DNA from: Candidatus Shapirobacteria bacterium
GTDB lineage: Bacteria > Patescibacteriota > Microgenomatia > UBA12405
NCBI GenBank assembly: GCA_041658125.1
Contig: JBBAAS010000003.1
Coordinates: 10,830 to 74,829 of the forward strand
Length of the DNA stretch: 64,000 nucleotides
Direction: 5' to 3'
Shown here: piece after piece, positions 1-64,000 of the stretch
Layout of the letters: every line of letters begins with the position of its first letter
Numbering within the stretch: position 1 is the stretch's first letter
Translations under genes and position numbers: made by a program
The notes under the pieces: generated by a model
Seen by the model: the letters and a program-made list of their open reading frames with translations, nothing else
Database searches by the model: none
Told to the model about the DNA's origin: nothing

Positions 1-240
1 ATTTCTATTACTTTATTAGCTGCCACCGAAGCACCTGCTCCTGATCCGCAAACCAGTATTCCTTTAGTTTTTTCCCTTGCCACTAATTCAGCCAATTTAA
101 AAGTAATATCAGGGTAATCATCTTCTTTATCATATTCATTTGCCCCCAAATCCCGATACTCATAATGCTCTGTTTCCAGCCATTTTTTTATTTCCTCTTT
201 TAATCTAAACCCCCGATGATCCGCCCCAATATAAACCATA
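1..240 (-). CDS. rpiB: ribose-5-phosphate isomerase B, N-terminal part; the gene runs off the left edge of the window
   Basis: The reverse-strand translation begins MVYIGADHRGFRLKEEIKKWLETEHYEYRDLGANEYDKEDDYPDI...GILVCGSGAGASVAANK. This matches the RpiB/LacAB N-terminus (GADHxG and CGSGxG motifs). The ATG is at 238-240. Confidence 0.7.
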
Positions 241-262
241 TATACTATTATACTATCACCTT

Positions 263-964
263 ATGCCTACCATTTCCCTTGGCGGTCAAAAATTTTCCTA
301 TTCTATCAAAAAAAAGATCATTGACTCGCTTTCCTTGCGGCTAAAATCTACCAACTCTTTTTTAGTTACTTGTCCTTTTTTTGTTACTTCGTCATCGATT
401 GATCGCTTTATTCAAAATCATTCTTCATGGGTTATCAAAAATTCCGGTAAACTTGCTCCCCCCAAAAAACTAGCTTCGCTTAAAACAGTCTCCATTCTTG
501 GCAAAGGCTATCAAATAACGATAAGAAAAACGACTAGGGATTCAATGGTTATCTTTGAAAACGAACAAACAATTTATGCAAATTCTATTTTGCTGACCGA
601 AGCACACCTCCGCCATCTTTTTGACACTAAATTTCGGCCTCTGGCTCAAAAATTAATTAAGTCCGAACTTCATCAGCTTCAGTTCCAATTCGGTTTTCCT
701 TTTAAAAAAATCACTGTCAAAAATCAGTCATCCCTTTTTGGTTCCTGCTCTTCTGTCGGTAACCTCAATTTTAATTGGCAAATCATTTTTTTTTCACCCG
801 CTCAATTCCGCCATATTCTTTTACATGAACTAACCCATCTTTCAGTTAAGAATCATTCTCACCTATTTTGGCAAACCTTGTCAAAATACGATCCAAACTG
901 GCGTCAAAACCGTCTTTGGCTTAAAAAAGAAGGTTCCCGCCATTTTCTTATTTCCCACAAATAG
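263..964 (+). CDS. YgjP-like (DUF45/M48-like) zinc-dependent hydrolase
   Basis: HExxH motif in LLHELTHLSVKNHSHLFWQTL, which is typical of the YgjP/SprT-like family; about 230 aa. Confidence 0.55.
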   Translation: MPTISLGGQKFSYSIKKKIIDSLSLRLKSTNSFLVTCPFFVTSSSIDRFIQNHSSWVIKNSGKLAPPKKLASLKTVSILGKGYQITIRKTTRDSMVIFENEQTIYANSILLTEAHLRHLFDTKFRPLAQKLIKSELHQLQFQFGFPFKKITVKNQSSLFGSCSSVGNLNFNWQIIFFSPAQFRHILLHELTHLSVKNHSHLFWQTLSKYDPNWRQNRLWLKKEGSRHFLISHK

Positions 965-978
965 ATTAAAATCATCGC

Positions 979-1776
979 ATGAAAACTAAGACTTCCATTC
1001 TTATCCTTACTTTTTTCCTTTTAATTTATTTTGTTCCCAACCACCTTATCCACACCTTACCTTCACTCAATCACATTCTTTCTCTTGCTGGTCAATACGC
1101 CAATCCTAATCTTTCCGACTCTTCTTATCCCGACGATCTTGTGATCGCTCTTAATCAAGGTAACTTATCAATAAACCGTCCTTCTCCTTTTTGTCTTATT
1201 CTTGACCCTAAAACCAACTCCGGTCTAGTTTTTGACCAAAATGCCTCCCCTGATCCTTCTTCATATACTTCCAATAATTTTTATCCGAACCTTTGTCGAC
1301 CGTTTTTTCTTTTTGGTAAAAATTTTATCGTTTACCCCCAAGATCAAACTTTTATAGTTATTCAAAACCCTTCCTTTTATAATTTTTCTCTTAAAAAGTC
1401 GGATCTTCCAAAACTTATTCCTTTTTTAATTAAAGTCAGTCGGATTGTTTTTTACACGATACCCTTTTGGGGGACTTTTCTTGCTTTACTTTTTCTTCTT
1501 CTTAACAATTACTGGTACGCCTTTATCGCTTCCACTGCCTCAAAGATTTTTAAAATCGACACCACTGCGTCGATCAAAAAATATTATGGTTTAACCTTGT
1601 TTCTCTTTACTCTTTTAATTATTTTTGATTTGGTTATTATTGCCGCTCTTGAGACCATTTTTTCTACTAAGATTATTTATCCCTTTCCTCTCCGCAACAC
1701 CATTTTAATCACCGTATACACTCTTTACCGCCAGTCCAAAACGAAAACCCCTCCGCCACCGCCCATTTCTTCCTAA
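979..1776 (+). CDS. hypothetical membrane protein with a Pro-rich C-terminus
   Basis: ORF of 265 aa with several hydrophobic segments and a PPPPPISS tail; no recognisable family. Confidence 0.4.
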   Translation: MKTKTSILILTFFLLIYFVPNHLIHTLPSLNHILSLAGQYANPNLSDSSYPDDLVIALNQGNLSINRPSPFCLILDPKTNSGLVFDQNASPDPSSYTSNNFYPNLCRPFFLFGKNFIVYPQDQTFIVIQNPSFYNFSLKKSDLPKLIPFLIKVSRIVFYTIPFWGTFLALLFLLLNNYWYAFIASTASKIFKIDTTASIKKYYGLTLFLFTLLIIFDLVIIAALETIFSTKIIYPFPLRNTILITVYTLYRQSKTKTPPPPPISS

Positions 1777-2540
1777 ATTTCTATCTCTATTCCAATCGGA
1801 CAATGATCACTCCCGGTTACTTCCGGTAAAATAAACGCTTCTTTAACCTGATATTTTAAGCTCTCATCCACAAATACATAATCAATTCTCCAGCCGACAT
1901 TCCTTTTTCTGGCTCCGCCTCTTTGGCTCCACCACGAATATTGCACCTTGTTGCCATTTATTAGCCGATAAGTATCGACCCACCCGTTTTTGACGAGTAT
2001 GTCAATCCAGTCTCTTTCAACTTCCAAAAACCCCGAGATATTTTCATTTGCTTCCGGCCTGGCCAAATCTATGGCTTCATGGGCCGTATTTACATCTCCG
2101 GTAAATATCACTTTTTCTCCTCTTTCCCGTAGTTTATTAATATATTTCAAAAAATAATCGTAAAATTCCATTTTATATTGCAGCCTGCCCTTGTCTTTTT
2201 TACCATTGGGAAAATATACATTTAACAACGTAAATTCATCAAATTTAGTTATTAACACTCTGCCTTCGTCATCCCAATCGTTATCCCTGTCCCCGACAAT
2301 AACTTTTTTCGGTTCTATTTTTGTTAAAGTCATTACTCCGGCATACCCCGCTTTTTTGGCCGCGTTCCAATAGGGGAGATAACCGCTTGGGCACTCAATC
2401 ATCGGTATCTGTTCCGGAAAAGCCTTAACTTCCTGAAAACAATAAATTTCGGCTTTATCTTTTTTTACAAAATCCCATAATCCCTTTTTTATCGCCGCCC
2501 TCATCCCCGCCACGTTCCAGGAAATTATTCTTACTTTCAT
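1773..2540 (-). CDS. xth: exodeoxyribonuclease III / AP endonuclease
   Basis: MKVRIISWNVAGMRAAIKKG...CFQEVK...FTGDVNTAHEAIDL...GSDHCPIGIEIEI carries the ExoIII/EEP family motifs. Confidence 0.85.
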   Translation of the reverse strand: MKVRIISWNVAGMRAAIKKGLWDFVKKDKAEIYCFQEVKAFPEQIPMIECPSGYLPYWNAAKKAGYAGVMTLTKIEPKKVIVGDRDNDWDDEGRVLITKFDEFTLLNVYFPNGKKDKGRLQYKMEFYDYFLKYINKLRERGEKVIFTGDVNTAHEAIDLARPEANENISGFLEVERDWIDILVKNGWVDTYRLINGNKVQYSWWSQRGGARKRNVGWRIDYVFVDESLKYQVKEAFILPEVTGSDHCPIGIEIEI

Positions 2541-2561
2541 AACTAATTATATAATTCTTCT

Positions 2562-2996
2562 ATGGACCATGTCGCTATCATGAAAAAATCCTGGGGTCTT
2601 TTACCGAAAATCAAAACTGGTCAAAAAACTATTGAATCTCGTTGGTATCAAAACAAACACTTACCTTGGGACAAAATTACGATAGGGGATACTGTCTATT
2701 TCAAAGACTCCGGCTCTTTAATTACCACTAAGGCTATTGTCCAAAAAGTTCTTCAATTTGCCAACTTAACTCCTCAAAAAGTCACCGAAATTATTTATCA
2801 ATATGGCTCGCAAGATGGTTTAGCCACCAAAGATTATCCCCAATATATCGACTTATTTAAAAATAAAAACTATTGCCTTTTAATTTTTCTTCAAAATCCA
2901 CAAGAAGTTAATCCTTTTGATGTCGACAAAACCGGTTTTGGCGCCATGTCCGCCTGGATCACCATCCCCAATATTGACACTATAAAAAAACCTTAA
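2562..2996 (+). CDS. ASCH (PUA-like) domain protein
   Basis: 144 aa ORF with LLPKIKTGQKTIESRWY and ITIGDTVYFKDSG, an ASCH-like pattern. Confidence 0.4.
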   Translation: MDHVAIMKKSWGLLPKIKTGQKTIESRWYQNKHLPWDKITIGDTVYFKDSGSLITTKAIVQKVLQFANLTPQKVTEIIYQYGSQDGLATKDYPQYIDLFKNKNYCLLIFLQNPQEVNPFDVDKTGFGAMSAWITIPNIDTIKKP

Positions 2997-3010
2997 AACC
3001 ACTTATCTCT

Positions 3011-3019
3011 GGTATAATT
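3011..3019 (+). promoter_or_regulatory. putative extended -10 promoter (TGgTATAAT) upstream of the 3097 gene and tRNA-Tyr
   Basis: The sequence is ctcTGgTATAATttc, about 80 nt upstream of the ATG at 3097. Confidence 0.3.
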
Positions 3020-3096
3020 TCATCACTTCAGTAAAAAGAAACTAAATAAGGCGACAAACCAATTTAAATTGGTAATAAACGGTGTAGCATACCGTT

Positions 3097-3480
3097 ATGA
3101 AGTTCTTTAAAAATACCAAAAAGCAAGGAGATATGGGACTCGGAATGGCTATTTGCTATTTCACCAATATCGGATACACAGTAGGAATACCGCTAACGGA
3201 CAGCCAGGACTATGATTTAATCATTGATGACGGAAAAAGCCTCAAAAGAGTCCAAGTCAAAACATGTAGTTATAAAAGAAGAGCTTACGAAGTAAATTTA
3301 TCGATAAAAGGCGGGAATAGAACCAGTAGGGGAAAAATTAAACGTTTCGATAATACCAAATGTGTTTTTATTTTTATAGTAACCGAAACCCTTGAAAAAT
3401 ATCTCATTCCCAGTAAGGAACTTAAAGCCAGATCTAATTTGGTTTTAGGACCGAAATACAAAAAATATTTATTAAAATAA
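3097..3480 (+). CDS. YraN/Hjc-like PD-(D/E)XK family nuclease (UPF0102-like)
   Basis: GDMGLGMAICYFTNIGYTVGIPLTDSQDYDLIIDDGKSLKRVQVKT fits the D...D/E-x-K pattern and the spacing seen in YraN/Hjc-type resolvase-like nucleases; 127 aa. Confidence 0.35.
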   Translation: MKFFKNTKKQGDMGLGMAICYFTNIGYTVGIPLTDSQDYDLIIDDGKSLKRVQVKTCSYKRRAYEVNLSIKGGNRTSRGKIKRFDNTKCVFIFIVTETLEKYLIPSKELKARSNLVLGPKYKKYLLK

Positions 3481-3555
3481 CCAGCGGTGACCGAACGGTT
3501 AGGTGATGGTCTGTAAAACCATTTTGAGCAGGTTCGACTCCTGCCCGCTGGACCA
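3481..3555 (+). tRNA. tRNA-Tyr (anticodon GUA) with encoded CCA, of class I (short variable arm) design
   Basis: Acceptor stem CCAGCGG/CCGCTGG, anticodon stem ATGGT/ACCAT, anticodon loop CTGTAAA, 5-nt variable loop, T-arm GCAGG-TTCGACT-CCTGC, then A73 and CCA. The first pair is C1:G72. Confidence 0.8.
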
Positions 3556-3763
3556 AATGTCTCAACCTGATATCCATTCACCTTTTTCAGTTTCTAAAGC
3601 CCCTTCTGAGTCTGATTATTATCGTGCCAATAGTCAATGCCTTTGTGACATTTGTCAAAAACCATACTGGAGGCATTCTTTCGAAACGGACCCTAAGTAT
3701 CTAGATAATAATCAACAACCATTTCTAATCAGATTGTGTAATGGTGATTTAGTGAAACTTTAG

Positions 3764-4687
3764 CTATCCGATAAACCCCTCAATCAATTCCGCCACTTCC
3801 CTCGGCTTTTCTACTGTCACTATATGTCCCGCTTCTTCTATTTCCACAAACCCATAATCTCCTAAATCTTTTAAAGCCATTTTGGCTTGACCACAACTAC
3901 ACAACTTGTCGTGTTTTCCAAAAATAAACAATATTGGCCTTTGGTTGCCGACAATCATTTCTTCAATTTTTTGCCTGGCGATATCCGCCCCCATCTGCAC
4001 ATAAGCCTCTTTTGATGCTTTTTTTCTCCCTACAGTTCCATAGTTTTTAATAAGTTCCTTGTCAAATTTATACATATTTACATATTTTGAAGTCAAATAG
4101 GCATACCAGTTTTTATCCACCACTTTTTTTGCTACGGTTTTTAGTCTGTCTCTTTTGTCCAAAAAATTATAAAACTTTTCCGTTACTTTCATCCCTCTTT
4201 CTTTGTTTCCGTTTTTTACCACCGCTCCTACCAATATTGCCCCCGTTGCTTTTTTTGGATGATTTTTCAAAAAATCGGATACTATAAATGTTCCCATCGA
4301 ATGGCCCAAAATATAAAAATTTTTCAGTTTTAACTCATCAATAAACTTATTCACATATTCCGCTAAAATTTTTACCGAATATTTTGGTAATCTGTCGCTG
4401 TCGCCATACCCCGGCAAATCCATCAGTATCACTCTGTGTTTTTTCATCAGTTCCACCCCAAGCGGAATAAACCCCATCCAATTATTGGTCCAGCCATGGA
4501 TGCAAACGATTGTTGGTCCTTCGGTTATTCTGGTCTTGGTTTCAGCATAGTTTACGGCGACATTTCCTACTTTTATTTTTTTTTCACAAAAGTTTTCACT
4601 TCCGGAAACTTTCGTGTTATCTTTAGCCATCATCCTATGTATCTTACCAAACTCACTCTGGACAATTTCCGCTCTTATCGGAGTCAA
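3764..4687 (-). CDS. alpha/beta-fold hydrolase
   Basis: GHSMGT nucleophile elbow (GxSxG) and an HGW oxyanion-region motif. The likely true start is the internal MMAKD at about 4636, so the gene would not overlap recF. Confidence 0.65.
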   Translation of the reverse strand: MTPIRAEIVQSEFGKIHRMMAKDNTKVSGSENFCEKKIKVGNVAVNYAETKTRITEGPTIVCIHGWTNNWMGFIPLGVELMKKHRVILMDLPGYGDSDRLPKYSVKILAEYVNKFIDELKLKNFYILGHSMGTFIVSDFLKNHPKKATGAILVGAVVKNGNKERGMKVTEKFYNFLDKRDRLKTVAKKVVDKNWYAYLTSKYVNMYKFDKELIKNYGTVGRKKASKEAYVQMGADIARQKIEEMIVGNQRPILFIFGKHDKLCSCGQAKMALKDLGDYGFVEIEEAGHIVTVEKPREVAELIEGFIG

Positions 4688-5698
4688 AGTTTTGATCTTG
4701 ATCCCAAAATTAACCTAATTATCGGCCCCAATGGCTCCGGGAAAAGCAATATTCTTGAGTCAATTTATCTTTTGGCCTCCGGGAAAAGTTTTCGCTCCTC
4801 ATCACTTTCTAAATTAGTCAATTGGAATTCCTCCTTTTCTCTGATCCGGGGGGTCTTGTTGAAAAATAACGAAAATATTAATCTCGAAGTTCAATTAACT
4901 AAAGATCCGGCCAAGGCTAGTACTCTCCGCCGTTTTCTAATTGAGTCTGTTCCTAAAACCAGGGCCAAATACCTTGGTGTTCTCAAAACCGTTATTTTTC
5001 ACCCTGAAGATATCCGTTTGGTTACCGGTTCTCCTTCCCGTCGCCGCGAATTTTTGGACAGCATTTTTCAAACCTCACAATGGCGCTACACTTCCGCTCT
5101 TTCCCAATATAATCGGGCTCTTAAGCATCGAAACGAGCTATTGGATCAAATTCGTCTTGGTAAAAATCAAAAATCCGAAACTTTTTACTGGGACCAGTCG
5201 CTTGTTAAAAATTCTGAAATTATTCATCAGCATCGGCAGGATTTCATCGAATCTGTTAATTATTTTTTTACCACTCATCCCAACTCTGAAATTTCTACCA
5301 TTTCCATAAACTATTATCCCTCCATTCTCACTCCCGAAAAACTTCAAAACAATTTTGCTCACGATCTTGATCGGGGCTACACCCAGTTTGGTCCCCATCG
5401 GGATGATTTCACTTTTGACAATTCAGTTTTTCCTTCAGCCGATAAAAATTTAGCTTTTTGGGGCAGTCGTGGCCAGCAACGGTTGGCTACTTTGGCTCTT
5501 CGTTTGGCTCAAATCGATTATTTCCATCGCACCTATTCAGAAAGCCCCATTCTTCTTCTTGATGATATTTTTTCCGAGCTTGATTATCACCATCGTAATT
5601 TAGTCACCAAAGTTTGTCAAAAATATCAAACGATTTTCACTTCTTCCGAAGAAGGTATCATTTCCATTCTTCCCAAAGCCCATGTTATCCGTCTATAA
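4637..5698 (+). CDS. recF: DNA replication and repair protein RecF
   Basis: MYLTKLTLDNFRSYRSQSFDLDPKINLIIGPNGSGKSNILESIYLL (Walker A) and a C-terminal LLLDDIFSELD. The upstream part of the longer track ORF is frame read-through. Confidence 0.85.
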   Translation: MYLTKLTLDNFRSYRSQSFDLDPKINLIIGPNGSGKSNILESIYLLASGKSFRSSSLSKLVNWNSSFSLIRGVLLKNNENINLEVQLTKDPAKASTLRRFLIESVPKTRAKYLGVLKTVIFHPEDIRLVTGSPSRRREFLDSIFQTSQWRYTSALSQYNRALKHRNELLDQIRLGKNQKSETFYWDQSLVKNSEIIHQHRQDFIESVNYFFTTHPNSEISTISINYYPSILTPEKLQNNFAHDLDRGYTQFGPHRDDFTFDNSVFPSADKNLAFWGSRGQQRLATLALRLAQIDYFHRTYSESPILLLDDIFSELDYHHRNLVTKVCQKYQTIFTSSEEGIISILPKAHVIRL

Positions 5699-5707
5699 TA
5701 ATTAAAG

Positions 5708-6145
5708 ATGTTAACCCAAAGCGAAATTCAAAATTTAATTAAAACCGCCAAACTTACTCGTCGTCATACTTTTAGCCATGTTTCTAATCATAAAATTGGC
5801 GCCAGTGTTCTCACTGCTGACGGTTTTTACTTCGGTGGTTGCATTACTAAGGGTTTTATCTCCGGCCTTGGTATTTGTGCCGAACGCTCGGCCATCAATC
5901 ATGCCGTTGTTCACGGCCACTACCAATTCCAGGCTCTCTGTGTTGTTGACACCAGTCTTACTTATCCTTGCGGTGCCTGTCTTCAGTTTTTAATGCAATT
6001 TTACCAGGTTGATTATCGGGATATCGATATTATTATTGCCGATATTCACGGTAAATATAAAGTTACTTCTCTTCTTGAACTTCTGCCACACGGCTATCAA
6101 ACCACCAAAAACCTCCGCCGCATCAAAAAATACCAAAAGTTCTAA
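5708..6145 (+). CDS. cdd: cytidine deaminase
   Basis: CAERSAI and PCGACLQF zinc-binding motifs of the CDA family; 145 aa. Confidence 0.75.
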   Translation: MLTQSEIQNLIKTAKLTRRHTFSHVSNHKIGASVLTADGFYFGGCITKGFISGLGICAERSAINHAVVHGHYQFQALCVVDTSLTYPCGACLQFLMQFYQVDYRDIDIIIADIHGKYKVTSLLELLPHGYQTTKNLRRIKKYQKF

Positions 6146-6175
6146 GCTATCTTCCTAGTGTATTTTTTCCCATCT

Positions 6176-6187
6176 TGTACTATAATA
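6176..6187 (+). promoter_or_regulatory. putative -10 region (TATAAT) of the rRNA promoter
   Basis: cttgtacTATAATact lies about 140 nt upstream of the mature 16S 5' end; no convincing -35 box. Confidence 0.25.
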
Positions 6188-6252
6188 CTTCTACTTTCCG
6201 CCAAGGGCGGATTTTTGATCATTAACAATCAGCGTTCTTGAAGTCATGGTTG

Positions 6253-6266
6253 TCAGTGCCAGAAGA
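6253..6266 (+). promoter_or_regulatory. 5' half of the pre-16S processing stem; it pairs with 7842-7855
   Basis: Leader gtcagtgccagaag is complementary to trailer cttctggtactgac (one G:U), a typical RNase III processing helix flanking 16S. Confidence 0.45.
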
Positions 6267-6327
6267 TGACACCGATAATTTCGGTTTTCATTTTCATTTT
6301 TTCCCGATTGTATCGGGATTCGTACTA

Positions 6328-7796
6328 AGAGTTTGATCGTGGCTCAGGGTGAACGCTGGCGGTGTGCCTAAGACATGCAAGTTGAACGGTCCCGATGATC
6401 CCCGCAAGGGGGCTATCGGGACAGTGGCGAACGGGTGAGTAATGGATAGGAACGTACCTCCCAGAGGGACATAGCCCCGCGAAAGCGGGGGTAATTTCCC
6501 ATATTCCCGCAAGGGGAAAGATGCAAATCACTGGAAGAGCGGCCTATTTGCTACCAGCTAGTTGGTGGGGTAATGGCCTACCAAGGCGATGACGGCTAAC
6601 GGCTCTTAGCGGAGAGTCCGTCACAATGGGACTGAGACACGGCCCATACACCTACGGGTGGCAGCAGTTAGGAATTTTGCGCAATGGACGAAAGTCTGAC
6701 GCAGCGACACCGCGTGGAGGATGACAGCCCTCGGGTTGTAAACTCCTTTTCTTTGATATTACTTTCAGAGGAATAAGTAGCTACTAACTACGTGCCAGCA
6801 GTCGCGGTAATACGTAGGCTACAAGCGTTACCCGGTTTTATTGGGTGTAAAGGGTCTGTAGGTGGTTTTTTAAGTCTTGTTTCAAAGACTCCGACTCAAT
6901 CGGAGGAAGGGGCAGGATACTGGGAAACTAGAGTTATATCGGAGTTACTGGAATTTGTAGTGTAGGGGTAAAATCCGTGGATACTACAAAGAACACCAAG
7001 CGCGAAGGCGGGTAACTAGGTATTTACTGACACTTAAAGACGAAAGCTAGGGGATCAAATCAGATTAGAGACCTGAGTAGTCCTAGCCGTAAACTATGTC
7101 TGTTAATTTTTCTCGGCTTTTGCCGGGGGAGGTGTAAGCTAACGCGTTAAACAGACCACCTGGGGAGTATAGCCGCAAGGCCGAAACTCAAACGAATTGG
7201 CGGGGAGGCGCACAACCAGTGGAGCATGTGGTTCAATTCGATACTAAGCGATGAACCTTACCTGGGTTTGAAATCCTGCTGCAAGCCCGCAGAAACGCGG
7301 GCCCCCTTCGAGGGTGCAGGACAGGTGTTGCATGGCTGTCGTCAGCTCGTGACGTGAGTTGTTCTCTTAAGTGAGGTAACGAGCGCAACCCCCATCCGGT
7401 GTTACTGTGTCACCGGAGACTGCCCAGCATTATTTTTGTTGGGAGGAAGGAGGGGACGACGTCAAGTCAGCATGATCCTTATGTCCAGGGCTACACACAT
7501 CCTACAATGGGCTTTACAAAGGGTTGCTAAACCGCGAGGTCAAGCTAATCCCTAAAAGAGCCCCCAGTTGGGACTGCAGGCTGAAACTCGCCTGCACGAA
7601 CTCGGAATTGGTAGTAATCGCACATCAGCAGCGTGCGGTGAATACGTTCTCGCCTCTTGCACACACTGCCCGTCAAATCAGCAAAGTTGAAGGTACCCAA
7701 AACTTCCGTTTATTCGGGAACTAAGGTAAAGTCAGCGATGAGGGTTAAGTCGTAACAAGGTATCCGTACTGGAAGGTGCGGATGGATCACCTCCTT
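6328..7796 (+). rRNA. rrs: 16S ribosomal RNA, about 1.47 kb, not followed by a 23S gene
   Basis: Begins AGAGTTTGATCgTGGCTCAG and ends GGATCACCTCCTT. Internal landmarks GTGCCAGCAGtCGCGGTAA and GcACACACtGCCCGTCA are present. It is a bacterial type with primer-site mismatches. Confidence 0.9.
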
Positions 7797-7870
7797 TGAG
7801 GATTTGTCCCGATCGAAAGATTGGGACCATGAATCGAACTCTTCTGGTACTGACAATCTGACTTCAAACA

Positions 7871-7898
7871 AAAAACTCCCGTAATGGGAGTTTTTTTG
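7871..7898. terminator. intrinsic terminator immediately after 16S; possibly bidirectional, also serving the minus gene that ends at 7917
   Basis: aaaaaACTCCCgtaatGGGAGTttttttt: a GC stem of 6 bp followed by a T-run, with an A-run on the other side. Confidence 0.55.
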
Positions 7899-7916
7899 GT
7901 GTTGAAAAAAAGTAAA

Positions 7917-8642
7917 TCAAGGCAATATTTTCTCGATTCGGGAAAAAATAGCCGAAACAGTCGACATTTCCTCAGAACCTTTTTCTGCATAATAGCTGAT
8001 AGAAATATCAACTATCGCTCCTGCTTTCACATTATATGAAGTATAGTCACGGGTAAGGGTACCTGCGGGTTTAAAATAACCATCGCCTACATAATATTTA
8101 TTACCATTAAACTTTTTAGCCACAACAGTCTGAGGATTCTCTAATATATTGCATCCCCAATCGCTACACTGGGCTTCTACCTCATTTTTTCCTACTTTCA
8201 AACTATTCAGCCATTTTTTCCAATTATCCAAATCCACTATCCATTCAGAGCCTTCGTATGCACTCTTAAACTTATCCCCTAATTCATATTTGTAAACATT
8301 AACCCGAAGAGTAATCGGCTTCGACAAATCAGTTATAATTTTTGACAAATCAACATTTCCGCTATGATAAATATCCACTTCATCCAGTTTTCCGTTGTAA
8401 ACAATATTACCCTCGCCGATAGCCTTAAATAAATCTTCAATCATCAATAAGCTGTTTATTGAAACAGTTGGCAACGCTTCTTTTTGGACAATAGTCGGCT
8501 CAATAATTGTTGACGTTGGGCCACAATCAATAATTTCCAATTTTCTGATAACATTTTGTTGCCAAAAATATACTCCGCCTCCGCCCACCACCACTGCCGC
8601 TACCAGACTGACAATATAAGGAATTAGATACTTCTTACTCAT
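7917..8642 (-). CDS. hypothetical secreted or membrane-anchored protein
   Basis: N-terminal TM segment (IVSLVAAVVVGGGGVYFW); no recognisable domain. Confidence 0.45.
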   Translation of the reverse strand: MSKKYLIPYIVSLVAAVVVGGGGVYFWQQNVIRKLEIIDCGPTSTIIEPTIVQKEALPTVSINSLLMIEDLFKAIGEGNIVYNGKLDEVDIYHSGNVDLSKIITDLSKPITLRVNVYKYELGDKFKSAYEGSEWIVDLDNWKKWLNSLKVGKNEVEAQCSDWGCNILENPQTVVAKKFNGNKYYVGDGYFKPAGTLTRDYTSYNVKAGAIVDISISYYAEKGSEEMSTVSAIFSRIEKILP

Positions 8643-8953
8643 AGTATCGTCACTCCCAGCACCACTTCCACAATCTGCACAATAAAATAGCTCACAAAAA
8701 TAATCAAAAACCCGATCAATCCTGCTGTTATTTTTCCGTATCCTTCCTTAATTTTATTTTGGTCTCCTGCCGAAGTCATCAATGTCAGTCCTCCCGACAC
8801 CAGCACTACCAACAAGCACAACCCTGCTAATCCATAAACATACGGCAACAATTGTGACACCAAAAGACCGACATTTCTGAATCTGCCGGCCACCGGATCA
8901 GCAATAAAAATATCATCCATTATTCCTTGTGCCAATACTTTTTTAATAAACAT
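8639..8953 (-). CDS. small two-helix membrane protein, pilin-like (TrbC/VirB2-type architecture)
   Basis: 104 aa with a hydrophobic helix, a short charged loop (SAGDQNKIKEGYGK) and a second hydrophobic helix to the C-terminus. It is a paralogue of the next gene. Confidence 0.35.
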   Translation of the reverse strand: MFIKKVLAQGIMDDIFIADPVAGRFRNVGLLVSQLLPYVYGLAGLCLLVVLVSGGLTLMTSAGDQNKIKEGYGKITAGLIGFLIIFVSYFIVQIVEVVLGVTIL

Positions 8954-8954
8954 C

Positions 8955-9368
8955 TTAAAATCCCGGAATTTTTAATATATCTCTCCCAATCAAGCTTAGC
9001 AAAAACAACGATCCGATACATATTACCAGCCCCGTAATTGCCGACGTTACCGTTTCCTTTGCGCCCTGAACTACTTTTGGATCGCCTTTCGACATCGACA
9101 TTTGGATAAATCCATAAATCATCAGCAATAGTGCAATTCCTCCGGTGATTCCAAATAATTTTGGTAGTAACCACAGCATAAAATCTTTCATCTGTACCGG
9201 GACACAACCCAACGCCGTATACACTCTTGGAAAATTTAAATCAGGCGCTCCGGATGGATTTCCCGATGCATCGCAAAAAGTACTCGTCGCCAAACTTATT
9301 TTCGTCAGGCTAAAAAACACCGCTGGTGCAGTCAAAAAACCGGTTAATTTTCCCCACTTCATCCCCAA
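8955..9368 (-). CDS. small secreted two-helix membrane protein, pilin-like
   Basis: Signal-peptide-like N-terminus, then helix, loop (SMSKGDPKVVQGAKE) and a helix running to the C-terminus. Confidence 0.35.
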   Translation of the reverse strand: MGMKWGKLTGFLTAPAVFFSLTKISLATSTFCDASGNPSGAPDLNFPRVYTALGCVPVQMKDFMLWLLPKLFGITGGIALLLMIYGFIQMSMSKGDPKVVQGAKETVTSAITGLVICIGSLFLLSLIGRDILKIPGF

Positions 9369-9394
9369 AGTATATCAAATGTTAGAATTAATTT

Positions 9395-11146
9395 GTGTCC
9401 AAATCCCTCCGGGTCATCTTGCTCTCCTTATTCTTTCTTTTTATATTCCTCCCATGCCTGCCCCCGGGGGGTCAAGGGGAGGTGTCCCGGTTATTGGGAC
9501 GGAGGGGTTTTGTCTTTGCCAAAACCATCGACGAAGAAATCGCCGACGTCGTCAAACAGATCAGTGATCTTGAAAAGGCTATGGCTCCCCTTAAAACCGA
9601 GTCCAAAGATCTTCAAAGTAAAATCACTCTGGCCAAAATACAAATTGCCTCCACCGAAAAACAGATCGTCAATCTCGGCCAACTTTTGATCGACAAAGAA
9701 GCTGATCTTGAAGTTCAAAAAATTCTTTTGGGCGAACGTGTCCGTCGCTACTATATCAATAGTAAAAAATTTGATCCTTATTTAGTCTTTTTTTCCAACA
9801 GTCAAAATTCCAGCCTTATTCAGGAATATTCCTGGTATCAATCGATCATCGCCCGCGACCGCAACACCATTTCCCAATATGTTACCGATATTACTAATTT
9901 AAATCTCAACAAAACCAAGCTTGAAGTCGAAAAAGTTAAGCTGGCCGCTCTCAAGAAAAATTTTGAAAATCGTTTTGGTTTTCTGGCTACCGAAATCAAA
10001 AAAGCCGAAAATTATAAAAATATTCTTTCCGCCAAACAGCAGTCTCTTATTGCCGAAAAAACCGCCATGTTCAACACTTCCGTCGGTGACGTTTCCACTT
10101 CTGACGATCCCGCCTCCCGTGCCGATTACAACCCCGGTTTCTCTCCCGCCTTTGCCGCTTTCTCTTTTGGCGCACCTCACCGCAAAGGCATGTCCCAATT
10201 TGGCGCTTTTGGCCGCTCCAAAGCCGGTCAGAATTACGAAACTATTCTTCGTGCTTATTACGGCGATATTAAAATTGAAAAAATTAATACCGATGGTTCG
10301 ATCAAAACCACTATCGGTAGTTTGCCTTTTGAAAGCAATTATCTAGTCGGTATTGCCGAAATGCCGGCCGGTTGGGGCGATCAGGGCGGTTACGAAGCGC
10401 TCAAAGCCCAGGCTATTGCCGCCCGCACTTACGCTCTTAACTCTACCGGCAATCTTTCCGGTACTATTTGTGTTACCGAAGCCTGTCAGGTTTATAAAAA
10501 ATCCCGCTTTGAATCACCCGGTCGGTGGAAACAGGCCGTCGAGGATACCCGCGGCATGGTTATCAAAAGTAATAAAACCGGCAATATTTTTTCCACTATG
10601 TATGCCTCCACTGCCGGTGGTGCTACTTATGGCTATTCTTCCGCCGATCACTCTACTCCCCAGCTTTGGGACACCACCTGCGGCAATCAGGGTTGCTGGC
10701 CCAATGACTCCTATGAAAAACAGGCTGGTTCGTCTTGGTATTACAAAGGTTGGTACAAAACCCGTAGCAATGCCGCCTACGGTCGTTCTCACCCGTGGCT
10801 CACCAACGATGAGTTTTCCGACATTATCAACGCTGTTTTATATTTTTCCAATAGTAACGACTCTTCCCATCTTTCCCAAATTCAAAATTGTATCGGTTCC
10901 TGTGACTCCAATGCCTGGTCCCGCGACGAGCTTCGTCGGCAGGTAGGAGACAAAGGTGGTCCGGTCTCTTCCGTCAATTCGATCTCCGTCGATTATTCCA
11001 CCGGCGGTTATACTCAAAAAGTCCGCGTCTCCACCGACAAAGGCGATTTTAGTTTTGATGGCGGTGCCTTCAAAGACATCTTCACCCTTCGTTCTCCCGG
11101 CGCGATTACCCTCAAATCAAGTTTATTTAACATAGAAAAAAAATAA
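9395..11146 (+). CDS. SpoIID/LytB-domain protein with an N-terminal signal peptide and coiled-coil
   Basis: EALKAQAIAARTYAL is the SpoIID/LytB signature, and the N-terminal half is coiled-coil-like. An in-frame GC-rich repeat encodes PCLPPGGQGEVSR. Confidence 0.65.
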   Translation: MSKSLRVILLSLFFLFIFLPCLPPGGQGEVSRLLGRRGFVFAKTIDEEIADVVKQISDLEKAMAPLKTESKDLQSKITLAKIQIASTEKQIVNLGQLLIDKEADLEVQKILLGERVRRYYINSKKFDPYLVFFSNSQNSSLIQEYSWYQSIIARDRNTISQYVTDITNLNLNKTKLEVEKVKLAALKKNFENRFGFLATEIKKAENYKNILSAKQQSLIAEKTAMFNTSVGDVSTSDDPASRADYNPGFSPAFAAFSFGAPHRKGMSQFGAFGRSKAGQNYETILRAYYGDIKIEKINTDGSIKTTIGSLPFESNYLVGIAEMPAGWGDQGGYEALKAQAIAARTYALNSTGNLSGTICVTEACQVYKKSRFESPGRWKQAVEDTRGMVIKSNKTGNIFSTMYASTAGGATYGYSSADHSTPQLWDTTCGNQGCWPNDSYEKQAGSSWYYKGWYKTRSNAAYGRSHPWLTNDEFSDIINAVLYFSNSNDSSHLSQIQNCIGSCDSNAWSRDELRRQVGDKGGPVSSVNSISVDYSTGGYTQKVRVSTDKGDFSFDGGAFKDIFTLRSPGAITLKSSLFNIEKK

Positions 11147-11152
11147 CCATAT

Positions 11153-11653
11153 ATGAAAAATATTATTGGTCACAAAGTTATTCTTAAACCGTTAAGTTCC
11201 AAAAATCGGATACAAATTGATCAATGGAATCAAGATCCGCTAGTTTCCCAATTTCGCGAAATTGGTACTAAGCCTAAATCAAAAAATATTAATTTGGCGA
11301 TATTTGACCTTTCTTCCAATAAATTAATTGGTGATGTCGGTATTAATTCTATTGATTTGGTTAATCACCATGCCGAAATCGGCTTAGCCATTGGCGACAA
11401 GAACTACTGGGGTAAAGGTTATGGCACTGATGTTATCAAAACTGCTTTGGATTATTGTTTTGATCAATTAAAACTAAATAAGGTTTATCTTGATGTTTGG
11501 CAGGAAAACCAAAAAGCCATTAATTGTTATCTCAAATGTGGTTTTAAGCAGGACGGTATTTTAAGACAACATGTAAAAAATAAAGATGGTTACCATGACA
11601 AATTAGTTATGAGTATTCTAAAATCCGAGCATATTAATATCGAAAAAAAATAA
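11153..11653 (+). CDS. GNAT family N-acetyltransferase (RimJ/RimL-like)
   Basis: LAIGDKNYWGKGYGTDVIKTALDYCFDQLKLNKVYLDVWQENQKAINCYLKCGF is an acetyl-CoA binding motif A/B pattern. Confidence 0.7.
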   Translation: MKNIIGHKVILKPLSSKNRIQIDQWNQDPLVSQFREIGTKPKSKNINLAIFDLSSNKLIGDVGINSIDLVNHHAEIGLAIGDKNYWGKGYGTDVIKTALDYCFDQLKLNKVYLDVWQENQKAINCYLKCGFKQDGILRQHVKNKDGYHDKLVMSILKSEHINIEKK

Positions 11654-12090
11654 TGAAAATTTTATTAAAAAATTTAATACGGTCTTCGTTTATTTGTTTT
11701 CTAATTGCCGCCATTATTGAATTATTTTGGCAGTATTTACTTAATCAAGAAACCAAAAACGGAGGTGAAATCAGTATTTTTTCCAGGTTTCTAATTCCTG
11801 GTTTTTTTCTAGCTTATTGGCTTTTTTTCTGGCCTCTAATCCAAACTTTCTTGATGATCCGTTTCTACGGTTTTAAAAGTTTAGTTATCCGTTTATTTAC
11901 CTATATTCTTTTGTCGGTATCGATGCCTATGGGTTGGGCTGGTTTTTTCGGAATTTTCAAATTTTTTACCGGCGAGTCTAGCACGAATATCACTCTTGCC
12001 TCTGAGTTTGGCATGTATTTGTCCATTTTATTCACTCAGTTCGCTCTCTTTTTTTTGTTTGTCAAAGATAGTCATATCGAAAAAAAGTGA
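11653..12090 (+). CDS. hypothetical integral membrane protein
   Basis: Four predicted TM helices; no family recognised. Confidence 0.4.
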   Translation: MKILLKNLIRSSFICFLIAAIIELFWQYLLNQETKNGGEISIFSRFLIPGFFLAYWLFFWPLIQTFLMIRFYGFKSLVIRLFTYILLSVSMPMGWAGFFGIFKFFTGESSTNITLASEFGMYLSILFTQFALFFLFVKDSHIEKK

Positions 12091-12644
12091 TCCTTATTTA
12101 TGCCTTTTCCAATCCTTGGGGTACCAACATTTCCCGCCGTGTCCTCCTCGAACTTCAAAAACAATTAAGTCTCCCTTTCCTCAAAGGGAGAAGCCCCGAT
12201 GAGACTTTAGTCGACATCGGGAAGAGGGATTTTGCCCTAATTCACGGTCACCCCCGCCCATTCTTCCAAACTCATATTGAACACAAAATTTACTCAATTA
12301 TCATCGGCCTTGGTGATGGCTCCAAATTTATCTCCAAAATCAAAATCGAAACCCGCGCCAAAAATGTCTATTTAGACAAAGAAATTTATCCCTTTTCTCC
12401 GATATTTCTCGATCTTAACCTTCCCGTTGTCGACAACTTTGATTCGGATTATTTCCAAATCGGCTCCAATATGGGTACCTACAACTGCAACTACATGGCC
12501 TATCAAACCCAGCTTCACCTCAATCAAAAAAGTCCGCAAACTAAGCATTTATTTCTCCATCTTCCCCAAAAATCCAACGCTACCGATCTAGCCTCTCGAA
12601 TTCTTTGCCTTTTTCAAGACAATCAAGTATTGAATAAACCGTAA
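12087..12644 (+). CDS. hypothetical protein carrying an in-frame repeat copy
   Basis: GTG start overlaps the previous stop. Contains a short palindromic repeat that encodes QLSLPFLKGRSP. Confidence 0.4.
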   Translation: MILIYAFSNPWGTNISRRVLLELQKQLSLPFLKGRSPDETLVDIGKRDFALIHGHPRPFFQTHIEHKIYSIIIGLGDGSKFISKIKIETRAKNVYLDKEIYPFSPIFLDLNLPVVDNFDSDYFQIGSNMGTYNCNYMAYQTQLHLNQKSPQTKHLFLHLPQKSNATDLASRILCLFQDNQVLNKP

Positions 12645-12649
12645 ATTAC

Positions 12650-12678
12650 TTGAAAATAGCCTAAAATTGTTATATAAT
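12650..12678 (+). promoter_or_regulatory. sigma-70-type promoter: TTGAAA, 17 nt spacer, TATAAT
   Basis: TTGAAA at 12650-12655 and TATAAT at 12673-12678, just upstream of the ATG at 12686. Confidence 0.45.
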
Positions 12679-12685
12679 ATATTAT

Positions 12686-13165
12686 ATGAGTCAGTCTTCA
12701 GAAGTAGTACCTTATCCCCAAGTTCCTGTTTTACCTCTTTCTGTTTATGCCTCTTTAGAAGCAAATTTTAGTTTAAACCAATTCAACGCCTCTCGGTTAA
12801 GACATGACCTTGATGCTTATTCTGTCCATGCTCATTTGAGCACTGCATCAGGATATGTACAAGCCAAAGAATACAGACAACAATCCCTGGTCCCTTCTAT
12901 TTCCGCTAATATTCTTCGGGTTGCAGCCGAACAAATGGAAAAGTTAATAATGGCCGAAGACACAGCCCTGCTTAAAAGAATATACGATGGTCGCTATACT
13001 CAATTAGACGTTATCGTCGGCCTTATCGATTTAAATGGTCAGCTTGTCCCTCGTCGTTTTCGAATTGGTAAAAATCCGTCATCTCCTATGCTTCTCGATC
13101 TTCGTCAATATGTCCAATTTGATGCTCGTCATCCTGCCGTTTCTGGACTAAGAATAGATCTATAA
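12686..13165 (+). CDS. hypothetical protein
   Basis: 159 aa ORF preceded by a good promoter; no recognisable domain. Confidence 0.4.
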   Translation: MSQSSEVVPYPQVPVLPLSVYASLEANFSLNQFNASRLRHDLDAYSVHAHLSTASGYVQAKEYRQQSLVPSISANILRVAAEQMEKLIMAEDTALLKRIYDGRYTQLDVIVGLIDLNGQLVPRRFRIGKNPSSPMLLDLRQYVQFDARHPAVSGLRIDL

Positions 13166-13198
13166 TAATTGTTCTCGCCTTTTTGTTAAAATACTCCT

Positions 13199-13996
13199 AT
13201 GCCGCGTGCCAAGGATCTCGACACTATCGCTCCCGATGATATGGTCTCTGCCATCCCGTCGGTTTCTGTCCCCAAACTCAAAAAACACAAAAAAGCTCGA
13301 TCACATTCTGTAGAGACGCAGCGTGATGCGTCTCTCCCTCTCAACCCCTCGTCTCCTCTTAAAATCGCGCCCCTGCCCTCAAGATCTGCCGATCTCAAAT
13401 ACCGCCAAAAAGTTTACGAGCTTATTAAGGACAAAACCGCCTGGCCCCTTTCCGCTTTTTTAGCCCGCCCCAAAGTTTTCAATTTTGATGGTCAAAACGA
13501 AGACGAGGAAATTTTACTGGTTCTTCGCCGCCATTGGTTTACCAATCTTCACTGGATTTTTTTGACTATCGTTATGCTGGTTGGTCCCATGTTTCTTAAA
13601 TATGTGCCCTTACTTAGCTCTTTTTCTGCCAAATATCAATTTGTTTTTATCCTTTTTTGGTATCTTCTCACTTTCGCCATTACCTTCGAACATTTTCTTT
13701 CCTGGTACTTTAATGTTTTTATTATTACCGAAGAACGGGTCATCGACATCGATTTTTACAATCTTTTGGACAAAAAATATTCCGAGGCCGAACTGGCCAT
13801 GATTCAGGATGTAACTTCGAAGCAAGGCGGTGTCAGTCAAACCGTTTTTGACTATGGTGATGTTTTGATCCAAACTGCCGCCGAAATTCCGGTTATCAAA
13901 ATCGATCAAATTCCCAATCCCAATCTTATAGTTCAAATTCTTCAGCAAATGCGTGGTGAAGAACGTCAGGAAGAGCTCGAAGGGAGGCAAAAATAA
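13199..13996 (+). CDS. membrane protein with a bacterial PH-like (bPH_2/YdbT-like) domain
   Basis: Two TM helices followed by EERVIDIDFYNL...GDVLIQTAAEIPVIKIDQIPNP, a YdbS/YdbT-like pattern. Confidence 0.4.
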   Translation: MPRAKDLDTIAPDDMVSAIPSVSVPKLKKHKKARSHSVETQRDASLPLNPSSPLKIAPLPSRSADLKYRQKVYELIKDKTAWPLSAFLARPKVFNFDGQNEDEEILLVLRRHWFTNLHWIFLTIVMLVGPMFLKYVPLLSSFSAKYQFVFILFWYLLTFAITFEHFLSWYFNVFIITEERVIDIDFYNLLDKKYSEAELAMIQDVTSKQGGVSQTVFDYGDVLIQTAAEIPVIKIDQIPNPNLIVQILQQMRGEERQEELEGRQK

Positions 13997-14211
13997 TGAC
14001 CGAAATCAAGCGCTGGCTTGAGCTTGTGGAAAAAATCTGCGTTATTATCGGCACATTGGTCTATCTTGTTTTTGCCGTTGTCATTGTCCGTCAGGTCAAC
14101 TCCATGTCCAAAATCGTTCACGACAAGTTCAATCTTATTCTTATTGTTTTTTCCTATTTTCATCTGGCCTTTGCCATTCTTTTGTTGATCTTGGCAATTC
14201 TTCTTCTTTAG
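13996..14211 (+). CDS. small hydrophobic protein
   Basis: 71 aa with two TM segments; start overlaps the previous stop. Confidence 0.3.
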   Translation: MTEIKRWLELVEKICVIIGTLVYLVFAVVIVRQVNSMSKIVHDKFNLILIVFSYFHLAFAILLLILAILLL

Positions 14212-14276
14212 GTTGGCGTAGGGCTCCAACATTGGTCTGGCCCAAATGTGGTTTTCAAATTAGTGTCAGTTTATGA

Positions 14277-15788
14277 TTAAAAATTCAGCTTAGTTTCGAT
14301 ATGGTTTTCAGGCAAATAAAGCTTCTGGTCAACTGACAGTTCATCAATAAACTTCAAGTTATGAGAAACGATCAACATAGCTCCGTGGTATTCCTTAAGA
14401 GACTCTAAAATCAATCTTTGTGACAGCGGATCTAGGTATGTAGTAGGTTCGTCTAGAACAAGAAAATTGAAGTTTTGGGCTAGCAATCTGGCAATTGACA
14501 ATCTAGTTTTTTCTCCCCCTGACAAACTAGCTATCTTTTGGAATACTTTGTCACCGACAAAAAGCATTCGACCCAAAAGAGCCCTAAGTTGACCCTCGGT
14601 AAGATTGCTTTCCAGCTTTTTTATCGTTGCTATTAAAGTTAGATCCGGATCTAAATCAGATAATTCTTGGCAGTAATAGCCCCAACTTAATTTATAATCA
14701 CGAACAACTTCTCCTTCGTCTGGAACTAGTTCGCCCAATATTATTTTAATAAGAGTGGATTTGCCGGCACCGTTTGGACCCAGAAGAGCGGTTTTTTGGC
14801 CTCTTTTAACGGTTAAATTAACCTGACTTAAAACTTTTTTGTGGCCGAAAGATTTACTGATATTTTTGACATAAACCGGGATTTCGCCGACGCGAGTGGG
14901 ATCGGGCAAAATGAGCTTCATTTTTTTGGCTTCGGGGGGCATAGTCGGCATATTTTCCTCGAGCTTTTCGACCCGTCTCCGAACCATCAATTTGATGCGG
15001 ATACCTTTTTTAGATTTAAAATGAGACATTTTTAATAAACCTTTTTTCATTTGTTTTAAATGTTTTTGTTCGGTTTCTATTTTTCTTTTCAACAAAGCTT
15101 CTTTTTCGGTTTTGAGTTTTAAAAAATTTTGATAATTACCGCCATAGATATCAATATTTTTAGTTTGAGGGTTAATGTAAAAAATTTTATCTAGTTTTTC
15201 ACCCAACAACTCCAAATCATGAGAAATTAGTAATAGAGTTCCTTCGAAATGACACATAAAATTAGTAACCCATTTTTTACCTTCTTCATCTAAAAAATTG
15301 GTTGGTTCATCTAAAAACAATACGTCAGCCTGACTTAAAATGGCTCTGGCTAAGGCCAGTCGGGTTTTTTGGCCACCGCTTAAAATTTGAGGTGAAATAT
15401 TTAGGCTTATATCCTTTAGTCCTAATCCGGCCAAAACCCGATTAATTTCATGGTCAGGAATGTTAGAAAAAACATTTAAATAATCAGTAATGTCTTTGGC
15501 TTTATCCATGATTAAATCGGCCTTGACTTCCTGAGGAACAAAGGCAATTTTACCTTGTACAAGAACATGACCACCATCGGCTTGTTCTAGACCGGATAAG
15601 ATTTTGAACAACGTTGTTTTACCGGAACCGTTTACTCCAACCAATCCAACCTTTTCATGATTGCTAACTGAAAAATTTACCCCAGAAAAAAGAGGCTGAT
15701 TGGTCCAGGTAAAGAATAAATCGTCAACTTTAATCATTTTGTCATATTTTAAGATAAATTTTTCACTTGGTGTAGGCCTAATTGACAT
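14277..15788 (-). CDS. ABC-F family ATPase (tandem ABC domains)
   Basis: Two Walker A sites (GVNGSGKTT, GPNGAGKST) and two signature motifs (LSGGQKTRL, LSGGEKTRL). The start is taken at the internal MSIRPTP, because the track ORF would overlap the divergent gene. Confidence 0.7.
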   Translation of the reverse strand: MSIRPTPSEKFILKYDKMIKVDDLFFTWTNQPLFSGVNFSVSNHEKVGLVGVNGSGKTTLFKILSGLEQADGGHVLVQGKIAFVPQEVKADLIMDKAKDITDYLNVFSNIPDHEINRVLAGLGLKDISLNISPQILSGGQKTRLALARAILSQADVLFLDEPTNFLDEEGKKWVTNFMCHFEGTLLLISHDLELLGEKLDKIFYINPQTKNIDIYGGNYQNFLKLKTEKEALLKRKIETEQKHLKQMKKGLLKMSHFKSKKGIRIKLMVRRRVEKLEENMPTMPPEAKKMKLILPDPTRVGEIPVYVKNISKSFGHKKVLSQVNLTVKRGQKTALLGPNGAGKSTLIKIILGELVPDEGEVVRDYKLSWGYYCQELSDLDPDLTLIATIKKLESNLTEGQLRALLGRMLFVGDKVFQKIASLSGGEKTRLSIARLLAQNFNFLVLDEPTTYLDPLSQRLILESLKEYHGAMLIVSHNLKFIDELSVDQKLYLPENHIETKLNF

Positions 15789-15889
15789 GTCGAGACAAAT
15801 TAACAGGGTATTTTGGCTAAAATATTTTAAAAAATAAGCTTCGTTTTTCAGCCTTTTATCCGTCAATAGTTGTTTACAACAAGGAGTAT

Positions 15890-17629
15890 ATGTCTTATAA
15901 TATACACATGGCAAAAGAAAGGAATCCTATGGCGAAAACCGCCGAAAACGGAGAGTCTGACTCTAGAAAATTTGTTGCCTCCATAAAGGATGTTGTTTTT
16001 TCAACTTATGATCGTGTTTTGTTTTACGATGTAAATTTTATTCTTCATCGAGGTGATACTGTGGCGGTAACCGGTCAAAGTGGTTCGGGCAAAACGGTGT
16101 TACTAAAAATATTAATGGGTTCAGAACAGCCGGATACGGGTGAAGTTAATATAGCGAAAAATACAAGAATAAGTTATGTTCCTCAGGAAATGGAGGATTT
16201 AGAAGTGAGCGAAGACATTTCTGTTAAAGAATTATTTTTTAAAGCAAGAGGCTTGGATCAAATAGAAGTTAGGTTAAGACACATTGAGGCTCAAATGTGC
16301 CGAAGTGATCTGAACAGAAACGAGATGGATAAAGTTTTGGGTGAGTATGATCGTATCCAGGACGAATTTCAGAGAAGAGGTGGTTATCTTGCAGAAACAG
16401 AAATGGATTTAATACTTGAAGGGTTGGGAGTCGATGAAAGAACTAGCGGACACATAAATCACGAAACAAAATTGTCTGAAGTAAGTAGTGGACAAAGAAC
16501 CAGATTACTTTTAGGCCAGGCATTGTTCGCTGATAGTAACCTGTTAGTTCTGGATAACCCGACTGCTCATTTGGATGTAAAAGCTGTCGGGTGGTTGGCA
16601 TCTTTTGTTAGGGATAGTAATAAAGCAATATTGATTGCCACGCAGGACACCGCCTTTGCTGAAGCTGGTTGTAATAGAATTGTTGAAATTACTGATTTCG
16701 GAAGAGTATTAACGTTTGAGGGAAATTATTCTGAATTTGCCTTAAAAAGAGATGTAATATTGGAGGCTGAAAGAAGAGCAGCAGAAACTGCAAAAGAAAA
16801 ATTAGCAAAGCTTCAAGAAACCTATAACAAATTTAAAGGGGAAGGTGTGTTCAGAAGAAGCGCCGATATGGCTCAGGTAGGCAGAGCTTTAGAGTCAAGG
16901 ATAAATCGGATGCAAGAAGACTTGGAAAATATGCCGGGAATCATACCAACATTTAGGGATAACAGAGCGAAAGAAATGGTTTTTACTTCAAGGGGAAAGG
17001 GAGGGACAATAAGCTTTGAAGGATTAGCAAAAAGTTACGACGGATATGAGGCGATTGACATTGGGGAACTGGATTTAATAGTAAAAAGAGGACAGATATT
17101 GCATATCTCTGGTGAAAACGGAAGTGGTAAAAGTACGCTTGTAAGAATGATCGCCGATAAGGCTGGCTTGGTTTCTTTTAAGCCTGATAGAGGTGAAATA
17201 AAAATAGGTGAAGATATGGTAGTGGGATACTATGCCCCTGATAGGTTGGGGATATCTAGGAAGGGATTGCTTTTTAGTGAAATCCTTGATGCTATGTTGA
17301 TAAGAAATGAGGGCGAAGCTTCGGTGATACTACAATTTTTCGGTTTTCCCCCTCAGGGATTAAGAGAAAGAAGGATAGAAACACTAAGCGGTGGAGAGAA
17401 AAAACAATTGGCGTTAGCAAAAATTATGGCTATAAGGCCGAATATTTTATTGTTGGATGAACCCACGGATGGATTAAAACAAACTATCAAAAAAAGGGTG
17501 GCTTCGGCCCTTAAGGAATTTGAAGGGGCGGCGGTAATAGTATCACACGATTCAGAATTTATTAACGATTTAAATCCTGATTTAGAGCTATCTCTCCCGG
17601 ACAATAAAGTCAAGGTCAAAAAAAATTAA
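15890..17629 (+). CDS. ABC-F family ATPase (tandem ABC domains)
   Basis: GQSGSGKT and GENGSGKST Walker A sites; VSSGQRTRL and LSGGEKKQL signatures. Alternative starts at 15908 or 15929. Confidence 0.7.
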   Translation: MSYNIHMAKERNPMAKTAENGESDSRKFVASIKDVVFSTYDRVLFYDVNFILHRGDTVAVTGQSGSGKTVLLKILMGSEQPDTGEVNIAKNTRISYVPQEMEDLEVSEDISVKELFFKARGLDQIEVRLRHIEAQMCRSDLNRNEMDKVLGEYDRIQDEFQRRGGYLAETEMDLILEGLGVDERTSGHINHETKLSEVSSGQRTRLLLGQALFADSNLLVLDNPTAHLDVKAVGWLASFVRDSNKAILIATQDTAFAEAGCNRIVEITDFGRVLTFEGNYSEFALKRDVILEAERRAAETAKEKLAKLQETYNKFKGEGVFRRSADMAQVGRALESRINRMQEDLENMPGIIPTFRDNRAKEMVFTSRGKGGTISFEGLAKSYDGYEAIDIGELDLIVKRGQILHISGENGSGKSTLVRMIADKAGLVSFKPDRGEIKIGEDMVVGYYAPDRLGISRKGLLFSEILDAMLIRNEGEASVILQFFGFPPQGLRERRIETLSGGEKKQLALAKIMAIRPNILLLDEPTDGLKQTIKKRVASALKEFEGAAVIVSHDSEFINDLNPDLELSLPDNKVKVKKN

Positions 17630-18744
17630 GTTAGGTGCCATTCTGTAATCAACTTTCGAAGTACAAAATTTTGTCCCTTGTTTCGAAATGCTGGTACGCT
17701 ATTTATGACGTTGTTTGGGGTTGATATGGAATTAGAAAATTTTTTCTGTAATTTATTATAAAGTGAACTGTCTTGAAGGACTTGAGAGGAAAGTTTTGAT
17801 GTAATAGCGATAGATTCTTTTTCTGTCATCTGGCTTAGCTTCCAGTCAAAAGGAAAATAATCTTCCCAGGAGAAGATATTATGAGCAGAGGCTTTGACTA
17901 TAGCAGTTTTAGACAGAGCCCATTGGCTTAAATTATGAGGAAGAAATATATTGAGATCTTTTTTCAAGTGAATACTTATAAACGTGACTCCCATACCGGC
18001 AGGCGTATAAATCTTGTGGCATTGTTTGATTTTGAGAATAAATTCATCAAAAGGAAAAGAGCCACAAGTAATTTTTTTGGTTATAAATCGATTAATATAG
18101 TCAGTAGAAGCTTTCCCGCCGGCAATAATGATTTCCTGCTCGGGATTAAAATGTGTATCGTTAATTAATCTGATTAGAAGATCCAAGTATTTTTCGGGAA
18201 TACCCGAGACCAGAGGGTTTTGGGTTCCGCCTAAATGGAAAACAATTGAGTTGTTTAAATTAACTTTTTTAACAAATTTAAAATCATCTGTAATTGGCGG
18301 AATATCAAAGTGATTTTTTCCGGGATATTTGACTTTGTTCAGTCCATTATAGAAATAATATTTTGCCAAGCTATATTCAGCCGGACGGTTTTGACGCCAA
18401 AACCATCCTAACGGATCAATTAACGCAGAGGAAGTATCTATATTGTAAGCTGCTTGGATCGCAAAACGGTTAAGACAACTAATGATCAAGGGATGATAAG
18501 TAAAACGTTGAAGAAAGAGTGTAATTTCTTCAATACTTCTTTGGTTGATTTCGTAAAAATTAAACTTATCTAGCTGATGTTGATTAAGAATTTCATTACA
18601 TAAACCACTGCTGGCAAAAATTAATTGGACGTTTTTAAGTGAGTCGTTAAATTTTTTGGCAATAGGAATTAGGGTTCCGGTTGGTCCATAACCAAAAGGA
18701 TTGGAAAAAAAAATTACAGTTTTTGGGTGTTGATAATTTATCAT
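17626..18744 (-). CDS. hypothetical protein, possibly a GT-B-fold glycosyltransferase-like protein
   Basis: 372 aa with weak Rossmann-like segments (IIIAGGKAS...TPAGMGV). Assignment is tentative and based on cluster context. Confidence 0.3.
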   Translation of the reverse strand: MINYQHPKTVIFFSNPFGYGPTGTLIPIAKKFNDSLKNVQLIFASSGLCNEILNQHQLDKFNFYEINQRSIEEITLFLQRFTYHPLIISCLNRFAIQAAYNIDTSSALIDPLGWFWRQNRPAEYSLAKYYFYNGLNKVKYPGKNHFDIPPITDDFKFVKKVNLNNSIVFHLGGTQNPLVSGIPEKYLDLLIRLINDTHFNPEQEIIIAGGKASTDYINRFITKKITCGSFPFDEFILKIKQCHKIYTPAGMGVTFISIHLKKDLNIFLPHNLSQWALSKTAIVKASAHNIFSWEDYFPFDWKLSQMTEKESIAITSKLSSQVLQDSSLYNKLQKKFSNSISTPNNVINSVPAFRNKGQNFVLRKLITEWHLT

Positions 18745-19658
18745 GCTATTTGAATTGTGGAATCGAATGGACTATTTGTAACTAATTTTATTAATTTTTT
18801 TAACGGGATAGTTTCAGTATTATTTTTACTTTTACCCATAACAAGGCCGTTTCTTCCCAAAACAATGGGGGTATAGAGGGTTTGAGGGTATTTGGCTTTG
18901 GAATTAAAAAAATCAATGAGTTTCTGACGAACGATAAAATCACCTTCGGAGTAGTGATCAGCGCCTGTGATGCAAAGATCAATATTGTAAATTTCTAAGC
19001 GGGGAATGGCCAGGGGTTTGTGGTAAAACCAGTATTCAAAGTCTTGGTATTTGCCTGTTGATTCTTGATAACAATTTTCGCATTTATGAATAATGTTGTT
19101 TCCCCTCACAAAAGTTGATCCCTTTGCTAAGTGACACTTTGGACAAATCGCCATCGCATATTGAACAGGTTGTTCCAATACGACTTTATCGGTGTATTTT
19201 CTGAAAACATCAGCTAAAAGTTCGGGGTGCTCTATTGTCTTAAGAAGACATCGTTTCATTAAAGGGTGGTTTTTCATCGAAGAATTTCGGACAGCTTTAA
19301 TAGTTATTTTAGGATAATATTTTTTTAATTGATTAACTCTCTTGAGAATAACAGGCTCCCAATAGTCAACAACTGTTTTTGAAGGATCTTCAACGCTGTA
19401 AGTAAACTGAAAAGTAGTTTTTTGTGGGTAAATATTAAAAATATAGGTTTTAGGATCAGGCCCGTCTAGCTTGTCTTGCTCCCAGTCATTGATAAAAATA
19501 TAAAAATTAAATTGTATTTGTTTTCCCAGTTTTTCCATCTGACGGCAGAGAAGAAGAGGATAAACGACAAAGGGCATCATGTTGCCTGCGTGAAAACCGT
19601 AAGGCCGAATACCTAAATAGATATTTTCTTTACCGGTTAAGTTTTGAGCGGCAGACAA
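18741..19658 (-). CDS. class I aminoacyl-tRNA-synthetase-like ligase (HxGN and KMSKS-like motifs plus a Cys4 ribbon)
   Basis: IYLGIRPYGFHAGN (HIGH-like) near the N-terminus, VMGKSKNN (KMSKS-like) near the C-terminus, and CPKCH...CENC between them. Embedded in a sugar-modification cluster. Confidence 0.4.
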   Translation of the reverse strand: MSAAQNLTGKENIYLGIRPYGFHAGNMMPFVVYPLLLCRQMEKLGKQIQFNFYIFINDWEQDKLDGPDPKTYIFNIYPQKTTFQFTYSVEDPSKTVVDYWEPVILKRVNQLKKYYPKITIKAVRNSSMKNHPLMKRCLLKTIEHPELLADVFRKYTDKVVLEQPVQYAMAICPKCHLAKGSTFVRGNNIIHKCENCYQESTGKYQDFEYWFYHKPLAIPRLEIYNIDLCITGADHYSEGDFIVRQKLIDFFNSKAKYPQTLYTPIVLGRNGLVMGKSKNNTETIPLKKLIKLVTNSPFDSTIQIA

Positions 19659-19684
19659 TAGTCCGTTGTAATAGAGATAAGGTT

Positions 19685-20611
19685 TTATATTTTTTTTATA
19701 AAAAAATTAAATTTAGATAACATATATGAATTAATCGGCTGAGGCACATGGGGAGGATTATTGTCTAAAATATCAGAAAAATAAGTACAAGCATCGGAAA
19801 GACAAGCAAAACATATCCATCGATAAAGGGTTGTATCTAGAGGATACTTAACGGAAGATCGAGAATTATAGGACTGGTAAAAGGTATCGAAAACATCAGC
19901 CCATGGCCCTTCAGCTCCATCCGGGTATGACCATTCGGCTAAAGCTAATCCCAAATCTTTTAAAAGAAAACCCGAACAAGACCAATCAAAATCTAAAATA
20001 GCCTCAATTCCTTCTTGATTAAAAAAAACGTTGTTGGGACGATAGTCGTTATGAATGATACCCTGAGGACTGGATTGTGATCTGGCCCAGTAAAGATATT
20101 CTTTTACCTTAGCAATAAATTCACGTCCATCTTTATAAGAAGAAAGAAATAATTTCTCATGAGATAAAATTCTTTCTAGTTCGGTATAGATAGTCCTGGC
20201 TCGACTATAAGTAATGTGTAATCGTTGGCCTTTTTGATGGAGATCAGCAAAAGCTTGAGCTACTAATGCAACTTTTTTTAGGTCTGGTTTACAATCTTTG
20301 TTAACTTCAAGGTGATGGCCAGAGACAAAGGGGAAAAGCGTGCCTATTTGCTCGTTATCCGTAATAAAATAAGGCCGATTATCCTGGGTGTAGACCGGAG
20401 GTATTACTTTGGCACCAAGTTGATAAAGTTGTGAAAGAACTTCTACTTCAAAATCGATATTATTTATTTGACGACGGCTTAAGCGTAATACTAGGGTTTT
20501 TGAATCAGTGATGATCTTAAAAACTTCGTTATCCGGCCCTTTCCTAATTAACTCGATTTGCGTTGGGGAGGTAAGATTATAGCGTTGCTGGAGTATTTGA
20601 TCGAGAGTCAT
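19685..20611 (-). CDS. APH/choline-kinase-family phosphotransferase
   Basis: IIHNDYRPNNVFF (Brenner HxDxxxxN) and ILDFDWS (DFD/DxD) motifs. Confidence 0.65.
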   Translation of the reverse strand: MTLDQILQQRYNLTSPTQIELIRKGPDNEVFKIITDSKTLVLRLSRRQINNIDFEVEVLSQLYQLGAKVIPPVYTQDNRPYFITDNEQIGTLFPFVSGHHLEVNKDCKPDLKKVALVAQAFADLHQKGQRLHITYSRARTIYTELERILSHEKLFLSSYKDGREFIAKVKEYLYWARSQSSPQGIIHNDYRPNNVFFNQEGIEAILDFDWSCSGFLLKDLGLALAEWSYPDGAEGPWADVFDTFYQSYNSRSSVKYPLDTTLYRWICFACLSDACTYFSDILDNNPPHVPQPINSYMLSKFNFFIKKI

Positions 20612-21803
20612 TTAGACGTAGAGAAACCAGTAATTTTTTGGTTAAACTGTTCCAGGAAGTGATAGTTTTTGACGGAGTAGAGGTTATTGTTTTAGTATAT
20701 ATTTTTAAGTGTTGTTGGGCGATATATTTCCAGTCAAAGTTTTTAATGTTGGCGGAGGCGTTGGCAATAATTTTTTTCCTTATATCTGGTTGATTTATGG
20801 CTAGTTCTAATAGGCCGGTTAATTCGTTAATATTTTGACTCTCAAAAATGAATCCTGTTTTTTTGTCTTTAATATATTCAGGAATTCCGCCGACATTACT
20901 TCCGATACTCAAACATGAGGCCGCTTGAGCTTCTAAATTAACGACTCCACCACCTTCTGCTCTTGATGGACAAACATGAGCAATTGCTCCTTTCATGTAT
21001 TCGAACACCTTGTCGGATGTTAGTTCGCCTAAAAATTGAACCCGGTTCAATAGGTTTAATTTCTTGGTTAAATTTATTAAATTATCCTTACCTTCCCCGG
21101 AACCAGCGATAATAAGTCTGAGTGGTGGATATTTGACAGATATTTTTGAAAAGGCTTGAATTAAGATATCAACGCCCTTGTCTGGGGTTAATCGCCTGGC
21201 GATGAAAATATAGGGGAAAAGGGATTTATGTTTCGGTGATTTTTTTATACGGTTTAGATCAACACCGGCAAAAATAAGGTTGATATGATTTAGCGTGGGA
21301 ATGGCCTTTCGAGCTAGGCATATAAGATCATTGGAAAAGGCAATGTGGCAATCCGCCTGGGTTACCGCTTTGGGAACAGTAGTTAAGCCATCTTGCCAAA
21401 GTTTTATGGTTTCGGGATCGTCAGAATTGGGAAGATCGCCGCCAGCAAAGCTAACAATAAAAGGAACTTGCCATAGACGACTGAGAAATAGTCCAATTAG
21501 GGGCATTGGTCTTCTAATACCAATAAGATGAATAATGTTTCCTGAAATGGTTTGCTTGTATTTATTAATAATCTTAAAAACATTAATAAAATCACCTAAT
21601 TGTTGGGGACGTGAGATACGTAAAATTGAAACACCGTCGACTGTTTCAAATTCGGGAAGATCGAAGGGAAACTTTTTAGTAAGAACAGCCGTTTTAATAC
21701 CCATTTTTTGGTAAAATCTTGCAAGATTGGCAATGCAAGTTTCCACTCCTCCGACATTGGGTTTGTAGACAGAAGCCATGAACAAAACTTTTTTAATAAC
21801 CAC
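20577..21803 (-). CDS. GT4-family glycosyltransferase
   Basis: N-terminal KPNVGGVETCIANLARF and C-terminal EGGGVVNLEAQAASCLSIGSNVGGIPEYI match the GT4 EX7E region. Confidence 0.75.
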   Translation of the reverse strand: MVIKKVLFMASVYKPNVGGVETCIANLARFYQKMGIKTAVLTKKFPFDLPEFETVDGVSILRISRPQQLGDFINVFKIINKYKQTISGNIIHLIGIRRPMPLIGLFLSRLWQVPFIVSFAGGDLPNSDDPETIKLWQDGLTTVPKAVTQADCHIAFSNDLICLARKAIPTLNHINLIFAGVDLNRIKKSPKHKSLFPYIFIARRLTPDKGVDILIQAFSKISVKYPPLRLIIAGSGEGKDNLINLTKKLNLLNRVQFLGELTSDKVFEYMKGAIAHVCPSRAEGGGVVNLEAQAASCLSIGSNVGGIPEYIKDKKTGFIFESQNINELTGLLELAINQPDIRKKIIANASANIKNFDWKYIAQQHLKIYTKTITSTPSKTITSWNSLTKKLLVSLRLNDSRSNTPATL

Positions 21804-22207
21804 TACTCACAAAATAAACTGTTAATAAGGTGGCAAGCTTCCTCTAAACTAGACAAACGAACATGAGAGTGGTAGTTTAGCCAGTAGTCGTTAAGGTGAG
21901 CATTACCAAAGATAATAATAATTTTTTCAAGCTGATAAGCATAAAAAACTTCCATTGCCGTACCGATCATGCTGGCGTTTGGTAAGGTGTCGTTGACCAG
22001 AAGAATACTAGCCCGACGAATGTCATCCTTGTCTCGAATTACGGCTCCCTTTGGATCAGGAAAAGTTTCTTTTTTTTCCCTACCCCGATAAGCATGCAGT
22101 ACTCTAAAATGAACCTCAAGAAGTTTTTTTGCCTTTTCCCTCCAGGCAATACCTTCAGCTCGGGAAATTCCTCTCATGGGACCGCTAAGAAAAACTATTC
22201 TTTTCAT
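21803..22207 (-). CDS. nucleoside 2-deoxyribosyltransferase-like protein
   Basis: MKRIVFLSGPMRG and the overall size resemble the NDT/YtoQ family; weak. Confidence 0.4.
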   Translation of the reverse strand: MKRIVFLSGPMRGISRAEGIAWREKAKKLLEVHFRVLHAYRGREKKETFPDPKGAVIRDKDDIRRASILLVNDTLPNASMIGTAMEVFYAYQLEKIIIIFGNAHLNDYWLNYHSHVRLSSLEEACHLINSLFCE

Positions 22208-23160
22208 ATTTTATAGAAAGATGCCCTTTCATCTCTCAATTTTTGATTGGGTAAAATAATTAAAAATGGTTTTTTAGAGATACTATTGGCTATTTCTTCT
22301 GAAGTATAAAGTAATTCTTTAACTTTTTCATTTTCCCTGGAACCAGTAAAAACTATGTCTATTTTTTTTGAAACACCACTTTTTTTAATAAGTTTTTTAG
22401 CCATTTGATAGATATTAAATTCGTGCATATTTAGCACAAATAGTTCTTGGCCATTCATAATACTGGCTGCTAATAACACGGAATTTACGGCTTTGGGAAT
22501 AGTAGTAAAAAAACGTTTCATTCGCTTATCAGTAACGGTCACGGGTTCGTTGTTTTTTATTTGTTCACGCCACAAAGGAATGACCGAACCACAAGAGTCC
22601 AAAACGTTTCCGAAACGAATTACTGAAAAAATTGTGTTAGAAGAGAGGTCCAAGGTATGAGGACCAATAAAAAGTCTTTCCATAACCAGCTTAGTCATAC
22701 CCATAAAAGTGGTCGGGTTAACAGCTTTATCGCTGGAAATGGCAATAACCTTGTTGATTTTATATTTAACTGCTAAGTCAAAAATGTTTTGGGAACCAAG
22801 GATATTGGTTTTAATTGCTTCCTGCGGGTTGTGTTCACAAACAGGAACGTGTTTAAGTCCAGCAGTGTGAAAAATAATATTGATACCCTCCATGACCGAT
22901 TCGAGGCGATCTTTATCCCTGATATCCCCGATACAATAATCTATAGCTGTAGAAGTTTTAAGGTGTTTTAGTCGACAATCTAATAAGAAATGCCGGTATT
23001 CGCTTCTGGCGTAGACTACAATTTTTTTAGGTTGATATTTTGTAAGCTGAACAACGATTTCAGAGCCAATAGATCCGGTCCCTCCGGTTACTAAAATATT
23101 CTTACCTTTAAAATTTTTCGAAAGTAAGGCAGCTAGGCTAGTTTCTTGATCGTATGACAT
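22204..23160 (-). CDS. NAD-dependent UDP-sugar 4,6-dehydratase (PseB/CapD/FlaA1-like)
   Basis: NILVTGGTGSIGSEIVVQL and a CapD-like core with YxxxK. Confidence 0.7.
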   Translation of the reverse strand: MSYDQETSLAALLSKNFKGKNILVTGGTGSIGSEIVVQLTKYQPKKIVVYARSEYRHFLLDCRLKHLKTSTAIDYCIGDIRDKDRLESVMEGINIIFHTAGLKHVPVCEHNPQEAIKTNILGSQNIFDLAVKYKINKVIAISSDKAVNPTTFMGMTKLVMERLFIGPHTLDLSSNTIFSVIRFGNVLDSCGSVIPLWREQIKNNEPVTVTDKRMKRFFTTIPKAVNSVLLAASIMNGQELFVLNMHEFNIYQMAKKLIKKSGVSKKIDIVFTGSRENEKVKELLYTSEEIANSISKKPFLIILPNQKLRDERASFYKI

Positions 23161-24233
23161 ATAAAACTAATTTGGTCTTCAGTAAGACCTATATAAAAGG
23201 GAAGAGCTAGGGTTTGTGATGAAATCTTTTCAGCAATAGGAAAATCGCCCGGTTTATATCCGAACATTTTTCTCATAAATGGTTGCAGATGAATTACTGG
23301 TAAATATGGCCGAGTGTTAATTCCCTTATTGGCTAAAAGTCGGATTAATTTATCTCTTTGACCATTGGTGATGCGGACGACATAAACAAACCAGGAATTA
23401 GTACGGTTTTTTCCTGTTTTCGGTGTAATAATTCGAGGGTGTCCTTTGAGTTCTTTTGTATATTGTTGAGCGATTTTGTTTTTCTGTCTGATCATCCAGT
23501 TTATTTTTGATAATTGAGTGATGCCTAAAGAGGCGCTTAAATCGTCCATCCGATAGTTATAACCGAGCGATTGATGAAGCATAAATTGATCGTCGAGAAT
23601 ACGGCCTTGATTTTTAAGACTCTGACAAGTCTGCCAAACAGATTTTGAGGAAGTGACAATCATTCCGCCCTCACCGGTAGTCATTTGCTTGTTCGGATAA
23701 AAGGCAAAAACGCCAATATCTCCAAAAGTGCCTGCCATTTTCCCCTGATATGTAGCTCCAACACTTTCACAAGCATCCTCAATTATTTTGAACTTATGTT
23801 TCCGGGCAATTTTTATTATTGGATCGTAATCTGGTGTTTGGCCAAAAATGTCTACAGTTAATAGTCCTTTCGTTTTAGGGGAAATGGCTTGAGATATTAA
23901 AGCCGGATCGATATTAAAGGTATTTTCTTCAATGTCAACAAAAACCGGTTTAAGGTCCTCAAATAGGAGACAATTACTAGAGGCGATAAAAGAGAATGGA
24001 GTGGTAATAACTTCGTCTCCTGCTTTGAAATCAAGTGCCCTCACTGCAAGATGTAATCCGGCAGTACCGTTACAGACAGTGCAGGCATATTTTGCCCCAA
24101 TAAATTGTGAAAAAGTTTTTTCAAAAAGTTGGTTTTTAGGACCACAAGCTAATTTTCCTGATTCGAGTGTTTGAACAACGCCATCAATGTCTTTTTGGTC
24201 AATATATGGTTTAGCCAAGGGAAGGCAGAGCAT
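23133..24233 (-). CDS. DegT/DnrJ/EryC1/StrS-family PLP-dependent sugar aminotransferase (PseC-like)
   Basis: Family-typical N-terminus (YIDQKDIDGVVQTLESGKL...CNGTAGLHLA) and C-terminal conservation. Confidence 0.8.
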   Translation of the reverse strand: MLCLPLAKPYIDQKDIDGVVQTLESGKLACGPKNQLFEKTFSQFIGAKYACTVCNGTAGLHLAVRALDFKAGDEVITTPFSFIASSNCLLFEDLKPVFVDIEENTFNIDPALISQAISPKTKGLLTVDIFGQTPDYDPIIKIARKHKFKIIEDACESVGATYQGKMAGTFGDIGVFAFYPNKQMTTGEGGMIVTSSKSVWQTCQSLKNQGRILDDQFMLHQSLGYNYRMDDLSASLGITQLSKINWMIRQKNKIAQQYTKELKGHPRIITPKTGKNRTNSWFVYVVRITNGQRDKLIRLLANKGINTRPYLPVIHLQPFMRKMFGYKPGDFPIAEKISSQTLALPFYIGLTEDQISFICHTIKKLA

Positions 24234-24909
24234 GATTATATGAAACTATTAACTGAAACGATTCGGCATATTTAAATCCTGATTGGATCCCCCGGTATTT
24301 TGCCAAAGATTTAACTCCTTGAGCCGAACGAGGATGGGGATAAGGTCTTATCTCGGTGCGACAAAGATTAAAAGCTTTAACCTTTTTCTCTATATAAGAA
24401 GAGATGTCGAAATAAGTATTCGGGTTAAAAGGATTATCCCTTGACCATTCGGTGGAAGACAAAACTTCGTATGAATAAACTTGATCAAGAAACGGTTTCC
24501 CCGGGCGTGTGACTACTTTTGTTGATTGATAAACCAGGATATGATCTAAATTGACATCAGTCGATGAATGAGTATAGATAATCGACGGTTTAATTTGATT
24601 AATTACATTCTCTAATTTTCTATTGATATCAATGTGGGCTATTGTGTCAAGCTTCATATCAGGAAAATCTAGGCGAATAAACTCTTTAATTCCTAAAAAT
24701 TTCTGAACTCTTAAAGTTTGTTGGTCTTTGGCCTGAGCTTTTTTTATATCTCCTTGATATTGAGAGCTCGAACCATCAGTGACTACACAAACATAAACGT
24801 TATCTTTTCTTGAGGTGTAGTATTGAATGACTCCACCGCAACCTAACACCTCATCGTCAGGATGAGCCGCTAAGATAAGTATGTTTTGACTATTCGTTGA
24901 GTATGTCAC
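24211..24909 (-). CDS. LmbE/PIG-L family N-deacetylase
   Basis: ILILAAHPDDEVLGCGG is the PIG-L signature. Confidence 0.7.
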   Translation of the reverse strand: MTYSTNSQNILILAAHPDDEVLGCGGVIQYYTSRKDNVYVCVVTDGSSSQYQGDIKKAQAKDQQTLRVQKFLGIKEFIRLDFPDMKLDTIAHIDINRKLENVINQIKPSIIYTHSSTDVNLDHILVYQSTKVVTRPGKPFLDQVYSYEVLSSTEWSRDNPFNPNTYFDISSYIEKKVKAFNLCRTEIRPYPHPRSAQGVKSLAKYRGIQSGFKYAESFQLIVSYNHALPSLG

Positions 24910-25837
24910 CGGTTTTGAATTGTTTTATAACCTGAACTAGTTTATTTTGAGAATTTATGATTTTCTTTAAACAAATTATCCGGCTCCCTGTAAGAATCCA
25001 TAGGCCTTTGTTTGTCACTTTGGCTATTTGGCCCGGAAAACCAGAAAATTGTGGAGCATTTTTTAGTATTTCTGAATCTTTGACGTAATAGGTTTGGCTA
25101 TTGTAAGAAAAGTTAGCCAAAGGATATATGTCGGTGACAGCTCTAATTAAATTTTGTATAGACAGGGCCGGATAATTAAAATTAATACGACTATGTTTTG
25201 GACGTCGGACAAGCAGATAAGTAGCTTGCGAGTTGTTTTGTTTTGTTGCTTTGGCTCTATTGTTAACAATGTCATCAAAATTATTGAGCAGTAATTTGGA
25301 AGCTAGTAACGTCATTTTTTTATAAAAACTTGAGGCATTGTCGGAATCTAAAATTTTAAATTTTTCTTGGTCAATTATCGGCCCGGAATCACATCCGGCA
25401 TCAAGATAAAAAAGCGTAACGCCGCCATATTTTTCTTGATTAATGAAGTGCCAGGCAATAGGAGCTCTGCCTCGGTTTTTGGGGAGAAGTGCTGGATGCA
25501 AACCAACACATCCATGTTTGGCAGTTTTTATTAAGGGTAAGGATAATAATTGAGACCAACCGTTTACTATAATTATATGAGGGCGGTATTTTTGGAGTAT
25601 TGGGAGAAGAACGTTAATTTTTTCAATATAATACAAGGATATATGGGATTTCTTGGCCATGGAAGAAAAGTCTTGATAGTCTGAGACATTGGCCGCTTTA
25701 CTAAAAGGAAGTGTCAGAATAGTGTCAATTTCTTTACCATGAGCAATAAGATCCTTAAGACAAATAAAACCATCTTTTGTCATTGACAAATAAATATTTT
25801 TGTCACTAAAAAAAGACCTTAAGATATCTTCATCCAT
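24890..25837 (-). CDS. formyltransferase (Fmt/ArnA-like sugar N-formyltransferase)
   Basis: IIVNGWSQLL...GCVGLHPALLPKNRGRAPIAWHFIN is the formyl-transferase catalytic motif. Confidence 0.65.
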   Translation of the reverse strand: MDEDILRSFFSDKNIYLSMTKDGFICLKDLIAHGKEIDTILTLPFSKAANVSDYQDFSSMAKKSHISLYYIEKINVLLPILQKYRPHIIIVNGWSQLLSLPLIKTAKHGCVGLHPALLPKNRGRAPIAWHFINQEKYGGVTLFYLDAGCDSGPIIDQEKFKILDSDNASSFYKKMTLLASKLLLNNFDDIVNNRAKATKQNNSQATYLLVRRPKHSRINFNYPALSIQNLIRAVTDIYPLANFSYNSQTYYVKDSEILKNAPQFSGFPGQIAKVTNKGLWILTGSRIICLKKIINSQNKLVQVIKQFKTGDILNE

Positions 25838-25918
25838 ACTCCGAGGTGATTATAGAATATATCACACAAAAAGGCAATAAACGATTATAGGTTGGTTAAA
25901 AAAATACATAACTGTTAT

Positions 25919-26509
25919 TTATTTAAAACCGCTATTTTGAAAAATTTTTTTCAAACTAGGAAGATAATACTGCTTGTATAAATCGTCCTTTTGCTGATGA
26001 GTTAAATTTGAAATTAAAGCAGGATATCCCTTGGGAATCATAAGGTAGTTGAAAAAATTTGTAATTGAAGGATTTGGTGTTAAAAGATCAGTGTTGAAGG
26101 TTACAGGTACAATTATTTTACAAATAAAATATTTATCCTTACAGGCAATACAATAATATTTAATAATTTTTCCTGTATTTATCTTATTTTTTATTATGTA
26201 TTGTCGCCAATAGTCGATTGGGCTGTTGATGTCAAAGTTCTTATTACGAATAACAGAACTGGGTTGTAAGTCTATGGAAAGGTGATCAAAGTAAACACCA
26301 GAGTCTTCAGAAATAATCGCTTTTTTAATTATGGAGTAATAGCACTTTGCTTTGATTAGACAATTTTCTTTTTCATTCTTTCCGTTTTCGTCGGGGGGCT
26401 TAATGTTGAACGAAACAATAGTTTTTATCTTTAGAGAAGGATTTAAGAGGCGGATTTGATAAGAAATATTTTTATATTTATCGATATTTGTGGTAGCTAT
26501 ATAAATCAT
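25919..26509 (-). CDS. Ham1/RdgB-like non-canonical NTP pyrophosphatase (divergent)
   Basis: MIYIATTNIDKY...ENCLIKAKCYYSIIKKAIISEDSGVYFDHL parallels the ITPase N-terminal and central motifs. Confidence 0.35.
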   Translation of the reverse strand: MIYIATTNIDKYKNISYQIRLLNPSLKIKTIVSFNIKPPDENGKNEKENCLIKAKCYYSIIKKAIISEDSGVYFDHLSIDLQPSSVIRNKNFDINSPIDYWRQYIIKNKINTGKIIKYYCIACKDKYFICKIIVPVTFNTDLLTPNPSITNFFNYLMIPKGYPALISNLTHQQKDDLYKQYYLPSLKKIFQNSGFK

Positions 26510-26535
26510 ATTGTAAGATATAATACTACGTACTT

Positions 26536-27267
26536 ATGTTGAATTCACAGGCTATATATGACGAGTTTGCTCCGTTTTATAGAAAATATTCGAAAGAAAA
26601 GAAAGAATATATCGACACTATCGATAAAATTATTAGCGACTATTGCGTAAAAAAAACTATCATAAAAATGATAGATCTGGGGTGTGGAGACGGGGTTAGG
26701 GGAAAAAGCTTGGCTCAAAAAATTAAACCTGAGGTGATTAAAATGGTTGACAACAGTGAAAAAATGATTGAACGGGCAAAAAAATTATGCGGAGTAAAAA
26801 TTGCTGAGGGTGATTTTTCTGAGAAAAGATGGCGGGAAAAAGATAGGTACGAAGTGGTGATCTGTCTGTGGAATGTATTAGGACATATTTCTTCATATAA
26901 AAAAAGGCTTTGGGCTTTAAAAAACATTCGATCAGTTTTAGCCGAAGAAGGAGTGGCGTTTGTGGATCTAAGTAATAGGTATAACGTAAAATATTATGGG
27001 TGGAGTAAGGTGTGGAAAAATATAAAAGAAGATTTAAAAAGACCTAGCTATAAGAACGGCAATTTCAAATATTTGATTGATGTTGGTTTAAAAAAAATAC
27101 CTTCAGTATGTCATTTTTTTAATCCATGGGAAATGGAAAAAATGATAAGAGAAGCAGGTCTAAAAATCAAAAAAAGATATTTTATCAATTATGAAAACGG
27201 TAAAATTGAAAAATATTTTTGGTCTGGCCATATATTCTCTATATTAGAAAAACAGGCAAAAGTATAA
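26536..27267 (+). CDS. class I SAM-dependent methyltransferase
   Basis: MIDLGCGDGVRG (motif I) followed by an acidic residue after beta-2. Confidence 0.65.
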   Translation: MLNSQAIYDEFAPFYRKYSKEKKEYIDTIDKIISDYCVKKTIIKMIDLGCGDGVRGKSLAQKIKPEVIKMVDNSEKMIERAKKLCGVKIAEGDFSEKRWREKDRYEVVICLWNVLGHISSYKKRLWALKNIRSVLAEEGVAFVDLSNRYNVKYYGWSKVWKNIKEDLKRPSYKNGNFKYLIDVGLKKIPSVCHFFNPWEMEKMIREAGLKIKKRYFINYENGKIEKYFWSGHIFSILEKQAKV

Positions 27268-27306
27268 TCTGAAGTAACAAAAAACAGAGTGATTATTTTG
27301 AAATTT

Positions 27307-28413
27307 CTATAAACCTGATCTAACTATTGTTTCTAATTCTGAAATAGTTAGATCTTTATCTTGCATTGAAAATGAGTTTCTCACTCTCGTGGAAATATCT
27401 TTAGCCTTTTTGGAGGAGATTTCTAATCCAAAATATTTTCTTGAAATTTCTATAAGTGCATCAGCGCTAAATAATTCTCCTATTACATAATTAGGAATAA
27501 AACCAAAGCTTTTTGGTTTTACTGTTTGAAATTTATTATTTTCTATCACTCTCTTAATGTGGCTTGCCGCAACATGTCCAAACGCTGATGGGCTGAGAGG
27601 ATCTCTGTTAAAGGACGCTTTAAGGGGAAAGATTAAAGATAAAAGATCCTTGTAGAAGTTAATCCGATACCTCTTTTTTGTATCCTTCTCTTCCGAGACA
27701 GACACAACTGACAGAACATCTCCATACGATAGTATCCCATTCCTTTCTCCCATCCCGGACACAGATACTGCAAATAAAATGTCCCTATGCGTTTTTTTTG
27801 CTAATTTGTAAACTGTATAAAAATTCGCTGCTGCTAGTCCTTGGTCGTTATGAAAATGAAATTCGATAGGAATTTTTTTCATGATTGAATTGTGAATGTG
27901 TTGAAAAAAAATGCCCACAATTTCAGGTGTTGCGCAACCATTCGAATCAGCAAAACAGATATGGCTGACTACTTTATGTTTACAAATTTTCTTACATACT
28001 CTACAAATAATATCCTTATCTATTTGAAAGGAATTTTCTATGCTAAGTCTTAACTTAATGTTATTTTTTTGAGCCCAGTTGATTATTTTTAAAGCTTGCC
28101 TCATTATGATTTGTTCATTATTGCCGATTAAAGAGGTACTTACGTTTTTTACGCCTATTTTTTGCAGGAGTGTCAAATCCTTGTCGTTTATTCTAGAGTA
28201 AGTAAAAATTTTTAAATTCGTCTTTAATTTAACAACTTTTTGATATTCGTTGAGAAAATTTGTAGAAATGTATGGATGCATAATTTCCATATATTCGACC
28301 CCCATTTTGTCTATGATTTGGACGTATCGTCTTGCTTTGCCAAGAAGCATTCTGTTCGAAGAACTTTGTTTCCCTTCCCTAAAGGTTGAATCGATTAGGT
28401 GAATATATTTCAT
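27307..28413 (-). CDS. HMGL-like (DRE-TIM) metallolyase, homocitrate/isopropylmalate-synthase-like
   Basis: IDSTFREGKQ (DTTLRDGEQ-like) and HFHNDQGLAAAN (HxHNDxGxAxAN). Confidence 0.55.
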   Translation of the reverse strand: MKYIHLIDSTFREGKQSSSNRMLLGKARRYVQIIDKMGVEYMEIMHPYISTNFLNEYQKVVKLKTNLKIFTYSRINDKDLTLLQKIGVKNVSTSLIGNNEQIIMRQALKIINWAQKNNIKLRLSIENSFQIDKDIICRVCKKICKHKVVSHICFADSNGCATPEIVGIFFQHIHNSIMKKIPIEFHFHNDQGLAAANFYTVYKLAKKTHRDILFAVSVSGMGERNGILSYGDVLSVVSVSEEKDTKKRYRINFYKDLLSLIFPLKASFNRDPLSPSAFGHVAASHIKRVIENNKFQTVKPKSFGFIPNYVIGELFSADALIEISRKYFGLEISSKKAKDISTRVRNSFSMQDKDLTISELETIVRSGL

Positions 28414-28467
28414 AAATATCGGATACTTGTTTCAAGTATATCAATATGCTCTGCTCCGGTAAATAGG

Positions 28468-28531
28468 AATGGGCATGACTTTTGTCCGTATAAACAATAA
28501 CGTTTAGTTATAACTACAGGTTTTAGAACTA
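28468..28531 (+). repeat. family-2 cassette-boundary repeat R0 (degenerate; ends GGTTTTAGAACT)
   Basis: ...gtttagttataactacaggttttagaact shares its terminal module with the repeats at 29.9-34.5 kb. Confidence 0.4.
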
Positions 28532-28569
28532 GCTCATGCTAAAAAAATATTTAATCTATAATCACAACA

Positions 28570-29007
28570 ATGGGTAATCCTCTTCAGGTAATTTCAGTAA
28601 TATTAGTCATTAGGTGCCAAGGTAAATTTTTGTTGGTGCAAAGATCGGAAAAAGATGATGTTTTCCCGGGATATTGGCAGAATATGGGCGGCAAAATTGA
28701 AATTGGTGAAACTGTAGAAAATGCAATTGCCCGAGAAATGGAAGAGGAAGTAGGGTTAAAACTAGATAAAACGCCGATATTTCTACACAGTTATTCATGG
28801 AAAAAGGATAATGATTCGCCAACTAAATTAGGATTAATTTTTTTAGTTGAGCTAAGCGGCAAAACGAAAGATCAAAAAGTGAGATTAAGTGATGAATTAG
28901 AAAGATACGGGTGGTATTCAATTGAGGAGGCAAAAGAAATAAAAACCATAGGGCCTGATAGTCCTACAGGGACACTTGGACAATTGAATAAAACACTTCA
29001 AGTTTAG
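28570..29007 (+). CDS. NUDIX hydrolase
   Basis: Nudix box GGKIEIGETVENAIAREMEEEVGL. Confidence 0.75.
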   Translation: MGNPLQVISVILVIRCQGKFLLVQRSEKDDVFPGYWQNMGGKIEIGETVENAIAREMEEEVGLKLDKTPIFLHSYSWKKDNDSPTKLGLIFLVELSGKTKDQKVRLSDELERYGWYSIEEAKEIKTIGPDSPTGTLGQLNKTLQV

Positions 29008-29057
29008 CTCTACTCTCCCTTAATCCACTTTTCAATTTCTGAAAAACTTAAACCCCT

Positions 29058-29876
29058 TTATTTTTGTCGATCTGGTTGTCTGGAAAAACGGCCTGGTAAG
29101 CCTCTGCCAATTGTCTGTGAACGGGTGTTAATATCTGGTCGGTGGTTATAGTCTGGCAATATTTCGTTTGGAACTCCAAATCTTACTCGATCTTTATTGA
29201 CCATAATCTCTTCAGGTGTTTTCGGTGGCTGAAGTAGAGTAAAAGCGTAGCTCCAACTACAGAGATAGTCTCTTACTATTGGATAAAATCCATGACCTCC
29301 GAGATTTGCCGGTATTGTTGCAGTTTCCGCAAAGGCATTTACATATCTGGCATAGGCTAAAAGAGCAATTCTGGTAGGATCTGATATCACCCAATTCTTT
29401 GACTTTTGTTGAGAAGTAAGAGAGGTATAACCAATCGAACAATAAACATTTTCCATATGTTTTTCTAATTCAGCTTCATAAGTTTTGTTCACCCTATCTC
29501 GACCTAATCTTCGTTTAGGATCAGTTGCGAGGTAAAGTTTCTCTTTTTCGATAAGTTCACCAATCGGAGAAAGCATTTTTTGAATCCAAGAAGTGGTTAC
29601 CTCCCAATCCACTGCTTCTGCCGGTAAATTTTTAGCTCGGACTACTCTACTTATTTGGTCTCTTGTTACAGACTGTAATGAGGTTGTGAGAGCACTAATA
29701 ATCGGACTTGGGTCTTGATACAAAATTCTGCTAGCCTGATTTCTACTAAGTTTTCTTAACACAATAAATTGTTCAAAAAAACCTTTACCGGCAACTTCTC
29801 CTCTTTTGTCTATTTGATGAATTTCACTATTGTAATCTAACTGCAAACTTAAGCCTTCGCCTTTGTCTTGAGCCAT
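29058..29876 (-). CDS. hypothetical protein
   Basis: 272 aa ORF; no family recognised. Confidence 0.45.
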   Translation of the reverse strand: MAQDKGEGLSLQLDYNSEIHQIDKRGEVAGKGFFEQFIVLRKLSRNQASRILYQDPSPIISALTTSLQSVTRDQISRVVRAKNLPAEAVDWEVTTSWIQKMLSPIGELIEKEKLYLATDPKRRLGRDRVNKTYEAELEKHMENVYCSIGYTSLTSQQKSKNWVISDPTRIALLAYARYVNAFAETATIPANLGGHGFYPIVRDYLCSWSYAFTLLQPPKTPEEIMVNKDRVRFGVPNEILPDYNHRPDINTRSQTIGRGLPGRFSRQPDRQK

Positions 29877-29910
29877 AAACTCATAATAACATACCTCCTC
29901 CCAAGCTTAG

Positions 29911-29980
29911 CCCACTTCGTGCCTGCCCTGAGTTTATCAAAAGGGGAACGCTCCCCCAAATTGGATAGGTTTTAGAACTT
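29911..29980 (+). repeat. family-2 repeat R1
   Basis: GCCTGCCCTGAGTTTATCAAAAGGGGAACGCTCCCCCAAATTGGATAGGTTTTAGAACT. Confidence 0.7.
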
Positions 29981-30068
29981 TCAATATAACTCACAATTAA
30001 AATATGGGTATTTAGTGATATACTTTGATACTCTAGGTAAAAATTTTGGTTTTACTTATAAATAAACT

Positions 30069-30719
30069 ATGCAAGAAAGAATCCGCAAATTACAAACGCT
30101 TAAAGAGGCAGAAGAAAGAGTTAGCGCTGTAGGAGTAGCCCAAAAAGATACGGCAATAAAAGCAGTCGATAAGGATAAGTTGGCAGATTGTGTTGCTGTG
30201 TTTGATATGTTGGGAATAAACCAAGGCTTAAACGAAATAAACCAGGAATTATTGCAGGGTCGGGGTCGGGTAATGCATAATTCGGGAATAAAAGAAGGAT
30301 CTTGGGAAAGGTCATTGGGTGATGGTGCTTATGAAAATGTATTTTATCGTTATGCAGAGGCGGGTGTTTGTCTTAAGTGGATCGATGGTAGATATATAGT
30401 CGTAAACATTACAACCGATGCCGAGAATGAAACTTACAAAGGTTATAGTTTAAAATTTTCTTATACTGGAGATTTGGGTGACTCAGAAGTTGTTTTAGAA
30501 TTTGATAGAGTCCGTGGAAAAGAACATCGAGTAACTGGCGGGGGTGTTGTTGAGTACTATAAACAAACCGAGTATACAACTGAGGAACTGAAAGAAGCAT
30601 GCCTTAACAAACTGGCTTCAATATGTCTTTCCATGCAAGAAGGGGGACTGTTTACACATCAAAGGGTAGAAACGAAACCCGAACCTCCAAGAAAAAGAAA
30701 AGGATTTTTTGGACTTTAG
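30069..30719 (+). CDS. hypothetical protein
   Basis: 216 aa ORF flanked by family-2 repeats. Confidence 0.45.
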   Translation: MQERIRKLQTLKEAEERVSAVGVAQKDTAIKAVDKDKLADCVAVFDMLGINQGLNEINQELLQGRGRVMHNSGIKEGSWERSLGDGAYENVFYRYAEAGVCLKWIDGRYIVVNITTDAENETYKGYSLKFSYTGDLGDSEVVLEFDRVRGKEHRVTGGGVVEYYKQTEYTTEELKEACLNKLASICLSMQEGGLFTHQRVETKPEPPRKRKGFFGL

Positions 30720-30786
30720 CAAATCACTGCTACTTAATCATAGTATATAAACATATATTGCGTATATATAGGATATATTTGAGATG

Positions 30787-30857
30787 CTCGCCTCGCGCCT
30801 GCCCTGAGTTTATCAAAAACGGACAGGCTTGCCTGCCGGCAGGCGGGTTTTATAACT
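30787..30857 (+). repeat. family-2 repeat R2 (variant with a GCCTGCCGGCAGGC palindrome)
   Basis: GCCTGCCCTGAGTTTATCAAAAACGGACAGGCTTGCCTGCCGGCAGGCGGGTTTTATAACT. Confidence 0.7.
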
Positions 30858-30876
30858 AATATTATATAATTACCAC

Positions 30877-31542
30877 GTGGAACAAGATTTTAGGCCAGGA
30901 TTAATGGCCTCTGTAAGAAAAGCTATAGAAAGGGGTACAACCGCCGCTCAAGATGAACAAGCAGGATATGTATGGACCCAATCCTGGAATTCTGATGTTT
31001 TTGAATACAGATGTGTTTTTGGTTCCGTTTTTTCAATATGGTTTAATGACTTTCTCGACAAACGGAGAAATGAGGGTAAAGTTTATGCATTAGATCTCAT
31101 GAGTACTTCTGCGATGTTAACTGGTTTGAAAATAGATGGTGGCGTTGCTGTTGGTTTAGGAAATATAACAAATGAATTATCTGAAGAACAAATGAGGGAA
31201 AGAAACATTACTTACATAGCAGGGAATCTGTTGAAAATACAACCCTGGAATAGTATTAAGGATTGGCTTGGGAGAAACAATGCAGACGGATTCGATCTAA
31301 TTACTTGCCGGGCAAATTTATCAGGTTGTCATAGCGAATATGTTCCCCGTTTTCCTTCAGTTTATTACGCCCTTCTAGACAGGGCGTGGAATTTATTAAA
31401 TAAGAATGGCGGAGTACTTTTAGTTGACGCCCCTTGGCTTATACACCTTGAAGGTGGTATTCCAAGGGAACTAGTTAATGATTGGCTCAAGAGACTGAAA
31501 CAAGCCAATGTTGAATGTCTTTACAAGGAAGGCACCAATTAA
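30877..31542 (+). CDS. hypothetical protein
   Basis: 221 aa ORF; no family recognised. Confidence 0.45.
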   Translation: MEQDFRPGLMASVRKAIERGTTAAQDEQAGYVWTQSWNSDVFEYRCVFGSVFSIWFNDFLDKRRNEGKVYALDLMSTSAMLTGLKIDGGVAVGLGNITNELSEEQMRERNITYIAGNLLKIQPWNSIKDWLGRNNADGFDLITCRANLSGCHSEYVPRFPSVYYALLDRAWNLLNKNGGVLLVDAPWLIHLEGGIPRELVNDWLKRLKQANVECLYKEGTN

Positions 31543-31599
31543 GTTTGTAAAAAAATCTGATTCTTCAAAACATTTACCAACCTGACGTTTTAGTATTTG

Positions 31600-31645
31600 T
31601 GTTGTTAAAGCCTTGCCCGGCGAGTGGAACGATTTTAAAACTTTA
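31600..31645 (+). repeat. family-2 repeat R3 (degenerate)
   Basis: gccttgcccggcgagtGGAACGATTTTAAAACTtt. Confidence 0.4.
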
Positions 31646-31891
31646 CAAACTAACTTTGACTGCCCCATCTCTTAAAGGACAGCCGGTGGGACTAACAGCC
31701 GTGATATTCCGACAGCCCCAAGTAATACGTGCTGTTATCATAGTATCAATATCAATATCACATCTTGCCTTACCAACACCCTGTTCAAATTGTTCAATTT
31801 CAACCACTGGGGTTCCTTGAGCCGCACCAACCAGCCCTTTTTGGATTGCTGGACAACTCTCTCTAATAGCTTCAAGCGATGGATAGCACAT
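31643..31891 (-). CDS. small Cys-containing ORFan lying between two repeat copies; coding status uncertain
   Basis: 82 aa ORF with GC-richer composition, bracketed by R3 and R4. Confidence 0.25.
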   Translation of the reverse strand: MCYPSLEAIRESCPAIQKGLVGAAQGTPVVEIEQFEQGVGKARCDIDIDTMITARITWGCRNITAVSPTGCPLRDGAVKVSL

Positions 31892-31933
31892 TTGGTAAAG
31901 TTTACCCTACACAGTCATATATATCAAACAGAC

Positions 31934-31985
31934 TCAGGGCTCGAAGAATGGAACGATCCCTCAAACTGGACAGGTTTTAAAACTG
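31934..31985 (+). repeat. family-2 repeat R4 (first module inverted: ACTCAGGGC)
   Basis: actcagggctcgaagaatGGAACGATCCCTCAAACTGGACAGGTTTTAAAACT. Confidence 0.65.
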
Positions 31986-32029
31986 CTAAAATAGACATTA
32001 TTAAGTAGAAGTTTTTATTGAAAAGATAA

Positions 32030-32800
32030 ATGAATAATATTAGGTTTAAGGATAAAATTGCTCTAATTACCGGAGCTAGTCGAGGGATGGGAAAAGCAAC
32101 TGCACTGGCATTTGCCAAAGAAGGCGCAATTGTAATAATTGATTATTTTGTTTCTGATTTCGAACCCGATGCAGAATCTAATGCAAAAGAAGTTGTCAGG
32201 CTGATCGAGGAAATGGGGTCAAAAGCAATGGCGATAGAGGCAGACGTGTCTAATGAAGATATGGTGAAAGATATGGTTGAAAAAGTAATGTCCGTTTATG
32301 GAAAAATCGACATTTTGGTTAATAATGCAGGGATTGCAATTGATCTACCGCTGGAACAAAGAACGGTAGAACACTGGAAACATACTTTGGATGTCAATCT
32401 GATCGGAGAATATATCTGTGCAAAAAATGTAATCCCGCATATGATCAAAAACGGGAAAGGAGTCGTGGTTAATATTGCTTCCAGCAGTGGCTCAAAATGT
32501 TTCAGTCCGGAAAGTATTGATTATGATAGTTCCAAAGCCGGAGTAATCTCATTGACAAAAAATTTAGCAAAAGAGTACGCACTAAAAAATATAAGAGTTA
32601 ACGCTGTTGCTCCGGGTTGGATAAACACTCCGCTGAATAAAGATCTGCCTTTGGAATTTGTAAAATCTGAAACCGATAGGATCTATCTGAAAAGATTTGG
32701 GGAACCGGAAGAAGTTGCAAATTTGACATTATTTTTAGCTTCTGATGAGGCAAGTTACATCAATGGAGAAGTTGTCACAATTGACGGCGGTTACGAGTAA
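32030..32800 (+). CDS. short-chain dehydrogenase/reductase (FabG-like)
   Basis: TGASRGMGKATALAFAKEGA (TGxxxGxG), NNAG, and S...YxxxK present. Confidence 0.8.
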   Translation: MNNIRFKDKIALITGASRGMGKATALAFAKEGAIVIIDYFVSDFEPDAESNAKEVVRLIEEMGSKAMAIEADVSNEDMVKDMVEKVMSVYGKIDILVNNAGIAIDLPLEQRTVEHWKHTLDVNLIGEYICAKNVIPHMIKNGKGVVVNIASSSGSKCFSPESIDYDSSKAGVISLTKNLAKEYALKNIRVNAVAPGWINTPLNKDLPLEFVKSETDRIYLKRFGEPEEVANLTLFLASDEASYINGEVVTIDGGYE

Positions 32801-32809
32801 ATTTTGGTG

Positions 32810-32885
32810 AAACACTCCCAAACTGGACAGGCATGCCCTGAGTTTGTCGAATGGGCTTGCCTGCCTGCAGGCGGGTTTTAGAACT
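32810..32885 (+). repeat. family-2 repeat R5 (variant with a GCCTGCAGGC palindrome)
   Basis: cccaaactggacaggcaTGCCCTGAGTTTGTCGAAtgggctTGCCTGCCTGCAGGCGGGTTTTAGAACT. Confidence 0.7.
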
Positions 32886-32963
32886 ATCTAAAAAATTTTT
32901 TTACTATATTAGCCAGGCTCGGATAATCTTCATAATCGTGAGTGTCGTTATTTGAATTTTTTA

Positions 32964-33314
32964 TCAGTTGGTAATTTGCTGGCGATAATTCTTTTTCGGT
33001 AAACCAACTTCTTTGGCTAATAAATAAGGGTGACCACACAAAATTATTTTTTGAGGATTAGTAGCCTTTTCGTAAATAGTTTTTAAGGCAAGGATTGCCC
33101 CAACTGATTTAGCAAAGATGTAATAATTATTTTGGGTTTTTACTAATTCGGCAAGTTTTTTAGATTTGGCCCCAAAATCTATAAATTTTTTTCCATTAGT
33201 CCAGTGATCGTAATTAAGAATAGTTCCGGTAGAAAATATGTCAAATTCTGACTTTACTTTTTCAATCCAAGTTTTGTTGTTTAAACTATTCCCGGCTAGA
33301 TAAATAATGTTCAT
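32964..33314 (-). CDS. hypothetical protein
   Basis: Likely start at the internal MNIIYLAGN; the upstream part of the track ORF runs into repeat R6. Confidence 0.4.
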   Translation of the reverse strand: MNIIYLAGNSLNNKTWIEKVKSEFDIFSTGTILNYDHWTNGKKFIDFGAKSKKLAELVKTQNNYYIFAKSVGAILALKTIYEKATNPQKIILCGHPYLLAKEVGLPKKNYRQQITN

Positions 33315-33343
33315 ATAGCTGATTTTACCAAAGTTTATAAAAT

Positions 33344-33395
33344 GCCTTTGCCACCTTAACGGAACGATCCCCAAGGGGACAAGTTTTAGAAATAG
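33344..33395 (+). repeat. family-2 repeat R6 (short form)
   Basis: cttaacGGAACGATCCCCAAGGGGACAAGTTTTAGAAAT. Confidence 0.6.
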
Positions 33396-33447
33396 CTCCT
33401 CCCGCTGGGATAGTACTCGGATAGAAAAGTGGGTTAGGAATTATTTA

Positions 33448-34326
33448 TTAAATCCCAATTTTCCAAACATTCTTTTCCAAAAAAGCTTCGATGGTTTGAC
33501 GACCGGCTTTGTTTAGAAGATTGGGATGAGAAAGTTTATTGGTTTTGGCAAAATCACTAAGGGTGACAATTTTTTTACCCTCCAGATAGGCTAATCGTTT
33601 ATGATAACTGTTGGTTAGTGCTTTACCGACCATTTCTTCCATGACGGTTGTTATTTCCTTTGCATCAAATTCTTTAAATGCATCATAGTATTTTTTTCGA
33701 TCAATAAATTTGATGTTTATGGGAACAAAACCTTCTCGGATAAGTAGATAATTATTGATAACTCGGCCAATACGACCATTACCGTCAACAAAAGGGTGAA
33801 TATATTCAAAGGTTAAATGTAAACGAGCAATACGCTTGATAATATTTTCATGGCTGGAAGCATTGTATTGAGATAACATTTTTTCAAGCCTCTCAATAAC
33901 TTCTTTGGGGGTTGGAGCAATGTGACTGCCAACCCGAACAAACTCGCCATCTTTTCTAAATCTGCCCGCTACGTCATCACGAATATTGGAAATTAACATT
34001 TGGTGCAGAGTTAAAATCACACCAAGAGTGAGTTCCTGTTCTTTGGCTTTTTTATCAATATAGGAAACAACCCGGGCAAGATTTTTTGTTTCAAAAATTT
34101 CTCGTTCAGTAATAAATCGATCAAGATCAATCTGTAGAAGAATCTTTTCGGTTTCTTCGAGAGTCAGGGTGCTGTTTTCAATGGCGTTGGAATTGTAAAC
34201 TTGCTCAGCAATTTCAGCTTCACTAATTAGTTGAATAAGAGCCTCTTTGCCGGTGGATGCTTGGTAATACCGTTGACGAAGACTACTGATTTTACTAAAG
34301 ACATTTAATATATTAGTCATATCCAT
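33448..34326 (-). CDS. Fic/Doc (Fido) family protein
   Basis: HPFVDGNGRIGRVINNYLL is the Fic motif HPFx[DE]GNGR. Confidence 0.8.
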   Translation of the reverse strand: MDMTNILNVFSKISSLRQRYYQASTGKEALIQLISEAEIAEQVYNSNAIENSTLTLEETEKILLQIDLDRFITEREIFETKNLARVVSYIDKKAKEQELTLGVILTLHQMLISNIRDDVAGRFRKDGEFVRVGSHIAPTPKEVIERLEKMLSQYNASSHENIIKRIARLHLTFEYIHPFVDGNGRIGRVINNYLLIREGFVPINIKFIDRKKYYDAFKEFDAKEITTVMEEMVGKALTNSYHKRLAYLEGKKIVTLSDFAKTNKLSHPNLLNKAGRQTIEAFLEKNVWKIGI

Positions 34327-34425
34327 TATTATAGTCTATTTCACGTTTTTGTCAACATAATCGTGAATAACTGGTTATTTTTGATGTATTTTCACGGTTT
34401 TGAAGGTATTTTTCATGGAATATCG

Positions 34426-34493
34426 GCTCGCTTGGTGCCTGCCCTGAGTTTGTCGAAGTGGAACGATCCCCCAAAACGGACAGGTTTTAGAAC
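34426..34493 (+). repeat. family-2 repeat R7
   Basis: GCCTGCCCTGAGTTTGTCGAAGTGGAACGATCCCCCAAAACGGACAGGTTTTAGAACT. Confidence 0.7.
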
Positions 34494-34630
34494 TAATACC
34501 CGAACCCTAAAAAAGCGAAAAATTGTTTAAAGTGTTAAAGTAAAGATATGAAGAGACAATCAGGTACAGTAAGTGTCGTATCGGGATTCTTTATTATTGT
34601 GCAACTGGCTGAAAATCTTAATTTCTTAAT

Positions 34631-35161
34631 ATGCAACAAGCACCCATGAAAGAGGAAAGTGAAGAAATAGAATTCCACCCAAGTAGAATTGTAACATTGT
34701 GCCTGAGTTTGTTAGTGTTTACTTTTATGTGTCTTTTTTCGACCCTACTTGTTTACCTATCTACCAGAAATGTTTTGCTTGCGGGAATATGTTTTTTGAT
34801 AACCTCTGTTTTGTCGATTTTTATTATTTCTAAAATGGCAAAACCGAAGTTAACACTGTCTCAGAAGGGAATATTTTATCGGGATAAATTTTATGACTGG
34901 AACGAAATTGTGTCGATGTCCCGTAACGTTGACGAGGGCATTTACTATAGGGTTAAAACAAAGAACGGAGACGTAATAACTTTTAACGGCATCTTTTTTT
35001 CGACACAATTTGAGAAGCTAGTAGTTGCTAATGCCTCCTTTGAGGAAGTACCTGTTGGCAAGTATTTTTATTTTAAACGCTGGAAGAAGATTGGCGGTGA
35101 ATATGAATATACCGGATTTTGGGATAAATTAGTCGATATTCTGCAAAAAAAGATTTTCTAA
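34631..35161 (+). CDS. hypothetical membrane protein
   Basis: Two N-terminal TM helices and a soluble C-terminal domain. Confidence 0.45.
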   Translation: MQQAPMKEESEEIEFHPSRIVTLCLSLLVFTFMCLFSTLLVYLSTRNVLLAGICFLITSVLSIFIISKMAKPKLTLSQKGIFYRDKFYDWNEIVSMSRNVDEGIYYRVKTKNGDVITFNGIFFSTQFEKLVVANASFEEVPVGKYFYFKRWKKIGGEYEYTGFWDKLVDILQKKIF

Positions 35162-35370
35162 AGAAGTTATTTCTGCGGCAGAGAGATTGTAGTTTCAGGA
35201 CAGCTCCGATTATGACTTGTAACCAAGTTACTAAGCGTTGTTTTGAATTTTGGCAGGCTTGAAAAAACCATAAAGCTTAATGGATTACTTTTTTTTGATT
35301 CGCCCAAACAACTTGTTAATCTTGAAAAACTTTTGACATCTTCTAACTTGCCAAAAAGTGAATCATTTTA

Positions 35371-35889
35371 TTACTTAAATTTTCCGAATATAAAGCCTTC
35401 AAAAATTAATGCCAGAATGAAATAGGCGATATAGCAAAGTATGTCTAATCCTATTACCATAAATATTTTCGTTCCTATCGAGCGGGATTCTTTTCTAATT
35501 ATCTTTAAGCTGAAAATCCACCCAATGGCACCCACGGCACCTCCAATAAAACCTCCCGTTATTAACAAAACGAAAGCCGGTAAAACTGCTAACCATTCGT
35601 ACCATTTTAAGTTTTTAAAATTAAAAGAACCTTTTACTTTTTCCGGTTGTATTTGAGAGACCGTTTGCTCTGATAAAAGATGATCATTTTCCCGTAAAGC
35701 TTGATCGGCCGGATTGGATATTTTATTTGTTTCCGGTGTTATGGGCCTTACTTCATTTAGCAAACTTTTGATGGTAATATCAACAAAACCATAATTGGCT
35801 AATTTAGTTTTAATAATGTCTTCTGTTTCTCCGGCGGCAAACCATTCCTTAATGTAAATTTTGGCTTGATCTTGGGTAATAAAGTCCAT
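35371..35889 (-). CDS. hypothetical membrane protein
   Basis: Soluble N-terminal domain with two TM helices at the C-terminus. Confidence 0.45.
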   Translation of the reverse strand: MDFITQDQAKIYIKEWFAAGETEDIIKTKLANYGFVDITIKSLLNEVRPITPETNKISNPADQALRENDHLLSEQTVSQIQPEKVKGSFNFKNLKWYEWLAVLPAFVLLITGGFIGGAVGAIGWIFSLKIIRKESRSIGTKIFMVIGLDILCYIAYFILALIFEGFIFGKFK

Positions 35890-35907
35890 CTAAGTAAATT
35901 TAGACTT

Positions 35908-35968
35908 TTAACAATGGTTTGTCAAACAAATAGCTCGATGAGTGAAGTGGTTTAGAACTTTAGTTCCT
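35908..35968 (+). repeat. family-2 repeat R8 (degenerate)
   Basis: tttgtcaaacaaatagctcgatgagtgaagtGGTTTAGAACTTtagttcc. Confidence 0.35.
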
Positions 35969-36038
35969 AATTTTCACCGTACTCTATCCATTCAAAAATT
36001 TCCCCATAATATCACTTACGGGGTAAAATGAAGTTGCA

Positions 36039-36347
36039 ATGATCATTACCATTAACGGGAAAATTGTTAAGCCGGGAAAAGAATCCAAGAAAAAACCACG
36101 AATGAGTCCGTGGTTCAAAAAATGGTTATTGGTAATCGGAGGAACATTGCTGTTGATGACGGTCCCGGCCTCGTTTTTGGGATTTGACGAAGACTTAGGG
36201 TCGGCTTGGCTTTTTCTTATTTTGTTAGTATTAATAATACTTTTTGCAGTGGTGATATTATCGGCAATAGTTACTTGGATAAAAAATATTTTGAAATTTA
36301 AAATGGTGATTTACACTGTTGAAAAACCTAAAACAGTAAAAGGTTAG
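36039..36347 (+). CDS. small membrane protein
   Basis: 102 aa with two TM helices. Confidence 0.4.
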   Translation: MIITINGKIVKPGKESKKKPRMSPWFKKWLLVIGGTLLLMTVPASFLGFDEDLGSAWLFLILLVLIILFAVVILSAIVTWIKNILKFKMVIYTVEKPKTVKG

Positions 36348-36607
36348 TCAAACTTGCGGGAGGTTTGACAGTAACTACAAAATTCACAATCAGGATGGGG
36401 CTCCAGCTGTACCGAAAAATTCGGACGTTTTTCAAAGCCGTAAGGTAAGGCGCGGCGGTGGGGGACGCCACGCCGATCAATTATTTTTTGTGGGCGTGAT
36501 TTTTAAAATTTTTTGGCTCCCCGTAGTGCGCAAACTTCGCAACTGGTTCACTGAGAGTTCGCTCCCGGCTCTCCCTTTGAAGTTTGCTTTCAAAACTGTT
36601 ATTTAAA
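36348..36607. other. GC-rich structured intergenic region: strong hairpins with a T-run, repeat-like fragments; candidate ncRNA or array boundary
   Basis: GTCAAACttgcgggaggTTTGAC, GGCGCGGCGgtgggggaCGCCACGCC followed by ttatttttt, and GCAAACTTC...GAAGTTTGC. Confidence 0.3.
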
Positions 36608-37378
36608 TTATTTATTCCCGGCTATTTTTTCGACATCCACATAACCCTTACCCTTGTCATCCTTTTTCGTGTAGGGAATTTTATCAGGCGATATGCCAAA
36701 GTGTATAAAAAATTCTGACAATACTTCAAAGGTAACATATTTTGAGTCATAAATTGCGTCTGAAACATCGGCATTAATTTTTTCATAAAAATCTTTAGTT
36801 ACATATACTATGGACGCGTCATCAAAATCCGACTTGTAGAATAAGTCTTGCACCTCCTTCGGTTTTAAAAATAGTTTTTTTCCTTCCCATAAACTTGCGT
36901 TTTTAATACCAACATTAAACTTGACTTTTTTTACCTTGGGGATATGGGTCAACATCTTTTTGTAAAGTTCCACAAACTCATAAACATACTCCACAATAGC
37001 CAAACTATTAAGTTGTGGGTATTCAACAAATTTATTATGGTCTTGACCCCATCCCAAAAAACTGTCGTCAGTGTATGCTATGGCGACTAAAGAGCCATCC
37101 CGATACAATCGAATTGTTTTTCTATCTCCGTTTTTTACCTCCCAGCACTTACCATCTTTGATTCTTGGCCAGTCGAGTGTGAGTAGGTTCCAGCCAGAGT
37201 ATCTTAAATATGGCGGGTTTTTTAACATGTCACGCAAAGGGTTGTTTTCCTCAGCAAAAAAGTTATCAAGATTGATTTTCTCTTGTGGTTCTACTCCTAA
37301 AACAACTAAAGGTGGAATATAGGTATTATTGTTTGTTTCCATAAATTGTCTCTTCAATTTTTGCCGGAATACTGTCAA
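36608..37378 (-). CDS. hypothetical protein, last gene of the restriction-modification-linked operon
   Basis: 256 aa; start overlaps the upstream gene; no family recognised. Confidence 0.45.
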   Translation of the reverse strand: MTVFRQKLKRQFMETNNNTYIPPLVVLGVEPQEKINLDNFFAEENNPLRDMLKNPPYLRYSGWNLLTLDWPRIKDGKCWEVKNGDRKTIRLYRDGSLVAIAYTDDSFLGWGQDHNKFVEYPQLNSLAIVEYVYEFVELYKKMLTHIPKVKKVKFNVGIKNASLWEGKKLFLKPKEVQDLFYKSDFDDASIVYVTKDFYEKINADVSDAIYDSKYVTFEVLSEFFIHFGISPDKIPYTKKDDKGKGYVDVEKIAGNK

Positions 37379-38045
37379 TGTCGATTGCCGGCACTAATGT
37401 AATTATTGAAATCTTCTCCTTTACTTCGTCCATCTGGTTAGACAGACTTTGGTGAAATTCCTGTAGGCTATTAGGTGAGCGCTTAGATAACTTGTGCAGT
37501 TCTTGAACCGTAAGCCAAGTAATGTCATCGTCAGTTCTAATAGGAATCCCAAAAAACTCCTTTGTAGATTCACTCTCCACTTTGGTAATTTTTATGATGA
37601 AGTATTTTTTGCCTTCATCTTGGGGTAAAATAGATATTACTCCTAAACCTAAAGACGCATCACCACTACTCGCACACCAATCAACTTTAATATCTAATCG
37701 AGGGTAAACATTGGTAATGATTATTCCGTTAATTTGTTTTCCATCATAGAAGTCAATTTTTGACATTAAATCAAGCGCTGTAACATAATCGTGCGGAGAA
37801 TTGGCTCGTTTTTCTGTGGACAAACCACAAATAATATAACCGCCACCACCGTTGGCAAAGCTGACAACATCTTTTATAAGTTCAATAATTGCCTTTCGTT
37901 TGGGTAAGTCGTAGGGGTGTTTCTGCTTTGCTTCAAATACACCAGACTCTCTTTGAGAAATCAATTTATCGAAATCGCTATTTTTTAATATTTCGGCGAT
38001 TTCTTCGAATGTAAGTGTTTCGTCTTTATTTGTTAGATTGCTCAT
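37326..38045 (-). CDS. AlbA_2 / Schlafen-like divergent-AAA (putative DNA-binding) domain protein
   Basis: ESGVFEAKQK...IKDVVSFANGGGGYIICGL matches the E..EFK...AFAN..GG.L.IGV pattern of AlbA_2 domains. Confidence 0.45.
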   Translation of the reverse strand: MSNLTNKDETLTFEEIAEILKNSDFDKLISQRESGVFEAKQKHPYDLPKRKAIIELIKDVVSFANGGGGYIICGLSTEKRANSPHDYVTALDLMSKIDFYDGKQINGIIITNVYPRLDIKVDWCASSGDASLGLGVISILPQDEGKKYFIIKITKVESESTKEFFGIPIRTDDDITWLTVQELHKLSKRSPNSLQEFHQSLSNQMDEVKEKISIITLVPAIDIDSIPAKIEETIYGNKQ

Positions 38046-38701
38046 TTTGGTTGCTCGATGTGTGGATTAGTAAATTTCCATTTCAACCGGTACCAACTCA
38101 ACAAAACCATTTCAGAATATTTTCGGTAACAAACATACATTTTTCCAATAATATTTAATTTTTTCGCGGGAAACATTTTTAAGCCACCAAAACCTGTTTC
38201 GACTCTGGAATAATAGTAATTTCCTTCGGCGTTTCTGAAGGTCAACAACAAACCTATCCTGTCTCTTTTATGTTCTGCTTCGGGGTCAAGATGAAAAATT
38301 ATAAATTCGGCCATATCTGCGGTCACCCCGTTACTTGTTGATTCAATTTTCAAGTCCCTTTCTTCATCGGGAACGAGTATGTTGGTTCCAGTCATTGATA
38401 AATCCAACCTCCAAACTTTTTGAATGTCTCTGACGATATTTACAAATGATTCAATCTTGATGTCGTAAGCGGGACTTTTGCCAATATTTCTGATTCTTAT
38501 TTTTCTATCTTTCATGGCAATACCCTTAAAATAAACTGCTAACAATGGCATCAATTGAAGTTCGTTTGCTTTATTCGCGGTCTTCCAGGAAAAGTAAGCA
38601 ACAAGAGCCGTTGTAAAAATTAACACTATATTCAATAGACTTAAAGCCTGAGGAAAATATGGCTGTTGAGATAACTCGATAAACTTTTGCCAGTAATCCA
38701 T
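38042..38701 (-). CDS. hypothetical protein with an N-terminal TM anchor
   Basis: 219 aa; overlaps the downstream gene by 4 nt (operonic). Confidence 0.45.
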   Translation of the reverse strand: MDYWQKFIELSQQPYFPQALSLLNIVLIFTTALVAYFSWKTANKANELQLMPLLAVYFKGIAMKDRKIRIRNIGKSPAYDIKIESFVNIVRDIQKVWRLDLSMTGTNILVPDEERDLKIESTSNGVTADMAEFIIFHLDPEAEHKRDRIGLLLTFRNAEGNYYYSRVETGFGGLKMFPAKKLNIIGKMYVCYRKYSEMVLLSWYRLKWKFTNPHIEQPK

Positions 38702-38767
38702 ATTAATTCACCAATTCCTCTCCAAACGCCTTAGCTAAAATTGATTGGGTTAATTTTTCGTATTTAT

Positions 38768-41700
38768 TCATATTCGTGTGTAATATTTATTCTTTACACA
38801 GGCGGATTTAACAAAACTTGTATCAGAAACCTTATCTTTAGGAATATCAATATTGAAATAAAGGCAAAAAACTAGGTCGTCAATGTGATTCTTTATCGCT
38901 TGCTGTTTATCAAAATCGATTACCGGTAAAGACATTAACTCAGATAAAGCAATTATTTTTTTGTCTAACCCAAGCCCTTCCTTGTTGTAGTTTGCTTCGA
39001 TGACTTTGCTTACCAGGGAGGAATTTCTCTTGATTGGTAACCTTATCTTTTCTCCCTCTTTTTCCATGACTAATTTGCGATTTTCAACGTAAACTCTATC
39101 AAACTTTTGAATCATTATTTTCGATAAATCTACGAAACTTAAGATGGTTTTGTCTTTTAAAGCCAATACTTCTTCAACTCGTTTAATACTTTCTTTTTTT
39201 ATTGATTCATTATTTTTGCCAATTATTGGGGGACGTATTAGATCTTTAATTACTTTTAGACTTACCAATATTTTATTGGTATCCTCATTTTCAGCGCTAG
39301 CAACATTTTTCAAAATCCATTTTGTAACTTTTGAGTTTAGAAGAGCAAATAAATAAAATATCTCTTGTTTATTATCAGAGGAAATAGTCATATATTTATT
39401 TGTTTCTAACAATATTTTTCGGTTTGTGAAGCAAAAGTTTTTTGTATTTTTTGTTCGCCATATTAGTTTGTTTTCTTGTTTAAATGTCTGAATACCTTGG
39501 CTTCCTTGTGGGAAATTAATTTTCTTGTTTGAAGGGTAATATCTTTTTCCTTTTGGAACTAAATAGTTTACTTCGTCAAGTTCGTCAACTATTTCGTAAT
39601 AATCGTCAACGCTGTTAGTAATATATTTTTCATCTATCAAAGCTCCACCATCGAAGTAAAATTTATTCCCAAACTCGACACTAGATAAAACATGATCTGA
39701 ATAAATTGCGATTCCAATACTATTTCTTATATATTCTTCATAAAGACATTCTGTAATTATGTTAAATTTAATAAAATTCCAATTACCGACATTTTGTAAT
39801 AATTTATTTTGTAGGACTAATTTTTTTATAACTTTTTTACCATGAGAAATGTTTTTAAGACATGTATCGATGTCATCGTTTTTATCTTTATATTTAAGAA
39901 TTTCTACTCTGTGTATAATTGCTGGAATTTCCCTTGAAACTATAAAGATTAAACTTGAGGTTGGAATAGGTTTATTACTTTTTAATCCTCGACCGATAAA
40001 CATTTTTCCGCTAAATATAATAATTTTCTTAATTGTGGTAAATCTCGAAAGATGATAGCGTAGTACGTCAAAATCAGGATTTATTAGAATTGTTTGGGGT
40101 ATGATATAGCATAGTTTCCCCTTATCTTTAAGTAGAGCCAAGCCAAGCGCTATAAAAAATGCAAATAGATTCGGTTTAGGCGCATATTTTTTTTTATTTT
40201 CAGGTGTGCTGTGTAGGTTAACACCGTAAATATCACTTAATTTGGCTTTCTTATTTTTCATAAGTTCGAAACTAAGTAGCCTTTGTTTAATACAATCGTT
40301 ATATCTAATGTATGGGGGGTTACCGATAACATAATCAAAACGTTTCCTTAGGGTTTCGGTGTGATTTTCGAGACTTGTTTTCATTTCTTTCAAATCATCT
40401 TCATCTCGGACATAACTTGAATAACCCAAATTTAGTTTTTCAGTAAATAGACCCATCTGGCCCTTGCTTTTTTGGTAGGCTATATCTATATCATTAACTG
40501 TATTCTTCAGAGCAGTGTCCATGAATTCAGAAATGGAATCATTTGTCTTAAAAACTTTGATTTTTTTGTCTATCGGATTGTTATATTTCTCGTTAATAAT
40601 CAATGAAAGCATACGCATCAGAATACTCATTTCGGCAAGATAAAGAGGAAATTCCTCAATATCAAGTCCAAAGATACCATTTGTTACCGCTTCCTCAATT
40701 TTCTTTGAAGCTTCTTCGCTACCGTTTTTAAAACCCTTAACTATGACGTCTGTGGCAGAATAAAGGAATGTGCCACTACCACAAGAAGGATCAATGATTG
40801 AGATACTATCTTTGTCAAGTTCATATCTTTTGGAAACTGTCTCGGGGGTAAAGCCAACTTGCTCTAACATGAAGTTAACTACTGCCGGGTCGGTAAAATA
40901 TTGGCCTTTTTTGCTTTCGTCGTAAAGTTCTTTTAAGTAGTTTTCGTAAATATAGCCAAATATTTCATTTCTAACATTGGCATAATTATATTTTTTAATA
41001 AAAATAAAAATATCCAACCAGGGAGAAATGTCAGAAAGATTGTTCTCGAGACTGTGGTAGAGTTCTAGAATCTTGTCTTTAATAAACTCCTGTTCTTTTA
41101 TAAAAGGACGATAAATATTTTTCGATATTCTTGCTGAAATGCCCTCAATAATACCGAGAATGTCTTTGTACCTCCCAACTTTTAGAGATTCATGAATTCT
41201 TTTGACTATGGTTTCAAATTCGTTAGCAAAATCATCAAAATCGTTATCGACCAGTGTTTTGTAAAGTATGAACTGAATGACATAGGCGTAGGTAAGTTCA
41301 ATTGCCCGTTTTCCCCTCTCCTTATCGTTTGATGCTTCAAGATATCCCTCAATTTGTAATTTGTTTTTGAATGATTGGATGAGCTTAGTGATGTCTTCAA
41401 AAAAGAGTTGACGATTATTTTCTACGCGGAGTTTTGTTTCTTCAATAAGTGCCAATTGTCCGGTTTTCTCAAAAAATGATAGATAGTAAAATTCGGGTTT
41501 GACGTATTCCTTCCAAAAGGTGAGAAATAATTGGGTGTTGGTTAATAAGTCTTCTAGGGTAAAAACTTTAAAAATGTTGTTATTGTAAAATCGCCAGGTA
41601 TATCCGTCGGTTAAAATGCCATAATGTTTGTCAAAATCTTTCTGGTAGTTAAATAATTGGCTTTCTCCGGTTTTGATATTCCCATAACACTCAACCTCTA

Positions 41701-41953
41701 CTGGTATAGCTATCTCGGAATTAATATAGATATAAAAATCGGCTTTTCTTTTCTCTTTGGCTTTTTTTTCATAAATAAATTCATTTTTGCGATTTTCCAA
41801 TTTAGCTGAAAGATTACCTTCTCTTAGGTCAAACAATTCAGATTCGAAAACTTGTTTAACAAAACTTTGGACTCCAGTTCCAACCTCGGTGGTGCGATAA
41901 TATTCTTTATCTTTTTGCCATAAGGCGTGAAGTGGGTTTAATGTGTTTTTCAT
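38768..41953 (-). CDS. type IIG restriction-modification enzyme (N-terminal PD-(D/E)XK nuclease, gamma-class N6-adenine methyltransferase, target-recognition domain)
   Basis: IDPSCGSGTFLYSA (motif I) and GNPPYIRYN (motif IV, NPPY). N-terminal D...EVECYGNIK nuclease-like motif. 1061 aa, an Eco57I/MmeI-like architecture. Confidence 0.7.
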   Translation of the reverse strand: MKNTLNPLHALWQKDKEYYRTTEVGTGVQSFVKQVFESELFDLREGNLSAKLENRKNEFIYEKKAKEKRKADFYIYINSEIAIPVEVECYGNIKTGESQLFNYQKDFDKHYGILTDGYTWRFYNNNIFKVFTLEDLLTNTQLFLTFWKEYVKPEFYYLSFFEKTGQLALIEETKLRVENNRQLFFEDITKLIQSFKNKLQIEGYLEASNDKERGKRAIELTYAYVIQFILYKTLVDNDFDDFANEFETIVKRIHESLKVGRYKDILGIIEGISARISKNIYRPFIKEQEFIKDKILELYHSLENNLSDISPWLDIFIFIKKYNYANVRNEIFGYIYENYLKELYDESKKGQYFTDPAVVNFMLEQVGFTPETVSKRYELDKDSISIIDPSCGSGTFLYSATDVIVKGFKNGSEEASKKIEEAVTNGIFGLDIEEFPLYLAEMSILMRMLSLIINEKYNNPIDKKIKVFKTNDSISEFMDTALKNTVNDIDIAYQKSKGQMGLFTEKLNLGYSSYVRDEDDLKEMKTSLENHTETLRKRFDYVIGNPPYIRYNDCIKQRLLSFELMKNKKAKLSDIYGVNLHSTPENKKKYAPKPNLFAFFIALGLALLKDKGKLCYIIPQTILINPDFDVLRYHLSRFTTIKKIIIFSGKMFIGRGLKSNKPIPTSSLIFIVSREIPAIIHRVEILKYKDKNDDIDTCLKNISHGKKVIKKLVLQNKLLQNVGNWNFIKFNIITECLYEEYIRNSIGIAIYSDHVLSSVEFGNKFYFDGGALIDEKYITNSVDDYYEIVDELDEVNYLVPKGKRYYPSNKKINFPQGSQGIQTFKQENKLIWRTKNTKNFCFTNRKILLETNKYMTISSDNKQEIFYLFALLNSKVTKWILKNVASAENEDTNKILVSLKVIKDLIRPPIIGKNNESIKKESIKRVEEVLALKDKTILSFVDLSKIMIQKFDRVYVENRKLVMEKEGEKIRLPIKRNSSLVSKVIEANYNKEGLGLDKKIIALSELMSLPVIDFDKQQAIKNHIDDLVFCLYFNIDIPKDKVSDTSFVKSACVKNKYYTRI

Positions 41954-42134
41954 AGACTTTCTAACGATAAGAGTATTATATCCCAGTATTTTTCAATACT
42001 AATGGTAATTAAATTGTTCGTCTTTCCATATAAATTTTTTGTTTTCCGACCGAGCTTCTTATAGAGATCTATTCCTCTACGCTGAAAATTTTTCCTCCCT
42101 TTACTTTCCCTCCCAAATTGTGTAATTTTAACCA

Positions 42135-42482
42135 ATGTGGATCATATTGTTGGCCGGAGCGGTTGGAGGAATCCTAAGAGGCGTTCTTGGAATCGCCAAG
42201 GACCTGATCACTAAAAAAGAACTGACGATCAATTGGGTCTGGTTTGGGGTCACGGTTTTAATTGCGGCCATACTCGGGATGGTGGTTGCCAGCTTTTTTG
42301 CCGAAGATCCAAGGATCGCGATTCTTGGGGGTTACAGCGGTTCGGATCTGGTTGATGGCATCATGAAGTTGAAGCTAAACGAATTATTTAAGACAAAAAA
42401 AGTAGTGGTAGAGGAGAAAAAATACGGGAGCTTTGAGGGCTTGATTAAGACCGACGGGAAGCCGGCAAAAGAGAAATCCTAA
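42135..42482 (+). CDS. small two-TM membrane protein (holin-like?)
   Basis: 115 aa with two TM helices and a charged C-terminus. Confidence 0.3.
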   Translation: MWIILLAGAVGGILRGVLGIAKDLITKKELTINWVWFGVTVLIAAILGMVVASFFAEDPRIAILGGYSGSDLVDGIMKLKLNELFKTKKVVVEEKKYGSFEGLIKTDGKPAKEKS

Positions 42483-42837
42483 TAAACGGTTTGGCTGTCG
42501 CCAGTGGTTTTAGCGCGGCATTTAAATCAGCCGGCAGTTTTTTCAAATCGTAGGCCGAAGCCAGCCGGGTGATATCAATCGTTTTGAATTGAGTGGTGAT
42601 GTCAAAAGATTTTAAAATTTGCTCCAGCTCTTTGCGTTTCGGATCGGATTTGGACGGGAAAACGGTTTTGGTTTTTTGAACCACGGTCAGGATCTGATCC
42701 CTAAAAGTTAGTGACCGTTTTTTATTTTGCCGGCAATAATCGGCCAGTTCCTGCTCGACTTGGGAAAGATCGGATTCAAGCTTGGCTTTTTTTAAGCGAA
42801 GATCAAGATATTTGGCAACGGTGTCGTTGATTAGCAT
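42445..42837 (-). CDS. hypothetical protein
   Basis: 130 aa, coiled-coil-like. Confidence 0.35.
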   Translation of the reverse strand: MLINDTVAKYLDLRLKKAKLESDLSQVEQELADYCRQNKKRSLTFRDQILTVVQKTKTVFPSKSDPKRKELEQILKSFDITTQFKTIDITRLASAYDLKKLPADLNAALKPLATAKPFIRISLLPASRRS

Positions 42838-42850
42838 ATTTTTATATTTA

Positions 42851-43693
42851 TTATTTTATAGATTTTCTTTTTGAAAGATAATTTTTACTGGTAACAATTG
42901 GTTTGCCGATTTCTTTCTCAAGCTCTTTTCTCGCATTTCCGGCAACCCTCCCGCCCCGGTTAGCATCCTGTTTTAGTTTTGGCACTCCCTTTGATTTTTC
43001 CTGACGGTGGATTTCAGTGGTTGATCTTTCACCCAACATGGTAAAAATTAGTTCAAAATCATCCATATGGTCACGTAAATTTTCTCTTTTGAGGCCTTTT
43101 AACTTTTTGTATTCGGCCGGGGTGACCCCAAAAGTAGCTTTGGAAATTTCGGCGGTTAAAATCTCGTAATCTATTTGTTTTTCTGCCCCTCGTTTTTGCC
43201 ACTCATCGGTTAATTCTTCGCGGATGGCAATGCCCCGCATCCGTTTTTCAATCCAATCTTCCGGATAACCCTTGAGCTTATAAAGTACCCGGGTTCTTTT
43301 GGTGGCCAACTCCGGATTTTCAATTTCCTGTACCCGTTCGTAGCCGACTTTGGCTAACCATCTTTTAAAAGGTTCGGCTTTGGGAGAGGGGATCGATTGA
43401 ATAATGCGAAAAATATTTTCAGTATCGGCGCAGTCTGTTTCATACTTTTTCCCGTCAGTTGATTCTAATTTCAGTTGTCGACAAATTGTCGACAACTCAA
43501 TTCCATCCTCACTTTTTACCCGAATTTTCATTTTAAACCAATAATCGCGGGCATTAACGCTATCTGTCAGCGCCTCAATTACATCGACAACTGAAAACCA
43601 CCATTCGTTTAAATATATTATTCTTCTGATTTTTTTGCCTTTGAAAATGGCCAGATGGTTGTCATTCATACTAAAATAATACTCAAGTAACAC
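42851..43693 (-). CDS. DinD-like DNA-damage-inducible protein with a Bro-N domain
   Basis: N-terminal IRRIIYLNEWWFSVVDVIEALT (Bro-N) and C-terminal KKLKGLKRENLRDHMDDFELIFTMLGERSTTE, which resembles E. coli DinD. Confidence 0.6.
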   Translation of the reverse strand: MLLEYYFSMNDNHLAIFKGKKIRRIIYLNEWWFSVVDVIEALTDSVNARDYWFKMKIRVKSEDGIELSTICRQLKLESTDGKKYETDCADTENIFRIIQSIPSPKAEPFKRWLAKVGYERVQEIENPELATKRTRVLYKLKGYPEDWIEKRMRGIAIREELTDEWQKRGAEKQIDYEILTAEISKATFGVTPAEYKKLKGLKRENLRDHMDDFELIFTMLGERSTTEIHRQEKSKGVPKLKQDANRGGRVAGNARKELEKEIGKPIVTSKNYLSKRKSIK

Positions 43694-43735
43694 CTCAAGT
43701 CAATAAGCAAAACCGAAGAAAAGGCGAAAGATAAT

Positions 43736-44407
43736 TTAGTAAGTCTTGGTGTAACAATTCACCGCTTTGGTAAAGCCGGCCTTGACTGCTTCTTTTTCTG
43801 AACAAAACCATTGATCGCCCTGATCAAGCTCCAAAGCCACATTACTATAGTTGCCGCAACCGGAAAAAAAGTAAGTTTTTTTACCTTCACGGACATTGCC
43901 CTTGATATCGCACTTGGAACTATCGGGATTAGTCTTCTGATAACACTTCGGGCTAAAAACACCCAAGTTATCGACTTTTGCCGATTGAAAGGCCGCCTTT
44001 AATTTTTCCGATTCGATTGAAGCGGTTGATGTAAATCGCGCCCAGCCGGACAGAATCATTTGCTCATTTATTAATTGGTCATCAACATAAACCAAAGCCA
44101 AAAACCGGCCAAAGTGGTCATTAAGCTCACCAACAAGCCGGACTTTTTTCCCGGTTAGAAGACGGGTAAGTAAGGCCGTCGCCTCATCGGCTCCGCACAA
44201 ACCCTCTTCAGGCGCATTAACACTCATTAATCTAATTTGCCGGCCATCATCAACAATAAAAGTATCGCCATCTATAATTCTTTGGACTGAGTATTGGGTC
44301 GGGGCAGGGGTCTTGGTCTTAATCAGAAATATACCTAAAAGCAAATTAAAAATAATTGACAAGGTCAAAAATATTTTAGTCAATAAAAGTAGTTTATACT
44401 TAATCAA
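43736..44407 (-). CDS. secreted thermonuclease (SNase-like)
   Basis: VQRIIDGDTFIVDDGRQIRLMSVNAPE is the staphylococcal nuclease motif; N-terminal TM or signal segment. Confidence 0.7.
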   Translation of the reverse strand: MIKYKLLLLTKIFLTLSIIFNLLLGIFLIKTKTPAPTQYSVQRIIDGDTFIVDDGRQIRLMSVNAPEEGLCGADEATALLTRLLTGKKVRLVGELNDHFGRFLALVYVDDQLINEQMILSGWARFTSTASIESEKLKAAFQSAKVDNLGVFSPKCYQKTNPDSSKCDIKGNVREGKKTYFFSGCGNYSNVALELDQGDQWFCSEKEAVKAGFTKAVNCYTKTY

Positions 44408-46176
44408 TGCACTTTACCTGTCGGACCTTTATCGGCAAACATAGCCCTCAAAGTTGGTCCCAATATTGGGAAAAGGAGGATTCTCTTTTTGGCCTTATCA
44501 ATCTCACTTCCGACGATCCGGCTTCCGATCTTGTCGCTCTTGGTCATTCCCTGATTGATAAAATTAACCAGGCTTTTTCTGTTTCTACTCTTTCGGAAAT
44601 TCTTTCTCAAATTACCTCCGAATATCAAGCTTCCGCCGTCAAAATCAATCTTTCTTTGGTTACCATTTCTGACAATCAGCTTACTTTACTGAATCTTGGC
44701 CAAAATCAGGCTTATCTTCGCCGCGGTCTTCGGATTGCCCCGCTTCTTTCTGCCTCACCCGCTGTTCCCATTACCGGCCAGCTGGCCGCAAACGACCAAA
44801 TTTTTCTTACCACGGAACCTTTTTTTGACGGTTTTGGTTTCGACCGGATCAAGCAGTTTCTTTCCCTTGGCAGTCTTCAGGACATCGAAGAAAATTTTCT
44901 TACCTATCTCAATACATTGGATGTTCAGGACAATCTTGCCGCCGTTTTGATCCAAGCCGAATCCGATGACACCGGTAGTACTTTATTTTCTCCTCTTCCG
45001 GTTTCCGCCCCGCCCCCTCCCGGGGGGCCAAAAGTTTCTCTTTTTTCCCAAATTTCCAAAGCTTTTCCCCGCCGGCAGTCGCTTTATGTTTCTTCCCAGG
45101 ACTTAAACCAAACCAAGCGCCACAAACAGCAAAACGTCATTTTGGCCCTTATTCTTCTTCTGGCTCTTGGCGTCAGTTCCTTTTTTGGTTATCAAAAAAA
45201 TCGTGCCTCCGCTATCGAATCCAAGTACCAAACCATAAAATCGGCTCTTCAGGAAAAATTGACAAATGCCCAAACTGTTAAAAATCTGGATCTTGAATCT
45301 GCCCAAAATTTGGCCAAAGAAGCCCAAGTTCTGCTCAAAGACCTCTCGGCTTTGAAAGTTCATCCTGATGAAGTTTCTGGTTTTGAGTCCCAAATCTCCA
45401 CTTTTCTTTCTCAAACCGGCTCCAAAAGTGACTTTCTCCCCGAAGTTTTTTATGATACCGGTATGATAAAAAATGGTCCGAAATTTAACCATATATTTTA
45501 TTCTAATAAAAATATATTTCTCTTTGACCCGGGGGATGGTCGCCTCACCAGCCTTGATGAAAACCGGAAAATCGACACTATTTCCTCCGCCGACGGACTA
45601 AAAAACCTCCAATTTATCAGTCTCAACAATGGTAAATTTTATGGCGTTTTGGATCAAAAAGTTTTTCTCATTACCAAAACCTCTTTGGATCCGGTTATCG
45701 AGCTTGCTGTTGATCCGGTTAGTCTTCAGTCATGGAATCAGGCCTTTTATCTTTTAAGCTCCGATGCTATTACCAAATTTGCTCCCAATTCTACCGGCTT
45801 TTCCAAAGGCACCCCTTGGCTTCAGGACGGCCAGTCGCTCCCCCAAAACCCCTCTTCTTTGGCCATTAACGGTCAGCTTTGGGTTCTTTCGGCAAATGGT
45901 CAAATTACTGCCTACGATCGCGGTCAAAAGGCCGTTTTTAAACCAAGCCAGCTCGTTGATACCACTGGCGCCAAGAATTTGGTTACTACTGAAAATAGCC
46001 AAATTTTGGCCTTTAACGATTCCCAAAATCAGGTTTATGTCTATCAAAAAAATGGCACCATGCTCGCCAAGTACAATTTCAATACCCTTTCTGTTCTAAG
46101 TCTGGCTCTGAACGTTGACAAAAACCTCCTCTACGTCCTTTGCTCCGACCAAAAGATCTACAAAATTTCTCTCTAG
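44407..46176 (+). CDS. hypothetical protein, carries an in-frame repeat fragment
   Basis: 589 aa with a central TM helix and a Ser/Asn-rich beta-rich C-terminus. ccgccccgccccctcccggggggcc at 45006-45035 encodes SAPPPPGGP. Confidence 0.45.
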   Translation: MHFTCRTFIGKHSPQSWSQYWEKEDSLFGLINLTSDDPASDLVALGHSLIDKINQAFSVSTLSEILSQITSEYQASAVKINLSLVTISDNQLTLLNLGQNQAYLRRGLRIAPLLSASPAVPITGQLAANDQIFLTTEPFFDGFGFDRIKQFLSLGSLQDIEENFLTYLNTLDVQDNLAAVLIQAESDDTGSTLFSPLPVSAPPPPGGPKVSLFSQISKAFPRRQSLYVSSQDLNQTKRHKQQNVILALILLLALGVSSFFGYQKNRASAIESKYQTIKSALQEKLTNAQTVKNLDLESAQNLAKEAQVLLKDLSALKVHPDEVSGFESQISTFLSQTGSKSDFLPEVFYDTGMIKNGPKFNHIFYSNKNIFLFDPGDGRLTSLDENRKIDTISSADGLKNLQFISLNNGKFYGVLDQKVFLITKTSLDPVIELAVDPVSLQSWNQAFYLLSSDAITKFAPNSTGFSKGTPWLQDGQSLPQNPSSLAINGQLWVLSANGQITAYDRGQKAVFKPSQLVDTTGAKNLVTTENSQILAFNDSQNQVYVYQKNGTMLAKYNFNTLSVLSLALNVDKNLLYVLCSDQKIYKISL

Positions 46177-46247
46177 TCTCCCTTTCTTCAAAGGGAGAAG
46201 CGGCAACTTGTCCCGATCGAAGTATCGGGAAGCCGAGAGGGATTTTA
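46177..46247 (+). repeat. family-1 palindromic repeat (hairpin CTCCCTTTcttcAAAGGGAG plus CCCGATcgaagtATCGGG)
   Basis: gtctccctttcttcaaagggagaagcggcaacttgtcccgatcgaagtatcgggaag...gggatttt, upstream of smpB. Confidence 0.6.
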
Positions 46248-46265
46248 TGAGATAATTTCACTACC

Positions 46266-46679
46266 ATGCGTCATTTTAATCGCGATTCCCTCGATTACCA
46301 CTTTATCGATAAGCTCGAAGCCGGGCTGGTTTTAACCGGTGCCGACGCCAAATCTCTTCGTACCCAACCCGCCCAATTTCAAAATTCCCAGGTCATTATT
46401 ACCAACGGCATTCCGGAAGTTATCAATCTCAAAATTCCTCTCTACAAATACTCTCAAGGCCAGCTGATCGACACCACCCGCTCCCGCGCTCTTCTTCTCG
46501 CCGAAAAACAAATCGCCAAATTACAAAGCTACCGTCATCAAAAATATATGCTCATCCCCATTGCCATTTATTCCAAAGGCAAATTTTTCAAGCTTGAAGT
46601 CGGTATCGGCCGCAAATTCCGTCAGTATGAAAAAAGGGAGAAAATCAAGGCCAAAGAACTTCGCCAATCACTCGTTTAA
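46266..46679 (+). CDS. smpB: SsrA-binding protein SmpB
   Basis: EAGLVLTGADAKSLR, RSRALLL and KLEVGIGRKFRQYEKREKIKAKE match SmpB conserved blocks. Confidence 0.85.
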   Translation: MRHFNRDSLDYHFIDKLEAGLVLTGADAKSLRTQPAQFQNSQVIITNGIPEVINLKIPLYKYSQGQLIDTTRSRALLLAEKQIAKLQSYRHQKYMLIPIAIYSKGKFFKLEVGIGRKFRQYEKREKIKAKELRQSLV

Positions 46680-46689
46680 AATCTCGATT

Positions 46690-46757
46690 CCCCTGCCCTG
46701 CTTGCCCCTGGGGGGCTTGCCCCTTTGGGGTCAAGGGAAGGGGTAGGGGAAGGGTTT
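46690..46757 (+). repeat. family-1 palindromic repeat (type B)
   Basis: cccctgccctgcttgcccctggggggcttgcccctttggggtcaagggaaggggtaggggaagggttt. Confidence 0.65.
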
Positions 46758-46763
46758 AACAGA

Positions 46764-47206
46764 GGAGATGCCCACTAACGAAGCGGGGTCCAAAGTTGAC
46801 TGAAAAAGACGTCTACAAGCTTAAGATAATTTTCTCCTACACTCTCACTGGCTAAAATTAACAAAAGGCAGTGAAATGCCGATTGGTGAGGGCATTACCC
46901 CTCGCTTGTCTTTTTAGAAAATCGGGATCCTAAAAATAGCATTTCGGTTTAGTTAACACTGATTAATCTTCTCCGAAATAGGGGACTAATCAATGACTAG
47001 CGGCTTACGCCAAAGCGTAAACGGCTTGGCTGGCGGGTTGACTTGCGAAAACCGAACCAGTTACTTCACGAGCCTGATTAAGGGCTGTTCGAAGAGCATT
47101 ACCAATTTTGTTGGCATTATATTTTTGGTCCTTGTTTAGCGACTCTAGAACCAAAGTCGGCTTGCAGTCTTTTAAGGTACAAACTCTGTCGATTCAATTC
47201 ATCTCC
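46764..47206 (-). ncRNA. ssrA: candidate tmRNA (ssrA); boundaries are tentative
   Basis: On the minus strand the 5' end is GGAGAUG-AAUUGAAUCGACAGAG (tmRNA-like D-analog), and the 3' end is GGAC-CCCGC-UUCGUUA-GUGGG-CAUCUCC (T-arm plus a 7-bp acceptor complementary to the 5' end). An internal reading frame ends ...ASQAVYALA-UAA. Adjacent to smpB. Confidence 0.4.
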
Positions 47207-47248
47207 AGTGTTCTCATTGTAGCAAAAATCGCCCCAATTTACCAGTAT

Positions 47249-48292
47249 CTAATGTCCCTCCCTTTTTAGCCTTGTCAGCCCGTTGTACACCGCTACCGAC
47301 AAAGCTAGTCCGAAAATCCCCGAAAACTGCTCAAAATAAAATCTAAATACCGATGCCAAAAAGATATTTACTAAAAGTCCGTATTGGAAAAAATTTATCC
47401 CCCTTTTTCTTCTTTTTCTTAATACCCAAAATATCCCGACGCCAAACATTATTGAAGTTAGCAAGTCAGCAATTGCCTTAAGACTAAACATCGAAATATC
47501 CGTTCTGGTCAATAAATCCTTTCCGTAAAGCCAAAAATCCCAAAGTTCATTTTGTTTAAATCTGGTCCACAAAATGGCCGTGTCTGCTAACCCCACTACC
47601 ACATAGCCGACGGCCACCATTATCAAAATCGACAAAGTTATTTTTTTGCTGAAAATCGCATATCCCCAGCTTTTTAATGTCTGCCAAATCTTTTCATTCA
47701 GGTTGTTTTTGTCGTCAATATATTTCGATCTTACCACCAACTTATACAAATCCCCGGCCAATCTTTTTTCCTGTTCACCCCCTCTTTTCATCACTATTTT
47801 TAGGTCCGATATCAACTCTTTTCTCTCACTTTTTTCCAAATCATCCACCACCACTTCTTCCAGCCGGTCAATGGCGTTATATAAAAGTTCTTTTGTCGTT
47901 TTGGGTTGTATTTTTTCCAAATACCGGTACAAAATAAAAAACAAAACAAAGAAAATATAAATAAAAATAATCGCCGGTCGGAAAAAATAATTATAATCCA
48001 TTGTCAAAAGTTTGCCAATTTCATCGATAAACCACCCCAGTCCAAACCCAAATATTCCGGCCGCTATTTTTTTTGACCGGTTGCCCCAAAAAACCATGTC
48101 CCATATCATCCCGGCGGTCATAATCATCCCTCCAAACAAAGCATGCGACACATGCCATATCCCTCTGCCGATTTTTGGATAGCCCGTTAATTCCAAAAAA
48201 AGCCGTGATAAAAGTAGGCTGGCCACTCCCCAAATCATTACAATCAGCACCATTTCACTGGCGTTTTCTCTTTTAATCAAATTCCACTTCAT
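47249..48292 (-). CDS. hypothetical polytopic membrane protein
   Basis: 347 aa with at least 8 predicted TM helices. Confidence 0.45.
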   Translation of the reverse strand: MKWNLIKRENASEMVLIVMIWGVASLLLSRLFLELTGYPKIGRGIWHVSHALFGGMIMTAGMIWDMVFWGNRSKKIAAGIFGFGLGWFIDEIGKLLTMDYNYFFRPAIIFIYIFFVLFFILYRYLEKIQPKTTKELLYNAIDRLEEVVVDDLEKSERKELISDLKIVMKRGGEQEKRLAGDLYKLVVRSKYIDDKNNLNEKIWQTLKSWGYAIFSKKITLSILIMVAVGYVVVGLADTAILWTRFKQNELWDFWLYGKDLLTRTDISMFSLKAIADLLTSIMFGVGIFWVLRKRRKRGINFFQYGLLVNIFLASVFRFYFEQFSGIFGLALSVAVYNGLTRLKREGH

Positions 48293-48381
48293 TTCTCTTA
48301 TTCTATCTTAATTTTCCTATGCCTAATATTGTAGAGACGACCAATCTGGGCGTCTCTATTGTTGTGATTATTGTGTTTATT

Positions 48382-48456
48382 GTAGGGAACGGTTTAAAAT
48401 CGTTCCCCGGGTAGGGGCGTATTGCAATACGCCCCTACAAAAAGGTAGGGTGGGTT
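48382..48456 (+). repeat. double-hairpin GC-rich repeat variant (GGGAACGgtttaaaatCGTTCCC plus GTAGGGGCGTATTGCAATACGCCCCTAC)
   Basis: Two perfect palindromes followed by GGTAGGGTGGGTTT. It shares GGAACG and GTTTAAAA with family 2 and GTAGGG..GGGTTT with family 1. Confidence 0.55.
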
Positions 48457-48468
48457 TAATATTAATCT

Positions 48469-49134
48469 ATGTCTCTTCTTCTCGATCTGCTTTTCCCTCC
48501 CCGTTGTTGCGGTTGCGGCCGGCTAGGAGGCTATCTTTGTCCTGTTTGCCAAAATACTCTCATTCCTCTTTCCGTCAAACCTTCTTCCGATCCCCACCTT
48601 CAGGGCACTCTTTCTCTTTTTAAATATCACGGTTGCTTAAAAGACATTCTTAAGGAACTCAAATTCAATTTTGTTACTGACGTTGCTGATACCATCTCTT
48701 CTTTGGCCGTTTCGAGCCTTAAACAGAACTATCCTCATCTTTTACGGTTTTGGCAACAGTCTTCCTTTGTTTTTGTCCCCATTCCCCTTCATTTTTTTCG
48801 TCAAAATTGGCGCGGCTTCAACCAGGCCTCACTTTTAGGCCGATCTATCGCCAAAAAACTAAATCTTCCCTGTGTCGATGATCTCCTCATTCGTTCCCGC
48901 CACACTCCGCCCCAAACCTCCCAAAAAGACAAATCTTTTCGCCTGCAAAACCTTTCCTCCGCCTTTAAAATCAATCAACGGGGTTGGAATCCTGACTCCA
49001 AGTCGGGATTTAATAACCCCGCCCAAAATATTCTTCTTTTTGACGACGTTTTAACCACCGGTGCTACTCTCAAAAATGCCGCCTCGTGTTTTCCTAAAAC
49101 CACTAACTTCTGGTTTTTAACCATCGCCGGCTAG
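48469..49134 (+). CDS. comFC: ComF-family protein (double zinc ribbon plus phosphoribosyltransferase domain)
   Basis: CCGCGRLGGYLCPVCQ zinc ribbon and ILLFDDVLTTGATL PRTase motif. Confidence 0.7.
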   Translation: MSLLLDLLFPPRCCGCGRLGGYLCPVCQNTLIPLSVKPSSDPHLQGTLSLFKYHGCLKDILKELKFNFVTDVADTISSLAVSSLKQNYPHLLRFWQQSSFVFVPIPLHFFRQNWRGFNQASLLGRSIAKKLNLPCVDDLLIRSRHTPPQTSQKDKSFRLQNLSSAFKINQRGWNPDSKSGFNNPAQNILLFDDVLTTGATLKNAASCFPKTTNFWFLTIAG

Positions 49135-49160
49135 AAGTCAAAACCCTCTTTTTATTAAAG

Positions 49161-49212
49161 CCTCCCCTGCCCTGTCAGGGGAAGGGGTAGGGGAAGGGTT
49201 TGGATTTAGACG
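49161..49212 (+). repeat. family-1 palindromic repeat (type B, short)
   Basis: cctcccctgccctgtcaggggaaggggtaggggaagggtttggattt. Confidence 0.6.
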
Positions 49213-49880
49213 TCTTTTCTCACCATGTTCCCCGAAATTACTCTTTCCGTTTTGATTTCTTCAGCCGATTTTAGGCTGTCCCCGTTTTCCACTTTTACTT
49301 CATCACCAAAGCTACCTTCAATTGGGGTCAGTGAGCTTAAATAAAAATTTTCTACATCTAGCCCGTGTCCTTCCAGCGATTCCTTTAATTCCTGCTTAAT
49401 TTCTTCTTCAATCATGTTTCTATCGGTTGATAGGGCATTTGCTAAAGTGTGTCCGGTCAGCACTCTTCGGATCCGGCTTCTGGTTACCGGTCTGACCACC
49501 TTGGAAACGAAGTTTTCGCCGATATTTTGCCATATTTCCGGCAATCTTTGTGTATCCAGCTTAATCAGGACTGTTGCCTCCACCGCTACAAACTTATTGT
49601 CCGATGATACCGCGTTTATTAGCTCATCACCCATTATTTCCTTGTTATCCTTTAACACTACGTCTTTGGCGATGGTATATTCGATCAATTGGGCGTTAAA
49701 AAGCTTCACCCGGTGAATTATCGGTAGCTTAAAATGCATCCCCGGATACCAGACATTTTTCAAAACACCCCGAAATATGCTGTAAATACAGCCTACATGT
49801 CCCGGCGGCACCGTCACTAAAAACCCGCCGACAACTTCATCTACGAACAGTGATACCAGTAAATTATCTATCGAGGCCAT
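49206..49880 (-). CDS. SPFH/band-7 domain protein
   Basis: Prohibitin/stomatin-like core (IEYTIAKDVVLKDNKEIMGDELINAVSSDNKFVAVEATVLIKLD). Confidence 0.55.
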   Translation of the reverse strand: MASIDNLLVSLFVDEVVGGFLVTVPPGHVGCIYSIFRGVLKNVWYPGMHFKLPIIHRVKLFNAQLIEYTIAKDVVLKDNKEIMGDELINAVSSDNKFVAVEATVLIKLDTQRLPEIWQNIGENFVSKVVRPVTRSRIRRVLTGHTLANALSTDRNMIEEEIKQELKESLEGHGLDVENFYLSSLTPIEGSFGDEVKVENGDSLKSAEEIKTERVISGNMVRKDV

Positions 49881-49889
49881 ATCTAAAGA

Positions 49890-50546
49890 TTATACCATCT
49901 TAAATCCGCTGGCAAGTTCCGACAGTTCTTTTTCCTGGTCGCCTGCTTTGACCACGTCTGTCGCTACCAAAATGCCCTTTGCTCCCATTTTCAAGGCTAC
50001 CAGTACATCTTCCTTAGAATGAACCCCGGCTCCGGCCAGCGTCGGAATTACCCCGTATTTTTCCGCTATTTTTTTGATTATTTCCGGTTTTTCCGTCGCT
50101 ACCGACTTTTCTCTGTTTCCGATCAGATATTTTGGTTCATAGGCAACCATCGTTGGTTTGATGTTTTTTGCCCAACCTTCCATCTGCCCGATGGTTTGCA
50201 GACAAACCACACTCTCAAACCCCTCCGGCCAGTTACTAAGCATTTTTTTAATCGTTCCCGGCTTTACTCTTTGTTCCGAATGGTTTATTAGGGCTCCGTC
50301 GGCTCCGGCCTCTTTGGCCGCTTTTACCGAAATACTTCCGGTTTTAGCTCCGTCCTCATACTCCGACACCGCTTGGATATAAACTTTTATTCCCAATTCT
50401 TTTTTGATTCTGTAGACATCTAATGCCGATACTACCGGTATTATTACCACTTTTGTTTTTTCCATGACTCTTTTACATACCTCTGCCAACCTCATTGCCC
50501 CTTCCCCAAACGTTTCTTTATAAATTTTAAAATTTACTAATATCAT
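49890..50546 (-). CDS. tpiA: triosephosphate isomerase, short archaeal-type
   Basis: 218 aa. ILVNFKIYKE, LINHSEQR and AYEPKYLIGN follow the archaeal TIM pattern (NHSE[RK]R, EPPELIG) rather than the bacterial GHSERR, which occurs at about 250 aa. Confidence 0.75.
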   Translation of the reverse strand: MILVNFKIYKETFGEGAMRLAEVCKRVMEKTKVVIIPVVSALDVYRIKKELGIKVYIQAVSEYEDGAKTGSISVKAAKEAGADGALINHSEQRVKPGTIKKMLSNWPEGFESVVCLQTIGQMEGWAKNIKPTMVAYEPKYLIGNREKSVATEKPEIIKKIAEKYGVIPTLAGAGVHSKEDVLVALKMGAKGILVATDVVKAGDQEKELSELASGFKMV

Positions 50547-50620
50547 AAATATATTATAGCCCTTCTTTCCTCAAAGCCTACCCGCTTATCTACTTGCCTC
50601 CGATGAACAAAGAGACTAAT

Positions 50621-50662
50621 GCTCCTCCTTTCGTCAAAGGAGGAGTTAGAGGTAGATTTTGC
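50621..50662 (+). repeat. family-1 palindromic repeat (type A)
   Basis: gCTCCTCCTTTCGTCAAAGGAGGAGttagaggtagattttg. Confidence 0.65.
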
Positions 50663-52204
50663 TTATTTTAACTGATACTTAACCCTTACCTGTTCAATTC
50701 CGTTTCTCAAGCTTACCATCAATTTTTCCGAGTCAAAACTGTTTTTAATCATCCCGTTAATCGCATCGGCAAAATACTGGCTCATTTCATCATTTATACC
50801 CTTATCATCCCAGGTTCTGGAGCACAGATACCAGCTTTCCGCTTGGTTGGCCACTGTTGCAAACGGCTTCAGTAGTTTATTTTCACTGATCTTAGCCGCC
50901 ATACTTTTTCGCGGATATATTTCCCCAAAGGCTCTTACTTGCGAGGCTGTCAAATACATTTTTTCCAGTCCCTCTTTTGACGCCAAATATTCCAAAAATT
51001 GCCAGGCTTCTTTTTGATTTTTGCTCTTTGAGTTGACTCCTTCTACCCAGTAACTCGCCCAATGAATATTAGTCAAAGAACCTTCTCCTATCGGTTCGTT
51101 TCTATTTTGGCTTTCCAGTGTTTGTAACTGTGGTACCGGGATAATTTCATATTTCAAATTCGGATACCGCTCATTAAGCTCAAATGCCCGCCACGATGGC
51201 GCAAAATAAAAGGCCAATTTTCCACTGCCAAAAGCCGAAGTTGAATTCGGCATGGTTTCATCCCACACCCTGTCCGCCCCTGTTCCAAATTGGCTATAAA
51301 ACTTCAACGCGTCCAATAGTGACCCATTATTAGTTTGATCATTTTTAAAAAAATCAGTCCCATTTTGTTTGCCCAAAACTCCGACAATATCACTGAAGTG
51401 ATCGACATTATCAGTCAGCCCCATGGCCACTCCGGCCACTTTTATTTTTCCCGTTTCGTCTTTTACCGTTAGTTTTTTTGCCGCCTCTTTTAAGTCCCAC
51501 CACGATTTTGGTAGCGTCACCCCTGCCGCCGTAATCAGGTCTTTATTGTAATAAAGGCTTAAACCGTCGTACATCAATGGTATGGCCACAAAGTTGCCTC
51601 CTGACTTTAGGTCATTTTTATACACATCAAAAAAATCCGTTTCCAGTTCCAATGTTTGGGCTGTTTGGGCCGGTACCGGCGCTAAATATTCCAAAAAGTT
51701 TGGCAACCACGTCTGATGAATTCTATAAATATCCGGGCCTTCGTCCTTTGCCAACCTCGATAAAAGTATTGTTCGGTAATTATCCTTGTCCTGTTTCGTG
51801 TAATTAATTTTAATATTTGGATTTTTGGCCTCAAAGTCGGCAATTATTCCATCCAGCACATTTTTTTCCTCCCACATTCCGGAGTAATTAATAGTGATAA
51901 TTTCCTGTTTTCCCGTAATCTTTGGGAGTATTACCTTGAAAATTAAAAACAAAATCACCCCTACTCCTAAAACTATCCCCAGCGGAATCAATATTTTACT
52001 GAAGTTAAAAACTTTTTTTGGTTCTGCCGCCGGTACCGTTTCTGGTTTATCTGTCGTAACAGGCTCGCTTGTCCCTGGGGAGGGGTTTGCCCCTGAGGGA
52101 TTTATCCCCGATGAGGGGTTTGGATTTGTATCCGTTTCTTCTTTTTCCACTTCCATCCTAAAATTTCTTGGCGGCAGTGGCGACTTGATTTCGTCTAAAT
52201 TCAC
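50663..52204 (-). CDS. ABC transporter extracellular solute-binding protein (family 1, sugar-type) with an N-terminal TM anchor
   Basis: 513 aa with a Pro/Ser-rich N-terminal linker, a TM segment, then an SBP-like fold. Confidence 0.6.
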   Translation of the reverse strand: MNLDEIKSPLPPRNFRMEVEKEETDTNPNPSSGINPSGANPSPGTSEPVTTDKPETVPAAEPKKVFNFSKILIPLGIVLGVGVILFLIFKVILPKITGKQEIITINYSGMWEEKNVLDGIIADFEAKNPNIKINYTKQDKDNYRTILLSRLAKDEGPDIYRIHQTWLPNFLEYLAPVPAQTAQTLELETDFFDVYKNDLKSGGNFVAIPLMYDGLSLYYNKDLITAAGVTLPKSWWDLKEAAKKLTVKDETGKIKVAGVAMGLTDNVDHFSDIVGVLGKQNGTDFFKNDQTNNGSLLDALKFYSQFGTGADRVWDETMPNSTSAFGSGKLAFYFAPSWRAFELNERYPNLKYEIIPVPQLQTLESQNRNEPIGEGSLTNIHWASYWVEGVNSKSKNQKEAWQFLEYLASKEGLEKMYLTASQVRAFGEIYPRKSMAAKISENKLLKPFATVANQAESWYLCSRTWDDKGINDEMSQYFADAINGMIKNSFDSEKLMVSLRNGIEQVRVKYQLK

Positions 52205-52241
52205 ACTTATATCATAACAAAACTTTTGCTAAACTTGCCAT

Positions 52242-52658
52242 ATGATCCTTCATGTTTACACTGATGGCGGTGCCCGCGGCAATCCCGGTCCGGCCGGTTA
52301 CGGCCTTGTTGTTTCGGACCAAAATCAGCAAATTCTTTATCAGGAATCCAAATATCTTGGTGTTCAAACCAATAATGTTGCCGAATATTCCGCTCTTCTT
52401 GCCGCCACCAGTTGGGTCGTCAAAAATTTATCGAATTTATCACTTTCCAAAATCATTTTTTATTCCGACTCCCAACTTCTGATTCGTCAGGTGGAAGGCT
52501 CTTACAAAGTCAAAGCCGTTCATCTCAAGCCGCTTCATTCTGCCGTTACCGCTCTGCTTTCATCTTTGACCGTGCCTTATCAGTTTAAAAATATTCCTCG
52601 GGAAAAAAATCAACTTGCCGATGAATTGGCTAATCTTGCCATGGATCGAAAGTTATGA
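52242..52658 (+). CDS. rnhA: ribonuclease HI
   Basis: MILHVYTDGGARGNPGPAGYGLVV matches the RNase H N-terminus with its DEDD residues. Confidence 0.8.
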   Translation: MILHVYTDGGARGNPGPAGYGLVVSDQNQQILYQESKYLGVQTNNVAEYSALLAATSWVVKNLSNLSLSKIIFYSDSQLLIRQVEGSYKVKAVHLKPLHSAVTALLSSLTVPYQFKNIPREKNQLADELANLAMDRKL

Positions 52659-54370
52659 AAGTTAAAATCTTAATTTTTATTATTATCGCCATCTTTTTAT
52701 CCTCTGCTGTTCTTCTTTTTCCTTTAATTAAAAATTACGGTAAAACCGCCAAAAACACCTTTTTGTTAGGTAACGATTATTCCACCCTTTCCCGTGAGCA
52801 AATAGTTCAAAAGCTTTCCGCCGATTTTCCTTTTCCTTCTTCCCTTAAATTAACCACTGCCGATCAAAATTACGATCTCAAATTGGCCTCTATATCAGCA
52901 GAAATTAATCTTTCTAAAACCGCCGGCAACCTCTTGTACCGCCGGCTAACCGAGGGCGTTTTAGTTTACATTAAAAACTTTTTTGCTCCCAAAAATTTTA
53001 TTCTCCAAATTAACTATAATGACGAACAACTTAACCAATATTTAACCGATCTTTCGGCTCAAGTTAATCGCCCCTTTGTCCCCTCCGAACTGGAGCTCGA
53101 AGAAACCAACGTTACCCTCAAGTCTGGCCAAATCGGTCAGGAAATTGATATTGCCGTCCTTAAGGCCGACATCCTTACCGCTCTTCAATATGCCAATTTT
53201 TCTTCTCCGATTGCCATTCAAACCCATCCCGTCGGCTCTCTTCCTGACGATAGCCAAGTCACTGCCGCCCTTGCCCGTGGTCAAAAATTAATTAGCAAAT
53301 CACTTACCTTGAATTATGACGTTACTAACCTAGTTTTAGACGACAAAACTTTGGTGGGTTGGCTTGATTTTAACAATAGTTTCAACCTTGCCGACCTTGG
53401 TGACTATGTCAAAGTAGTTTCTCAAAGTCTTAATCGTAGTCCGGTCGATGCCATTTTAAAATTTGAAAACAACAAAGTTTCCGATTTTCGTCCGGCCACA
53501 AATGGCGTCGTTGTCAAAGAAGCTGATCTTACCGGACTTTTAAATTCCACTTTGGAAAATTTAATTACTTCGGATCAAAAAAATCTTTCCGTTACAGTCC
53601 CGGTCGATACCGTTAAGCCGGCTGTTGCGACAAATGACGTCAATAATTTTGGCATCCGTGAGCTTTTAGGTCGGGGCAGTTCCACCTTCAAGCATTCCAA
53701 CACCATCCGCAACTTCAACATTGAAAAAGGCGCCTCTGTCATCAACCGCATTTTGGTTGCTCCCGGCGAAACTTTCTCATTTATTAAAAATCTTGGCGAA
53801 GTTACCATTGAATCCGGTTTTAAAAAAGCCTATATCATCCGCGCCGGCAAAACCGAACTTGATATTGGCGGTGGTATTTGTCAGGTTTCTACCACTCTTT
53901 TTCGGGCTATGTTAAATTCCGGGCTTGATATTACCGAGCGTCAGAATCACGCCTATCGCGTTGGCTATTACGAGGAGGATATGCCTCCGGGTTACGATGC
54001 CACCGTTTTTATTCCTAGCCCCGATCTAAAGTTTGTCAACGATACCGGTCATCACGTTTTGATCCAAAATATTTACGATGGCAAAAACAAAAAATTAACT
54101 TATGAAATCTATGGCACTTCCGATGGCCGTCAGGTTGATATCAGCAATTATCGCCGCTGGGATGCCACTCCCGCACCTCCCGACGTCTATATCGATGATC
54201 CTACCCTTCCTCCGGGAAAAGTCGTTCAGGACGAACACCGCATTGCCGGTCTCAAAACCGCTTTCGATTGGAAAGTTACCCGCGATGGTCAAATCCTTCA
54301 TCAAAAAACTTTTCAAAGTAACTTTGTTCCCTGGGCCGCCGTCTATCGTCGTGGCTTGCCCCAGCCCTAA
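52655..54370 (+). CDS. VanW-family protein with an N-terminal TM anchor
   Basis: GGGICQVSTTLFRAMLNSGLDITERQNHAY is the VanW signature. Confidence 0.65.
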   Translation: MKVKILIFIIIAIFLSSAVLLFPLIKNYGKTAKNTFLLGNDYSTLSREQIVQKLSADFPFPSSLKLTTADQNYDLKLASISAEINLSKTAGNLLYRRLTEGVLVYIKNFFAPKNFILQINYNDEQLNQYLTDLSAQVNRPFVPSELELEETNVTLKSGQIGQEIDIAVLKADILTALQYANFSSPIAIQTHPVGSLPDDSQVTAALARGQKLISKSLTLNYDVTNLVLDDKTLVGWLDFNNSFNLADLGDYVKVVSQSLNRSPVDAILKFENNKVSDFRPATNGVVVKEADLTGLLNSTLENLITSDQKNLSVTVPVDTVKPAVATNDVNNFGIRELLGRGSSTFKHSNTIRNFNIEKGASVINRILVAPGETFSFIKNLGEVTIESGFKKAYIIRAGKTELDIGGGICQVSTTLFRAMLNSGLDITERQNHAYRVGYYEEDMPPGYDATVFIPSPDLKFVNDTGHHVLIQNIYDGKNKKLTYEIYGTSDGRQVDISNYRRWDATPAPPDVYIDDPTLPPGKVVQDEHRIAGLKTAFDWKVTRDGQILHQKTFQSNFVPWAAVYRRGLPQP

Positions 54371-54393
54371 CGTCGGCATGTGGGCATTCAACC

Positions 54394-55488
54394 TTAATCT
54401 AACTCCCAGCGGGGAAGTCTATCCAGTTTTTCAATCTCTTCCACAAACTCTCCTCTCATTGCCTTGTAATACCCCGCCACTCCGATCATCGCCGCGTTAT
54501 CGGTATTTAGCCATTTTTTCGCCGGCATATAAATCGGCAGTTTCATTTCTTTTGCCAATTTTCTTAATCTTTTTCTCAAAGTCATATTCGCCAGTACTCC
54601 GCCCGAGGCCAGCAATGTTTTTGGTTGATATTTTTCTATCGCCAGTTTAAATTTTCTTGTCAAATGCTCAAAGACCGCCTCCTGAAAACTGGCCGCCAAA
54701 TCAGCCAAATGCTCGTTCACTTTTTCTTTCGGCCAGTCTTTTATTTTGTAATAAAAACTGGTCTTAAGTCCGGAAAAACTAAAATCCATTATTTTTTTAT
54801 CTTGGAGTGGTTTTGGCAATTCTAAAAATTTAGGGTCGCCTTTCATGGCCACTCTTTCAATCACCGGTCCTCCCGGATATCCCAATCCTAATAATTTTGC
54901 CGCCTTATCCAGTGCCTCTCCCGCTGCGTCATCCAGCGTCTCGCCGACCGTTTCATACTCTCCAATCTTTTTTATTATTACTATTTTAGAATGACCACCT
55001 GATACAGTTAGCGCTAGTGCTGGAAAGCCTATTTCCCTACTTGGTAAATTGTTCTTATTCTTTACCCAATTAGATAAAATATGTCCCTCAATATGGTTAA
55101 CAGCAACAAGTCTTTTATTATACTTCTTGGCCAACTCTTTGGCCATGTTTACTCCCACTCCCAGCGCCGGTGCCAACCCCGGTCCCACCGTCACCGCGAT
55201 CACATCTATGTCTCTTATCATTTCTTTTATCTCCCTTGCCCTGCTTGCCCCTGTGGGGTCAAGGGAAAGGGTAGGGTTAGGGTTTTGTTTTTTTGCTCTT
55301 TTCAGCGCTTCCATTATCACCGGTCCGATTCTTTCCTGATGAGCGCGTTTAGCAATATCCGGTACCACTCCGCCCCATTTTTTATGCAGGTCTATCTGTG
55401 ACGAAATCACCGACGACAATACTCTGTCGTCCTCCAGCACCGCCGCACAAGTGTCGTCACAACTGGTTTCTATCGCCAATATTTTCAT
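54394..55488 (-). CDS. tsaD: tRNA N6-adenosine threonylcarbamoyltransferase TsaD (Kae1/Gcp)
   Basis: MKILAIETSCDDTCAAVL and VTVGPGLAPALGVGVNMAKELA, plus a C-terminal metal site. Contains an in-frame repeat encoding KQNPNPTLSLDPTGASRAR. Confidence 0.85.
   Translation of the reverse strand: MKILAIETSCDDTCAAVLEDDRVLSSVISSQIDLHKKWGGVVPDIAKRAHQERIGPVIMEALKRAKKQNPNPTLSLDPTGASRAREIKEMIRDIDVIAVTVGPGLAPALGVGVNMAKELAKKYNKRLVAVNHIEGHILSNWVKNKNNLPSREIGFPALALTVSGGHSKIVIIKKIGEYETVGETLDDAAGEALDKAAKLLGLGYPGGPVIERVAMKGDPKFLELPKPLQDKKIMDFSFSGLKTSFYYKIKDWPKEKVNEHLADLAASFQEAVFEHLTRKFKLAIEKYQPKTLLASGGVLANMTLRKRLRKLAKEMKLPIYMPAKKWLNTDNAAMIGVAGYYKAMRGEFVEEIEKLDRLPRWELD
55230..55287 (+). repeat. family-1 repeat (type B) inserted in-frame in tsaD
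   Basis: tctcccttgccctgcttgcccctgtggggtcaagggaaagggtagggttagggttttg. Confidence 0.7.
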
Positions 55489-55500
55489 TCTCGTATTTTA

Positions 55501-55556
55501 CTCCCCTCCTTTCCTCAAAGGAGGGGTCAGGGGGTAGATTTTGACGGGAAGGGTTT
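55501..55556 (+). repeat. family-1 repeat (type A) in the tsaD/HIT divergent intergenic region
   Basis: CTCCCCTCCTTTCCTCAAAGGAGGGGtcagggggtagattttgacgggaagggttt, followed by TATAAT 7 nt before the HIT ATG. Confidence 0.7.
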
Positions 55557-55568
55557 ATAATTACTCAT

Positions 55569-56048
55569 ATGTCACCTTGTCTTTTTTGCCAAATCGCCGA
55601 CGGTTCCATTCCCAGTTTTAAAATTTGGGAAGACGACCACCATTTTGCTTTTTTGGATATTTTTCCGAATTGCCTTGGTCAAACCGTTGTTATTTCCAAA
55701 AAGCATTTTAGTAGCTATTTTGCCGACCTCCCGAGCCGCAACCTTTCTTCTCTTATCGTTGCCGCCAAAAAAGTTGGGAAAATTCTGGATGCCGCCTTCG
55801 CCGATGTCTCCCGTACCGCTTTGGTTTTTGAAGGCTTTGGTGTCAATCATATTCACGCCAAGCTTTATCCGCTCCATGGCACCGGTGATCTTTTGGAGTT
55901 TCAGGCCATTGAAAAAAATCGTCAAAAAGACGTCCAAAAACAGTTTTTCGACCGCTATCAGGGCTACATCGCTTCCTATTCTTACGACCGCATGTCCGAC
56001 CAAAAGCTTAAGTCTATTGCCGATATGATTATTAATTCCCAAAAATAA
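55569..56048 (+). CDS. HIT-family (histidine triad) hydrolase
   Basis: CLFCQIADGSIPSFKIWEDDHHFAFLDIFPNCLGQTVVISKKHF and NHIHAKL (His-triad region). Confidence 0.7.
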   Translation: MSPCLFCQIADGSIPSFKIWEDDHHFAFLDIFPNCLGQTVVISKKHFSSYFADLPSRNLSSLIVAAKKVGKILDAAFADVSRTALVFEGFGVNHIHAKLYPLHGTGDLLEFQAIEKNRQKDVQKQFFDRYQGYIASYSYDRMSDQKLKSIADMIINSQK

Positions 56049-56217
56049 ATTATTAGTCTATAACTAAACCAATATGAAACCAATTCTTCTCATCCTCATC
56101 GGCATCATTGCCGTTTTGATTTGATTCCCAATTTGGTCAAGTGGCGGCGGTTTTAAAAGTGGTGGTGGGGGATTTGGTGGCGGTTCTTCCGGCGGCGGTG
56201 CCTCCGGCAGTTGGTAG

Positions 56218-57396
56218 CTAGATTTCGTAACTTATCTTTCTTGTCGTCTCATCCACATATTCAAATTTCACCATTACCGTCTTAGCCATTTCTTTTAATT
56301 TTTCCAAATTTTCTTTTCCCATATTTTCCGGCCATTCAATACAAGCAATGGTCTTTGGACTAAATTGCTCCCAAAATTTTATTTCTTTAAATTCAAATTG
56401 GTTTTCAATTCTATACAAATCAAAATGCAAAAATTTATTTATTGCGTAAGTCTCCCTTGCTTGCCCCTGTGGGGCTTGCCCCTTTGGGGTCAAAGGGAGA
56501 TTTAGAGGGATTTCATATTCATTCATCACCACAAACGTTGGGCTGGTTATTCTTTCTCTTATCCCCAAAGCTTTTCCCACCGCTCTGGCAAATACTGTTT
56601 TTCCGCACCCCAAATCCCCAGTCAATAAAAAAATTATTGGTTTAAAGATAAAGTCTCCCTTGCTTGCCCCTGAGGGGCTTGCCCCTGTGGGGTCAAAGGG
56701 AGATTTAGAGGGATTTTGATTGAGGGTTTTTTTTAATATAAACCCCGCCACCTTTCCCGTTTCTTTTTCCGATTTTGATATCAGGCTCTTGGTTCCGCTG
56801 GTTATCAAGTCTCCTCTTCTTAATACTTTCAATTCCGGTTCGGTGGTATCAATTACAGTTGACGGTAAATTCTTCGGCAGTTTGCCCGCATCTACCACCA
56901 TGTCAATCATCTCCGTTTTCTTTTTCGACAATGTTTTCAAAAAACTCCCGATCGAATAATGCGGTGTTTTCCCCGATAAATTAGCCGACGTTGCCGTTAC
57001 CGGTCCGCCAACTGCCAATACTAAATCTTTTATATTTTTATTCTCCGGGATTCTTATCCCGAGTGTTCCGTTTTCTGCCTCTATGCCTTTGGCTACTTTA
57101 TGTTTTCCTTGGCTTATGACGGTAAATGGTCCGGGTAACAAATTTGCATAAACATTTTTTCCATTTTCCGATAGTTTCACATATTCCTCCGCCATATTTT
57201 GGTCTAAAACCGCAATCGATATTGCCTTCCCGTGCCATCTGTTTTTAAACAAAAGTAGTTTCTCTACCGCCGATTGATTAGTCGGATCAACCATCAGTCC
57301 GTACACCGTGTCGCTGGGGAACACCACTAATCCGCCTTCTCTTATTACTTTGGCCGCTAAATCTATTGATTTTTGACTCAATTTTACAATTTTCAT
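56218..57396 (-). CDS. tsaC-tsaE: fused TsaC/Sua5 (YrdC domain) and TsaE (YjeE P-loop) t6A biosynthesis protein
   Basis: N-terminal VVFPSDTVYGL...IRIPEN (YrdC). C-terminal LLTGDLGCGKT, SPTF and HFDLYR (TsaE). Two in-frame repeats encode SKSPFDPTGASPSGASKGD and LNLPLTPKGQAPQGQARE. Confidence 0.7.
   Translation of the reverse strand: MKIVKLSQKSIDLAAKVIREGGLVVFPSDTVYGLMVDPTNQSAVEKLLLFKNRWHGKAISIAVLDQNMAEEYVKLSENGKNVYANLLPGPFTVISQGKHKVAKGIEAENGTLGIRIPENKNIKDLVLAVGGPVTATSANLSGKTPHYSIGSFLKTLSKKKTEMIDMVVDAGKLPKNLPSTVIDTTEPELKVLRRGDLITSGTKSLISKSEKETGKVAGFILKKTLNQNPSKSPFDPTGASPSGASKGDFIFKPIIFLLTGDLGCGKTVFARAVGKALGIRERITSPTFVVMNEYEIPLNLPLTPKGQAPQGQARETYAINKFLHFDLYRIENQFEFKEIKFWEQFSPKTIACIEWPENMGKENLEKLKEMAKTVMVKFEYVDETTRKISYEI
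56450..56514 (+). repeat. family-1 repeat (type B) in-frame in the TsaE part
   Basis: agtctcccttgcttgcccctgtggggcttgcccctttggggtcaaagggagatttagagggatttc. Confidence 0.7.
56652..56718 (+). repeat. family-1 repeat (type B) in-frame at the TsaC-TsaE linker
   Basis: agtctcccttgcttgcccctgaggggcttgcccctgtggggtcaaagggagatttagagggattttg. Confidence 0.7.
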
Positions 57397-57426
57397 TCCC
57401 GCAATTTTATCATTTTGTCTGTTTAT

Positions 57427-57575
57427 GCCCTCCTTTCGTCAAAGGAGGGTGCCCGAAGGGCGGGTGGATTTTGCTTTCATCCCTCCTTTTTCAAGGGAGG
57501 GTAGGGTGGGTTTTGATAAGTCTCCCTTGCCTGTCCGCCTCTGCAGGATCAAAGGGAGATTTAGAGGGATTTCGG
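57427..57575 (+). repeat. three tandem family-1 repeat units (A, A' and B) between tsaC-tsaE and valS
   Basis: gCCCTCCTTTCGTCAAAGGAGGGtgcccgaagggcgggtggattttg; CCCTCCTTTTTCAAGGGAGGGtagggtgggttttg; tctcccttgcctgtccgcctctgcaggatcaaagggagatttagagggatttcg. A TATAAT follows 9 nt before the valS ATG. Confidence 0.7.
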
Positions 57576-57588
57576 TTATAATATTCCC

Positions 57589-59913
57589 ATGGACAAGGCA
57601 TACGAGCCTTCTGGCGAAGAACATATTTACAAGCTTTGGGAAGACTCCGGTATTTTCACTCCCAAAATCGACCCTAAAAAACAGCCTTTCTCTATCATTT
57701 TGCCTCTCCCTAATGCCAACGACCCGATGCACATCGGTCATGCTCTTTTTACCATTCAGGATATTCTGATCCGTTACCACCGCATGCTTGGCGAGTCTAC
57801 TCTTTGGCTTCCCGGCTCCGATCACGCTGGTATTGAAACTCAATACGTTTTTGAAAAAAAACTAGCCAAGGAGGACAAGTCCCGCTTTGATTTTGACCGC
57901 GATACTCTCTACAAAATGATCTGGGATTTTGTCGAAGAAAATCGCGAGCTTAACGTTGCTCAAATGCGCAAGCTTGGTTTTTCTATGGATTGGACCCGCT
58001 ATCACTATAGCCTCGAACCCAAAATTATCGACAATGTTTTGGCTACTTTCAAAAAGCTTTATCACGACGGTCTAATTTATCGGGCTGAAAAAATTGTCAA
58101 TTACTGCACTCACTGCGGCACGGCTTTTTCCAATCTTGAAGTTGATTATGTCGATGAAGTTACTAGCCTCTACTACATGAAATATGGTCCGTTTACTTTG
58201 GCTACCACCCGTCCCGAAACCAAGTTTGGCGACACCGCCGTAGCCGTTAATCCCAAAGACATTCGCTACCAGCAGTATGTTGGCCAGGACATTACTGTCG
58301 ACGGTCTCCTTGGCCCCTTTAAGGTCCGGGTTATTGCCGACGATATGGTTGATATGGAGTTTGGTACCGGTGTCGTCAAAATCACTCCCGCCCACGACCC
58401 CGACGATTTTGAAGCCGGTCTTCGTCACCATTTGCTCATCAAACGCGTTATTGGTTTTGATGGCCGACTCAACGAATTAACCGGTAAATATGCCGGCCTG
58501 ACTGTTGCTCAAGCTCGGATTAAAGTGGTTGAGGATATGAAGGCAAGTGGTATGCTTGTCAAAATCGACGATAATTATAATCATCGCATTGGCCGTTGTT
58601 ACCGTTGTAAACATATTATCGAGCCCATGGTTATGCCCCAGTGGTTTGTCAAAATCGATGCTCTGGCCAAGCCCGCCCTCAAAGCCGCCCGCGATGGCCA
58701 AGTCAAGTTTTTCCCTCTCCGTTTCAAAAAAGAATTTACCGATTGGATGGAAAATATCCGCGACTGGAACATCAGTCGTCAAATTGTTTGGGGCCCCCGC
58801 ATTCCGGCTTGGTATTGTCTTGACTGTCATCCGGGCATCAAGCTCAATTTTTTAACCAAAGACAAAAAAGTCGTTACCGGTCTTTATGTCGATCTTAAGG
58901 ACAAATATTCTTTTGATGAAATCCGTTCCGGTCTTCAGTCCCTAAGCGCTCCTGTCGGCTCTATTTTTTATGTCGACTCGCCCGATTCCTGCCCCAAATG
59001 TCACTCCAAAAATCTTTTGCAGGAAACCGACACTTTCGACACCTGGTTTCTTAGCGGCCAGTGGCCCTTGTCTACTCTTGGTTACAATGTTGCCGATCCT
59101 ACCAAAAGCTCTCCCGATTTCGCCTATTTTTACCCCACTTCCGTCATGGATACTCTTTGGGACATTCTCTTCTTTTGGGTTGCCCGGATGATGATGTTTG
59201 GTCTTTATTTAACCAAAGAAGTTCCGTTTAAAACTATTCACCTTCACGCTCGGGTGGTCGATAAAAACGGTCAGAAAATGAGCAAATCCAAGGCCAATGT
59301 TGTCGATCCGCTCTCCATGACTGCCAAATACGGCACCGACGCTCTTCGTTTTTCCCTTGTTTACGGCATTGCTCCCGCTTCCGATATCGTCGTTTCCGAG
59401 GACAAAATCCGCGCCCACCGCAATTTCGTCAACAAAATCTGGAACGCCGCCCGTTTTATCGAAATGCTTATCGAACGTCAGCAAGAAAAGTCTCCCTTGC
59501 TTGCCCCTGTGGGGTCAAAGGGAGATTTAGAGGGATTTAAGGATCTCAAAGGCAAGGGGGATTTGGATCCCGCCGACTTGGCCATTCTCCAAAAGCTCAA
59601 CTCTCTCATCACCTCTACTACCAAAAACCTCAACACTTTTCATTTCGGTCAGGCTTCCGAAGATTTGTACCAATTCTTCTGGCACGAATTTTGTGATGTT
59701 TATATCGAATCCACCAAAAATAGGCCAGCTCAAAACGAGGGGGGAGTCGATGCTCTTCCCGTTCTTGTCCATATTTTGTTAACCTCTCTTAAGCTTCTTC
59801 ACCCTTTTATTCCCTTTGTTACCGAAACTATTTATCAAAACTTAAAAGCTCAGCTCGGCTGGACCGATCCATTCTTAGCCGCCGCCCCCTGGCCGACTGT
59901 AAATGAAATATAA
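57589..59913 (+). CDS. valS: valyl-tRNA synthetase, short form lacking the C-terminal coiled-coil
   Basis: PNANDPMHIGHA (HIGH), GSDHAGIETQ, and KMSKSKANVVDP (KMSKS). Collinear with ValRS blocks. An in-frame repeat encodes SPLLAPVGSKGDLEGF. Confidence 0.8.
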   Translation: MDKAYEPSGEEHIYKLWEDSGIFTPKIDPKKQPFSIILPLPNANDPMHIGHALFTIQDILIRYHRMLGESTLWLPGSDHAGIETQYVFEKKLAKEDKSRFDFDRDTLYKMIWDFVEENRELNVAQMRKLGFSMDWTRYHYSLEPKIIDNVLATFKKLYHDGLIYRAEKIVNYCTHCGTAFSNLEVDYVDEVTSLYYMKYGPFTLATTRPETKFGDTAVAVNPKDIRYQQYVGQDITVDGLLGPFKVRVIADDMVDMEFGTGVVKITPAHDPDDFEAGLRHHLLIKRVIGFDGRLNELTGKYAGLTVAQARIKVVEDMKASGMLVKIDDNYNHRIGRCYRCKHIIEPMVMPQWFVKIDALAKPALKAARDGQVKFFPLRFKKEFTDWMENIRDWNISRQIVWGPRIPAWYCLDCHPGIKLNFLTKDKKVVTGLYVDLKDKYSFDEIRSGLQSLSAPVGSIFYVDSPDSCPKCHSKNLLQETDTFDTWFLSGQWPLSTLGYNVADPTKSSPDFAYFYPTSVMDTLWDILFFWVARMMMFGLYLTKEVPFKTIHLHARVVDKNGQKMSKSKANVVDPLSMTAKYGTDALRFSLVYGIAPASDIVVSEDKIRAHRNFVNKIWNAARFIEMLIERQQEKSPLLAPVGSKGDLEGFKDLKGKGDLDPADLAILQKLNSLITSTTKNLNTFHFGQASEDLYQFFWHEFCDVYIESTKNRPAQNEGGVDALPVLVHILLTSLKLLHPFIPFVTETIYQNLKAQLGWTDPFLAAAPWPTVNEI
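59489..59538 (+). repeat. family-1 repeat (type B, single inner hairpin) in-frame in valS
   Basis: agtctcccttgcttgcccctgtggggtcaaagggagatttagagggattt. Confidence 0.7.
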
Positions 59914-60271
59914 AAAATTGATTATTGGCTTGTTATTAATCTCTCTTTTTATTAATCTCTATCTTTCTTTTCTTGCTCTTAATCCTATCTCTCAAGCCAA
60001 AATTAAATCCGTTCTTTCGTTGTCTTCCGGCACCCGCTATTTTTACTCGCTTGAGGCTGACCGTTTGGCACACTACCCGGAAACCATTAAAAAAACCCTC
60101 AATTCTCTTATTGTTAAAAGTCCCAAAACCCCCGATGATTGGATTGAAATTACTAAAATTTATTTACAATTAAACAACCCAACCGAAGCTAAAAAGGCTA
60201 TCTTACAGGCTCAAAAACTCGACCTGATCCGCTCCGACATTGAAAAAATCTATTTTAATCTCAATCGCTGA
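59903..60271 (+). CDS. hypothetical TM-anchored protein (TPR-like)
   Basis: 122 aa with an N-terminal TM helix; overlaps the valS stop. Confidence 0.35.
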   Translation: MKYKKLIIGLLLISLFINLYLSFLALNPISQAKIKSVLSLSSGTRYFYSLEADRLAHYPETIKKTLNSLIVKSPKTPDDWIEITKIYLQLNNPTEAKKAILQAQKLDLIRSDIEKIYFNLNR

Positions 60272-60970
60272 TTATTTTTTCTCTTTCTCTTCTTTTTCCT
60301 TCTCTTCTTTTCTCTGGGTTTCAGCCGCCGCTTTTTCTTCCGGAGTTTTTTGTTCGGTTGCCGGGACATCGACCGGAGCTACTGTTTCGGCTACCACCGG
60401 TTCTTCTTCAACTTTTGGTTCTTCTGTCTTAAGGATCACTTGGTCCGCGTGAGTTTTTATTTCTATTTTTGCCTTATCTACTACCAAATCGGCTACTGTA
60501 ATTACCATTCCGGCTTCAGTTAGTGTGGATATATCCACCGTAATATTTTCCGGTAAATCTGCTGGTAGTGCTTCCACTTCAACTTCGTTACTAATTTCTA
60601 CGAGTACATTTCCAAATTTTACCGCTGACGATTCGCCGGTCAGCACAATCGGCACCATGGTCACAATCTTTTCTTTCAAATTAACCTTGTAGCAGTCGAT
60701 ATGTAAAAGTTTCCCGTCTACCGGATGATATTGAGGATTTCTAAAAATTATCGGCCAAGTATTTTCTCCGACGACCAAATCAACCAATCCTGATTCGCCT
60801 ACTTCCTTAAAAACCTTAGCCATCTCCCTGTTATCAATCTGAATCGAAACAGCCTCAAAACCTTTACCGTACACTGTCGATGGCAATTTATCCTGTTTTC
60901 GTATCTGTTTTACTTTTTTTCCGACAATAGTTCTAACCTCTGCCTTCAATTTCAAATTTACTTTTGCCAT
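60272..60970 (-). CDS. rplY: 50S ribosomal protein bL25 (Ctc form) with a Lys/Glu-rich C-terminal tail
   Basis: MAKVNLKLKAEVRTIVGKK...LPSTVYGKG...HIDCYKVNL matches the L25/Ctc N-domain and beta-barrel. Confidence 0.75.
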   Translation of the reverse strand: MAKVNLKLKAEVRTIVGKKVKQIRKQDKLPSTVYGKGFEAVSIQIDNREMAKVFKEVGESGLVDLVVGENTWPIIFRNPQYHPVDGKLLHIDCYKVNLKEKIVTMVPIVLTGESSAVKFGNVLVEISNEVEVEALPADLPENITVDISTLTEAGMVITVADLVVDKAKIEIKTHADQVILKTEEPKVEEEPVVAETVAPVDVPATEQKTPEEKAAAETQRKEEKEKEEKEKK

Positions 60971-61074
60971 TTTTATTTTTTTGCCTGCTGGGCCTTTAGC
61001 TTTCGCCTACCTCCCCTCGGCTCTTATAATTTGTGAAGGAATTATACACTATTCTTTCTTTTTTTATATCTTTA

Positions 61075-61114
61075 CCCCTCCTTTCGTCAAAGGAGGGGTA
61101 GGGGTAGATTTTGA
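61075..61114 (+). repeat. family-1 repeat (type A) upstream of trpS
   Basis: CCCCTCCTTTCGTCAAAGGAGGGGtaggggtagattttga. Confidence 0.7.
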
Positions 61115-61135
61115 TGTTACAATTTAGTCAATCTT

Positions 61136-62146
61136 ATGAATCAATCTAAACCCCGCATTCTTACCGGCGACCGGCCCACCGGCCCGCTTCACCTCGGCCA
61201 TTATTTTGGCGCCTTAAAAAATCGGGTTGAGCTTCAGGATCAATACGATACCTTTATTATTATTGCCGATGTTCAGGCTTTAACTGATAACTTTTTAACC
61301 CCCAAAAAAGTCCGCGACAATGTTACCGAGGTGGTTATGGACAACCTCGCCGTTGGTATCGATCCTCAAAAATCGACCATTTTTATTCAGTCTCTTATTC
61401 CCGAAATTGCCGAATTAACCGTTTTTTATTCTAATTTAGTTACCGTCGCCAGGCTTGGCCGCAATCCTACCACCAAAGAGGAGTTAAAACAAAAAGAAAA
61501 ATTGTTCAAGAACAACATTACTTTCGGATTCTTAGGCTATCCTGTTAGTCAGGCCGCCGATATTACTGCTTTTCAGGCGGCGCTTGTTCCGGTCGGCGAA
61601 GATCAGGTTCCCCACGTCGAATTAACCCGGGAAATTGTTCACAAATTTAACGAAATCTACGGCCAAACTTTAGTTGAGCCCCAGGCCAAAGTCGGTACTT
61701 TTCCCCGTGTCAAAGGTTTAGACGGCAATTCCAAAATGGGTAAAAGCCTGAATAACGCTATTTATCTCAAGGATTCTCCCGAAATTATCCGCCAAAAAGT
61801 CAAAATGGCCTACACCGATCCTTTGAAAATCCGCCTTACCGATCCGGGCCATCCGGGCGATTGTATGGTTTTTTATTATCATCAAATGTTTACCGACCCT
61901 ACGGATTTAAAAATTGTCGAATCCGAATGTAAATCCGGTGCCCGGGGCTGTGTTGCCTGTAAAAATCAGTTAGCCGACAATATCATCAAATTTTTAGCTC
62001 CGATCCAGGAAAAACGCCACTACTACGAATCTCATCCGGAAATTGTTCAGCAAATTATATTGGAAGGTACCAAAAAAGCCCGTCTCATCGCCGCCGAAAC
62101 CCTCAAGCAGGTCAAAGCAAAAATGTTTTTAAATTACTTTGATTAA
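61136..62146 (+). CDS. trpS: tryptophanyl-tRNA synthetase
   Basis: ILTGDRPTGPLHLGHYFGAL (HIGH region) and SKMGKSLNNAIYL (KMSKS). Confidence 0.85.
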   Translation: MNQSKPRILTGDRPTGPLHLGHYFGALKNRVELQDQYDTFIIIADVQALTDNFLTPKKVRDNVTEVVMDNLAVGIDPQKSTIFIQSLIPEIAELTVFYSNLVTVARLGRNPTTKEELKQKEKLFKNNITFGFLGYPVSQAADITAFQAALVPVGEDQVPHVELTREIVHKFNEIYGQTLVEPQAKVGTFPRVKGLDGNSKMGKSLNNAIYLKDSPEIIRQKVKMAYTDPLKIRLTDPGHPGDCMVFYYHQMFTDPTDLKIVESECKSGARGCVACKNQLADNIIKFLAPIQEKRHYYESHPEIVQQIILEGTKKARLIAAETLKQVKAKMFLNYFD

Positions 62147-62149
62147 AGA

Positions 62150-62225
62150 CAGGTGGATTTTGATTTACCCCTGCCCTGTCAAGGGAAGGGGTAGGGGAAG
62201 GGTTTGAAGGGTTGGTGGATTTTTC
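62150..62225 (+). repeat. family-1 repeat (type B) downstream of trpS
   Basis: ggtggattttgatttacccctgccctgtcaagggaaggggtaggggaagggtttgaagggttggtggatttt. Confidence 0.65.
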
Positions 62226-62489
62226 TTAAAACGGAAACTTTTCCAGGTTTATATACGTTCCGATTGCATTTCCGGCCGAATAAGCCACAATAATCAAAAA
62301 ATCACTTCCTCTGATGTTGTTTACGATTTGAAAAATAATCCAAAAAGCAATCAGGCTCTCAAAAAATACTAAGAGGGCCGCAGCGATAGACTTTCCCTTT
62401 GAAATCCAATAAGTTCTTTGGGTGGCCAAAAACATTTCCAAAAAGCCGACCCCAAAGTATCCAGCGACTTTTAGTACCTCGTTGATCAT
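62226..62489 (-). CDS. small membrane protein (hypothetical)
   Basis: 87 aa with two TM helices. Confidence 0.3.
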   Translation of the reverse strand: MINEVLKVAGYFGVGFLEMFLATQRTYWISKGKSIAAALLVFFESLIAFWIIFQIVNNIRGSDFLIIVAYSAGNAIGTYINLEKFPF

Positions 62490-62665
62490 ATGCTTTTTGT
62501 AAATTTTTAACCTTATTTTCCCCGCCAGGTTCTGACAAAGGATCGACTACTTCTTGTTTCATTTTTATCTTCAGGTTCCCCCAAGACCCCTAATTATACC
62601 ACAATTATAGGATAAAATCATCATCTCTTGTCTCAGAATACCAGCCTGTCTTTCCGTTTAATCTG

Positions 62666-62739
62666 TGGGCATGCATGGATTCGGACCATGGACCACCGAC
62701 TTATAAGATCGGTGCTCTAACCAACTGAGCTACATGCCC
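62666..62739 (-). tRNA. tRNA-Ile (anticodon UAU)
   Basis: Minus-strand GGGCATG-TA-GCTCAGTTGGTTAGAGC-A-CCGAT-CTTATAA-GTCGG-TGGTC-CATGG-TCCGAAT-CCATG-CATGCCC-A. Anticodon TAT; no encoded CCA. Confidence 0.75.
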
Positions 62740-62748
62740 ATTTTCTTT

Positions 62749-62785
62749 CCCTCCTTTTTCAAGGGAGGGATTAAGGGTGGGTTTG
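62749..62785 (+). repeat. family-1 repeat (type A) between two tRNA genes
   Basis: CCCTCCTTTTTCAAGGGAGGGattaagggtgggtttg. Confidence 0.65.
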
Positions 62786-62787
62786 TG

Positions 62788-62859
62788 TAGCAGGGGTGGG
62801 AATCGGACCCACAACCTATCGCTTATGAAACGATCGCTCCACCGTTGAGCTACCCTGCC
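62788..62859 (-). tRNA. tRNA-Met (anticodon CAU; elongator or possibly lysidine-Ile2)
   Basis: Minus-strand GGCAGGG-TA-GCTC-AACGGTG-GAGC-G-ATCGT-TTCATAA-GCGAT-AGGTT-GTGGG-TCCGATT-CCCAC-CCCTGCT-A. Confidence 0.75.
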
Positions 62860-62919
62860 AATGGCTGGATTATACCAAAAAAGCCGCCATTCCTGGCAGC
62901 TTTCTGTTAACACCCTGGG

Positions 62920-62989
62920 TTGCGGGGTCAGGAGTTGAACCTGATCTGTGAGATTATGAGCCTCACGTGCAGCCGTACACTACCCCGCA
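62920..62989 (-). tRNA. tRNA-Met (anticodon CAU), initiator-like acceptor stem
   Basis: Minus-strand TGCGGGG-TA-GTGT-ACGGCT-GCAC-G-TGAGG-CTCATAA-TCTCA-CAGA-TCAGG-TTCAACT-CCTGA-CCCCGCA-A. The acceptor GCGGGG/CCCCGC plus A73 matches bacterial fMet, but position 1 is U, paired with A72. Confidence 0.7.
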
Positions 62990-63024
62990 CGACTTCAGAC
63001 CTCCGAATTGTAACACAAACCTAT

Positions 63025-63390
63025 TTATCGAGTAAACCAGTCCGCCCACTGCCTTAACACTGCTGGTTTTTCTGTCTCTTTTACCTCCGGCGATACTTCT
63101 GCCATGTTTTCCTCCCCAATCTCAATCCAATAGTCATTCTTTGTGCCCAACCCCAGCTTGTCTCTGGCCGCCTGTTCCAGGTATGCACTGCTTGTCGCCC
63201 ATTTGATTTTTTTCTCTAAAATGTCTATATTCTGTCTCAAGTTATCAATATTTTCCCCGATTTTTTGGTTTCTTTTTTGTGCTTCCGCTATTAACCGCCA
63301 CTGGTTAAAAATATTTCTCAAAGAGGATATAATTAAAAGACTACCAATAATAACTATTATTCCTTGCTTAAGCCTTTTTTTAAAATGCAT
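63025..63390 (-). CDS. FtsB/DivIC-like septum formation initiator
   Basis: N-terminal TM helix, a coiled-coil, and YLEQAARDKLGLGTKNDYWIEI, which matches the DivIC/FtsB C-terminal motif. Confidence 0.55.
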   Translation of the reverse strand: MHFKKRLKQGIIVIIGSLLIISSLRNIFNQWRLIAEAQKRNQKIGENIDNLRQNIDILEKKIKWATSSAYLEQAARDKLGLGTKNDYWIEIGEENMAEVSPEVKETEKPAVLRQWADWFTR

Positions 63391-63457
63391 AGATTATTTG
63401 TGTATTATCCTAAATTATGTTACTATAAGCTACATTTTGGCTTTAGAAATCAAATTT

Positions 63458-64000
63458 TATGACTGATCTATCATTTATCACTGCCTTAGGCCTTTTCACT
63501 TCGGCCCTTATTAAAAAAGGCAAGTCAACCAACACTATTGTAGCCTATAAAGGCGACATCAATCAGCTGGCAAGTTTTTTGGCTTCCCAAGCTCAAATAA
63601 CCACTATTGATCTTGCCAAAACCGTTAATCTTGAGGATTTTAAAAAAGATTTGACAAAAAACGGTTATACCGCCAAATCTGTCTCCCGCAAGCTTAATTC
63701 CATCAAAAACTTCTTTTCTTTCCTTAAAAACGAAAATATCATCGAAATCGACCCGTCCGCCGACATCAAGCATCCCAAATACGAAAACGAAATCCCAAAA
63801 ATTCTCAAGCCTATCGAATACCGTTCTTTGCGCGACGCCTGCCGCAACGACATTCGGGCTACCGCCATTGTCGAACTGATGCTTCAGGCTGGTTTACGTA
63901 TTAAGGAAATTGAAAATCTTAAGACCGACAACGTTCACGACAACGACATTTACGTCGAAGCTAATGAAAGTCATCTTTCCCGTACCGTTCCGCTCAACAA
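63458..64000 (+). CDS. xerC: tyrosine recombinase XerC/XerD-like, N-terminal 181 aa; continues beyond the window
   Basis: Translation MTDLSFITALGLF...GKSTNTIVAYKGDINQLASFL...SIKNFFSFL...RDACRNDIRATAIVELMLQAGLRIKE shows the core-binding domain and the start of the catalytic domain with its Arg-I region. Confidence 0.8.

Follow-up and report, generated by a model that had tools for sequence, protein, structure and literature searches.

A stand-alone relative of the class I lysyl-tRNA synthetase catalytic domain in a conserved cassette of CPR bacteria, a candidate amino acid:aminohexosyl-nucleoside ligase

The window, i.e. the whole 64,000-nucleotide stretch of Candidatus Shapirobacteria DNA analysed here, encodes a protein, termed KRSL, that is a true homolog of the catalytic domain of class I lysyl-tRNA synthetase (LysRS-I). 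Its sequence and gene neighborhood suggest that the acceptor to which KRSL adds an amino acid is most likely an amino-sugar nucleoside and not tRNA. We assign a probability of about 0.5 to the reading that KRSL acts as an ATP-dependent amino acid:aminohexosyl-nucleoside ligase and that the pathway it serves probably yields a translation inhibitor. A preliminary description of this DNA had suggested that a truncated class I aminoacyl-tRNA synthetase (aaRS) might aminoacylate a sugar or nucleoside intermediate. This suggestion now appears strengthened because the neighborhood is conserved and contains homologs of two enzymes known from blasticidin and mildiomycin synthesis, a nucleotide N-glycosidase and cytosylglucuronate (CGA) synthase, and because a natural kinase-KRSL fusion exists.

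ORF calling places KRSL in an uninterrupted frame of 305 aa with a TTG start at 18741..19658 on the minus strand. Upstream of this TTG the frame continues with N-I-K-P-Y-L-Y-Y-N-G-L-L, which matches the conserved N-terminus of the family, MKPYLYYDGLL, an ATA codon at 19688-19686 replacing the ATG. Thus, the gene probably spans 18741..19688 and encodes 315 aa, its true start probably being this ATA, with overlap of the stop codon of the preceding kinase gene. The gene and its signature motifs are:

18741..19688, minus strand: KRSL, stand-alone class I LysRS-like catalytic domain (mechanical ORF 18741-19658, N-termini of homologs, LysRS-I homology)
19581..19592, minus strand: HAGN (H23-N26), HIGH-equivalent ATP-binding signature of KRSL (invariant in 30/30 members, aligned to LysRS-I H45/G47/N48)
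19071..19145, minus strand: CPKC...CENC, Cys4 knuckle of KRSL within a Rossmann-fold insertion (invariant; LysRS-I alignment)
18825..18839, minus strand: MGKSK (M274-K278), KMSKS-equivalent loop of KRSL (aligned to the K-(I/M)-S-S-S loop of LysRS-I)

The HxGN-type, KMSKS-type and Cys4 motifs, on which the preliminary description had been built, are all found in KRSL and do not vary among 30 family members that are 37-80% identical: H23, G25 and N26 in GIRPYGFHAGN (residues 16-26), C172, C175, C193 and C196 in the knuckle, and M274, K276 and S277 in VMGKSKNN (residues 273-280). Over the same range of identity the family keeps its full length of ~315 aa throughout, with 33 invariant positions, and the AF2 model of KRSL has a pLDDT of 93.8.

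The resemblance to class I aaRSs is not fortuitous. The class I LysRS profile PF01921 matches 29 of the 30 members at E<0.01 (best E 9.4e-17), the KRSL of the window scoring E 6.7e-5 and 22.4 bits, which falls slightly short of the gathering score of 27 bits. An exhaustive search with the KRSL profile through 1.84e9 proteins reaches full-length LysRS-I (E 2.8e-5), and profile-profile alignment by hhalign with four genuine LysRS-I sequences yields 98.7% probability and E 2.7e-16 over 274 columns. Structure prediction leads to the same enzyme, i.e. in a Foldseek search with the KRSL model the top match is LysRS-I 1IRX (E 2e-11), by a wide margin over all others; MshC, BshC and GluQRS are all among the structural neighbors. 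Hence, among the parents proposed earlier, LysRS-I stands whereas CysRS/MshC and GluRS/GluQRS do not. The relation to 1IRX is detectable only with structure and profile-profile methods: a phmmer search of the PDB with the KRSL sequence gave no match, and the KRSL profile found only weak matches to the KMSKS region of IleRS/TyrRS there (E~0.03), without reaching 1IRX. KRSL and LysRS-I have 22 invariant positions in common, including HxGN, GxDH, the Cys4 knuckle and the Ser of the KMSKS loop, and C172/C175/C193/C196 of KRSL correspond column for column to C185/C188/C208/C211 of LysRS-I. The first Lys of the KMSKS motif is unconserved in KRSL.

The alignment covers LysRS-I residues 3 to ~300 of 535 and the anticodon-binding domain is therefore absent; the genuine LysRS-I P0231 contains Anticodon_2 whereas KRSL has none. 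As had been surmised, KRSL is thus too short for a complete aaRS (~300 aa vs 535 aa). Moreover, KRSL has other or variable residues at positions that are invariant in LysRS, namely F49-R50-E51, S39, S41, D232-W233, E245 and K249, and some of the replacements (R18, Y20, H213-K214, D240, R244) are in turn invariant in KRSL. The F-R-E after HxGN, the D-W of PWRxDW, E245 and K249 presumably serve in the lysine-binding pocket of LysRS-I. With neither the anticodon-binding domain nor these pocket residues KRSL is not a working LysRS, and a genuine LysRS was searched for in the window and not found.

Class I LysRS forms the adenylate only with tRNA bound, so a KRSL that works without tRNA must have shed this requirement, a step that GluQRS has taken in comparison with GluRS. 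The same background implies a tRNA-binding past and would suit a KRSL that has become an aminoacyl-tRNA-dependent transferase, which holds the aminoacylated A76 of a tRNA where the adenylate once bound, hands the aminoacyl group on to the nucleoside intermediate and carries out no activation of its own, like BlsK or the class I aaRS-like SbzA. Such transfer is known in CGA-type pathways: BlsK, which draws on Leu-tRNA (PMC12710036, citing a PNAS paper of 2021), and MilH (PMC11784345) both aminoacylate peptidyl nucleosides derived from CGA. MilH, which together with MilI attaches amino acids in mildiomycin biosynthesis, is annotated as 'putative tRNA-dependent aminoacyltransferase' (PMC11784345). 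aaRS-like users of aminoacyl-tRNA are documented as well, namely SbzA (IleRS-like) and AcmF (AlaRS-like), which aminoacylate sulfonamide/sulfamate nucleoside antibiotics (PMC12945691). Nevertheless, we regard a tRNA-dependent KRSL as unlikely, as all 30 members retain HxGN and the K-S of the KMSKS loop unchanged although these motifs can be lost, which is the case in the Chloroflexota relative P0217. Additionally, KRSL has no anticodon-binding domain and no dedicated tRNA gene recurs across its loci. BlsK itself was rejected as a relative of KRSL, the hhalign probability being 0.13% against a 626-aa protein that is annotated as hypothetical and was assigned to the BlsK position of the Kitasatospora bls cluster by gene order.

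The KRSL family is small. It has 115 representatives in the 1.84 billion proteins searched, and their sources are essentially all CPR/Patescibacteria. One member, P0126, is a natural APH::KRSL fusion protein encoded in the same cassette context. Other truncated LysRS-I-like proteins were rejected as guides to KRSL function, their contexts being uninformative for its role: the archaeal P0228 lies among housekeeping genes, and a Chloroflexota sister subfamily has glycine-cleavage genes on one side and purL on the other, without sugar genes.

KRSL is flanked by an APH kinase gene upstream and a gene for a glycosyltransferase-fold protein downstream, as recognized earlier, and between 25837 and 17626 of the window each ORF abuts or overlaps the next. 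Together with genes on either side the neighborhood reads, in the order of the coordinates:

14277..15914, minus strand: ABCF1, second ABC-F ATPase (NF000355)
15890..17629, plus strand: ABCF2, ABC-F ATPase, convergent with GTx372 (two ABC_tran plus ABC_tran_Xtn)
17626..18744, minus strand: GTx372, GT-B glycosyltransferase, distant full-length BlsD/MilC homolog (TIGR04467, hhalign; 24/25 loci), overlapping the KRSL stop by 4 nt
19685..20611, minus strand: APH-family kinase, directly upstream of KRSL (PF01636, E 1.1e-24; 16/25 loci)
20577..21803, minus strand: GT4 glycosyltransferase (PF00534, E 8e-39; 18/25 loci)
21803..22207, minus strand: NDT134, nucleoside 2-deoxyribosyltransferase/MilB/DNPH1 superfamily (53-70% identity in 21/25 loci)
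22204..23160, minus strand: PseB-like UDP-HexNAc 4,6-dehydratase, lineage-specific add-on (PF02719, E 1e-93; TIGR03589, E 1e-76)
23133..24233, minus strand: DegT/PseC-like sugar aminotransferase, core member (PF01041, E 4e-115; 22/25 loci)
24211..24909, minus strand: PIG-L family de-N-acetylase, lineage-specific add-on (PF02585, E 4.5e-26; BshB1, 1e-15)
24890..25837, minus strand: ArnA/Fmt-like formyltransferase, lineage-specific add-on (family matches; only 2 other loci)
26536..27267, plus strand: MT243, class I SAM-dependent methyltransferase, core member (PF13649, E 3e-11; 19/25 loci)

The counts refer to 25 KRSL loci, the window being additional (26 with the window). KRSL, NDT134, GTx372, DegT, MT243, GT4, the APH kinase and ABC-F form an eight-family cassette of ~8 kb, ABC-F being found within 10 kb of KRSL in 21 of the 25 loci, and no other family recurs across them. 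The association of KRSL with its neighbors is thus tightly conserved, and the earlier term 'sugar cluster' is better replaced by hexopyranosyl-nucleoside cassette.

This designation relies on the identity of the partners, which recall the first steps of blasticidin/mildiomycin antibiotic synthesis. TIGR04467 is the best match for 16 of 17 members of the GTx372 family (best E 1.1e-14, below the 300-bit equivalog cutoff), and hhalign aligns GTx372 with BlsD of the Kitasatospora bls cluster over 361 columns (98.6%, E 7.2e-16). NDT134, the best-conserved cassette member, is probably a MilB/BlsM-like nucleotide N-glycosidase, as suggested by its profile, which finds the CMP N-glycosidase 4JEN as best PDB match, by hhalign with BlsM (89%, E 2e-6) and by Foldseek with its AF2 model (pLDDT 93.5), which matches only NDT/MilB/BcmB/DNPH1 (TMq 0.73-0.74 for MilB). 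The DegT protein of the window shares 28% identity with BlsH across 213 aa. Both an NDT/MilB/BlsM-family protein and a DegT-family aminotransferase (BlsH/MilD), features of the CGA pathway, are present in the cassette. The variant loci L003-L005 additionally encode a radical SAM enzyme that is 30-33% identical to annotated blsE products and best matches TIGR04466 BlsE (E 6.6e-58, 197 bits vs a cutoff of 400); the window and the canonical cassette are without it. As the scores of GTx372, NDT134 and the radical SAM protein are far under the NCBIfam equivalog cutoffs, they denote relatedness and not the same reaction. No similarity was found between MT243 and BlsL or between a 316-aa protein of L003 and BlsF. 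Via the BlsE-like gene, a complete bls cluster was located on a Kitasatospora plasmid (L031). Known CGA-type pathways require an enzyme that attaches an amino acid, and in this cluster it is BlsI; an ABC-F-like gene also adjoins blsD there. The CPR cassettes contain neither an ATP-grasp enzyme (BlsI) nor a BlsK/MilH-type enzyme for amino-acid attachment, and as no ATP-grasp, AMP-binding or GNAT candidate is found in them, KRSL is their sole candidate for an amino-acid-activating enzyme. An obvious oxidoreductase that makes the keto group for DegT is missing from the canonical cassette. The window GT4 has only generic GT4 matches (BshA 1e-22, MshA 4e-21), and homologs of GT4, PIG-L, PseB and PseC are equally usual in surface-glycan or low-molecular-weight-thiol pathways.

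The cassette might accordingly serve no nucleoside pathway at all and instead build an aminoacyl-amino-sugar conjugate or a surface glycan, following the logic of mycothiol and bacillithiol synthesis, in which a GT4 enzyme adds HexNAc, PIG-L removes its acetyl group and an aaRS-fold ligase then acylates the exposed amine. We find this rather unlikely, since PIG-L, PseB and the formyltransferase occur in 2-3 of the 25 loci (PIG-L in only 2 other loci, the PseB-like gene only in L008, L011 and partly L022), whereas NDT134 is present in 21 and the CGA-synthase homolog in 24. Furthermore, the BlsE-like radical SAM enzyme of the variant loci does not fit, the conserved set contains no flippase, polymerase or polyprenyl-phosphate transferase, and the linkage to ABC-F would be left unexplained. 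That linkage would be accounted for as a tie to translation if KRSL, similar to GluQRS, aminoacylated a glycosylated hypermodified tRNA or rRNA nucleoside built by the cassette. This is quite improbable, however, as the partners best match the small-molecule nucleoside-antibiotic enzymes BlsD, BlsE and BlsM/MilB, the cassette lacks enzymes for RNA binding or base exchange as well as tRNA genes associated with it, and the distribution, with 115 representatives only, is that of a patchy accessory function. Finally, that KRSL is a decaying LysRS fragment, or a drug-resistant or decoy LysRS copy without a ligase role, is hardly credible in view of its full-length conservation, its 33 invariant positions, its confidently predicted fold and its fusion to the kinase in P0126, even though resistant aaRS copies are common in antibiotic clusters and the canonical ATG start is missing from the KRSL of the window.

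Returning to KRSL as nucleoside ligase, we infer from the homology, architecture, retained motifs, gene linkage and partner families an ATP-dependent adenylation, the kind of acceptor, amino acid and base, and the role of the product. KRSL would have evolved from class I LysRS by keeping the ATP signatures and the Cys4 metal knuckle while the amino-acid pocket was remodelled. In the pathway, NDT134 may release a nucleobase, perhaps cytosine, from a nucleotide and GTx372 may join it with an NDP-hexose to give a hexopyranosyl nucleoside, to which DegT would add the sugar amino group, in one variant after a BlsE-like radical SAM step. The methyltransferase and GT4 could then decorate the molecule and the APH kinase phosphorylate it. 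Lastly, KRSL would make aminoacyl-AMP and pass the aminoacyl group to the nucleoside, at its sugar amine (or a hydroxyl), so that the nucleoside takes the place of the tRNA 3' end in the ancestral reaction. The pathway would yield an aminoacyl/peptidyl hexopyranosyl nucleoside, probably a ribosome-targeting inhibitor, against which the adjacent ABC-F and the kinase may provide self-protection.

As for this protection, ABCF1, a candidate resistance factor, reaches the NF000355 'ribosomal protection-like ABC-F' cutoff (380.3 bits vs 380). NF000355 is also the best NCBIfam match of ABCF2, with 274.6 bits under the cutoff of 380, and ABCF2 belongs to an ortholog group of 6 that contains the cassette-linked ABC-Fs of other Microgenomates loci. 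The cassette-linked ABC-Fs split into three ortholog groups and could be housekeeping translation factors. We put forward only tentatively, and with more doubt than confidence, the wider idea that the ultra-small CPR/Patescibacteria make a ribosome-targeting aminoacyl-hexopyranosyl-nucleoside antibiotic of the blasticidin/gougerotin class. In this view a new family of enzymes with a LysRS core, whose acceptor has changed from the tRNA 3' end to a nucleoside resembling that end, would install the aminoacyl group, and ABC-F and the kinase, the latter sometimes fused to the ligase, would protect the ribosomes of the producer.

CPR bacteria, whose genomes measure ~1 Mb, live on other microbes, and a conserved translation-inhibitor cassette with ABC-F protection would bear on their interactions with hosts and competitors. 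If true, it would amount to a widespread chemical weapon among bacteria that are considered to have almost no secondary metabolism; no literature linking CPR with peptidyl nucleosides was found. Truncated aaRS paralogs with non-tRNA or otherwise non-canonical acceptors derive from CysRS (MshC), GluRS (GluQRS), SerRS, IleRS and AlaRS, and EpmA/PoxA is a class II LysRS paralog with a non-canonical acceptor. In the searchable literature we found no description of a class I LysRS paralog with a non-tRNA acceptor, and a review of the field mentions no LysRS-I-derived example (PMC12945691). If our reading is true, KRSL would be the first case in which a paralog of class I LysRS uses a non-tRNA substrate, and would test whether the tRNA dependence of amino-acid activation by LysRS-I can be shed.

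Compared with class I LysRS itself (PF01921, P. horikoshii 1IRX), KRSL has a homologous Rossmann-fold catalytic domain over ~270 residues and the same HxGN, GxDH, CxxC...CxxC knuckle and KMSKS-equivalent loop, but it is shorter (~315 aa vs ~535 aa), lacks the anticodon-binding domain, has its pocket residues replaced and is encoded in a sugar-nucleoside operon, whereas LysRS-I is a housekeeping gene.

MshC, BshC and GluQRS share the class I aaRS fold and join amino acids to acceptors of a non-canonical kind. The cysteine ligases of mycothiol (MshC) and bacillithiol (BshC) synthesis transfer their amino acid onto an amino-sugar amine and work with a GT4 enzyme and a PIG-L deacetylase, homologs of both of which are encoded in the window. 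However, the catalytic domain of KRSL is derived from LysRS-I and not from CysRS, and GT4 is kept in 18/25 KRSL loci but PIG-L in 3/26, so this partnership is unconserved. GluQRS/YadB is derived from GluRS and acts on a tRNA nucleoside, whereas KRSL is found in a small-molecule context and has no tRNA association. SbzA and AcmF differ from KRSL in their aaRS ancestry and their dependence on aminoacyl-tRNA.

The closest parallel in terms of the pathway is blasticidin S. KRSL would act at the same step as BlsI, in which the aminohexose of a cytosyl-hexose nucleoside receives its amino acid, and the BlsI step follows BlsM-, BlsD-, BlsE- and BlsH-type enzymes, which the cassette partners resemble, with the BlsE type confined to the variant loci. 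The folds are unrelated, BlsI being an ATP-grasp enzyme that uses an acyl-phosphate, whereas in KRSL, with its class I aaRS fold, the intermediate is presumably an acyl-adenylate. BlsK, which uses Leu-tRNA and a [3Fe-4S] cluster, has no detectable homology to KRSL. Thus, KRSL would be a third independent solution for joining an amino acid to a CGA-type nucleoside, besides BlsI and BlsK/MilH.

The gene under study encodes a small protein of the LysRS-like family termed KRSL:

18741..19658, minus strand, KRSL ORF, 305 aa, TTG start

The HxGN, Cys4 and KMSKS-like motifs named in the preliminary description are all present, i.e. GIRPYGFHAGN (residues 16-26), CPKC...CENC (C172, C175, C193 and C196) and VMGKSKNN (273-280), and they hold across 30 aligned relatives (37-80% identity), with H23, G25, N26, the four cysteines, M274, K276 and S277 being invariant. 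The window protein itself matches Pfam PF01921 below threshold (E 6.7e-5, 22.4 bits; cutoff 27), and 29 of the 30 relatives match this family as well (best E 9.4e-17). An exhaustive search of 1.84 billion representative proteins with the KRSL HMM gave 115 matches in all, among them, at E 2.8e-5, full-length proteins of 535 aa that are bona fide class I LysRS (LysRS-I), containing PF01921 (E 1.5e-121) and an anticodon-binding domain. In a profile-profile comparison with four LysRS-I, the aligned region spans residues 1-284 of KRSL and 3-300 of LysRS-I (98.7% probability, E 2.7e-16, 274 columns). Moreover, the best Foldseek match of the AlphaFold2 model (pLDDT 93.8, pTM 0.91) is the class I LysRS from P. 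horikoshii (1IRX, E 2e-11, TM 0.63-0.68). Judged by profile alignment and predicted fold, KRSL is thus a homolog of class I aaRSs, specifically of class I LysRS, and the earlier view of a class I aaRS-like protein that is too short for a full aaRS and lacks an anticodon-binding domain is borne out.

In a merged alignment 22 positions are invariant in both KRSL and LysRS-I, including G-I-x-P-x-G...H-x-G-N, a Trp in the second strand, the four cysteines, W210, R220, D227, G232, H235, G239 and S277. Other residues are invariant in LysRS, but altered in KRSL, i.e. F-R-E following HxGN, S39 and S41 (R18 and Y20 in KRSL), D232-W233 (H213-K214), E245, K249 and S257 (D240), and the C-terminal 235 residues of LysRS-I have no counterpart in KRSL. 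Taken together, the alignment, the changed residues and the missing C-terminal part make KRSL a LysRS-I catalytic core which has lost its anticodon-binding domain and probably has a remodelled substrate pocket. In a functional sense, KRSL is predicted to lie outside the LysRS enzyme family.

At NCBI the identical 305-aa protein starting at TTG is entered as hypothetical protein from a Candidatus Shapirobacteria MAG. KRSL homologs start about 10 residues upstream of the window TTG, with MKPY(F/L)..G(L/I), and the in-frame window peptide at this position reads IKPYLYYNGLL, with ATA replacing the ATG of the homologs:

19685-19690, minus strand, ATATAA, overlap of the ATA codon with the kinase stop

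The true start probably lies at 19688, overlapping the stop codon of the upstream kinase gene, and translation would rely either on coupled initiation at the rare ATA or on the TTG 10 codons downstream, losing the conserved N-terminal segment.

From GTDB genomes we gathered 23 loci of species representatives, and metagenomes added three; the window proteins were searched by tblastn against 25 loci, counting the near-identical loci L001 and L002 of protein P0014. Across these 25 loci the KRSL neighbourhood is rigid to an unusual degree.

Recurrence of window cassette families (tblastn, loci with a match)
GTx372, 372-aa cytosylglucuronate (CGA)-synthase-like glycosyltransferase downstream of KRSL: 24/25
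DegT aminotransferase: 22/25
NDT134, 134-aa N-glycosidase-like protein, best conserved (53-70% identity): 21/25
ABC-F ATPase: 21/25
MT243, 243-aa SAM methyltransferase: 19/25
GT4 glycosyltransferase: 18/25
APH kinase: 16/25

No further recurrent families emerged from de novo clustering of every ORF in the loci. The canonical gene order, present for example in L018, is NDT134-DegT-MT-GT4-APH-KRSL-GTx372 with ABC-F at one side. In the window, adjacent genes between 25837 and 17626 abut or overlap in the manner of a single operon. The PseB-like dehydratase, PIG-L deacetylase and formyltransferase of the window are found in two or three other loci only and are lineage-specific add-ons. A natural APH::KRSL fusion of 652 aa (P0126, metagenomic locus L026, 729-2687) is followed by GTx372 and ABC-F, and two further KRSL proteins, P0127 and P0130, are longer at the N-terminus, by 204 and 243 aa, respectively. 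A second arrangement occurs in three loci:

L003 6450-14183 (L004 and L005 alike), variant cassette without GT4, MT and canonical APH

It contains a radical SAM enzyme, an APH(3')-like kinase (182 bits; cutoff 205), a Ham1-like NTP pyrophosphatase and a 316-aa protein. The records of L003, L004, L006, L009 and L013 are labelled uncultured Gammaproteobacteria, Pseudomonadales, Alphaproteobacteria or Rickettsiales; these five loci have the same cassette, with 48-57% identity to the Shapirobacteria protein, which may reflect either mislabelled records or horizontal transfer of the cassette. Genes at the cassette flank in the window possibly serve nucleotide-pool sanitation and precursor supply:

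25919-26509, Ham1-like (ITPase-type) protein, recurring beside the cassette in 5-6 loci
27307-28413, HMGL-like aldolase/synthase, recurring beside the cassette in 3-5 loci
28570-29007, NUDIX hydrolase

As the window also contains a 16S rRNA gene, tmRNA, tRNAs and ordinary housekeeping genes, it belongs to the chromosome of a CPR bacterium. The 16S gene is unlinked, i.e. there are no 23S or 5S matches across the 64 kb, and the lowest-GC part (31-33%), encoding a fused restriction-modification enzyme, may be a horizontally acquired island:

6321-7797, 16S rRNA gene
38768-41953, Eco57I/MmeI-type fused restriction-modification enzyme, 1061 aa
54394-55488, TsaD
56218-57396, TsaC (Sua5/YrdC) and TsaE domain fusion, 392 aa, adjoining TsaD
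62665-62989, tRNA-Ile with TAT anticodon, adjoining two tRNA-Met(CAT) genes

A sister subfamily of KRSL (E 1e-37 to 1e-12) is found in Chloroflexota/Dehalococcoidia, with truncated LysRS-I-like proteins at three loci (P0193 at L027, P0245 at L028 and P0217 at L029). Its genes have a conserved position between gcvT-gcvH-gcvP (glycine cleavage) and purL, with no sugar genes around these loci, and a truncated LysRS-I-like archaeal protein is surrounded by housekeeping genes. Thus, the putative nucleoside cassette is specific to the CPR clade. Most members of the sister subfamily retain GIRPYGYHAGN and KMSKS; P0217 has lost both motifs and kept the Cys4 knuckle.

GTx372 has no Pfam match, and the top NCBIfam match of 16 of 17 family members is the CGA synthase model TIGR04467 (best E 1.1e-14), below the equivalog threshold like all our assignments of cassette partners. 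The GTx372 profile aligns end-to-end with the CGA synthase BlsD from Kitasatospora (98.6% probability, E 7.2e-16, 361 columns). Sequence and model place NDT134 in the nucleoside 2-deoxyribosyltransferase/MilB/DNPH1 superfamily: its top PDB sequence match, which includes the catalytic motif GT..E, is to 4JEN, a CMP N-glycosidase, the matches of its AF2 model (pLDDT 93.5) are confined to this superfamily (MilB, TM 0.73-0.74), and hhalign relates it to BlsM (89% probability, E 2e-6). For the radical SAM protein of the variant cassette the top NCBIfam match is TIGR04466 (BlsE cytosylglucuronate decarboxylase; E 6.6e-58, runner-up 2e-26), and it shares 30-33% identity over some 90% of its length with annotated blsE products from three actinomycetes.

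Two ABC-F genes are located back to back beside the cassette, an arrangement also found in L011:

14277..15914, minus strand, ABCF1, 380.3 bits against the NCBIfam model "ribosomal protection-like ABC-F" (cutoff 380)
15890..17629, plus strand, ABCF2, best NCBIfam match to the same model

Among the ABC-Fs linked to the cassettes three lineage-specific ortholog groups can be distinguished, suggesting that ABC-F was recruited repeatedly. An ABC-F-like protein with 25% identity to ABCF1 over its full length is also found in an actinomycete:

L031 11740-13380, Kitasatospora sp. NBC_00039 plasmid, ABC-F-like protein, 546 aa, divergent, beside blsD

This blasticidin S cluster is otherwise textbook and lies on a linear plasmid. 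The two cassette variants have recruited two unrelated APH subfamilies, which, together with the ABC-F linkage, would fit self-protection against a ribosome-directed product.

ATP-grasp, adenylate-forming and GNAT enzymes are absent from the CPR cassettes, and KRSL is the only candidate in the conserved set for activating an amino acid or forming an amide. No KRSL family member departs from HxGN or from K-S of the KMSKS loop, while P0217 from Chloroflexota has lost both, which argues for selection on predicted ATP binding in KRSL; that the protein is a decoy or pseudogene is unlikely. Based on this sole activating candidate and its retained ATP-binding motifs we propose that KRSL may form an aminoacyl-adenylate and move the aminoacyl moiety to the DegT-installed amine, or a hydroxyl, of a hexopyranosyl nucleoside, possibly after phosphorylation of this nucleoside by the kinase that is adjacent or fused to KRSL. 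An enzyme that would supply DegT with its keto substrate is not evident in the canonical cassette.

Amino acid activation by LysRS-I (lysine) requires tRNA, and the strongest alternative is that KRSL acts as tRNA-dependent transferase similar to BlsK or SbzA. However, the protein encoded in the place of BlsK in the Kitasatospora cluster is not homologous to KRSL (0.13% probability), and no tRNA genes accompany KRSL in the loci. GluQRS, a truncated GluRS paralog, provides a precedent for losing such tRNA dependence, and a GluQRS-like role of KRSL in RNA modification is itself unlikely. Alternatively, the cassette might follow a mycothiol/bacillithiol-like logic of GT4, PIG-L and ligase, which suits the gene set of the window, but not the KRSL family, as PIG-L is seldom present.

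We favour adenylation by KRSL and propose to class it among the aaRS paralogs with non-tRNA acceptors, a kind already known. For natural products, the aaRS-like enzymes reviewed in 2026 are IleRS- and AlaRS-like examples only (PMC12945691), and in the literature, which we covered in part so that earlier work may exist, we found neither a truncated paralog of class I LysRS nor the KRSL cassette nor CPR peptidyl nucleosides described. What would be new is the parent family, previously unrecorded for such paralogs, and the host group and pathway are unexpected. Blasticidin and mildiomycin biosynthesis begins with the nucleotide hydrolase BlsM/MilB, followed by the CGA synthase BlsD/MilC, the radical SAM enzyme BlsE/MilG, the DegT aminotransferase BlsH/MilD and, as fifth step, amino acid attachment (PMC3715490, PMC11784345), an order for which the Kitasatospora bls cluster also served as source. 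As read from homologs, the CPR cassettes would reproduce the early steps of this pathway, whereas the enzyme attaching the amino acid differs.

Follow-up and report, generated by a model that had tools for sequence, protein, structure and literature searches.

A cassette-like gene array in a Candidatus Shapirobacteria chromosome and its possible tRNA-Asn-type attachment sites

Known systems of small gene units and the array in the window

Small gene units without a recombinase of their own, set between co-oriented site-like repeats, are typical of integron cassette arrays and of CALINs, which are clusters of attC sites (lower length limit about 55 nt) without integrase. The pdif modules of Acinetobacter plasmids are likewise discrete, small and free of an internal recombinase, are shuffled among replicons and are bounded by 28-bp sites with XerC/XerD arms, which lie inverted around a module (XerC-XerD versus XerD-XerC). 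REP/BIME sequences and Rickettsia palindromic elements (RPE) are short, contain inverted repeats and vary in module order. [quoted passage not shown] According to PMC4383910, tRNA-targeted integration restores the tRNA and the displaced fragment remains at the island end; with repeated integration, older elements are pushed outward and partial tRNAs are scattered in the islands (bioRxiv 10.1101/2020.12.28.424599).

In the window studied here (64 kb of a chromosome of Candidatus Shapirobacteria, a member of the Microgenomates within the CPR), nine repeats of one family (family 2; R1 to R9), all on the + strand and spanning 28516-35959, separate nine small gene units (Table 1). The first-pass annotation had described nine repeats pointing in one direction, which was confirmed with refined coordinates (R1 was shortened); the copies lie at or inside the positions given there, and no further copy was found in the rest of the 64 kb. 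Its description of the units as single genes holds for most of them, but two are convergent pairs; its NUDIX, SDR and Fic calls were agreed by Pfam, and the 82-aa ORF (orf82) is flanked by two repeats as described. Six of the array genes are on the + strand and five on the - strand. R1 marks the left array edge, in the divergent region between an HMGL-like gene and NUDIX. On the other side, a family-3 repeat of about 115 nt is followed by a site of related type, which is probably a tenth array site, and the two together probably form the right array end; the same arrangement was found at 16675-16878 of locus L130 (another contig of the same MAG, with WC596 locus tags) and at 8278-8375 of locus L163.

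Table 1. Repeat sites, modules and gene units of the array (window positions)
Feature	Position	Strand	Composition or remark
R1, truncated	28516-28530	+	ACAGGTTTTAGAACT only; 28468-28515 is not repeat
Unit 1	28570-29876		NUDIX hydrolase (28570-29007, +) and 272-aa ORFan (29058-29876, -), convergent
R2	29911-29979	+	GCCCACTTCGTG + module A + GGAACGCTCCCCCAAATTGGATAGG + TTTTAGAACT
Module A, copy 1	29921-29944	+	GCCTGCCCTGAGTTTATCAAAAGG; more copies at 30797-30820, 32831-32854, 34437-34460
Unit 2	30069-30719	+	216-aa ORFan
R3	30786-30857	+	GCTCGCCTCGCG + module A + AACGGACAGG + palindrome GCTTGCCTGCCGGCAGGCGG + GTTTTATAACT
Unit 3	30877-31542	+	221-aa ORFan
R4	31615-31642	+	28-nt base form, no GC-rich insertions; GCCCGGCGAGTGGAACGATTTTAAAACT; E = 7e-6
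Unit 4	31643-31891	-	82-aa ORF (orf82), between R4 and R5
R5	31934-31984	+	CTCAGGGCTCG AAGAA TGGAACGAT + 17-nt hairpin module CCCTCAAACTGGACAGG + TTTTAAAACT
Unit 5	32030-32800	+	Short-chain dehydrogenase (SDR); Pfam
R6	32810-32885	+	GGTGAAACACTCCCAAACTGGACAGG + module A + palindrome C + GTTTTAGAACT
Unit 6	32964-33314	-	116-aa ORFan
R7	33359-33393	+	ACGGAACGATCCCCAAGGGGACAAGTTTTAGAAAT
Small repeat	33394-33447	+	AGCTCCTCCCGCTGGGATAGTACTCGGATAGAAAAGTGGGTTAGG...; also L132 453-507 (93%), L163 4840-4879
Unit 7	33448-34326	-	Fic protein; Pfam; own promoter 34355-34328
R8, fullest copy	34426-34494	+	GCTCGCTTGGTG + module A + GAACGAT + CCCCCAAAACGGACAGG + TTTTAGAACT
Unit 8	34631-35889		Predicted membrane proteins, 176 aa (+) and 172 aa (-), convergent
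R9, base form	35933-35959	+	GCTCGATGAGTGAAGTGGTTTAGAACT; E = 0.007
Unit 9	36039-36347	+	Predicted membrane protein, 102 aa
Family-3 repeat and site	36398-36545	+	Family-3 repeat (36398-36513), then GCTCCCCG... site at 36516

The 28-nt base site and its GC-rich modules

Removal of the GC-rich modules reduces the repeat to a 28-nt base site, GCTCGNNNGGTGGAACGATTTTAGAACT, and an alignment across these 28 nt comprises 11 base-form copies, drawn from four organisms. The repeats had been annotated as GC-rich; GC-rich modules are indeed present, but the repeats are really composites of an AT-rich base site and GC-rich insertions, and it is the base site, not the modules, that is conserved between organisms. 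GGTTTTAGAACT with at most two mismatches gave 23 matches in the 64-kb window (10.9 +/- 3.2 in shuffles), those with 0-1 mismatch being confined to 28.5-34.5 kb, and GCCTGCCCTGAGTTTRTCRAA had four occurrences (0 expected). The modules are module A, a CCCC..GGGGACAGG hairpin and a GCCTGCMKGCAGGC palindrome, and inspection shows a short inverted repeat in every one of them. Whether a module is present or absent varies between orthologous or paralogous sites: the SDR ortholog of L133 (84.5% nucleotide identity) has a base-form site before it, lacking the hairpin module of R5, and a different gene after it, and L130-16089 is the R8 site without module A. Furthermore, module A is placed differently in R6 than in R2, R3 and R8. 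The GC-rich modules are later insertions into or beside the base site, not the recombination core.

Module A, an element of about 24 nt, is free-standing, with no linked gene, in more than 120 unrelated genomes from many prokaryotic phyla, and its almost exact conservation across phyla sets it apart from species-specific REPs. Other GC-rich families are present in the genome (among them family 3), and family 1 has 11 copies across 46-62 kb, all on the + strand, so co-orientation is not unique to the array. Some copies of this sister family lie in frame inside genes, including essential ones, as is also the case for RPE. Together with the mosaic, BIME-like modules, these observations make it conceivable, although rather unlikely, that the repeats are passive intergenic filler (REP/BIME- or MITE-like) in a hypervariable region with no dedicated recombination system. 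Turnover would then reflect RecA-dependent recombination and ordinary horizontal transfer, in which the repeats would act as homology patches at most. This is the main rival of an array of tRNA-Asn-type att sites. The likeness to REP/BIME and RPE extends to the GC-rich modules only, and no RAYT-type transposase is encoded in the window. Against the passive reading, it is the base site rather than the modules that is conserved, and five of the nine window sites have divergently transcribed genes on either side, an unusual position for REP or terminator-type elements.

The sites might also be shared promoters, operators or terminators of the accessory genes, and the near-palindrome GTTTTARAAC would in that case bind a dimeric regulator. 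R4 and R5 each contain GTTTTAAAAC, a perfect 10-bp palindrome; a + strand gene starts 20-140 nt after six of the nine window sites; and canonical terminator-like hairpins are present in R3 and R6. We consider such a role improbable: a terminator scan picked only R2 and R3, three window sites and five sites of locus L131 abut the 3' end of an opposite-strand gene, and the tRNA 3'-end duplications, the synteny breaks at sites and the copying of an entire unit along with its sites (described below) would be left unexplained.

The length of the base site equals that of dif, and a full site of L163 (L163-475) is palindromic, AGTTCAAAAATCGTTT-GCTCAGCGGATG-GAACGGTTTTAGAACT, with inverted arms flanking a GCTC core, as would be expected of a recombinase core site, also under the att-site reading. 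Nevertheless, it is very improbable that these are dif-like XerC/D sites whose units moved like pdif modules, with which the array shares small site-bounded units lacking an internal recombinase. The array sites are chromosomal and directly repeated, not inverted and on plasmids; the base site has no dif-like arms or evident 11-6-11 dyad symmetry and is unlike the dif consensus; and the duplications of the tRNA-Asn 3' end have no explanation under the Xer model.

Comparison with integrons and CALINs

The organisation reported by the first-pass annotation, with small gene units bounded by repeats, was borne out. The array resembles integron arrays and CALINs in its mostly single-gene units without own recombinase, its co-oriented site-like repeats, its typical cassette cargo (Fic, NUDIX, SDR, ORFans), and units that are common to several loci and genomes and turn over between them. 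The integron- or CALIN-like reading drawn from this organisation failed. No R''(RYYYAAC)...R'(GTTRRRY) pair with 55-145 nt spacing was found on either strand of 28401-36650, while 2.2 were expected by chance; the search floor of 55 nt is the assumed lower limit of attC length, and the 28-nt base site falls below it. The attC-like folding that the first-pass annotation had proposed to check was no better than in shuffles for seven of the nine sites on either strand (single-strand folds, z-scores from -2.0 to +1.2), and good folds were obtained only for the two site copies with palindrome C. In contrast to integrons, the sites lack R''/L''/L'/R' boxes and an imperfect hairpin, both gene orientations occur, the Fic gene has a promoter inside its own unit (a perfect TTGACA-16-TATAAT match), and the sites go with tRNA-Asn 3' ends instead of an attI platform. 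Pfam scans of the ORFs of the whole 64 kb detected no tyrosine or serine recombinase domain, transposase domain or intI. With precomputed Pfam lists for the other loci added, about 140 kb from five genomes yielded no recombinase, which counts against an array of att sites and in favour of passive repeats. Lacking R''/R' cores, attC-like folds and intI, and with genes in both orientations, an integron or CALIN identity is effectively refuted, and a true integron-type array with highly divergent attC sites is barely credible.

tRNA-Asn 3' ends and turnover of the gene units

Six further copies of the family are located in L130, five on one strand and co-oriented with the tRNA-Asn of that contig; the sixth, at 9007-9022, is short and inverted. 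The opposing picture named by the first-pass annotation was that of repeats scattered genome-wide without association to gene units; since the family is indeed present in another part of the genome, half of it applies, but there too the copies are arrayed in one direction and alternate with gene units. The L130 array lies directly downstream of tRNA-Asn(GTT), which is itself interrupted by a group I intron. A second copy of the last 10 nt of this tRNA, together with 66 nt of flank, is found 6.3 kb downstream (93% identity), 12-nt copies of the tRNA 3' end are present at 11036 and 12460, and the sites are mixed with these true displaced copies, all of which are co-oriented. Duplications of the tRNA-Asn 3' end were also found in relatives (17 nt in L131, 16 nt in the Gottesmanbacteria locus L164). 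Upstream of a 208-aa gene, homology between L130 and L131 reaches ...CCTTGCTCG, after which a family-2 site follows in L130 and an exact copy of the tRNA-Asn 3' end in L131. Similarly, the left flank of R3 (30739-30789, +) is 83% identical to the 50 nt after the tRNA-Asn 3' end in L132 (2029-2079), and the homology extends to GCTC(G/C)CC.

This lineage carries such sites in arrays beginning at the tRNA-Asn(GTT) 3' end; they co-occur with displaced 3'-end fragments and take their place at two junctions. Among the options of the first-pass annotation, a lineage-specific recombination-site family or hypervariable accessory locus fits best, and it can be sharpened by this co-occurrence. The duplications (16-17 nt, exact; 76 nt at 93%) in the same arrays, the two junctions and the nearly uniform direction of the sites of each array with the tRNA all argue against passive repeats. 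No tRNA was found at either end of the window array, and local alignment of the family-2 consensus to 17 tRNA ends gave scores of 5-7 for all of them, tRNA-Asn being no closer than others, so the tRNA link rests on position and co-occurrence.

The site family is present in related genomes too, with different genes between the sites. Comparison of MAG and metagenome contigs covering a handful of related loci, a check proposed by the first-pass annotation, revealed that repeat-bounded units vary in presence and order between loci and genomes. The Fic, SDR, 208-aa and 435-aa genes have different neighbours in related genomes, and between the common 208-aa and 435-aa genes, the gene content of L130 and L131 is completely different. 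The Fic unit of about 960 nt (33440/33455 to 34402/34413) is also present in L163 (91% nucleotide identity) and L164 (79%), again with different neighbours; identity of the Fic protein across many CPR lineages and phyla is 83-95%, while the best non-self match of the flanking HMGL-like protein is 55%. Mapped homology breaks are mostly in sites or within about 10-50 nt of them; no site marks the place where homology of the 208-aa gene ends on its downstream side, and sites flanking the L164 Fic unit were not recognisable.

The R4-orf82-R5 unit (369 nt) is present in both arrays of the genome, with 96% identity over 369 nt and about 100% in the interior; the flanking sites are only about 75-80% identical, and identity ends right after ...GCTCG. 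If the repeats were passive, gene conversion over a tract limited by repeat homology could explain this duplication. In the second copy (L130 9766-10132), a 2-nt indel cuts the ORF to 65 aa, so orf82 may not be a real gene. Other assemblies break at orf82 because the unit is repeated in the genome.

The reading we prefer, with a probability of about 0.52, is a non-integron, cassette-like array on tRNA-Asn-type att sites whose recombinase is unseen. Like tRNA-anchored islands, the arrays of L130 and the relatives start at a tRNA 3' end and contain co-oriented partial 3'-end copies, as expected from serial integrations pushing older DNA outward, and the host genome is streamlined and poor in classical mobile elements. 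Unlike such islands, no integrase or remnant was seen in any array, the units are much smaller (0.3-1.5 kb), a site mostly of the diverged family-2 form is found at almost every gene boundary, and the window array lies away from a tRNA. DNA segments would repeatedly integrate and recombine at attachment sites of the tRNA-Asn type by means of a recombinase presumably encoded elsewhere, and the window would hold a secondary array of the site family. Each event would leave a hybrid site, in which the upstream unit keeps the left few bases (...GCTCG) and the right arm (TGGAAC...TTTTAGAACT) moves with the downstream unit. Events of this kind would account for co-oriented sites, for units in either orientation and for their exchange between arrays and genomes.

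Composition of the array and anatomy of its sites

Chromosomal and low in GC (~37%), the window comes from a MAG (locus tags WC596_) of Candidatus Shapirobacteria, within the Microgenomates of the CPR. Besides housekeeping genes, it encodes a single, isolated 16S rRNA, a tmRNA and four tRNAs. The first-pass annotation had listed nine repeats (R1-R9, family 2); every one of them is present, all on the + strand, and no further copies occur within the 64 kb. GCCTGCCCTGAGTTTRTCRAA was found in four copies (0 expected), and the terminal GGTTTTAGAACT gave 23 matches with at most two mismatches (10.9 +/- 3.2 in shuffles), with near-exact copies only within the array. A site lies at almost every gene boundary, and the units between sites measure 0.3-1.5 kb. 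Pfam agrees with the NUDIX, SDR and Fic gene calls, while the remaining unit genes matched no Pfam family, and genes do lie on both strands as described (6 on +, 5 on -). The description of units as single genes applies to most of them and had to be corrected for two, which are convergent gene pairs. The 82-aa ORF between R4 and R5 (orf82) carries no NCBI annotation, and a 2-nt indel in its second copy, on another contig of the same MAG (L130), cuts the ORF to 65 aa; the orf82 unit may be non-coding.

Elsewhere in the window, the 16S rRNA gene is isolated, with neither 23S nor 5S close by, and it is followed directly, on the other strand, by two small T4SS-pilin-like genes. There is also a tRNA-Ile with anticodon TAT (UAU), which adjoins two tRNA-Met(CAT) genes; a tRNA-Ile(UAU) is an uncommon bacterial means of reading AUA.

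Positions of the array, its flanks and other features in the window and in related loci
Feature	Sequence	Position	Content or remark
Left flank of array	window		polysaccharide-biosynthesis cluster, last gene HMGL-like
R1-R9	window	28516-35959	co-oriented sites
orf82	window	31643-31891	
orf82, second copy	L130	9854-10051	
Fic gene	window	33448-34326 (-)	
Module A copies	window	29921-29944, 30797-30820, 32831-32854, 34437-34460	
Right flank of array	window	36608-44407	defence-type (or phage-like) island: 244-aa ORFan, Schlafen/AlbA_2 protein, 219-aa ORFan, 1061-aa MmeI/Eco57I-type restriction-modification enzyme, Bro-N protein, SNase (staphylococcal-nuclease homologue)
Family 1 copies	window	9445-9500, 46674-46757, 49159-49201, 55233-55285, 56433-56516, 56636-56719, 57524-57577, 59458-59541, 62163-62205	
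Family 3 copies	window	36398-36513	
Family 3 copies	L130	8867-8983, 16703-16878, 4679-4713	
Family 3 copies	L163	4669-4826, 8329-8375	
GCTC... site after family 3	window	36516	
GCTC... site after family 3	L130	16675	
GCTC... site after family 3	L163	8278	
tRNA-Asn(GTT)	L130	4270-4554	split gene
Short inverted family-2 copy	L130	9007-9022	
GIY-YIG gene	L131	27-407	
GIY-YIG gene	L164	5544-6019	
GIY-YIG gene	L163	8400-8740	
16S rRNA gene	window	6321-7797	
T4SS-pilin-like genes	window	8639-9368	
tRNA-Ile(UAU)	window	62665-62739 (-)	

The base form of the site, GCTCGNNNGGTGGAACGATTTTAGAACT, is 28 nt long and rather AT-rich, and it stands alone in R4 and R9 and in copies from L130 and from three loci of relatives (L131, L133 and L163). 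The site L130-16089 equals R8 minus module A, the L133 site upstream of the SDR ortholog is without the 17-nt hairpin module that R5 has, module A occupies a common position in R2, R3 and R8 and a different one in R6, and only base forms occur in the relative L131 (31% GC). From these base-form copies and the presence or absence of modules across sites, we therefore conclude that the conspicuous GC-rich modules are secondary insertions. By inspection, each module includes a short inverted repeat, and the 17-nt hairpin module resembles module A in inverted, degenerate form.

Rfam held no family for any repeat, either in a gathering-threshold scan of the whole window or in a scan of 28-37 kb at E<=10. 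The sites do not form a terminator family, as a terminator scan flagged only R2 and R3, and a promoter scan gave promoter-like matches at background level only; we regard a regulatory reading as minor. Scanning of viral contigs for the base site yielded 29 matches, all coding or chance (TGGAATGATTTTAAAACT = WNDFKT) and none with the GCTCG part, and a stricter base-site pattern yielded none. When metagenomes were scanned for module A with GTTTTADAAC after it, the four matches were all due to chance co-occurrence; the source sample is evidently absent from that collection.

A second array at tRNA-Asn and the probable exchange of units

L130 contains a 369-nt copy of the R4-orf82-R5 unit (96% identical overall, with a near-identical interior), five more family-2 sites on one strand and one short inverted copy. 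Other assemblies of this population end within the R4-orf82-R5 unit, because the unit is a repeat. A misassembly across this repeat was rejected, since the L130 contig continues through the second copy, whose SNPs and flanks are distinct; the sole remaining pairing is therefore that of the window. The L130 array lies directly downstream of a tRNA-Asn(GTT) gene that contains a group I intron (60.9 bits, Rfam RF00028) and was for this reason missed by ARAGORN, and the five sites are co-oriented with the tRNA. Upstream of tRNA-Asn, L130 begins with dnaG-rpoD, an arrangement shared with the Gottesmanbacteria locus L164. A 76-nt stretch, made up of the last 10 nt of the tRNA and the 66 nt after it, is repeated 6.3 kb onward with 93% identity, two more 12-nt copies of the tRNA-Asn 3' end occur in L130, and repeats of the GCGGGGGAGC type are exact tRNA-Asn ends.

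One published account (PMC4383910) describes a regenerated target and a displaced fragment as the signature of integration into tRNA genes, and serial integrations scatter partial tRNAs across an island (bioRxiv 10.1101/2020.12.28.424599). The tRNA-Asn repeats of L130 are this standard signature of tRNA-gene integration, which is also that of serial integrations. The Islander-type arrangement (an intact tRNA and a displaced 3' fragment in direct orientation) is present in L130, L131 and L164, though not in the window's array.

Among the relatives, the 208-aa gene of L131 is 96% identical (nt) to that of L130, and five co-oriented base sites of L131 lie between quite different genes (GH130, two methyltransferases, DUF4352). 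At the terminus of the L131 array is a truncated tRNA, cut by the contig end and read from its 3'-end sequence as a probable tRNA-Asn, whose last 17 nt are exactly duplicated around a 77-aa GIY-YIG gene. In L164, dnaG-rpoD and two further genes precede tRNA-Asn, after which come a GIY-YIG gene, 16 nt duplicated from the tRNA 3' end, an S8 peptidase, GNAT and Fic. L163 has four family-2 sites and two copies of tRNA-Asn type (GCTCCCCCGCGAGGAC), all on one strand. In L132, the 50 nt after tRNA-Asn share homology, up to GCTC(G/C)CC, with the window sequence on the left of R3. At two orthologous junctions, therefore, one genome carries a family-2 site where another carries either the 3' end of tRNA-Asn or an exact duplicate of that end (L130 10124 versus L131 407; window R3 versus L132). 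The small GIY-YIG gene (77-96 aa) was found in L131, L164 and L163; in L131 and L164 it directly follows tRNA-Asn, and an exact duplicate of the last 16-17 nt of the tRNA closes it off. It may have arrived as a homing-type insertion, or it may represent the array's first 'cassette'.

Near the window array, between 28 and 37 kb, there is no tRNA. In local alignment, the family-2 consensus showed no significantly greater similarity to tRNA-Asn than to other tRNAs; the tRNA link is therefore claimed from position and co-occurrence only. Pfam analysis of the called genes found no tyrosine integrase in the islands (L130, L131, L132, L163, L164 and the window), and no recombinase was present around the arrays in ~140 kb from five genomes. 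A literature search combining CPR, tRNA-Asn and integration found nothing.

The first-pass annotation had proposed comparing related genomes for cassette turnover, and such turnover was observed: the orf82 unit stands at two loci, and the neighbours of the Fic, SDR, 208-aa and 435-aa genes differ in L163, L164, L133, L131 and L132. For the orf82 unit, near-perfect identity begins at GTGGAACGATTTTAAAACT in the left site, extends to ...CTCAGGGCTCG and then falls to ~80% in the right site. Homology of the 208-aa gene between L130 and L131 ends directly after ...CCTTGCTCG, SDR homology ends at the stop codon, 10 nt ahead of R6, and the ends of the Fic unit are identical in three genomes (33440/33455 to 34402/34413). 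These homology breaks, few in number, suggest exchange between ...GCTCG and TGGAAC. In such a step, the upstream unit would retain the few bases at the left, while the unit downstream would take the right arm along. A search with the Fic protein (7793 matches at E<=1e-60) found it 83-95% identical in Peregrini-, Gottesman-, Berkel-, Komeili-, Moran- and Azambacteria MAGs, while the best non-self match of the HMGL-like flank protein is 55% only; at least the Fic unit therefore moves horizontally. Conservation of Fic so far above that of its neighbouring genes points to a recent spread among CPR lineages. In L163 the Fic gene is 91% identical (nt), and the unit also includes a NUDIX gene unlike that of the window. 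The HMGL-like ortholog of L128 (55% identical) was discarded as a guide to turnover, being in another context, devoid of sites and too distant.

At about even odds (roughly 0.5), the arrays would be the product of dedicated site-specific exchange at attachment sites of tRNA-Asn type. Some synteny breaks lie away from sites, and the repeats may instead be passive intergenic elements of a hypervariable region that is shuffled by homologous recombination, an explanation that we consider possible and rather unlikely.

Further repeat families of the genome

A second GC-rich repeat family (GCTTGCCCCTGTGGGGTCAARGG..., family 1) comprises 11 copies, every one of them on the + strand. In essential genes, three copies are in frame (TsaD residues 68-86; Sua5-TsaE fusion residues 226-254 and 294-322), and, as with Rickettsia palindromic elements, the insertions split Pfam domain matches of the host genes. 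A weaker copy covers residues 17-36, near the N terminus of a SpoIID-like ORF. Family 1 is strictly co-oriented across 16 kb, and thus strand bias is a wider property of repeats in this genome. A third family of ~115 nt (family 3) has the hairpins CCGAAAAATTCGG and GCGCGGCGG...CCGCGCC, and in three inspected copies it is followed by a GCTC... site.

Module A, a ~24-nt element (GCMTGCCCTGAGTTTRTCRAA(GGG)), is almost exactly conserved in at least 120 species-representative genomes (exact 21-mer scan; loci L003-L122). Its hosts, among the matches listed, are Acidobacteriota, Chloroflexota, Planctomycetota, Bacteroidota, Verrucomicrobiota, CPR and one archaeon, and the flanks of these listed matches show no conservation. 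L051 has four tandem copies with a period of 24 nt. A tie to a gene family was rejected, as no neighbour family recurs in the 120 loci, and so was a tie to tRNAs, as just 3 of the 129 copies have a tRNA no more than 300 nt away (~0.9 expected; linkage not significant). Module A has no Rfam family and no match in the literature searched by sequence or peptide, and it merits separate study.

Comparison with known systems and implications

The array had been proposed to be integron-like or CALIN-like. This identity was not sustained, since neither R''/R' core pairs nor an attC-like fold were found in the array, and no integrase in the 64 kb. Pairs of R''(RYYYAAC) and R'(GTTRRRY) 55-145 nt apart numbered 0 on both strands of 28401-36650 (2.2 +/- 2.4 in shuffles), and the repeat ends, GCTCG... 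and ...GTTTTAGAACT, are indeed unlike canonical attC cores. When the nine sites were folded as single-stranded DNA on both strands, the expected attC-like folding did not appear: z-scores for the nine ran from -2.0 to +1.2, seven sites were no stabler than shuffles, and only R3 and R6 fold well, via palindrome C, as an internal GC hairpin and not end-to-end. Pfam analysis of every ORF of the 64 kb found no Phage_integrase, recombinase, resolvase or transposase domain, in line with the remark that no intI adjoins the array. The units are not promoterless cassettes co-oriented with the sites as in integrons, for genes lie on both strands and the Fic unit has its own internal sigma-70-type promoter (12/12 match, TTGACA-16-TATAAT). 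Literature on integrons, attC and Patescibacteria consisted, by title, of resistome and beta-lactamase surveys, and described no integrons in CPR bacteria. The array resembles an integron in its working, yet fails the defining tests of one, and the integron reading is minor.

The same is true of pdif-module arrays, which the array resembles in working while failing their defining tests. In pdif/Xer modules, 28-bp sites with XerC/XerD arms (11-6-11) alternate in orientation, whereas the nine sites of the window are all direct repeats and the base site, from inspection of the alignment, has neither dyad symmetry nor dif-like arms; an Xer-module reading is likewise minor. REP/BIME elements are GC-rich extragenic palindromes that occur genome-wide together with RAYT. 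The GC modules of family 2 are palindromic and mosaic. The window has no RAYT or Y1 transposase, and in the examined ~84 kb of this genome family 2 is seen in two arrays only. The closest kind is that of tRNA-anchored islands with scattered partial tRNA repeats, from which the array differs in having a site at almost every gene boundary, units of only 0.3-1.5 kb, no integrase remnants and a secondary array distant from the tRNA.

To our knowledge, descriptions of classical mobile elements from the tiny genomes of CPR/Patescibacteria are few, and the exchange of accessory and defence genes in these bacteria is poorly understood. The most far-reaching proposal is a cassette system of CPR (Microgenomates) bacteria analogous to integrons, in which 28-nt sites derived from a tRNA-Asn att site would be served by a putative recombinase or nuclease encoded in trans, with a primary array at tRNA-Asn, secondary arrays elsewhere and single-gene units (such as the near-identical Fic) passing between distant CPR lineages; we regard it as speculative and improbable. 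A more modest reading, decayed serial integrations, still explains the recurrent assembly breaks and strain heterogeneity here. If the sites are active, they would provide a cassette-exchange mechanism for a large uncultured part of the bacterial tree, integron-like in outcome yet based on tRNA-type attachment sites, and their signature (the 28-nt site with tRNA-Asn anchoring) would locate hypervariable loci and their cargo in MAGs. Should a trans-acting enzyme exist, which is rather unlikely, CPR bacteria would have an integron analogue.

Follow-up and report, generated by a model that had tools for sequence, protein, structure and literature searches.

It was not until 2025–2026 that bacterial Schlafen nucleases were recognized as tRNases acting against phage, and the forms studied so far are single chains with a fused sensor. 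Prokaryotic Schlafen (pSlfn) proteins counter phage by tRNA cleavage, and 97% of them are fused to presumed sensor domains (PMC13056530); their catalytic motif, Ex4(E/D)xK, was defined in the same work. CRISPR-associated Schlafen (Cash) proteins are tRNA endonucleases that stay inactive until a signal arrives, and in CbCash the equivalents of the Schlafen motif residues, E17 and D22, are essential (PMC13462974). PrrC is a tRNA-Lys anticodon nuclease encoded in the type Ic restriction locus EcoprrI (PMC1484252, PMC3458546). In BREX-type loci, Schlafen RNases have also been assigned the part of suicidal effectors that back up the main system (PMC12839542).

Here we analyze a locus from a Candidatus Shapirobacteria (CPR) genome, contained in a stretch of 64,000 nucleotides (herein the window), in which a type IIG-like restriction-modification (RM) gene is followed by three small genes, ORF2, ORF3, and ORF4. 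This 5.3-kb stretch is probably a piece of a defence island. ORF3 and ORF4 resemble the pSlfn proteins RorSlfn5 and EcoSlfn7 (Perez Taboada et al. 2026, PMC13056530) in having an N-terminal Schlafen/AlbA_2 nuclease with Ex4(E/D)xK followed by a presumed sensor module, and in their defence-island setting; their single-chain relatives of ~460 aa have the standard pSlfn layout. That one-chain layout is absent from the window, whose second module has a gene to itself, which is translationally coupled to the first and belongs to an undescribed family without a Pfam match. The hosts also differ, being mainly CPR/Patescibacteria, and the family is known here from sequence.

The other systems are similar in part. 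Like the ORF3–ORF4 pair, CbCash (Protein Data Bank [PDB]: 9ylu) combines a short Schlafen domain, with E17/D22 corresponding to Ex4(E/D)xK, and a C-terminal regulatory domain (PMC13462974). The Cash regulator, however, is a Csx15 cA4-binding domain that needs type III CRISPR, whereas ORF4 matches no family; no Csx15 match or CRISPR-associated gene was seen near the window genes. With PrrC/EcoprrI the likeness is one of logic only, namely a suicide effector that cuts RNA (ORF3, by analogy) and that, encoded within or after a restriction operon, forms a second line of defence. PrrC joins an ABC-ATPase to a distinct nuclease domain unrelated to Schlafen, and its linkage to type Ic restriction is obligatory; in contrast, pairs of the window type are linked to restriction frequently but optionally, across several restriction types. 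The Schlafen-HisKinase-wHTH effectors (PMC12839542) likewise place a Schlafen RNase beside a defence based on a PglX/Eco57I-type methylase, but its partner is a histidine kinase with a wHTH instead of the ORF4 domain, and no BREX genes (PglZ, BrxC, and others) lie among the neighbours here. The CapRel fused toxin-antitoxin sensors (PMC9712102) share with the present family the occurrence as two genes or as one fused chain, and a C-terminal module thought to be toxin inhibitor and phage sensor at once; the CapRel toxin, however, belongs to the tRNA pyrophosphokinases and not to the Schlafen RNases, and there is no relation in sequence or fold.

Organization of the Locus

The four minus-strand genes reported in an earlier note on this DNA are all present (Table 1), and we verified the 66-nt gap between the RM gene and ORF2 as well as the 4-nt overlap of ORF2 with ORF3. 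The reported overlap of ORF3 with ORF4 also exists, but its extent of 53 nt and the ORF4 length of 256 aa both hinge on a TTG start. The start is most likely the ATG at 37342, which is used in the gene calls on three public contigs and agrees with the homologue alignment; it gives a protein of 244 aa and an overlap of 17 nt. Tens of conserved homologues were found for each of ORF2, ORF3, and ORF4, which are real genes rather than chance ORFs. The GC content of the RM gene is 31.7%, against about 36% for ORF2 through ORF4.

Table 1. Features of the locus and its neighbours, with positions counted from the first nucleotide of the window
Feature	Position	Strand	Description
Fic gene	33448–34326		precomputed Pfam
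ORF4, as first called	36608–37378	minus	256 aa from TTG
ORF4, revised start	36608–37342	minus	244 aa from ATG 37342
ORF3	37326–38045	minus	239 aa
Schlafen catalytic motif Ex4(E/D)xK, ESGVFEAK	37926–37949	minus	E33, E38, K40; direct translation
ORF2	38042–38701	minus	219 aa
Type IIG-like RM gene (gene 1)	38768–41953	minus	1061 aa
Methylase motif IV, NPPY (catalytic)	40310–40321	minus	residues 545–548; direct translation
Methylase motif I, IDPSCGSGTFL (SAM-binding)	40763–40795	minus	residues 387–397; direct translation
Candidate nuclease core	41585–41743	minus	ADFYIY (71–76), PVEVECY (84–90), LTDGYTWRFY (114–123); direct translation
Bro-N gene	42851–43693		precomputed Pfam
SNase gene	43736–44407		precomputed Pfam

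Promoter and terminator scans of positions 36300 through 42300 returned no more sites than shuffled controls, so that operon structure and co-transcription are inferred from spacing; the three modules (RM gene, ORF2, and ORF3 with ORF4) stand head to tail and are probably read from one promoter. The 211-nt region downstream of ORF4, which includes a local GC-rich stretch, gave no structure signal on folding (z = −0.58), and Rfam had no match anywhere in the locus. Precomputed Pfam assignments confirm the Fic, Bro-N, and SNase neighbours, and the defence character that had been ascribed to the region is upheld.

A Type IIG-like RM Protein with a Divergent N Terminus

The RM protein matches the Pfam families Eco57I (65 bits), N6_Mtase (62 bits), TaqI_C (35.5 bits), and MmeI_Mtase (27.5 bits). 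The three methylase scores exceed their cut-offs, as does that of TaqI_C, a built-in target-recognition domain at residues 806 through 897 (cut-off 26.5 bits). Both N6-adenine methyltransferase motifs noted before, I and IV, were located in the chain, where they follow one another in the gamma-class order; motif I lines up with the motif that binds SAM in PglX/BrxX, a BREX methylase of solved structure. Methylase core and TaqI_C are both clear, and the type IIG-like architecture proposed before is supported. An assignment to BREX PglX was rejected (NCBIfam BREX_1_MTaseX, 53 bits vs. a cut-off of 500), and no BREX genes (PglZ, BrxC, BrxL, and others) occur among the neighbours.

In its length of ~1000 aa, putative N-terminal endonuclease-fold region, gamma-class N6-adenine methylase, and TaqI_C domain the protein resembles the type IIG enzymes MmeI and Eco57I, from which it differs in a very divergent N-terminal domain. 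A PD-(D/E)XK-like region had been suggested there, and matches to families of the same fold support it, although every score is subthreshold. Scanned alone, the N-terminal 166 aa match HSDR_N (E = 1.6e-4; 22 bits vs. a cut-off of 25.1), MmeI_N (12 through 148 of 181; 16.7 vs. 27), HSDR_N_2, and Tox-REase-9, all of which indicate one fold. The candidate nuclease core, which falls inside the weak HSDR_N and MmeI_N matches, reads D72...E86-x-E88; no Lys is evident where (D/E)xK would have one, and the enzyme may therefore be a methylase only. The N terminus had no match in the PDB, plasmids were matched by the methylase core only, and no close homologue was found in either collection. PADLOC, likewise, recognized the methylase core and nothing else in the chain. 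The enzyme would methylate its own DNA at N6-adenine, and its N-terminal nuclease, if active, would also cut unmodified incoming DNA.

ORF3 Is a Prokaryotic Schlafen Protein

The Schlafen/AlbA_2 identity first proposed for ORF3 is borne out by Pfam, by the catalytic motif, and by a structural relative. The SLFN_AlbA_2 match covers residues 33 through 150 (27.2 bits vs. a cut-off of 25.3) and begins at E33, which is model position 1; the protein consists of a pSlfn RNase domain and then a helical linker of ~90 aa. Across 17 aligned homologues neither E33 nor K40 varies, and conservation of E38 is 90% or more. The Ex4(E/D)xK motif lies within the first 90 residues in all of the 27 distinct partner proteins of the ORF4 family, and it is kept in every full-length fusion (~455 to 495 aa). 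Compared with the PDB, the ORF3 family profile matches CbCash (E = 3e-4), the sole solved structure found. PF04326 is precomputed in 14 of 18 listed proteins, the window's ORF3 among them, while NCBI names ORF3 in Candidatus Shapirobacteria an "RNA-binding domain-containing protein". NCBIfam has no match for ORF3 or ORF4, an ATPase domain is absent from both (Pfam, NCBIfam), and ORF3 has no HTH domain. ORF3 is the presumed effector and, by analogy with the characterized pSlfn and Cash proteins, most likely cuts tRNA.

ORF4 Is the Obligate Partner of ORF3

ORF4 has no Pfam match, and its profile found nothing meaningful among PDB sequences. It is a two-lobed α/β domain with a faint TBP- or AdoMetDC-like resemblance only and no close solved fold; the family, which numbers about 1000 representatives, may or may not be the "TBP-like" class (1.5%) of PMC13056530. 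Its alignment contains many invariant polar residues, which might just as well belong to an enzyme or line a ligand pocket. ORF4 looks like a regulatory or immunity-type domain, and we presume it to be a regulator or sensor; as it has no recognizable fold relative, the reading as sensor or inhibitor is one of architecture.

ORF3 and ORF4 form one unit. In loci with sequence 5′ of the ORF4 homologue, the gene directly preceding it is nearly always a Schlafen gene. Almost all split loci have junctions between −17 and +5 nt, and the pairwise divergences of the two proteins co-vary (r = 0.875, reached by 0 of 2000 Mantel permutations). A single protein of ~460 aa matches both profiles in 8 fetched loci and in 40 listed family representatives; these fusions are colinear with ORF3 plus ORF4, and the split point falls within the linker. 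A frameshift artefact was rejected as the origin of the split, since the short-overlap arrangement is conserved in more than 25 diverged loci. In other proteins the ORF4 domain is joined to PLD nuclease (P0260), HTH_17 (P0250), or RHH_1/HicB-like (P0267) domains, and the last two fusions resemble antitoxin architectures; the window's own ORF4 has no DNA-binding domain.

PADLOC-DB v2.0.0 gave no match at E ≤ 0.1 for ORF2 through ORF4 or for five Schlafen–ORF4 fusions, and for P0260 it recognized the PLD half only, as candidate PDC-S05. PHROGs had no match for ORF3, ORF4, or the fused forms, viral contigs contained no ORF4 relative, and phage genomes had no match for a fusion protein.

ORF2 Is a Membrane-anchored Protein at the Tail of Restriction Operons

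ORF2 comprises an N-terminal transmembrane helix, an Ig-like β-sandwich, and a basic C-terminal helix. Its membrane anchor, already recognized in the earlier note, spans residues 20 through 40 by sequence and belongs to a helix of residues 16 through 49 in the model. Pfam, NCBIfam, and PHROGs have no match for the protein, and a scan of viral contigs gave one weak partial match only (37% identity over 68 residues); given the near-empty viral scans, ORF2 and ORF4 both look like host-side genes. Members of the family are also found apart from the Schlafen pair, as the last gene of type I and type III restriction operons; together with the window's own gene, this places ORF2 repeatedly at the 3′ end of operons of types I, III, and IIG. 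A 217-aa gene after the pair in locus L005 was considered as a relative and discarded, as it fails to match the ORF2 profile. Our guess is that ORF2 works at the membrane, as an accessory sensor or adaptor.

The Modules Occur Independently of One Another

Roughly 16 to 18 independent contexts of the ORF3–ORF4 pair were distinguished, about seven of them without a nearby defence gene; some pairs sit amid housekeeping genes. The genes adjoining the pair include restriction genes, Mrr, an HKD-Snf2 helicase, Ppl/AriA-like ATPases, serine recombinases, and integrases. In L040/41 the pair overlaps by 4 nt with the gene before it, which encodes another type IIG enzyme, in L007/L021 it lies 3′ of a C5 methylase and a SacI-like enzyme and is followed by Vsr, and in L005 it is divergent from two N6_N4 methylases. 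We consider it likely that the RM enzyme, ORF2, and the Schlafen pair are three separately mobile anti-phage modules in a row. A position 3′ of restriction genes is nevertheless recurrent for both accessory modules and may reflect a looser, layered link to restriction.

Such positions raise the question of a direct coupling. The pair, and perhaps ORF2, could be joined functionally to the adjacent restriction system as PrrC is, firing when a phage anti-restriction factor disables it. Both accessory modules would then be guards of restriction, recruited to operons of types I, IIG, and III and of C5 methylases at their 3′ ends. They would watch for a failing or inhibited restriction system, for instance by sensing an anti-restriction protein or incoming, unrestricted DNA at the membrane, and would then trigger tRNA cleavage. 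The pair indeed occurs in at least four unrelated restriction settings (the window's type IIG, L040/41, L007/L021, and L005), and ORF2 homologues form the operon tail in 5 of 6 contexts. There is precedent in PrrC, which is silenced by EcoprrI and activated by the T4 anti-restriction peptide (PMC1484252, PMC3458546), and in Schlafen as a back-up effector in BREX loci (PMC12839542). The very variety of the restriction types argues against a specific protein–protein contact, though, many pairs have no restriction gene within 5 kb, and piggy-backing on a strong constitutive operon accounts for the position equally well; we regard a guard function as unlikely. If true, it would extend what is so far the single case of PrrC/EcoprrI to a back-up layer that is modular, widely shared, and equipped with a new sensor fold.

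A tighter association, in which all four genes build one machine and the small proteins need this type IIG enzyme, would be in line with the earlier note, which saw a fixed operon and possibly a novel system exploiting the methyltransferase. The close spacing on one strand (66-nt gap, 4-nt and 17-nt overlaps) and the identical order on three public contigs fit this idea, as do the matching lengths (3617 nt) of the contigs of P0101 and P0084, which suggest that homologues of ORF2 and ORF3 at ~71% identity lie together on another contig. The three public contigs (L001 through L003) are, however, near-identical copies of the window, and the exact order was found in them only; the operon is thus not a fixed one. 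No homologue of this RM gene stands beside any other pair or ORF2, the nearest homologue of ORF2 (86%) comes after an hsdS gene and lacks the Schlafen pair, pairs elsewhere accompany unrelated restriction systems or stand without any, and the GC content of the RM gene differs from that of ORF2 through ORF4. The contexts seen here already largely refute the four-gene system, which we rate as quite unlikely.

The pair could also be a plain toxin-antitoxin addiction unit, with ORF3 as toxin and ORF4 as antitoxin stabilizing the island or a mobile element without phage sensing. Consistent with this are the two-gene, translationally coupled form, the RHH/HicB-like and HTH domains joined to the ORF4 domain in relatives, as in type II antitoxins, and the serine recombinases or integrases beside the pair in ~8 fetched loci (L004, L005, L007, L018, L021, L031, L039, and L041). 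Covalent fusion in at least 40 relatives is nevertheless ill-suited to a labile antitoxin and suits CapRel-type fused sensors (PMC9712102), and the pSlfn proteins that have been tested are anti-phage (PMC13056530, PMC13552941), so that pure addiction seems distinctly improbable. Very improbable indeed is a non-catalytic ORF3, that is, a nucleic-acid-binding AlbA_2 protein such as a regulator in a housekeeping or regulatory pair: AlbA_2 domains are common in putative transcription regulators, the Pfam score is barely above the cut-off, and some contexts are housekeeping, but the motif is strictly conserved in all distinct partners and full-length fusions, ORF3 lacks an HTH, and the family is patchily distributed and tied to mobile elements.

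Discussion

The explanation that we favour is that the locus is a piece of a defence island made of three separable modules, in which ORF3, as effector, and ORF4, as its partner, back up restriction. The suggestion that the downstream genes are abortive-infection-type effector or sensor genes accordingly remains the likeliest reading of them. ORF4, translationally coupled to ORF3 and equivalent to the C-terminal domain of the single-chain relatives, would bind ORF3 and keep it silent in the manner of an antitoxin, and would release or activate it upon sensing a phage cue; ORF3, a Schlafen RNase with an intact Ex4ExK motif, would then stop translation when restriction fails. A non-immune role is possible, given the ~7 contexts without defence genes and the 30% of pSlfn genes that lie outside defence islands (PMC13056530).

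The locus defines a large unannotated class of about 1000 representative clusters, in which the second module is a new domain. This domain is versatile, occurring as a separate gene or fused to Schlafen, PLD nuclease, or antitoxin-like DNA-binding domains. For annotation, the lesson is that genes packed tightly head to tail in a defence island need not, for that reason alone, make up a system. The defence repertoire of CPR bacteria is poorly known, and a family of small membrane proteins trailing three restriction types is now documented in them. Where the studied Schlafen proteins are single chains, the pair described here consists of two separately expressible polypeptides; it offers a natural handle on effector versus regulator and would aid the study of how Schlafen nucleases are silenced and switched on.

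Locus Architecture and the Restriction Enzyme

The four minus-strand ORFs of the locus, the RM gene followed on its 3′ side by ORF2, ORF3, and ORF4, are present as described in an earlier note, and the neighboring Fic, Bro-N, and SNase genes it listed are borne out by precomputed Pfam assignments. The first two junctions also stand (a 66-nt gap between the RM gene and ORF2; a 4-nt overlap between ORF2 and ORF3). The third does not: gene callers (three public contigs) and homolog alignment both place the start of ORF4 at ATG 37342, which gives a protein of 244 aa and a 17-nt overlap with ORF3. The NCBI source of proteins identical to ORF2 and ORF3 is a Candidatus Shapirobacteria MAG. We infer cotranscription of the four genes from their spacing; promoter and terminator scans gave signals no higher than in shuffled controls. 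GC makes up 31.7% of the RM gene, compared with about 36% of ORF2 through ORF4. The noncoding stretch 3′ of ORF4 holds a local GC-rich run (GGCGTGGCGTCCCCCACCGCCGCGCC, minus strand) in surroundings of 35% GC; its predicted folding is not better than that of shuffles (z = −0.58), and Rfam has no matches there.

Features of the window and of loci fetched around homologs (L numbers; positions within each locus)
Feature	Position	Strand	Remarks
16S rRNA gene, complete	6321-7797	plus	
Fic	33448-34326		precomputed Pfam
Noncoding stretch 3′ of ORF4	36348-36607		260 nt
ORF4, TTG start	36608-37378	minus	256 aa
ORF3	37326-38045	minus	239 aa
ORF2	38042-38701	minus	219 aa
RM gene	38768-41953	minus	1061 aa
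Expected (D/E)xK, RM residues 84-90	41684-41704	minus	reads E86-V-E88-C-Y, no Lys
Methylase motif I, IDPSCGSGTFL	RM residues 387-397	minus	translation
Methylase motif IV, NPPY	RM residues 545-548	minus	translation
Bro-N	42851-43693	minus	precomputed Pfam
SNase	43736-44407		precomputed Pfam
smpB	46266-46679	plus	84 nt from tmRNA gene
tmRNA gene	46763-47206	minus	Rfam 64.7 bits; missed by ARAGORN
ORF2 homolog, L012	8001-8660		0-5 nt after last gene of restriction operon
ORF2 homolog, L013	8001-8666		0-5 nt after last gene of restriction operon
ORF2 homolog, L054	8001-8666		0-5 nt after last gene of restriction operon
ORF2 homolog, L056	6552-7202		0-5 nt after last gene of restriction operon
Helicase, type IIG, Schlafen-ORF4 fusion, L040	1675-9573		4-nt overlaps; L041 alike
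WP_331731355.1, L058	5929-7233		434 aa

The RM protein carries the N6-adenine methyltransferase motifs I and IV reported earlier and matches four Pfam families above cutoff (Eco57I, 65 bits; N6_Mtase, 62; TaqI_C, 35.5; MmeI_Mtase, 27.5); the methylase core is the only part matched in PADLOC, NCBIfam, PDB, and plasmid searches. Assignment as the BREX protein PglX was rejected (53 bits against a cutoff of 500, with no BREX genes nearby). The type IIG architecture proposed in the earlier note holds for the methylase and specificity domain; its N-terminal PD-(D/E)XK-like region was matched below threshold when the first 166 residues were scanned alone, by HSDR_N (E = 1.6e-4, 22 bits against a cutoff of 25.1), HSDR_N_2, MmeI_N (positions 12-148 of 181), and Tox-REase-9. 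These four families share the restriction-endonuclease fold, and the N-terminal core (ADFYIY ... PVEVECY ... LTDGYTWRFY) follows an HSDR_N-type pattern in which the Lys of (D/E)xK is not obvious; the site is a BamHI-like variant, or else the nuclease is dead. We therefore call the protein type IIG-like: its methylase and specificity domain are assigned securely, and a nuclease fold, with putative activity, is likely.

Other features of the window were also recorded. No 23S rRNA gene was found by Rfam anywhere in the 64-kb window, and the rRNA genes appear unlinked. Over almost its full length, the Bro-N protein matches the phage family phrog_15286 (E = 4.7e-94); its matches to anti-repressor Ant families are weaker. 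In L025 and L029, a related Bro-N fragment is found close to the ORF3-ORF4 pair. These observations hint that DNA next to the island derives from a phage or satellite.

A Split Schlafen and Its Predicted Partner

By sequence, ORF3 is a prokaryotic Schlafen (pSlfn), in agreement with the earlier AlbA_2/Schlafen assignment. The Pfam SLFN_AlbA_2 match begins at E33 (model position 1), and the segment RESGVFEAK forms the conserved Ex4(E/D)xK, defined as the catalytic motif of pSlfn proteins (PMC13056530). The sole solved structure matched by the ORF3 family profile is CbCash (9ylu), a CRISPR-associated Schlafen tRNase in which E17 and D22, equivalent to motif residues, are essential (PMC13462974).

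The ORF4 family comprises 79 clusters in a word-indexed search, none with a Pfam domain; a full profile search returned 1010 representatives, 240 with E ≤ 1e-30. With profiles built for this analysis, 57 fetched loci were scanned. In nearly all loci holding upstream sequence, the gene immediately 5′ of the ORF4 homolog encodes a Schlafen; the junctions, with few exceptions between −17 and +5 nt, indicate translational coupling. Pairwise divergences of ORF3 and ORF4 homologs are correlated (r = 0.875 across 20 non-identical loci; 0 of 2000 Mantel permutations as high). A single ORF matches both profiles in eight loci (L016, L017, L034, L039, L040, L041, L044, and L052); among the family members listed, 174 are standalone and 40 are fused to an N-terminal Schlafen region, 35 of the latter with a motif match. 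P0162 is an example of a fused homolog. The ORF3-ORF4 concatenate is colinear with the fusions, and the linker holds the split point. Together, the split and fused forms show that the window carries a split version of an ∼460-aa pSlfn class, with ORF4 the predicted obligate partner of ORF3.

The AF2 model of ORF4 is confident (pLDDT 91, pTM 0.91). ORF4 might correspond to the “TBP-like” class, which makes up 1.5% of pSlfn and was untested in that study (PMC13056530). In another fusion (P0260) an ORF4-type domain is joined to a PLD nuclease whose N-terminal half matches the PADLOC candidate PDC-S05. Further fusion partners are HTH_17 (P0250) and an RHH_1/HicB-like domain (P0267), and these two architectures resemble type II antitoxins. 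The modular fusions and the split and fused forms suggest a restraining and sensing role for ORF4, and the occurrence of its domain in both forms parallels the CapRel fused toxin-antitoxin immune sensors (PMC9712102); alternatively, its many invariant polar residues could mark a ligand pocket or active site. Conserved positions of ORF4 include R47, T55, D57, E68, K75, E118, D220, and K221. Scans of viral contigs gave no clear relative of either family (none for ORF4 and a single weak partial match for ORF2).

ORF2 Is a Separate Family at Restriction Operon Ends

The ORF2 model (pLDDT 74) consists of a transmembrane helix (16-49), a β-sandwich (54-176), and a basic C-terminal helix. Lysines follow the transmembrane helix, which, by the positive-inside rule, suggests that the sandwich faces the cytoplasm. 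Homologs form 34 clusters (56 to 86% identity). ORF2 is found apart from the pair directly after type I hsdS (L012, L013, L054/55), after a type III res-DUF8168-mod-DUF4145 operon (L056/57), and once alone (L014). The settings in L012, L013, L054, and L056 are compact defense islands in CPR genomes; in L013 and L054, ORF2 is followed by OLD/AAA_15 or a 434-aa protein without assignment and then by PDDEXK and GmrSD genes.

Genomic Contexts of the Pair

The pair (homologs of ORF3 and ORF4, separate or fused) is found near smpB, together with a serine recombinase and two N6_N4 methylases (L005); with a C5 methylase and SacI-like nuclease on one side and Vsr on the other (L007/L021); and with an Mrr nuclease and serine recombinase (L031), a helicase-nuclease (L039), or a Ppl/AriA-like ATPase (L043). 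In L040/41 it lies, with a 4-nt overlap, behind an HKD-Snf2 helicase (PADLOC C3a139 in L040) and a genuine type IIG enzyme (PDLC03596, E = 1.8e-296) that shares 24% identity with the window RM protein in the methylase core alone. This arrangement may be a compact multilayer system of its own; a 322-aa gene without assignment follows the fusion in L040. On the CPR contig of L005, a large serine recombinase comes next after smpB, ahead of the restriction genes and the pair, and the smpB/ssrA neighborhood may be a recurrent island site. The four genes of the window are best described as a row of three modules, each mobile independently of the others, not as one conserved system.

Proposed Mechanism and Alternatives

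In the mechanism we favor, the restriction enzyme would be the first line of defense, and ORF3 and ORF4 would form a complex that is latent until a phage cue acts via ORF4; ORF3 would then cut tRNA, and translation would halt. Both the pair and ORF2 are repeatedly found at the 3′ end of a restriction operon, so these accessory modules may stand in a layered backup or guard relation to restriction. Such a relation echoes both PrrC/EcoprrI (PMC1484252, PMC3458546) and the Schlafen backup effectors reported for BREX-type loci (PMC12839542). A PrrC-like guard as such is nonetheless unlikely in our estimate, and the pair also occurs among ordinary genes (L008, L009, L016, L017, L022, L032, and L046). 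An integrated four-gene machine, the fixed operon of the earlier note, appears improbable: the exact order was observed in near-identical contigs only, and the pair and ORF2 are each found apart. We give equally little credence to a plain addiction module, in favor of which the antitoxin-like fusions P0250 and P0267 would speak. A noncatalytic role of ORF3 is very hard to credit, with E33 and K40 invariant and E38 at least 90% conserved in 17 homologs and a motif match within the first 90 residues of 27 of 27 distinct ORF3-type partner proteins from the fetched loci.

Schlafen defense and its placement beside methylase-based systems are already known; the ORF4 partner domain family, with its split/fused duality and alternative fusions, is new, as is the ORF2 restriction-tail family. 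The PADLOC check suggested earlier (PADLOC v2) recognized neither family, and these families and features likewise go unrecognized by Pfam, NCBIfam, and PHROGs. A distant fused Schlafen-ORF4-type member, WP_331731355.1 (motif ENDWLDFK; annotated as “ATP-binding protein”), is encoded on the Kitasatospora sp. NBC_01300 plasmid NZ_CP108410.1. A DUF4238 gene adjoins it, and another lies near the pair in L004. WP_331731355.1 offers a cultivable entry point to the fused Schlafen-ORF4 class.
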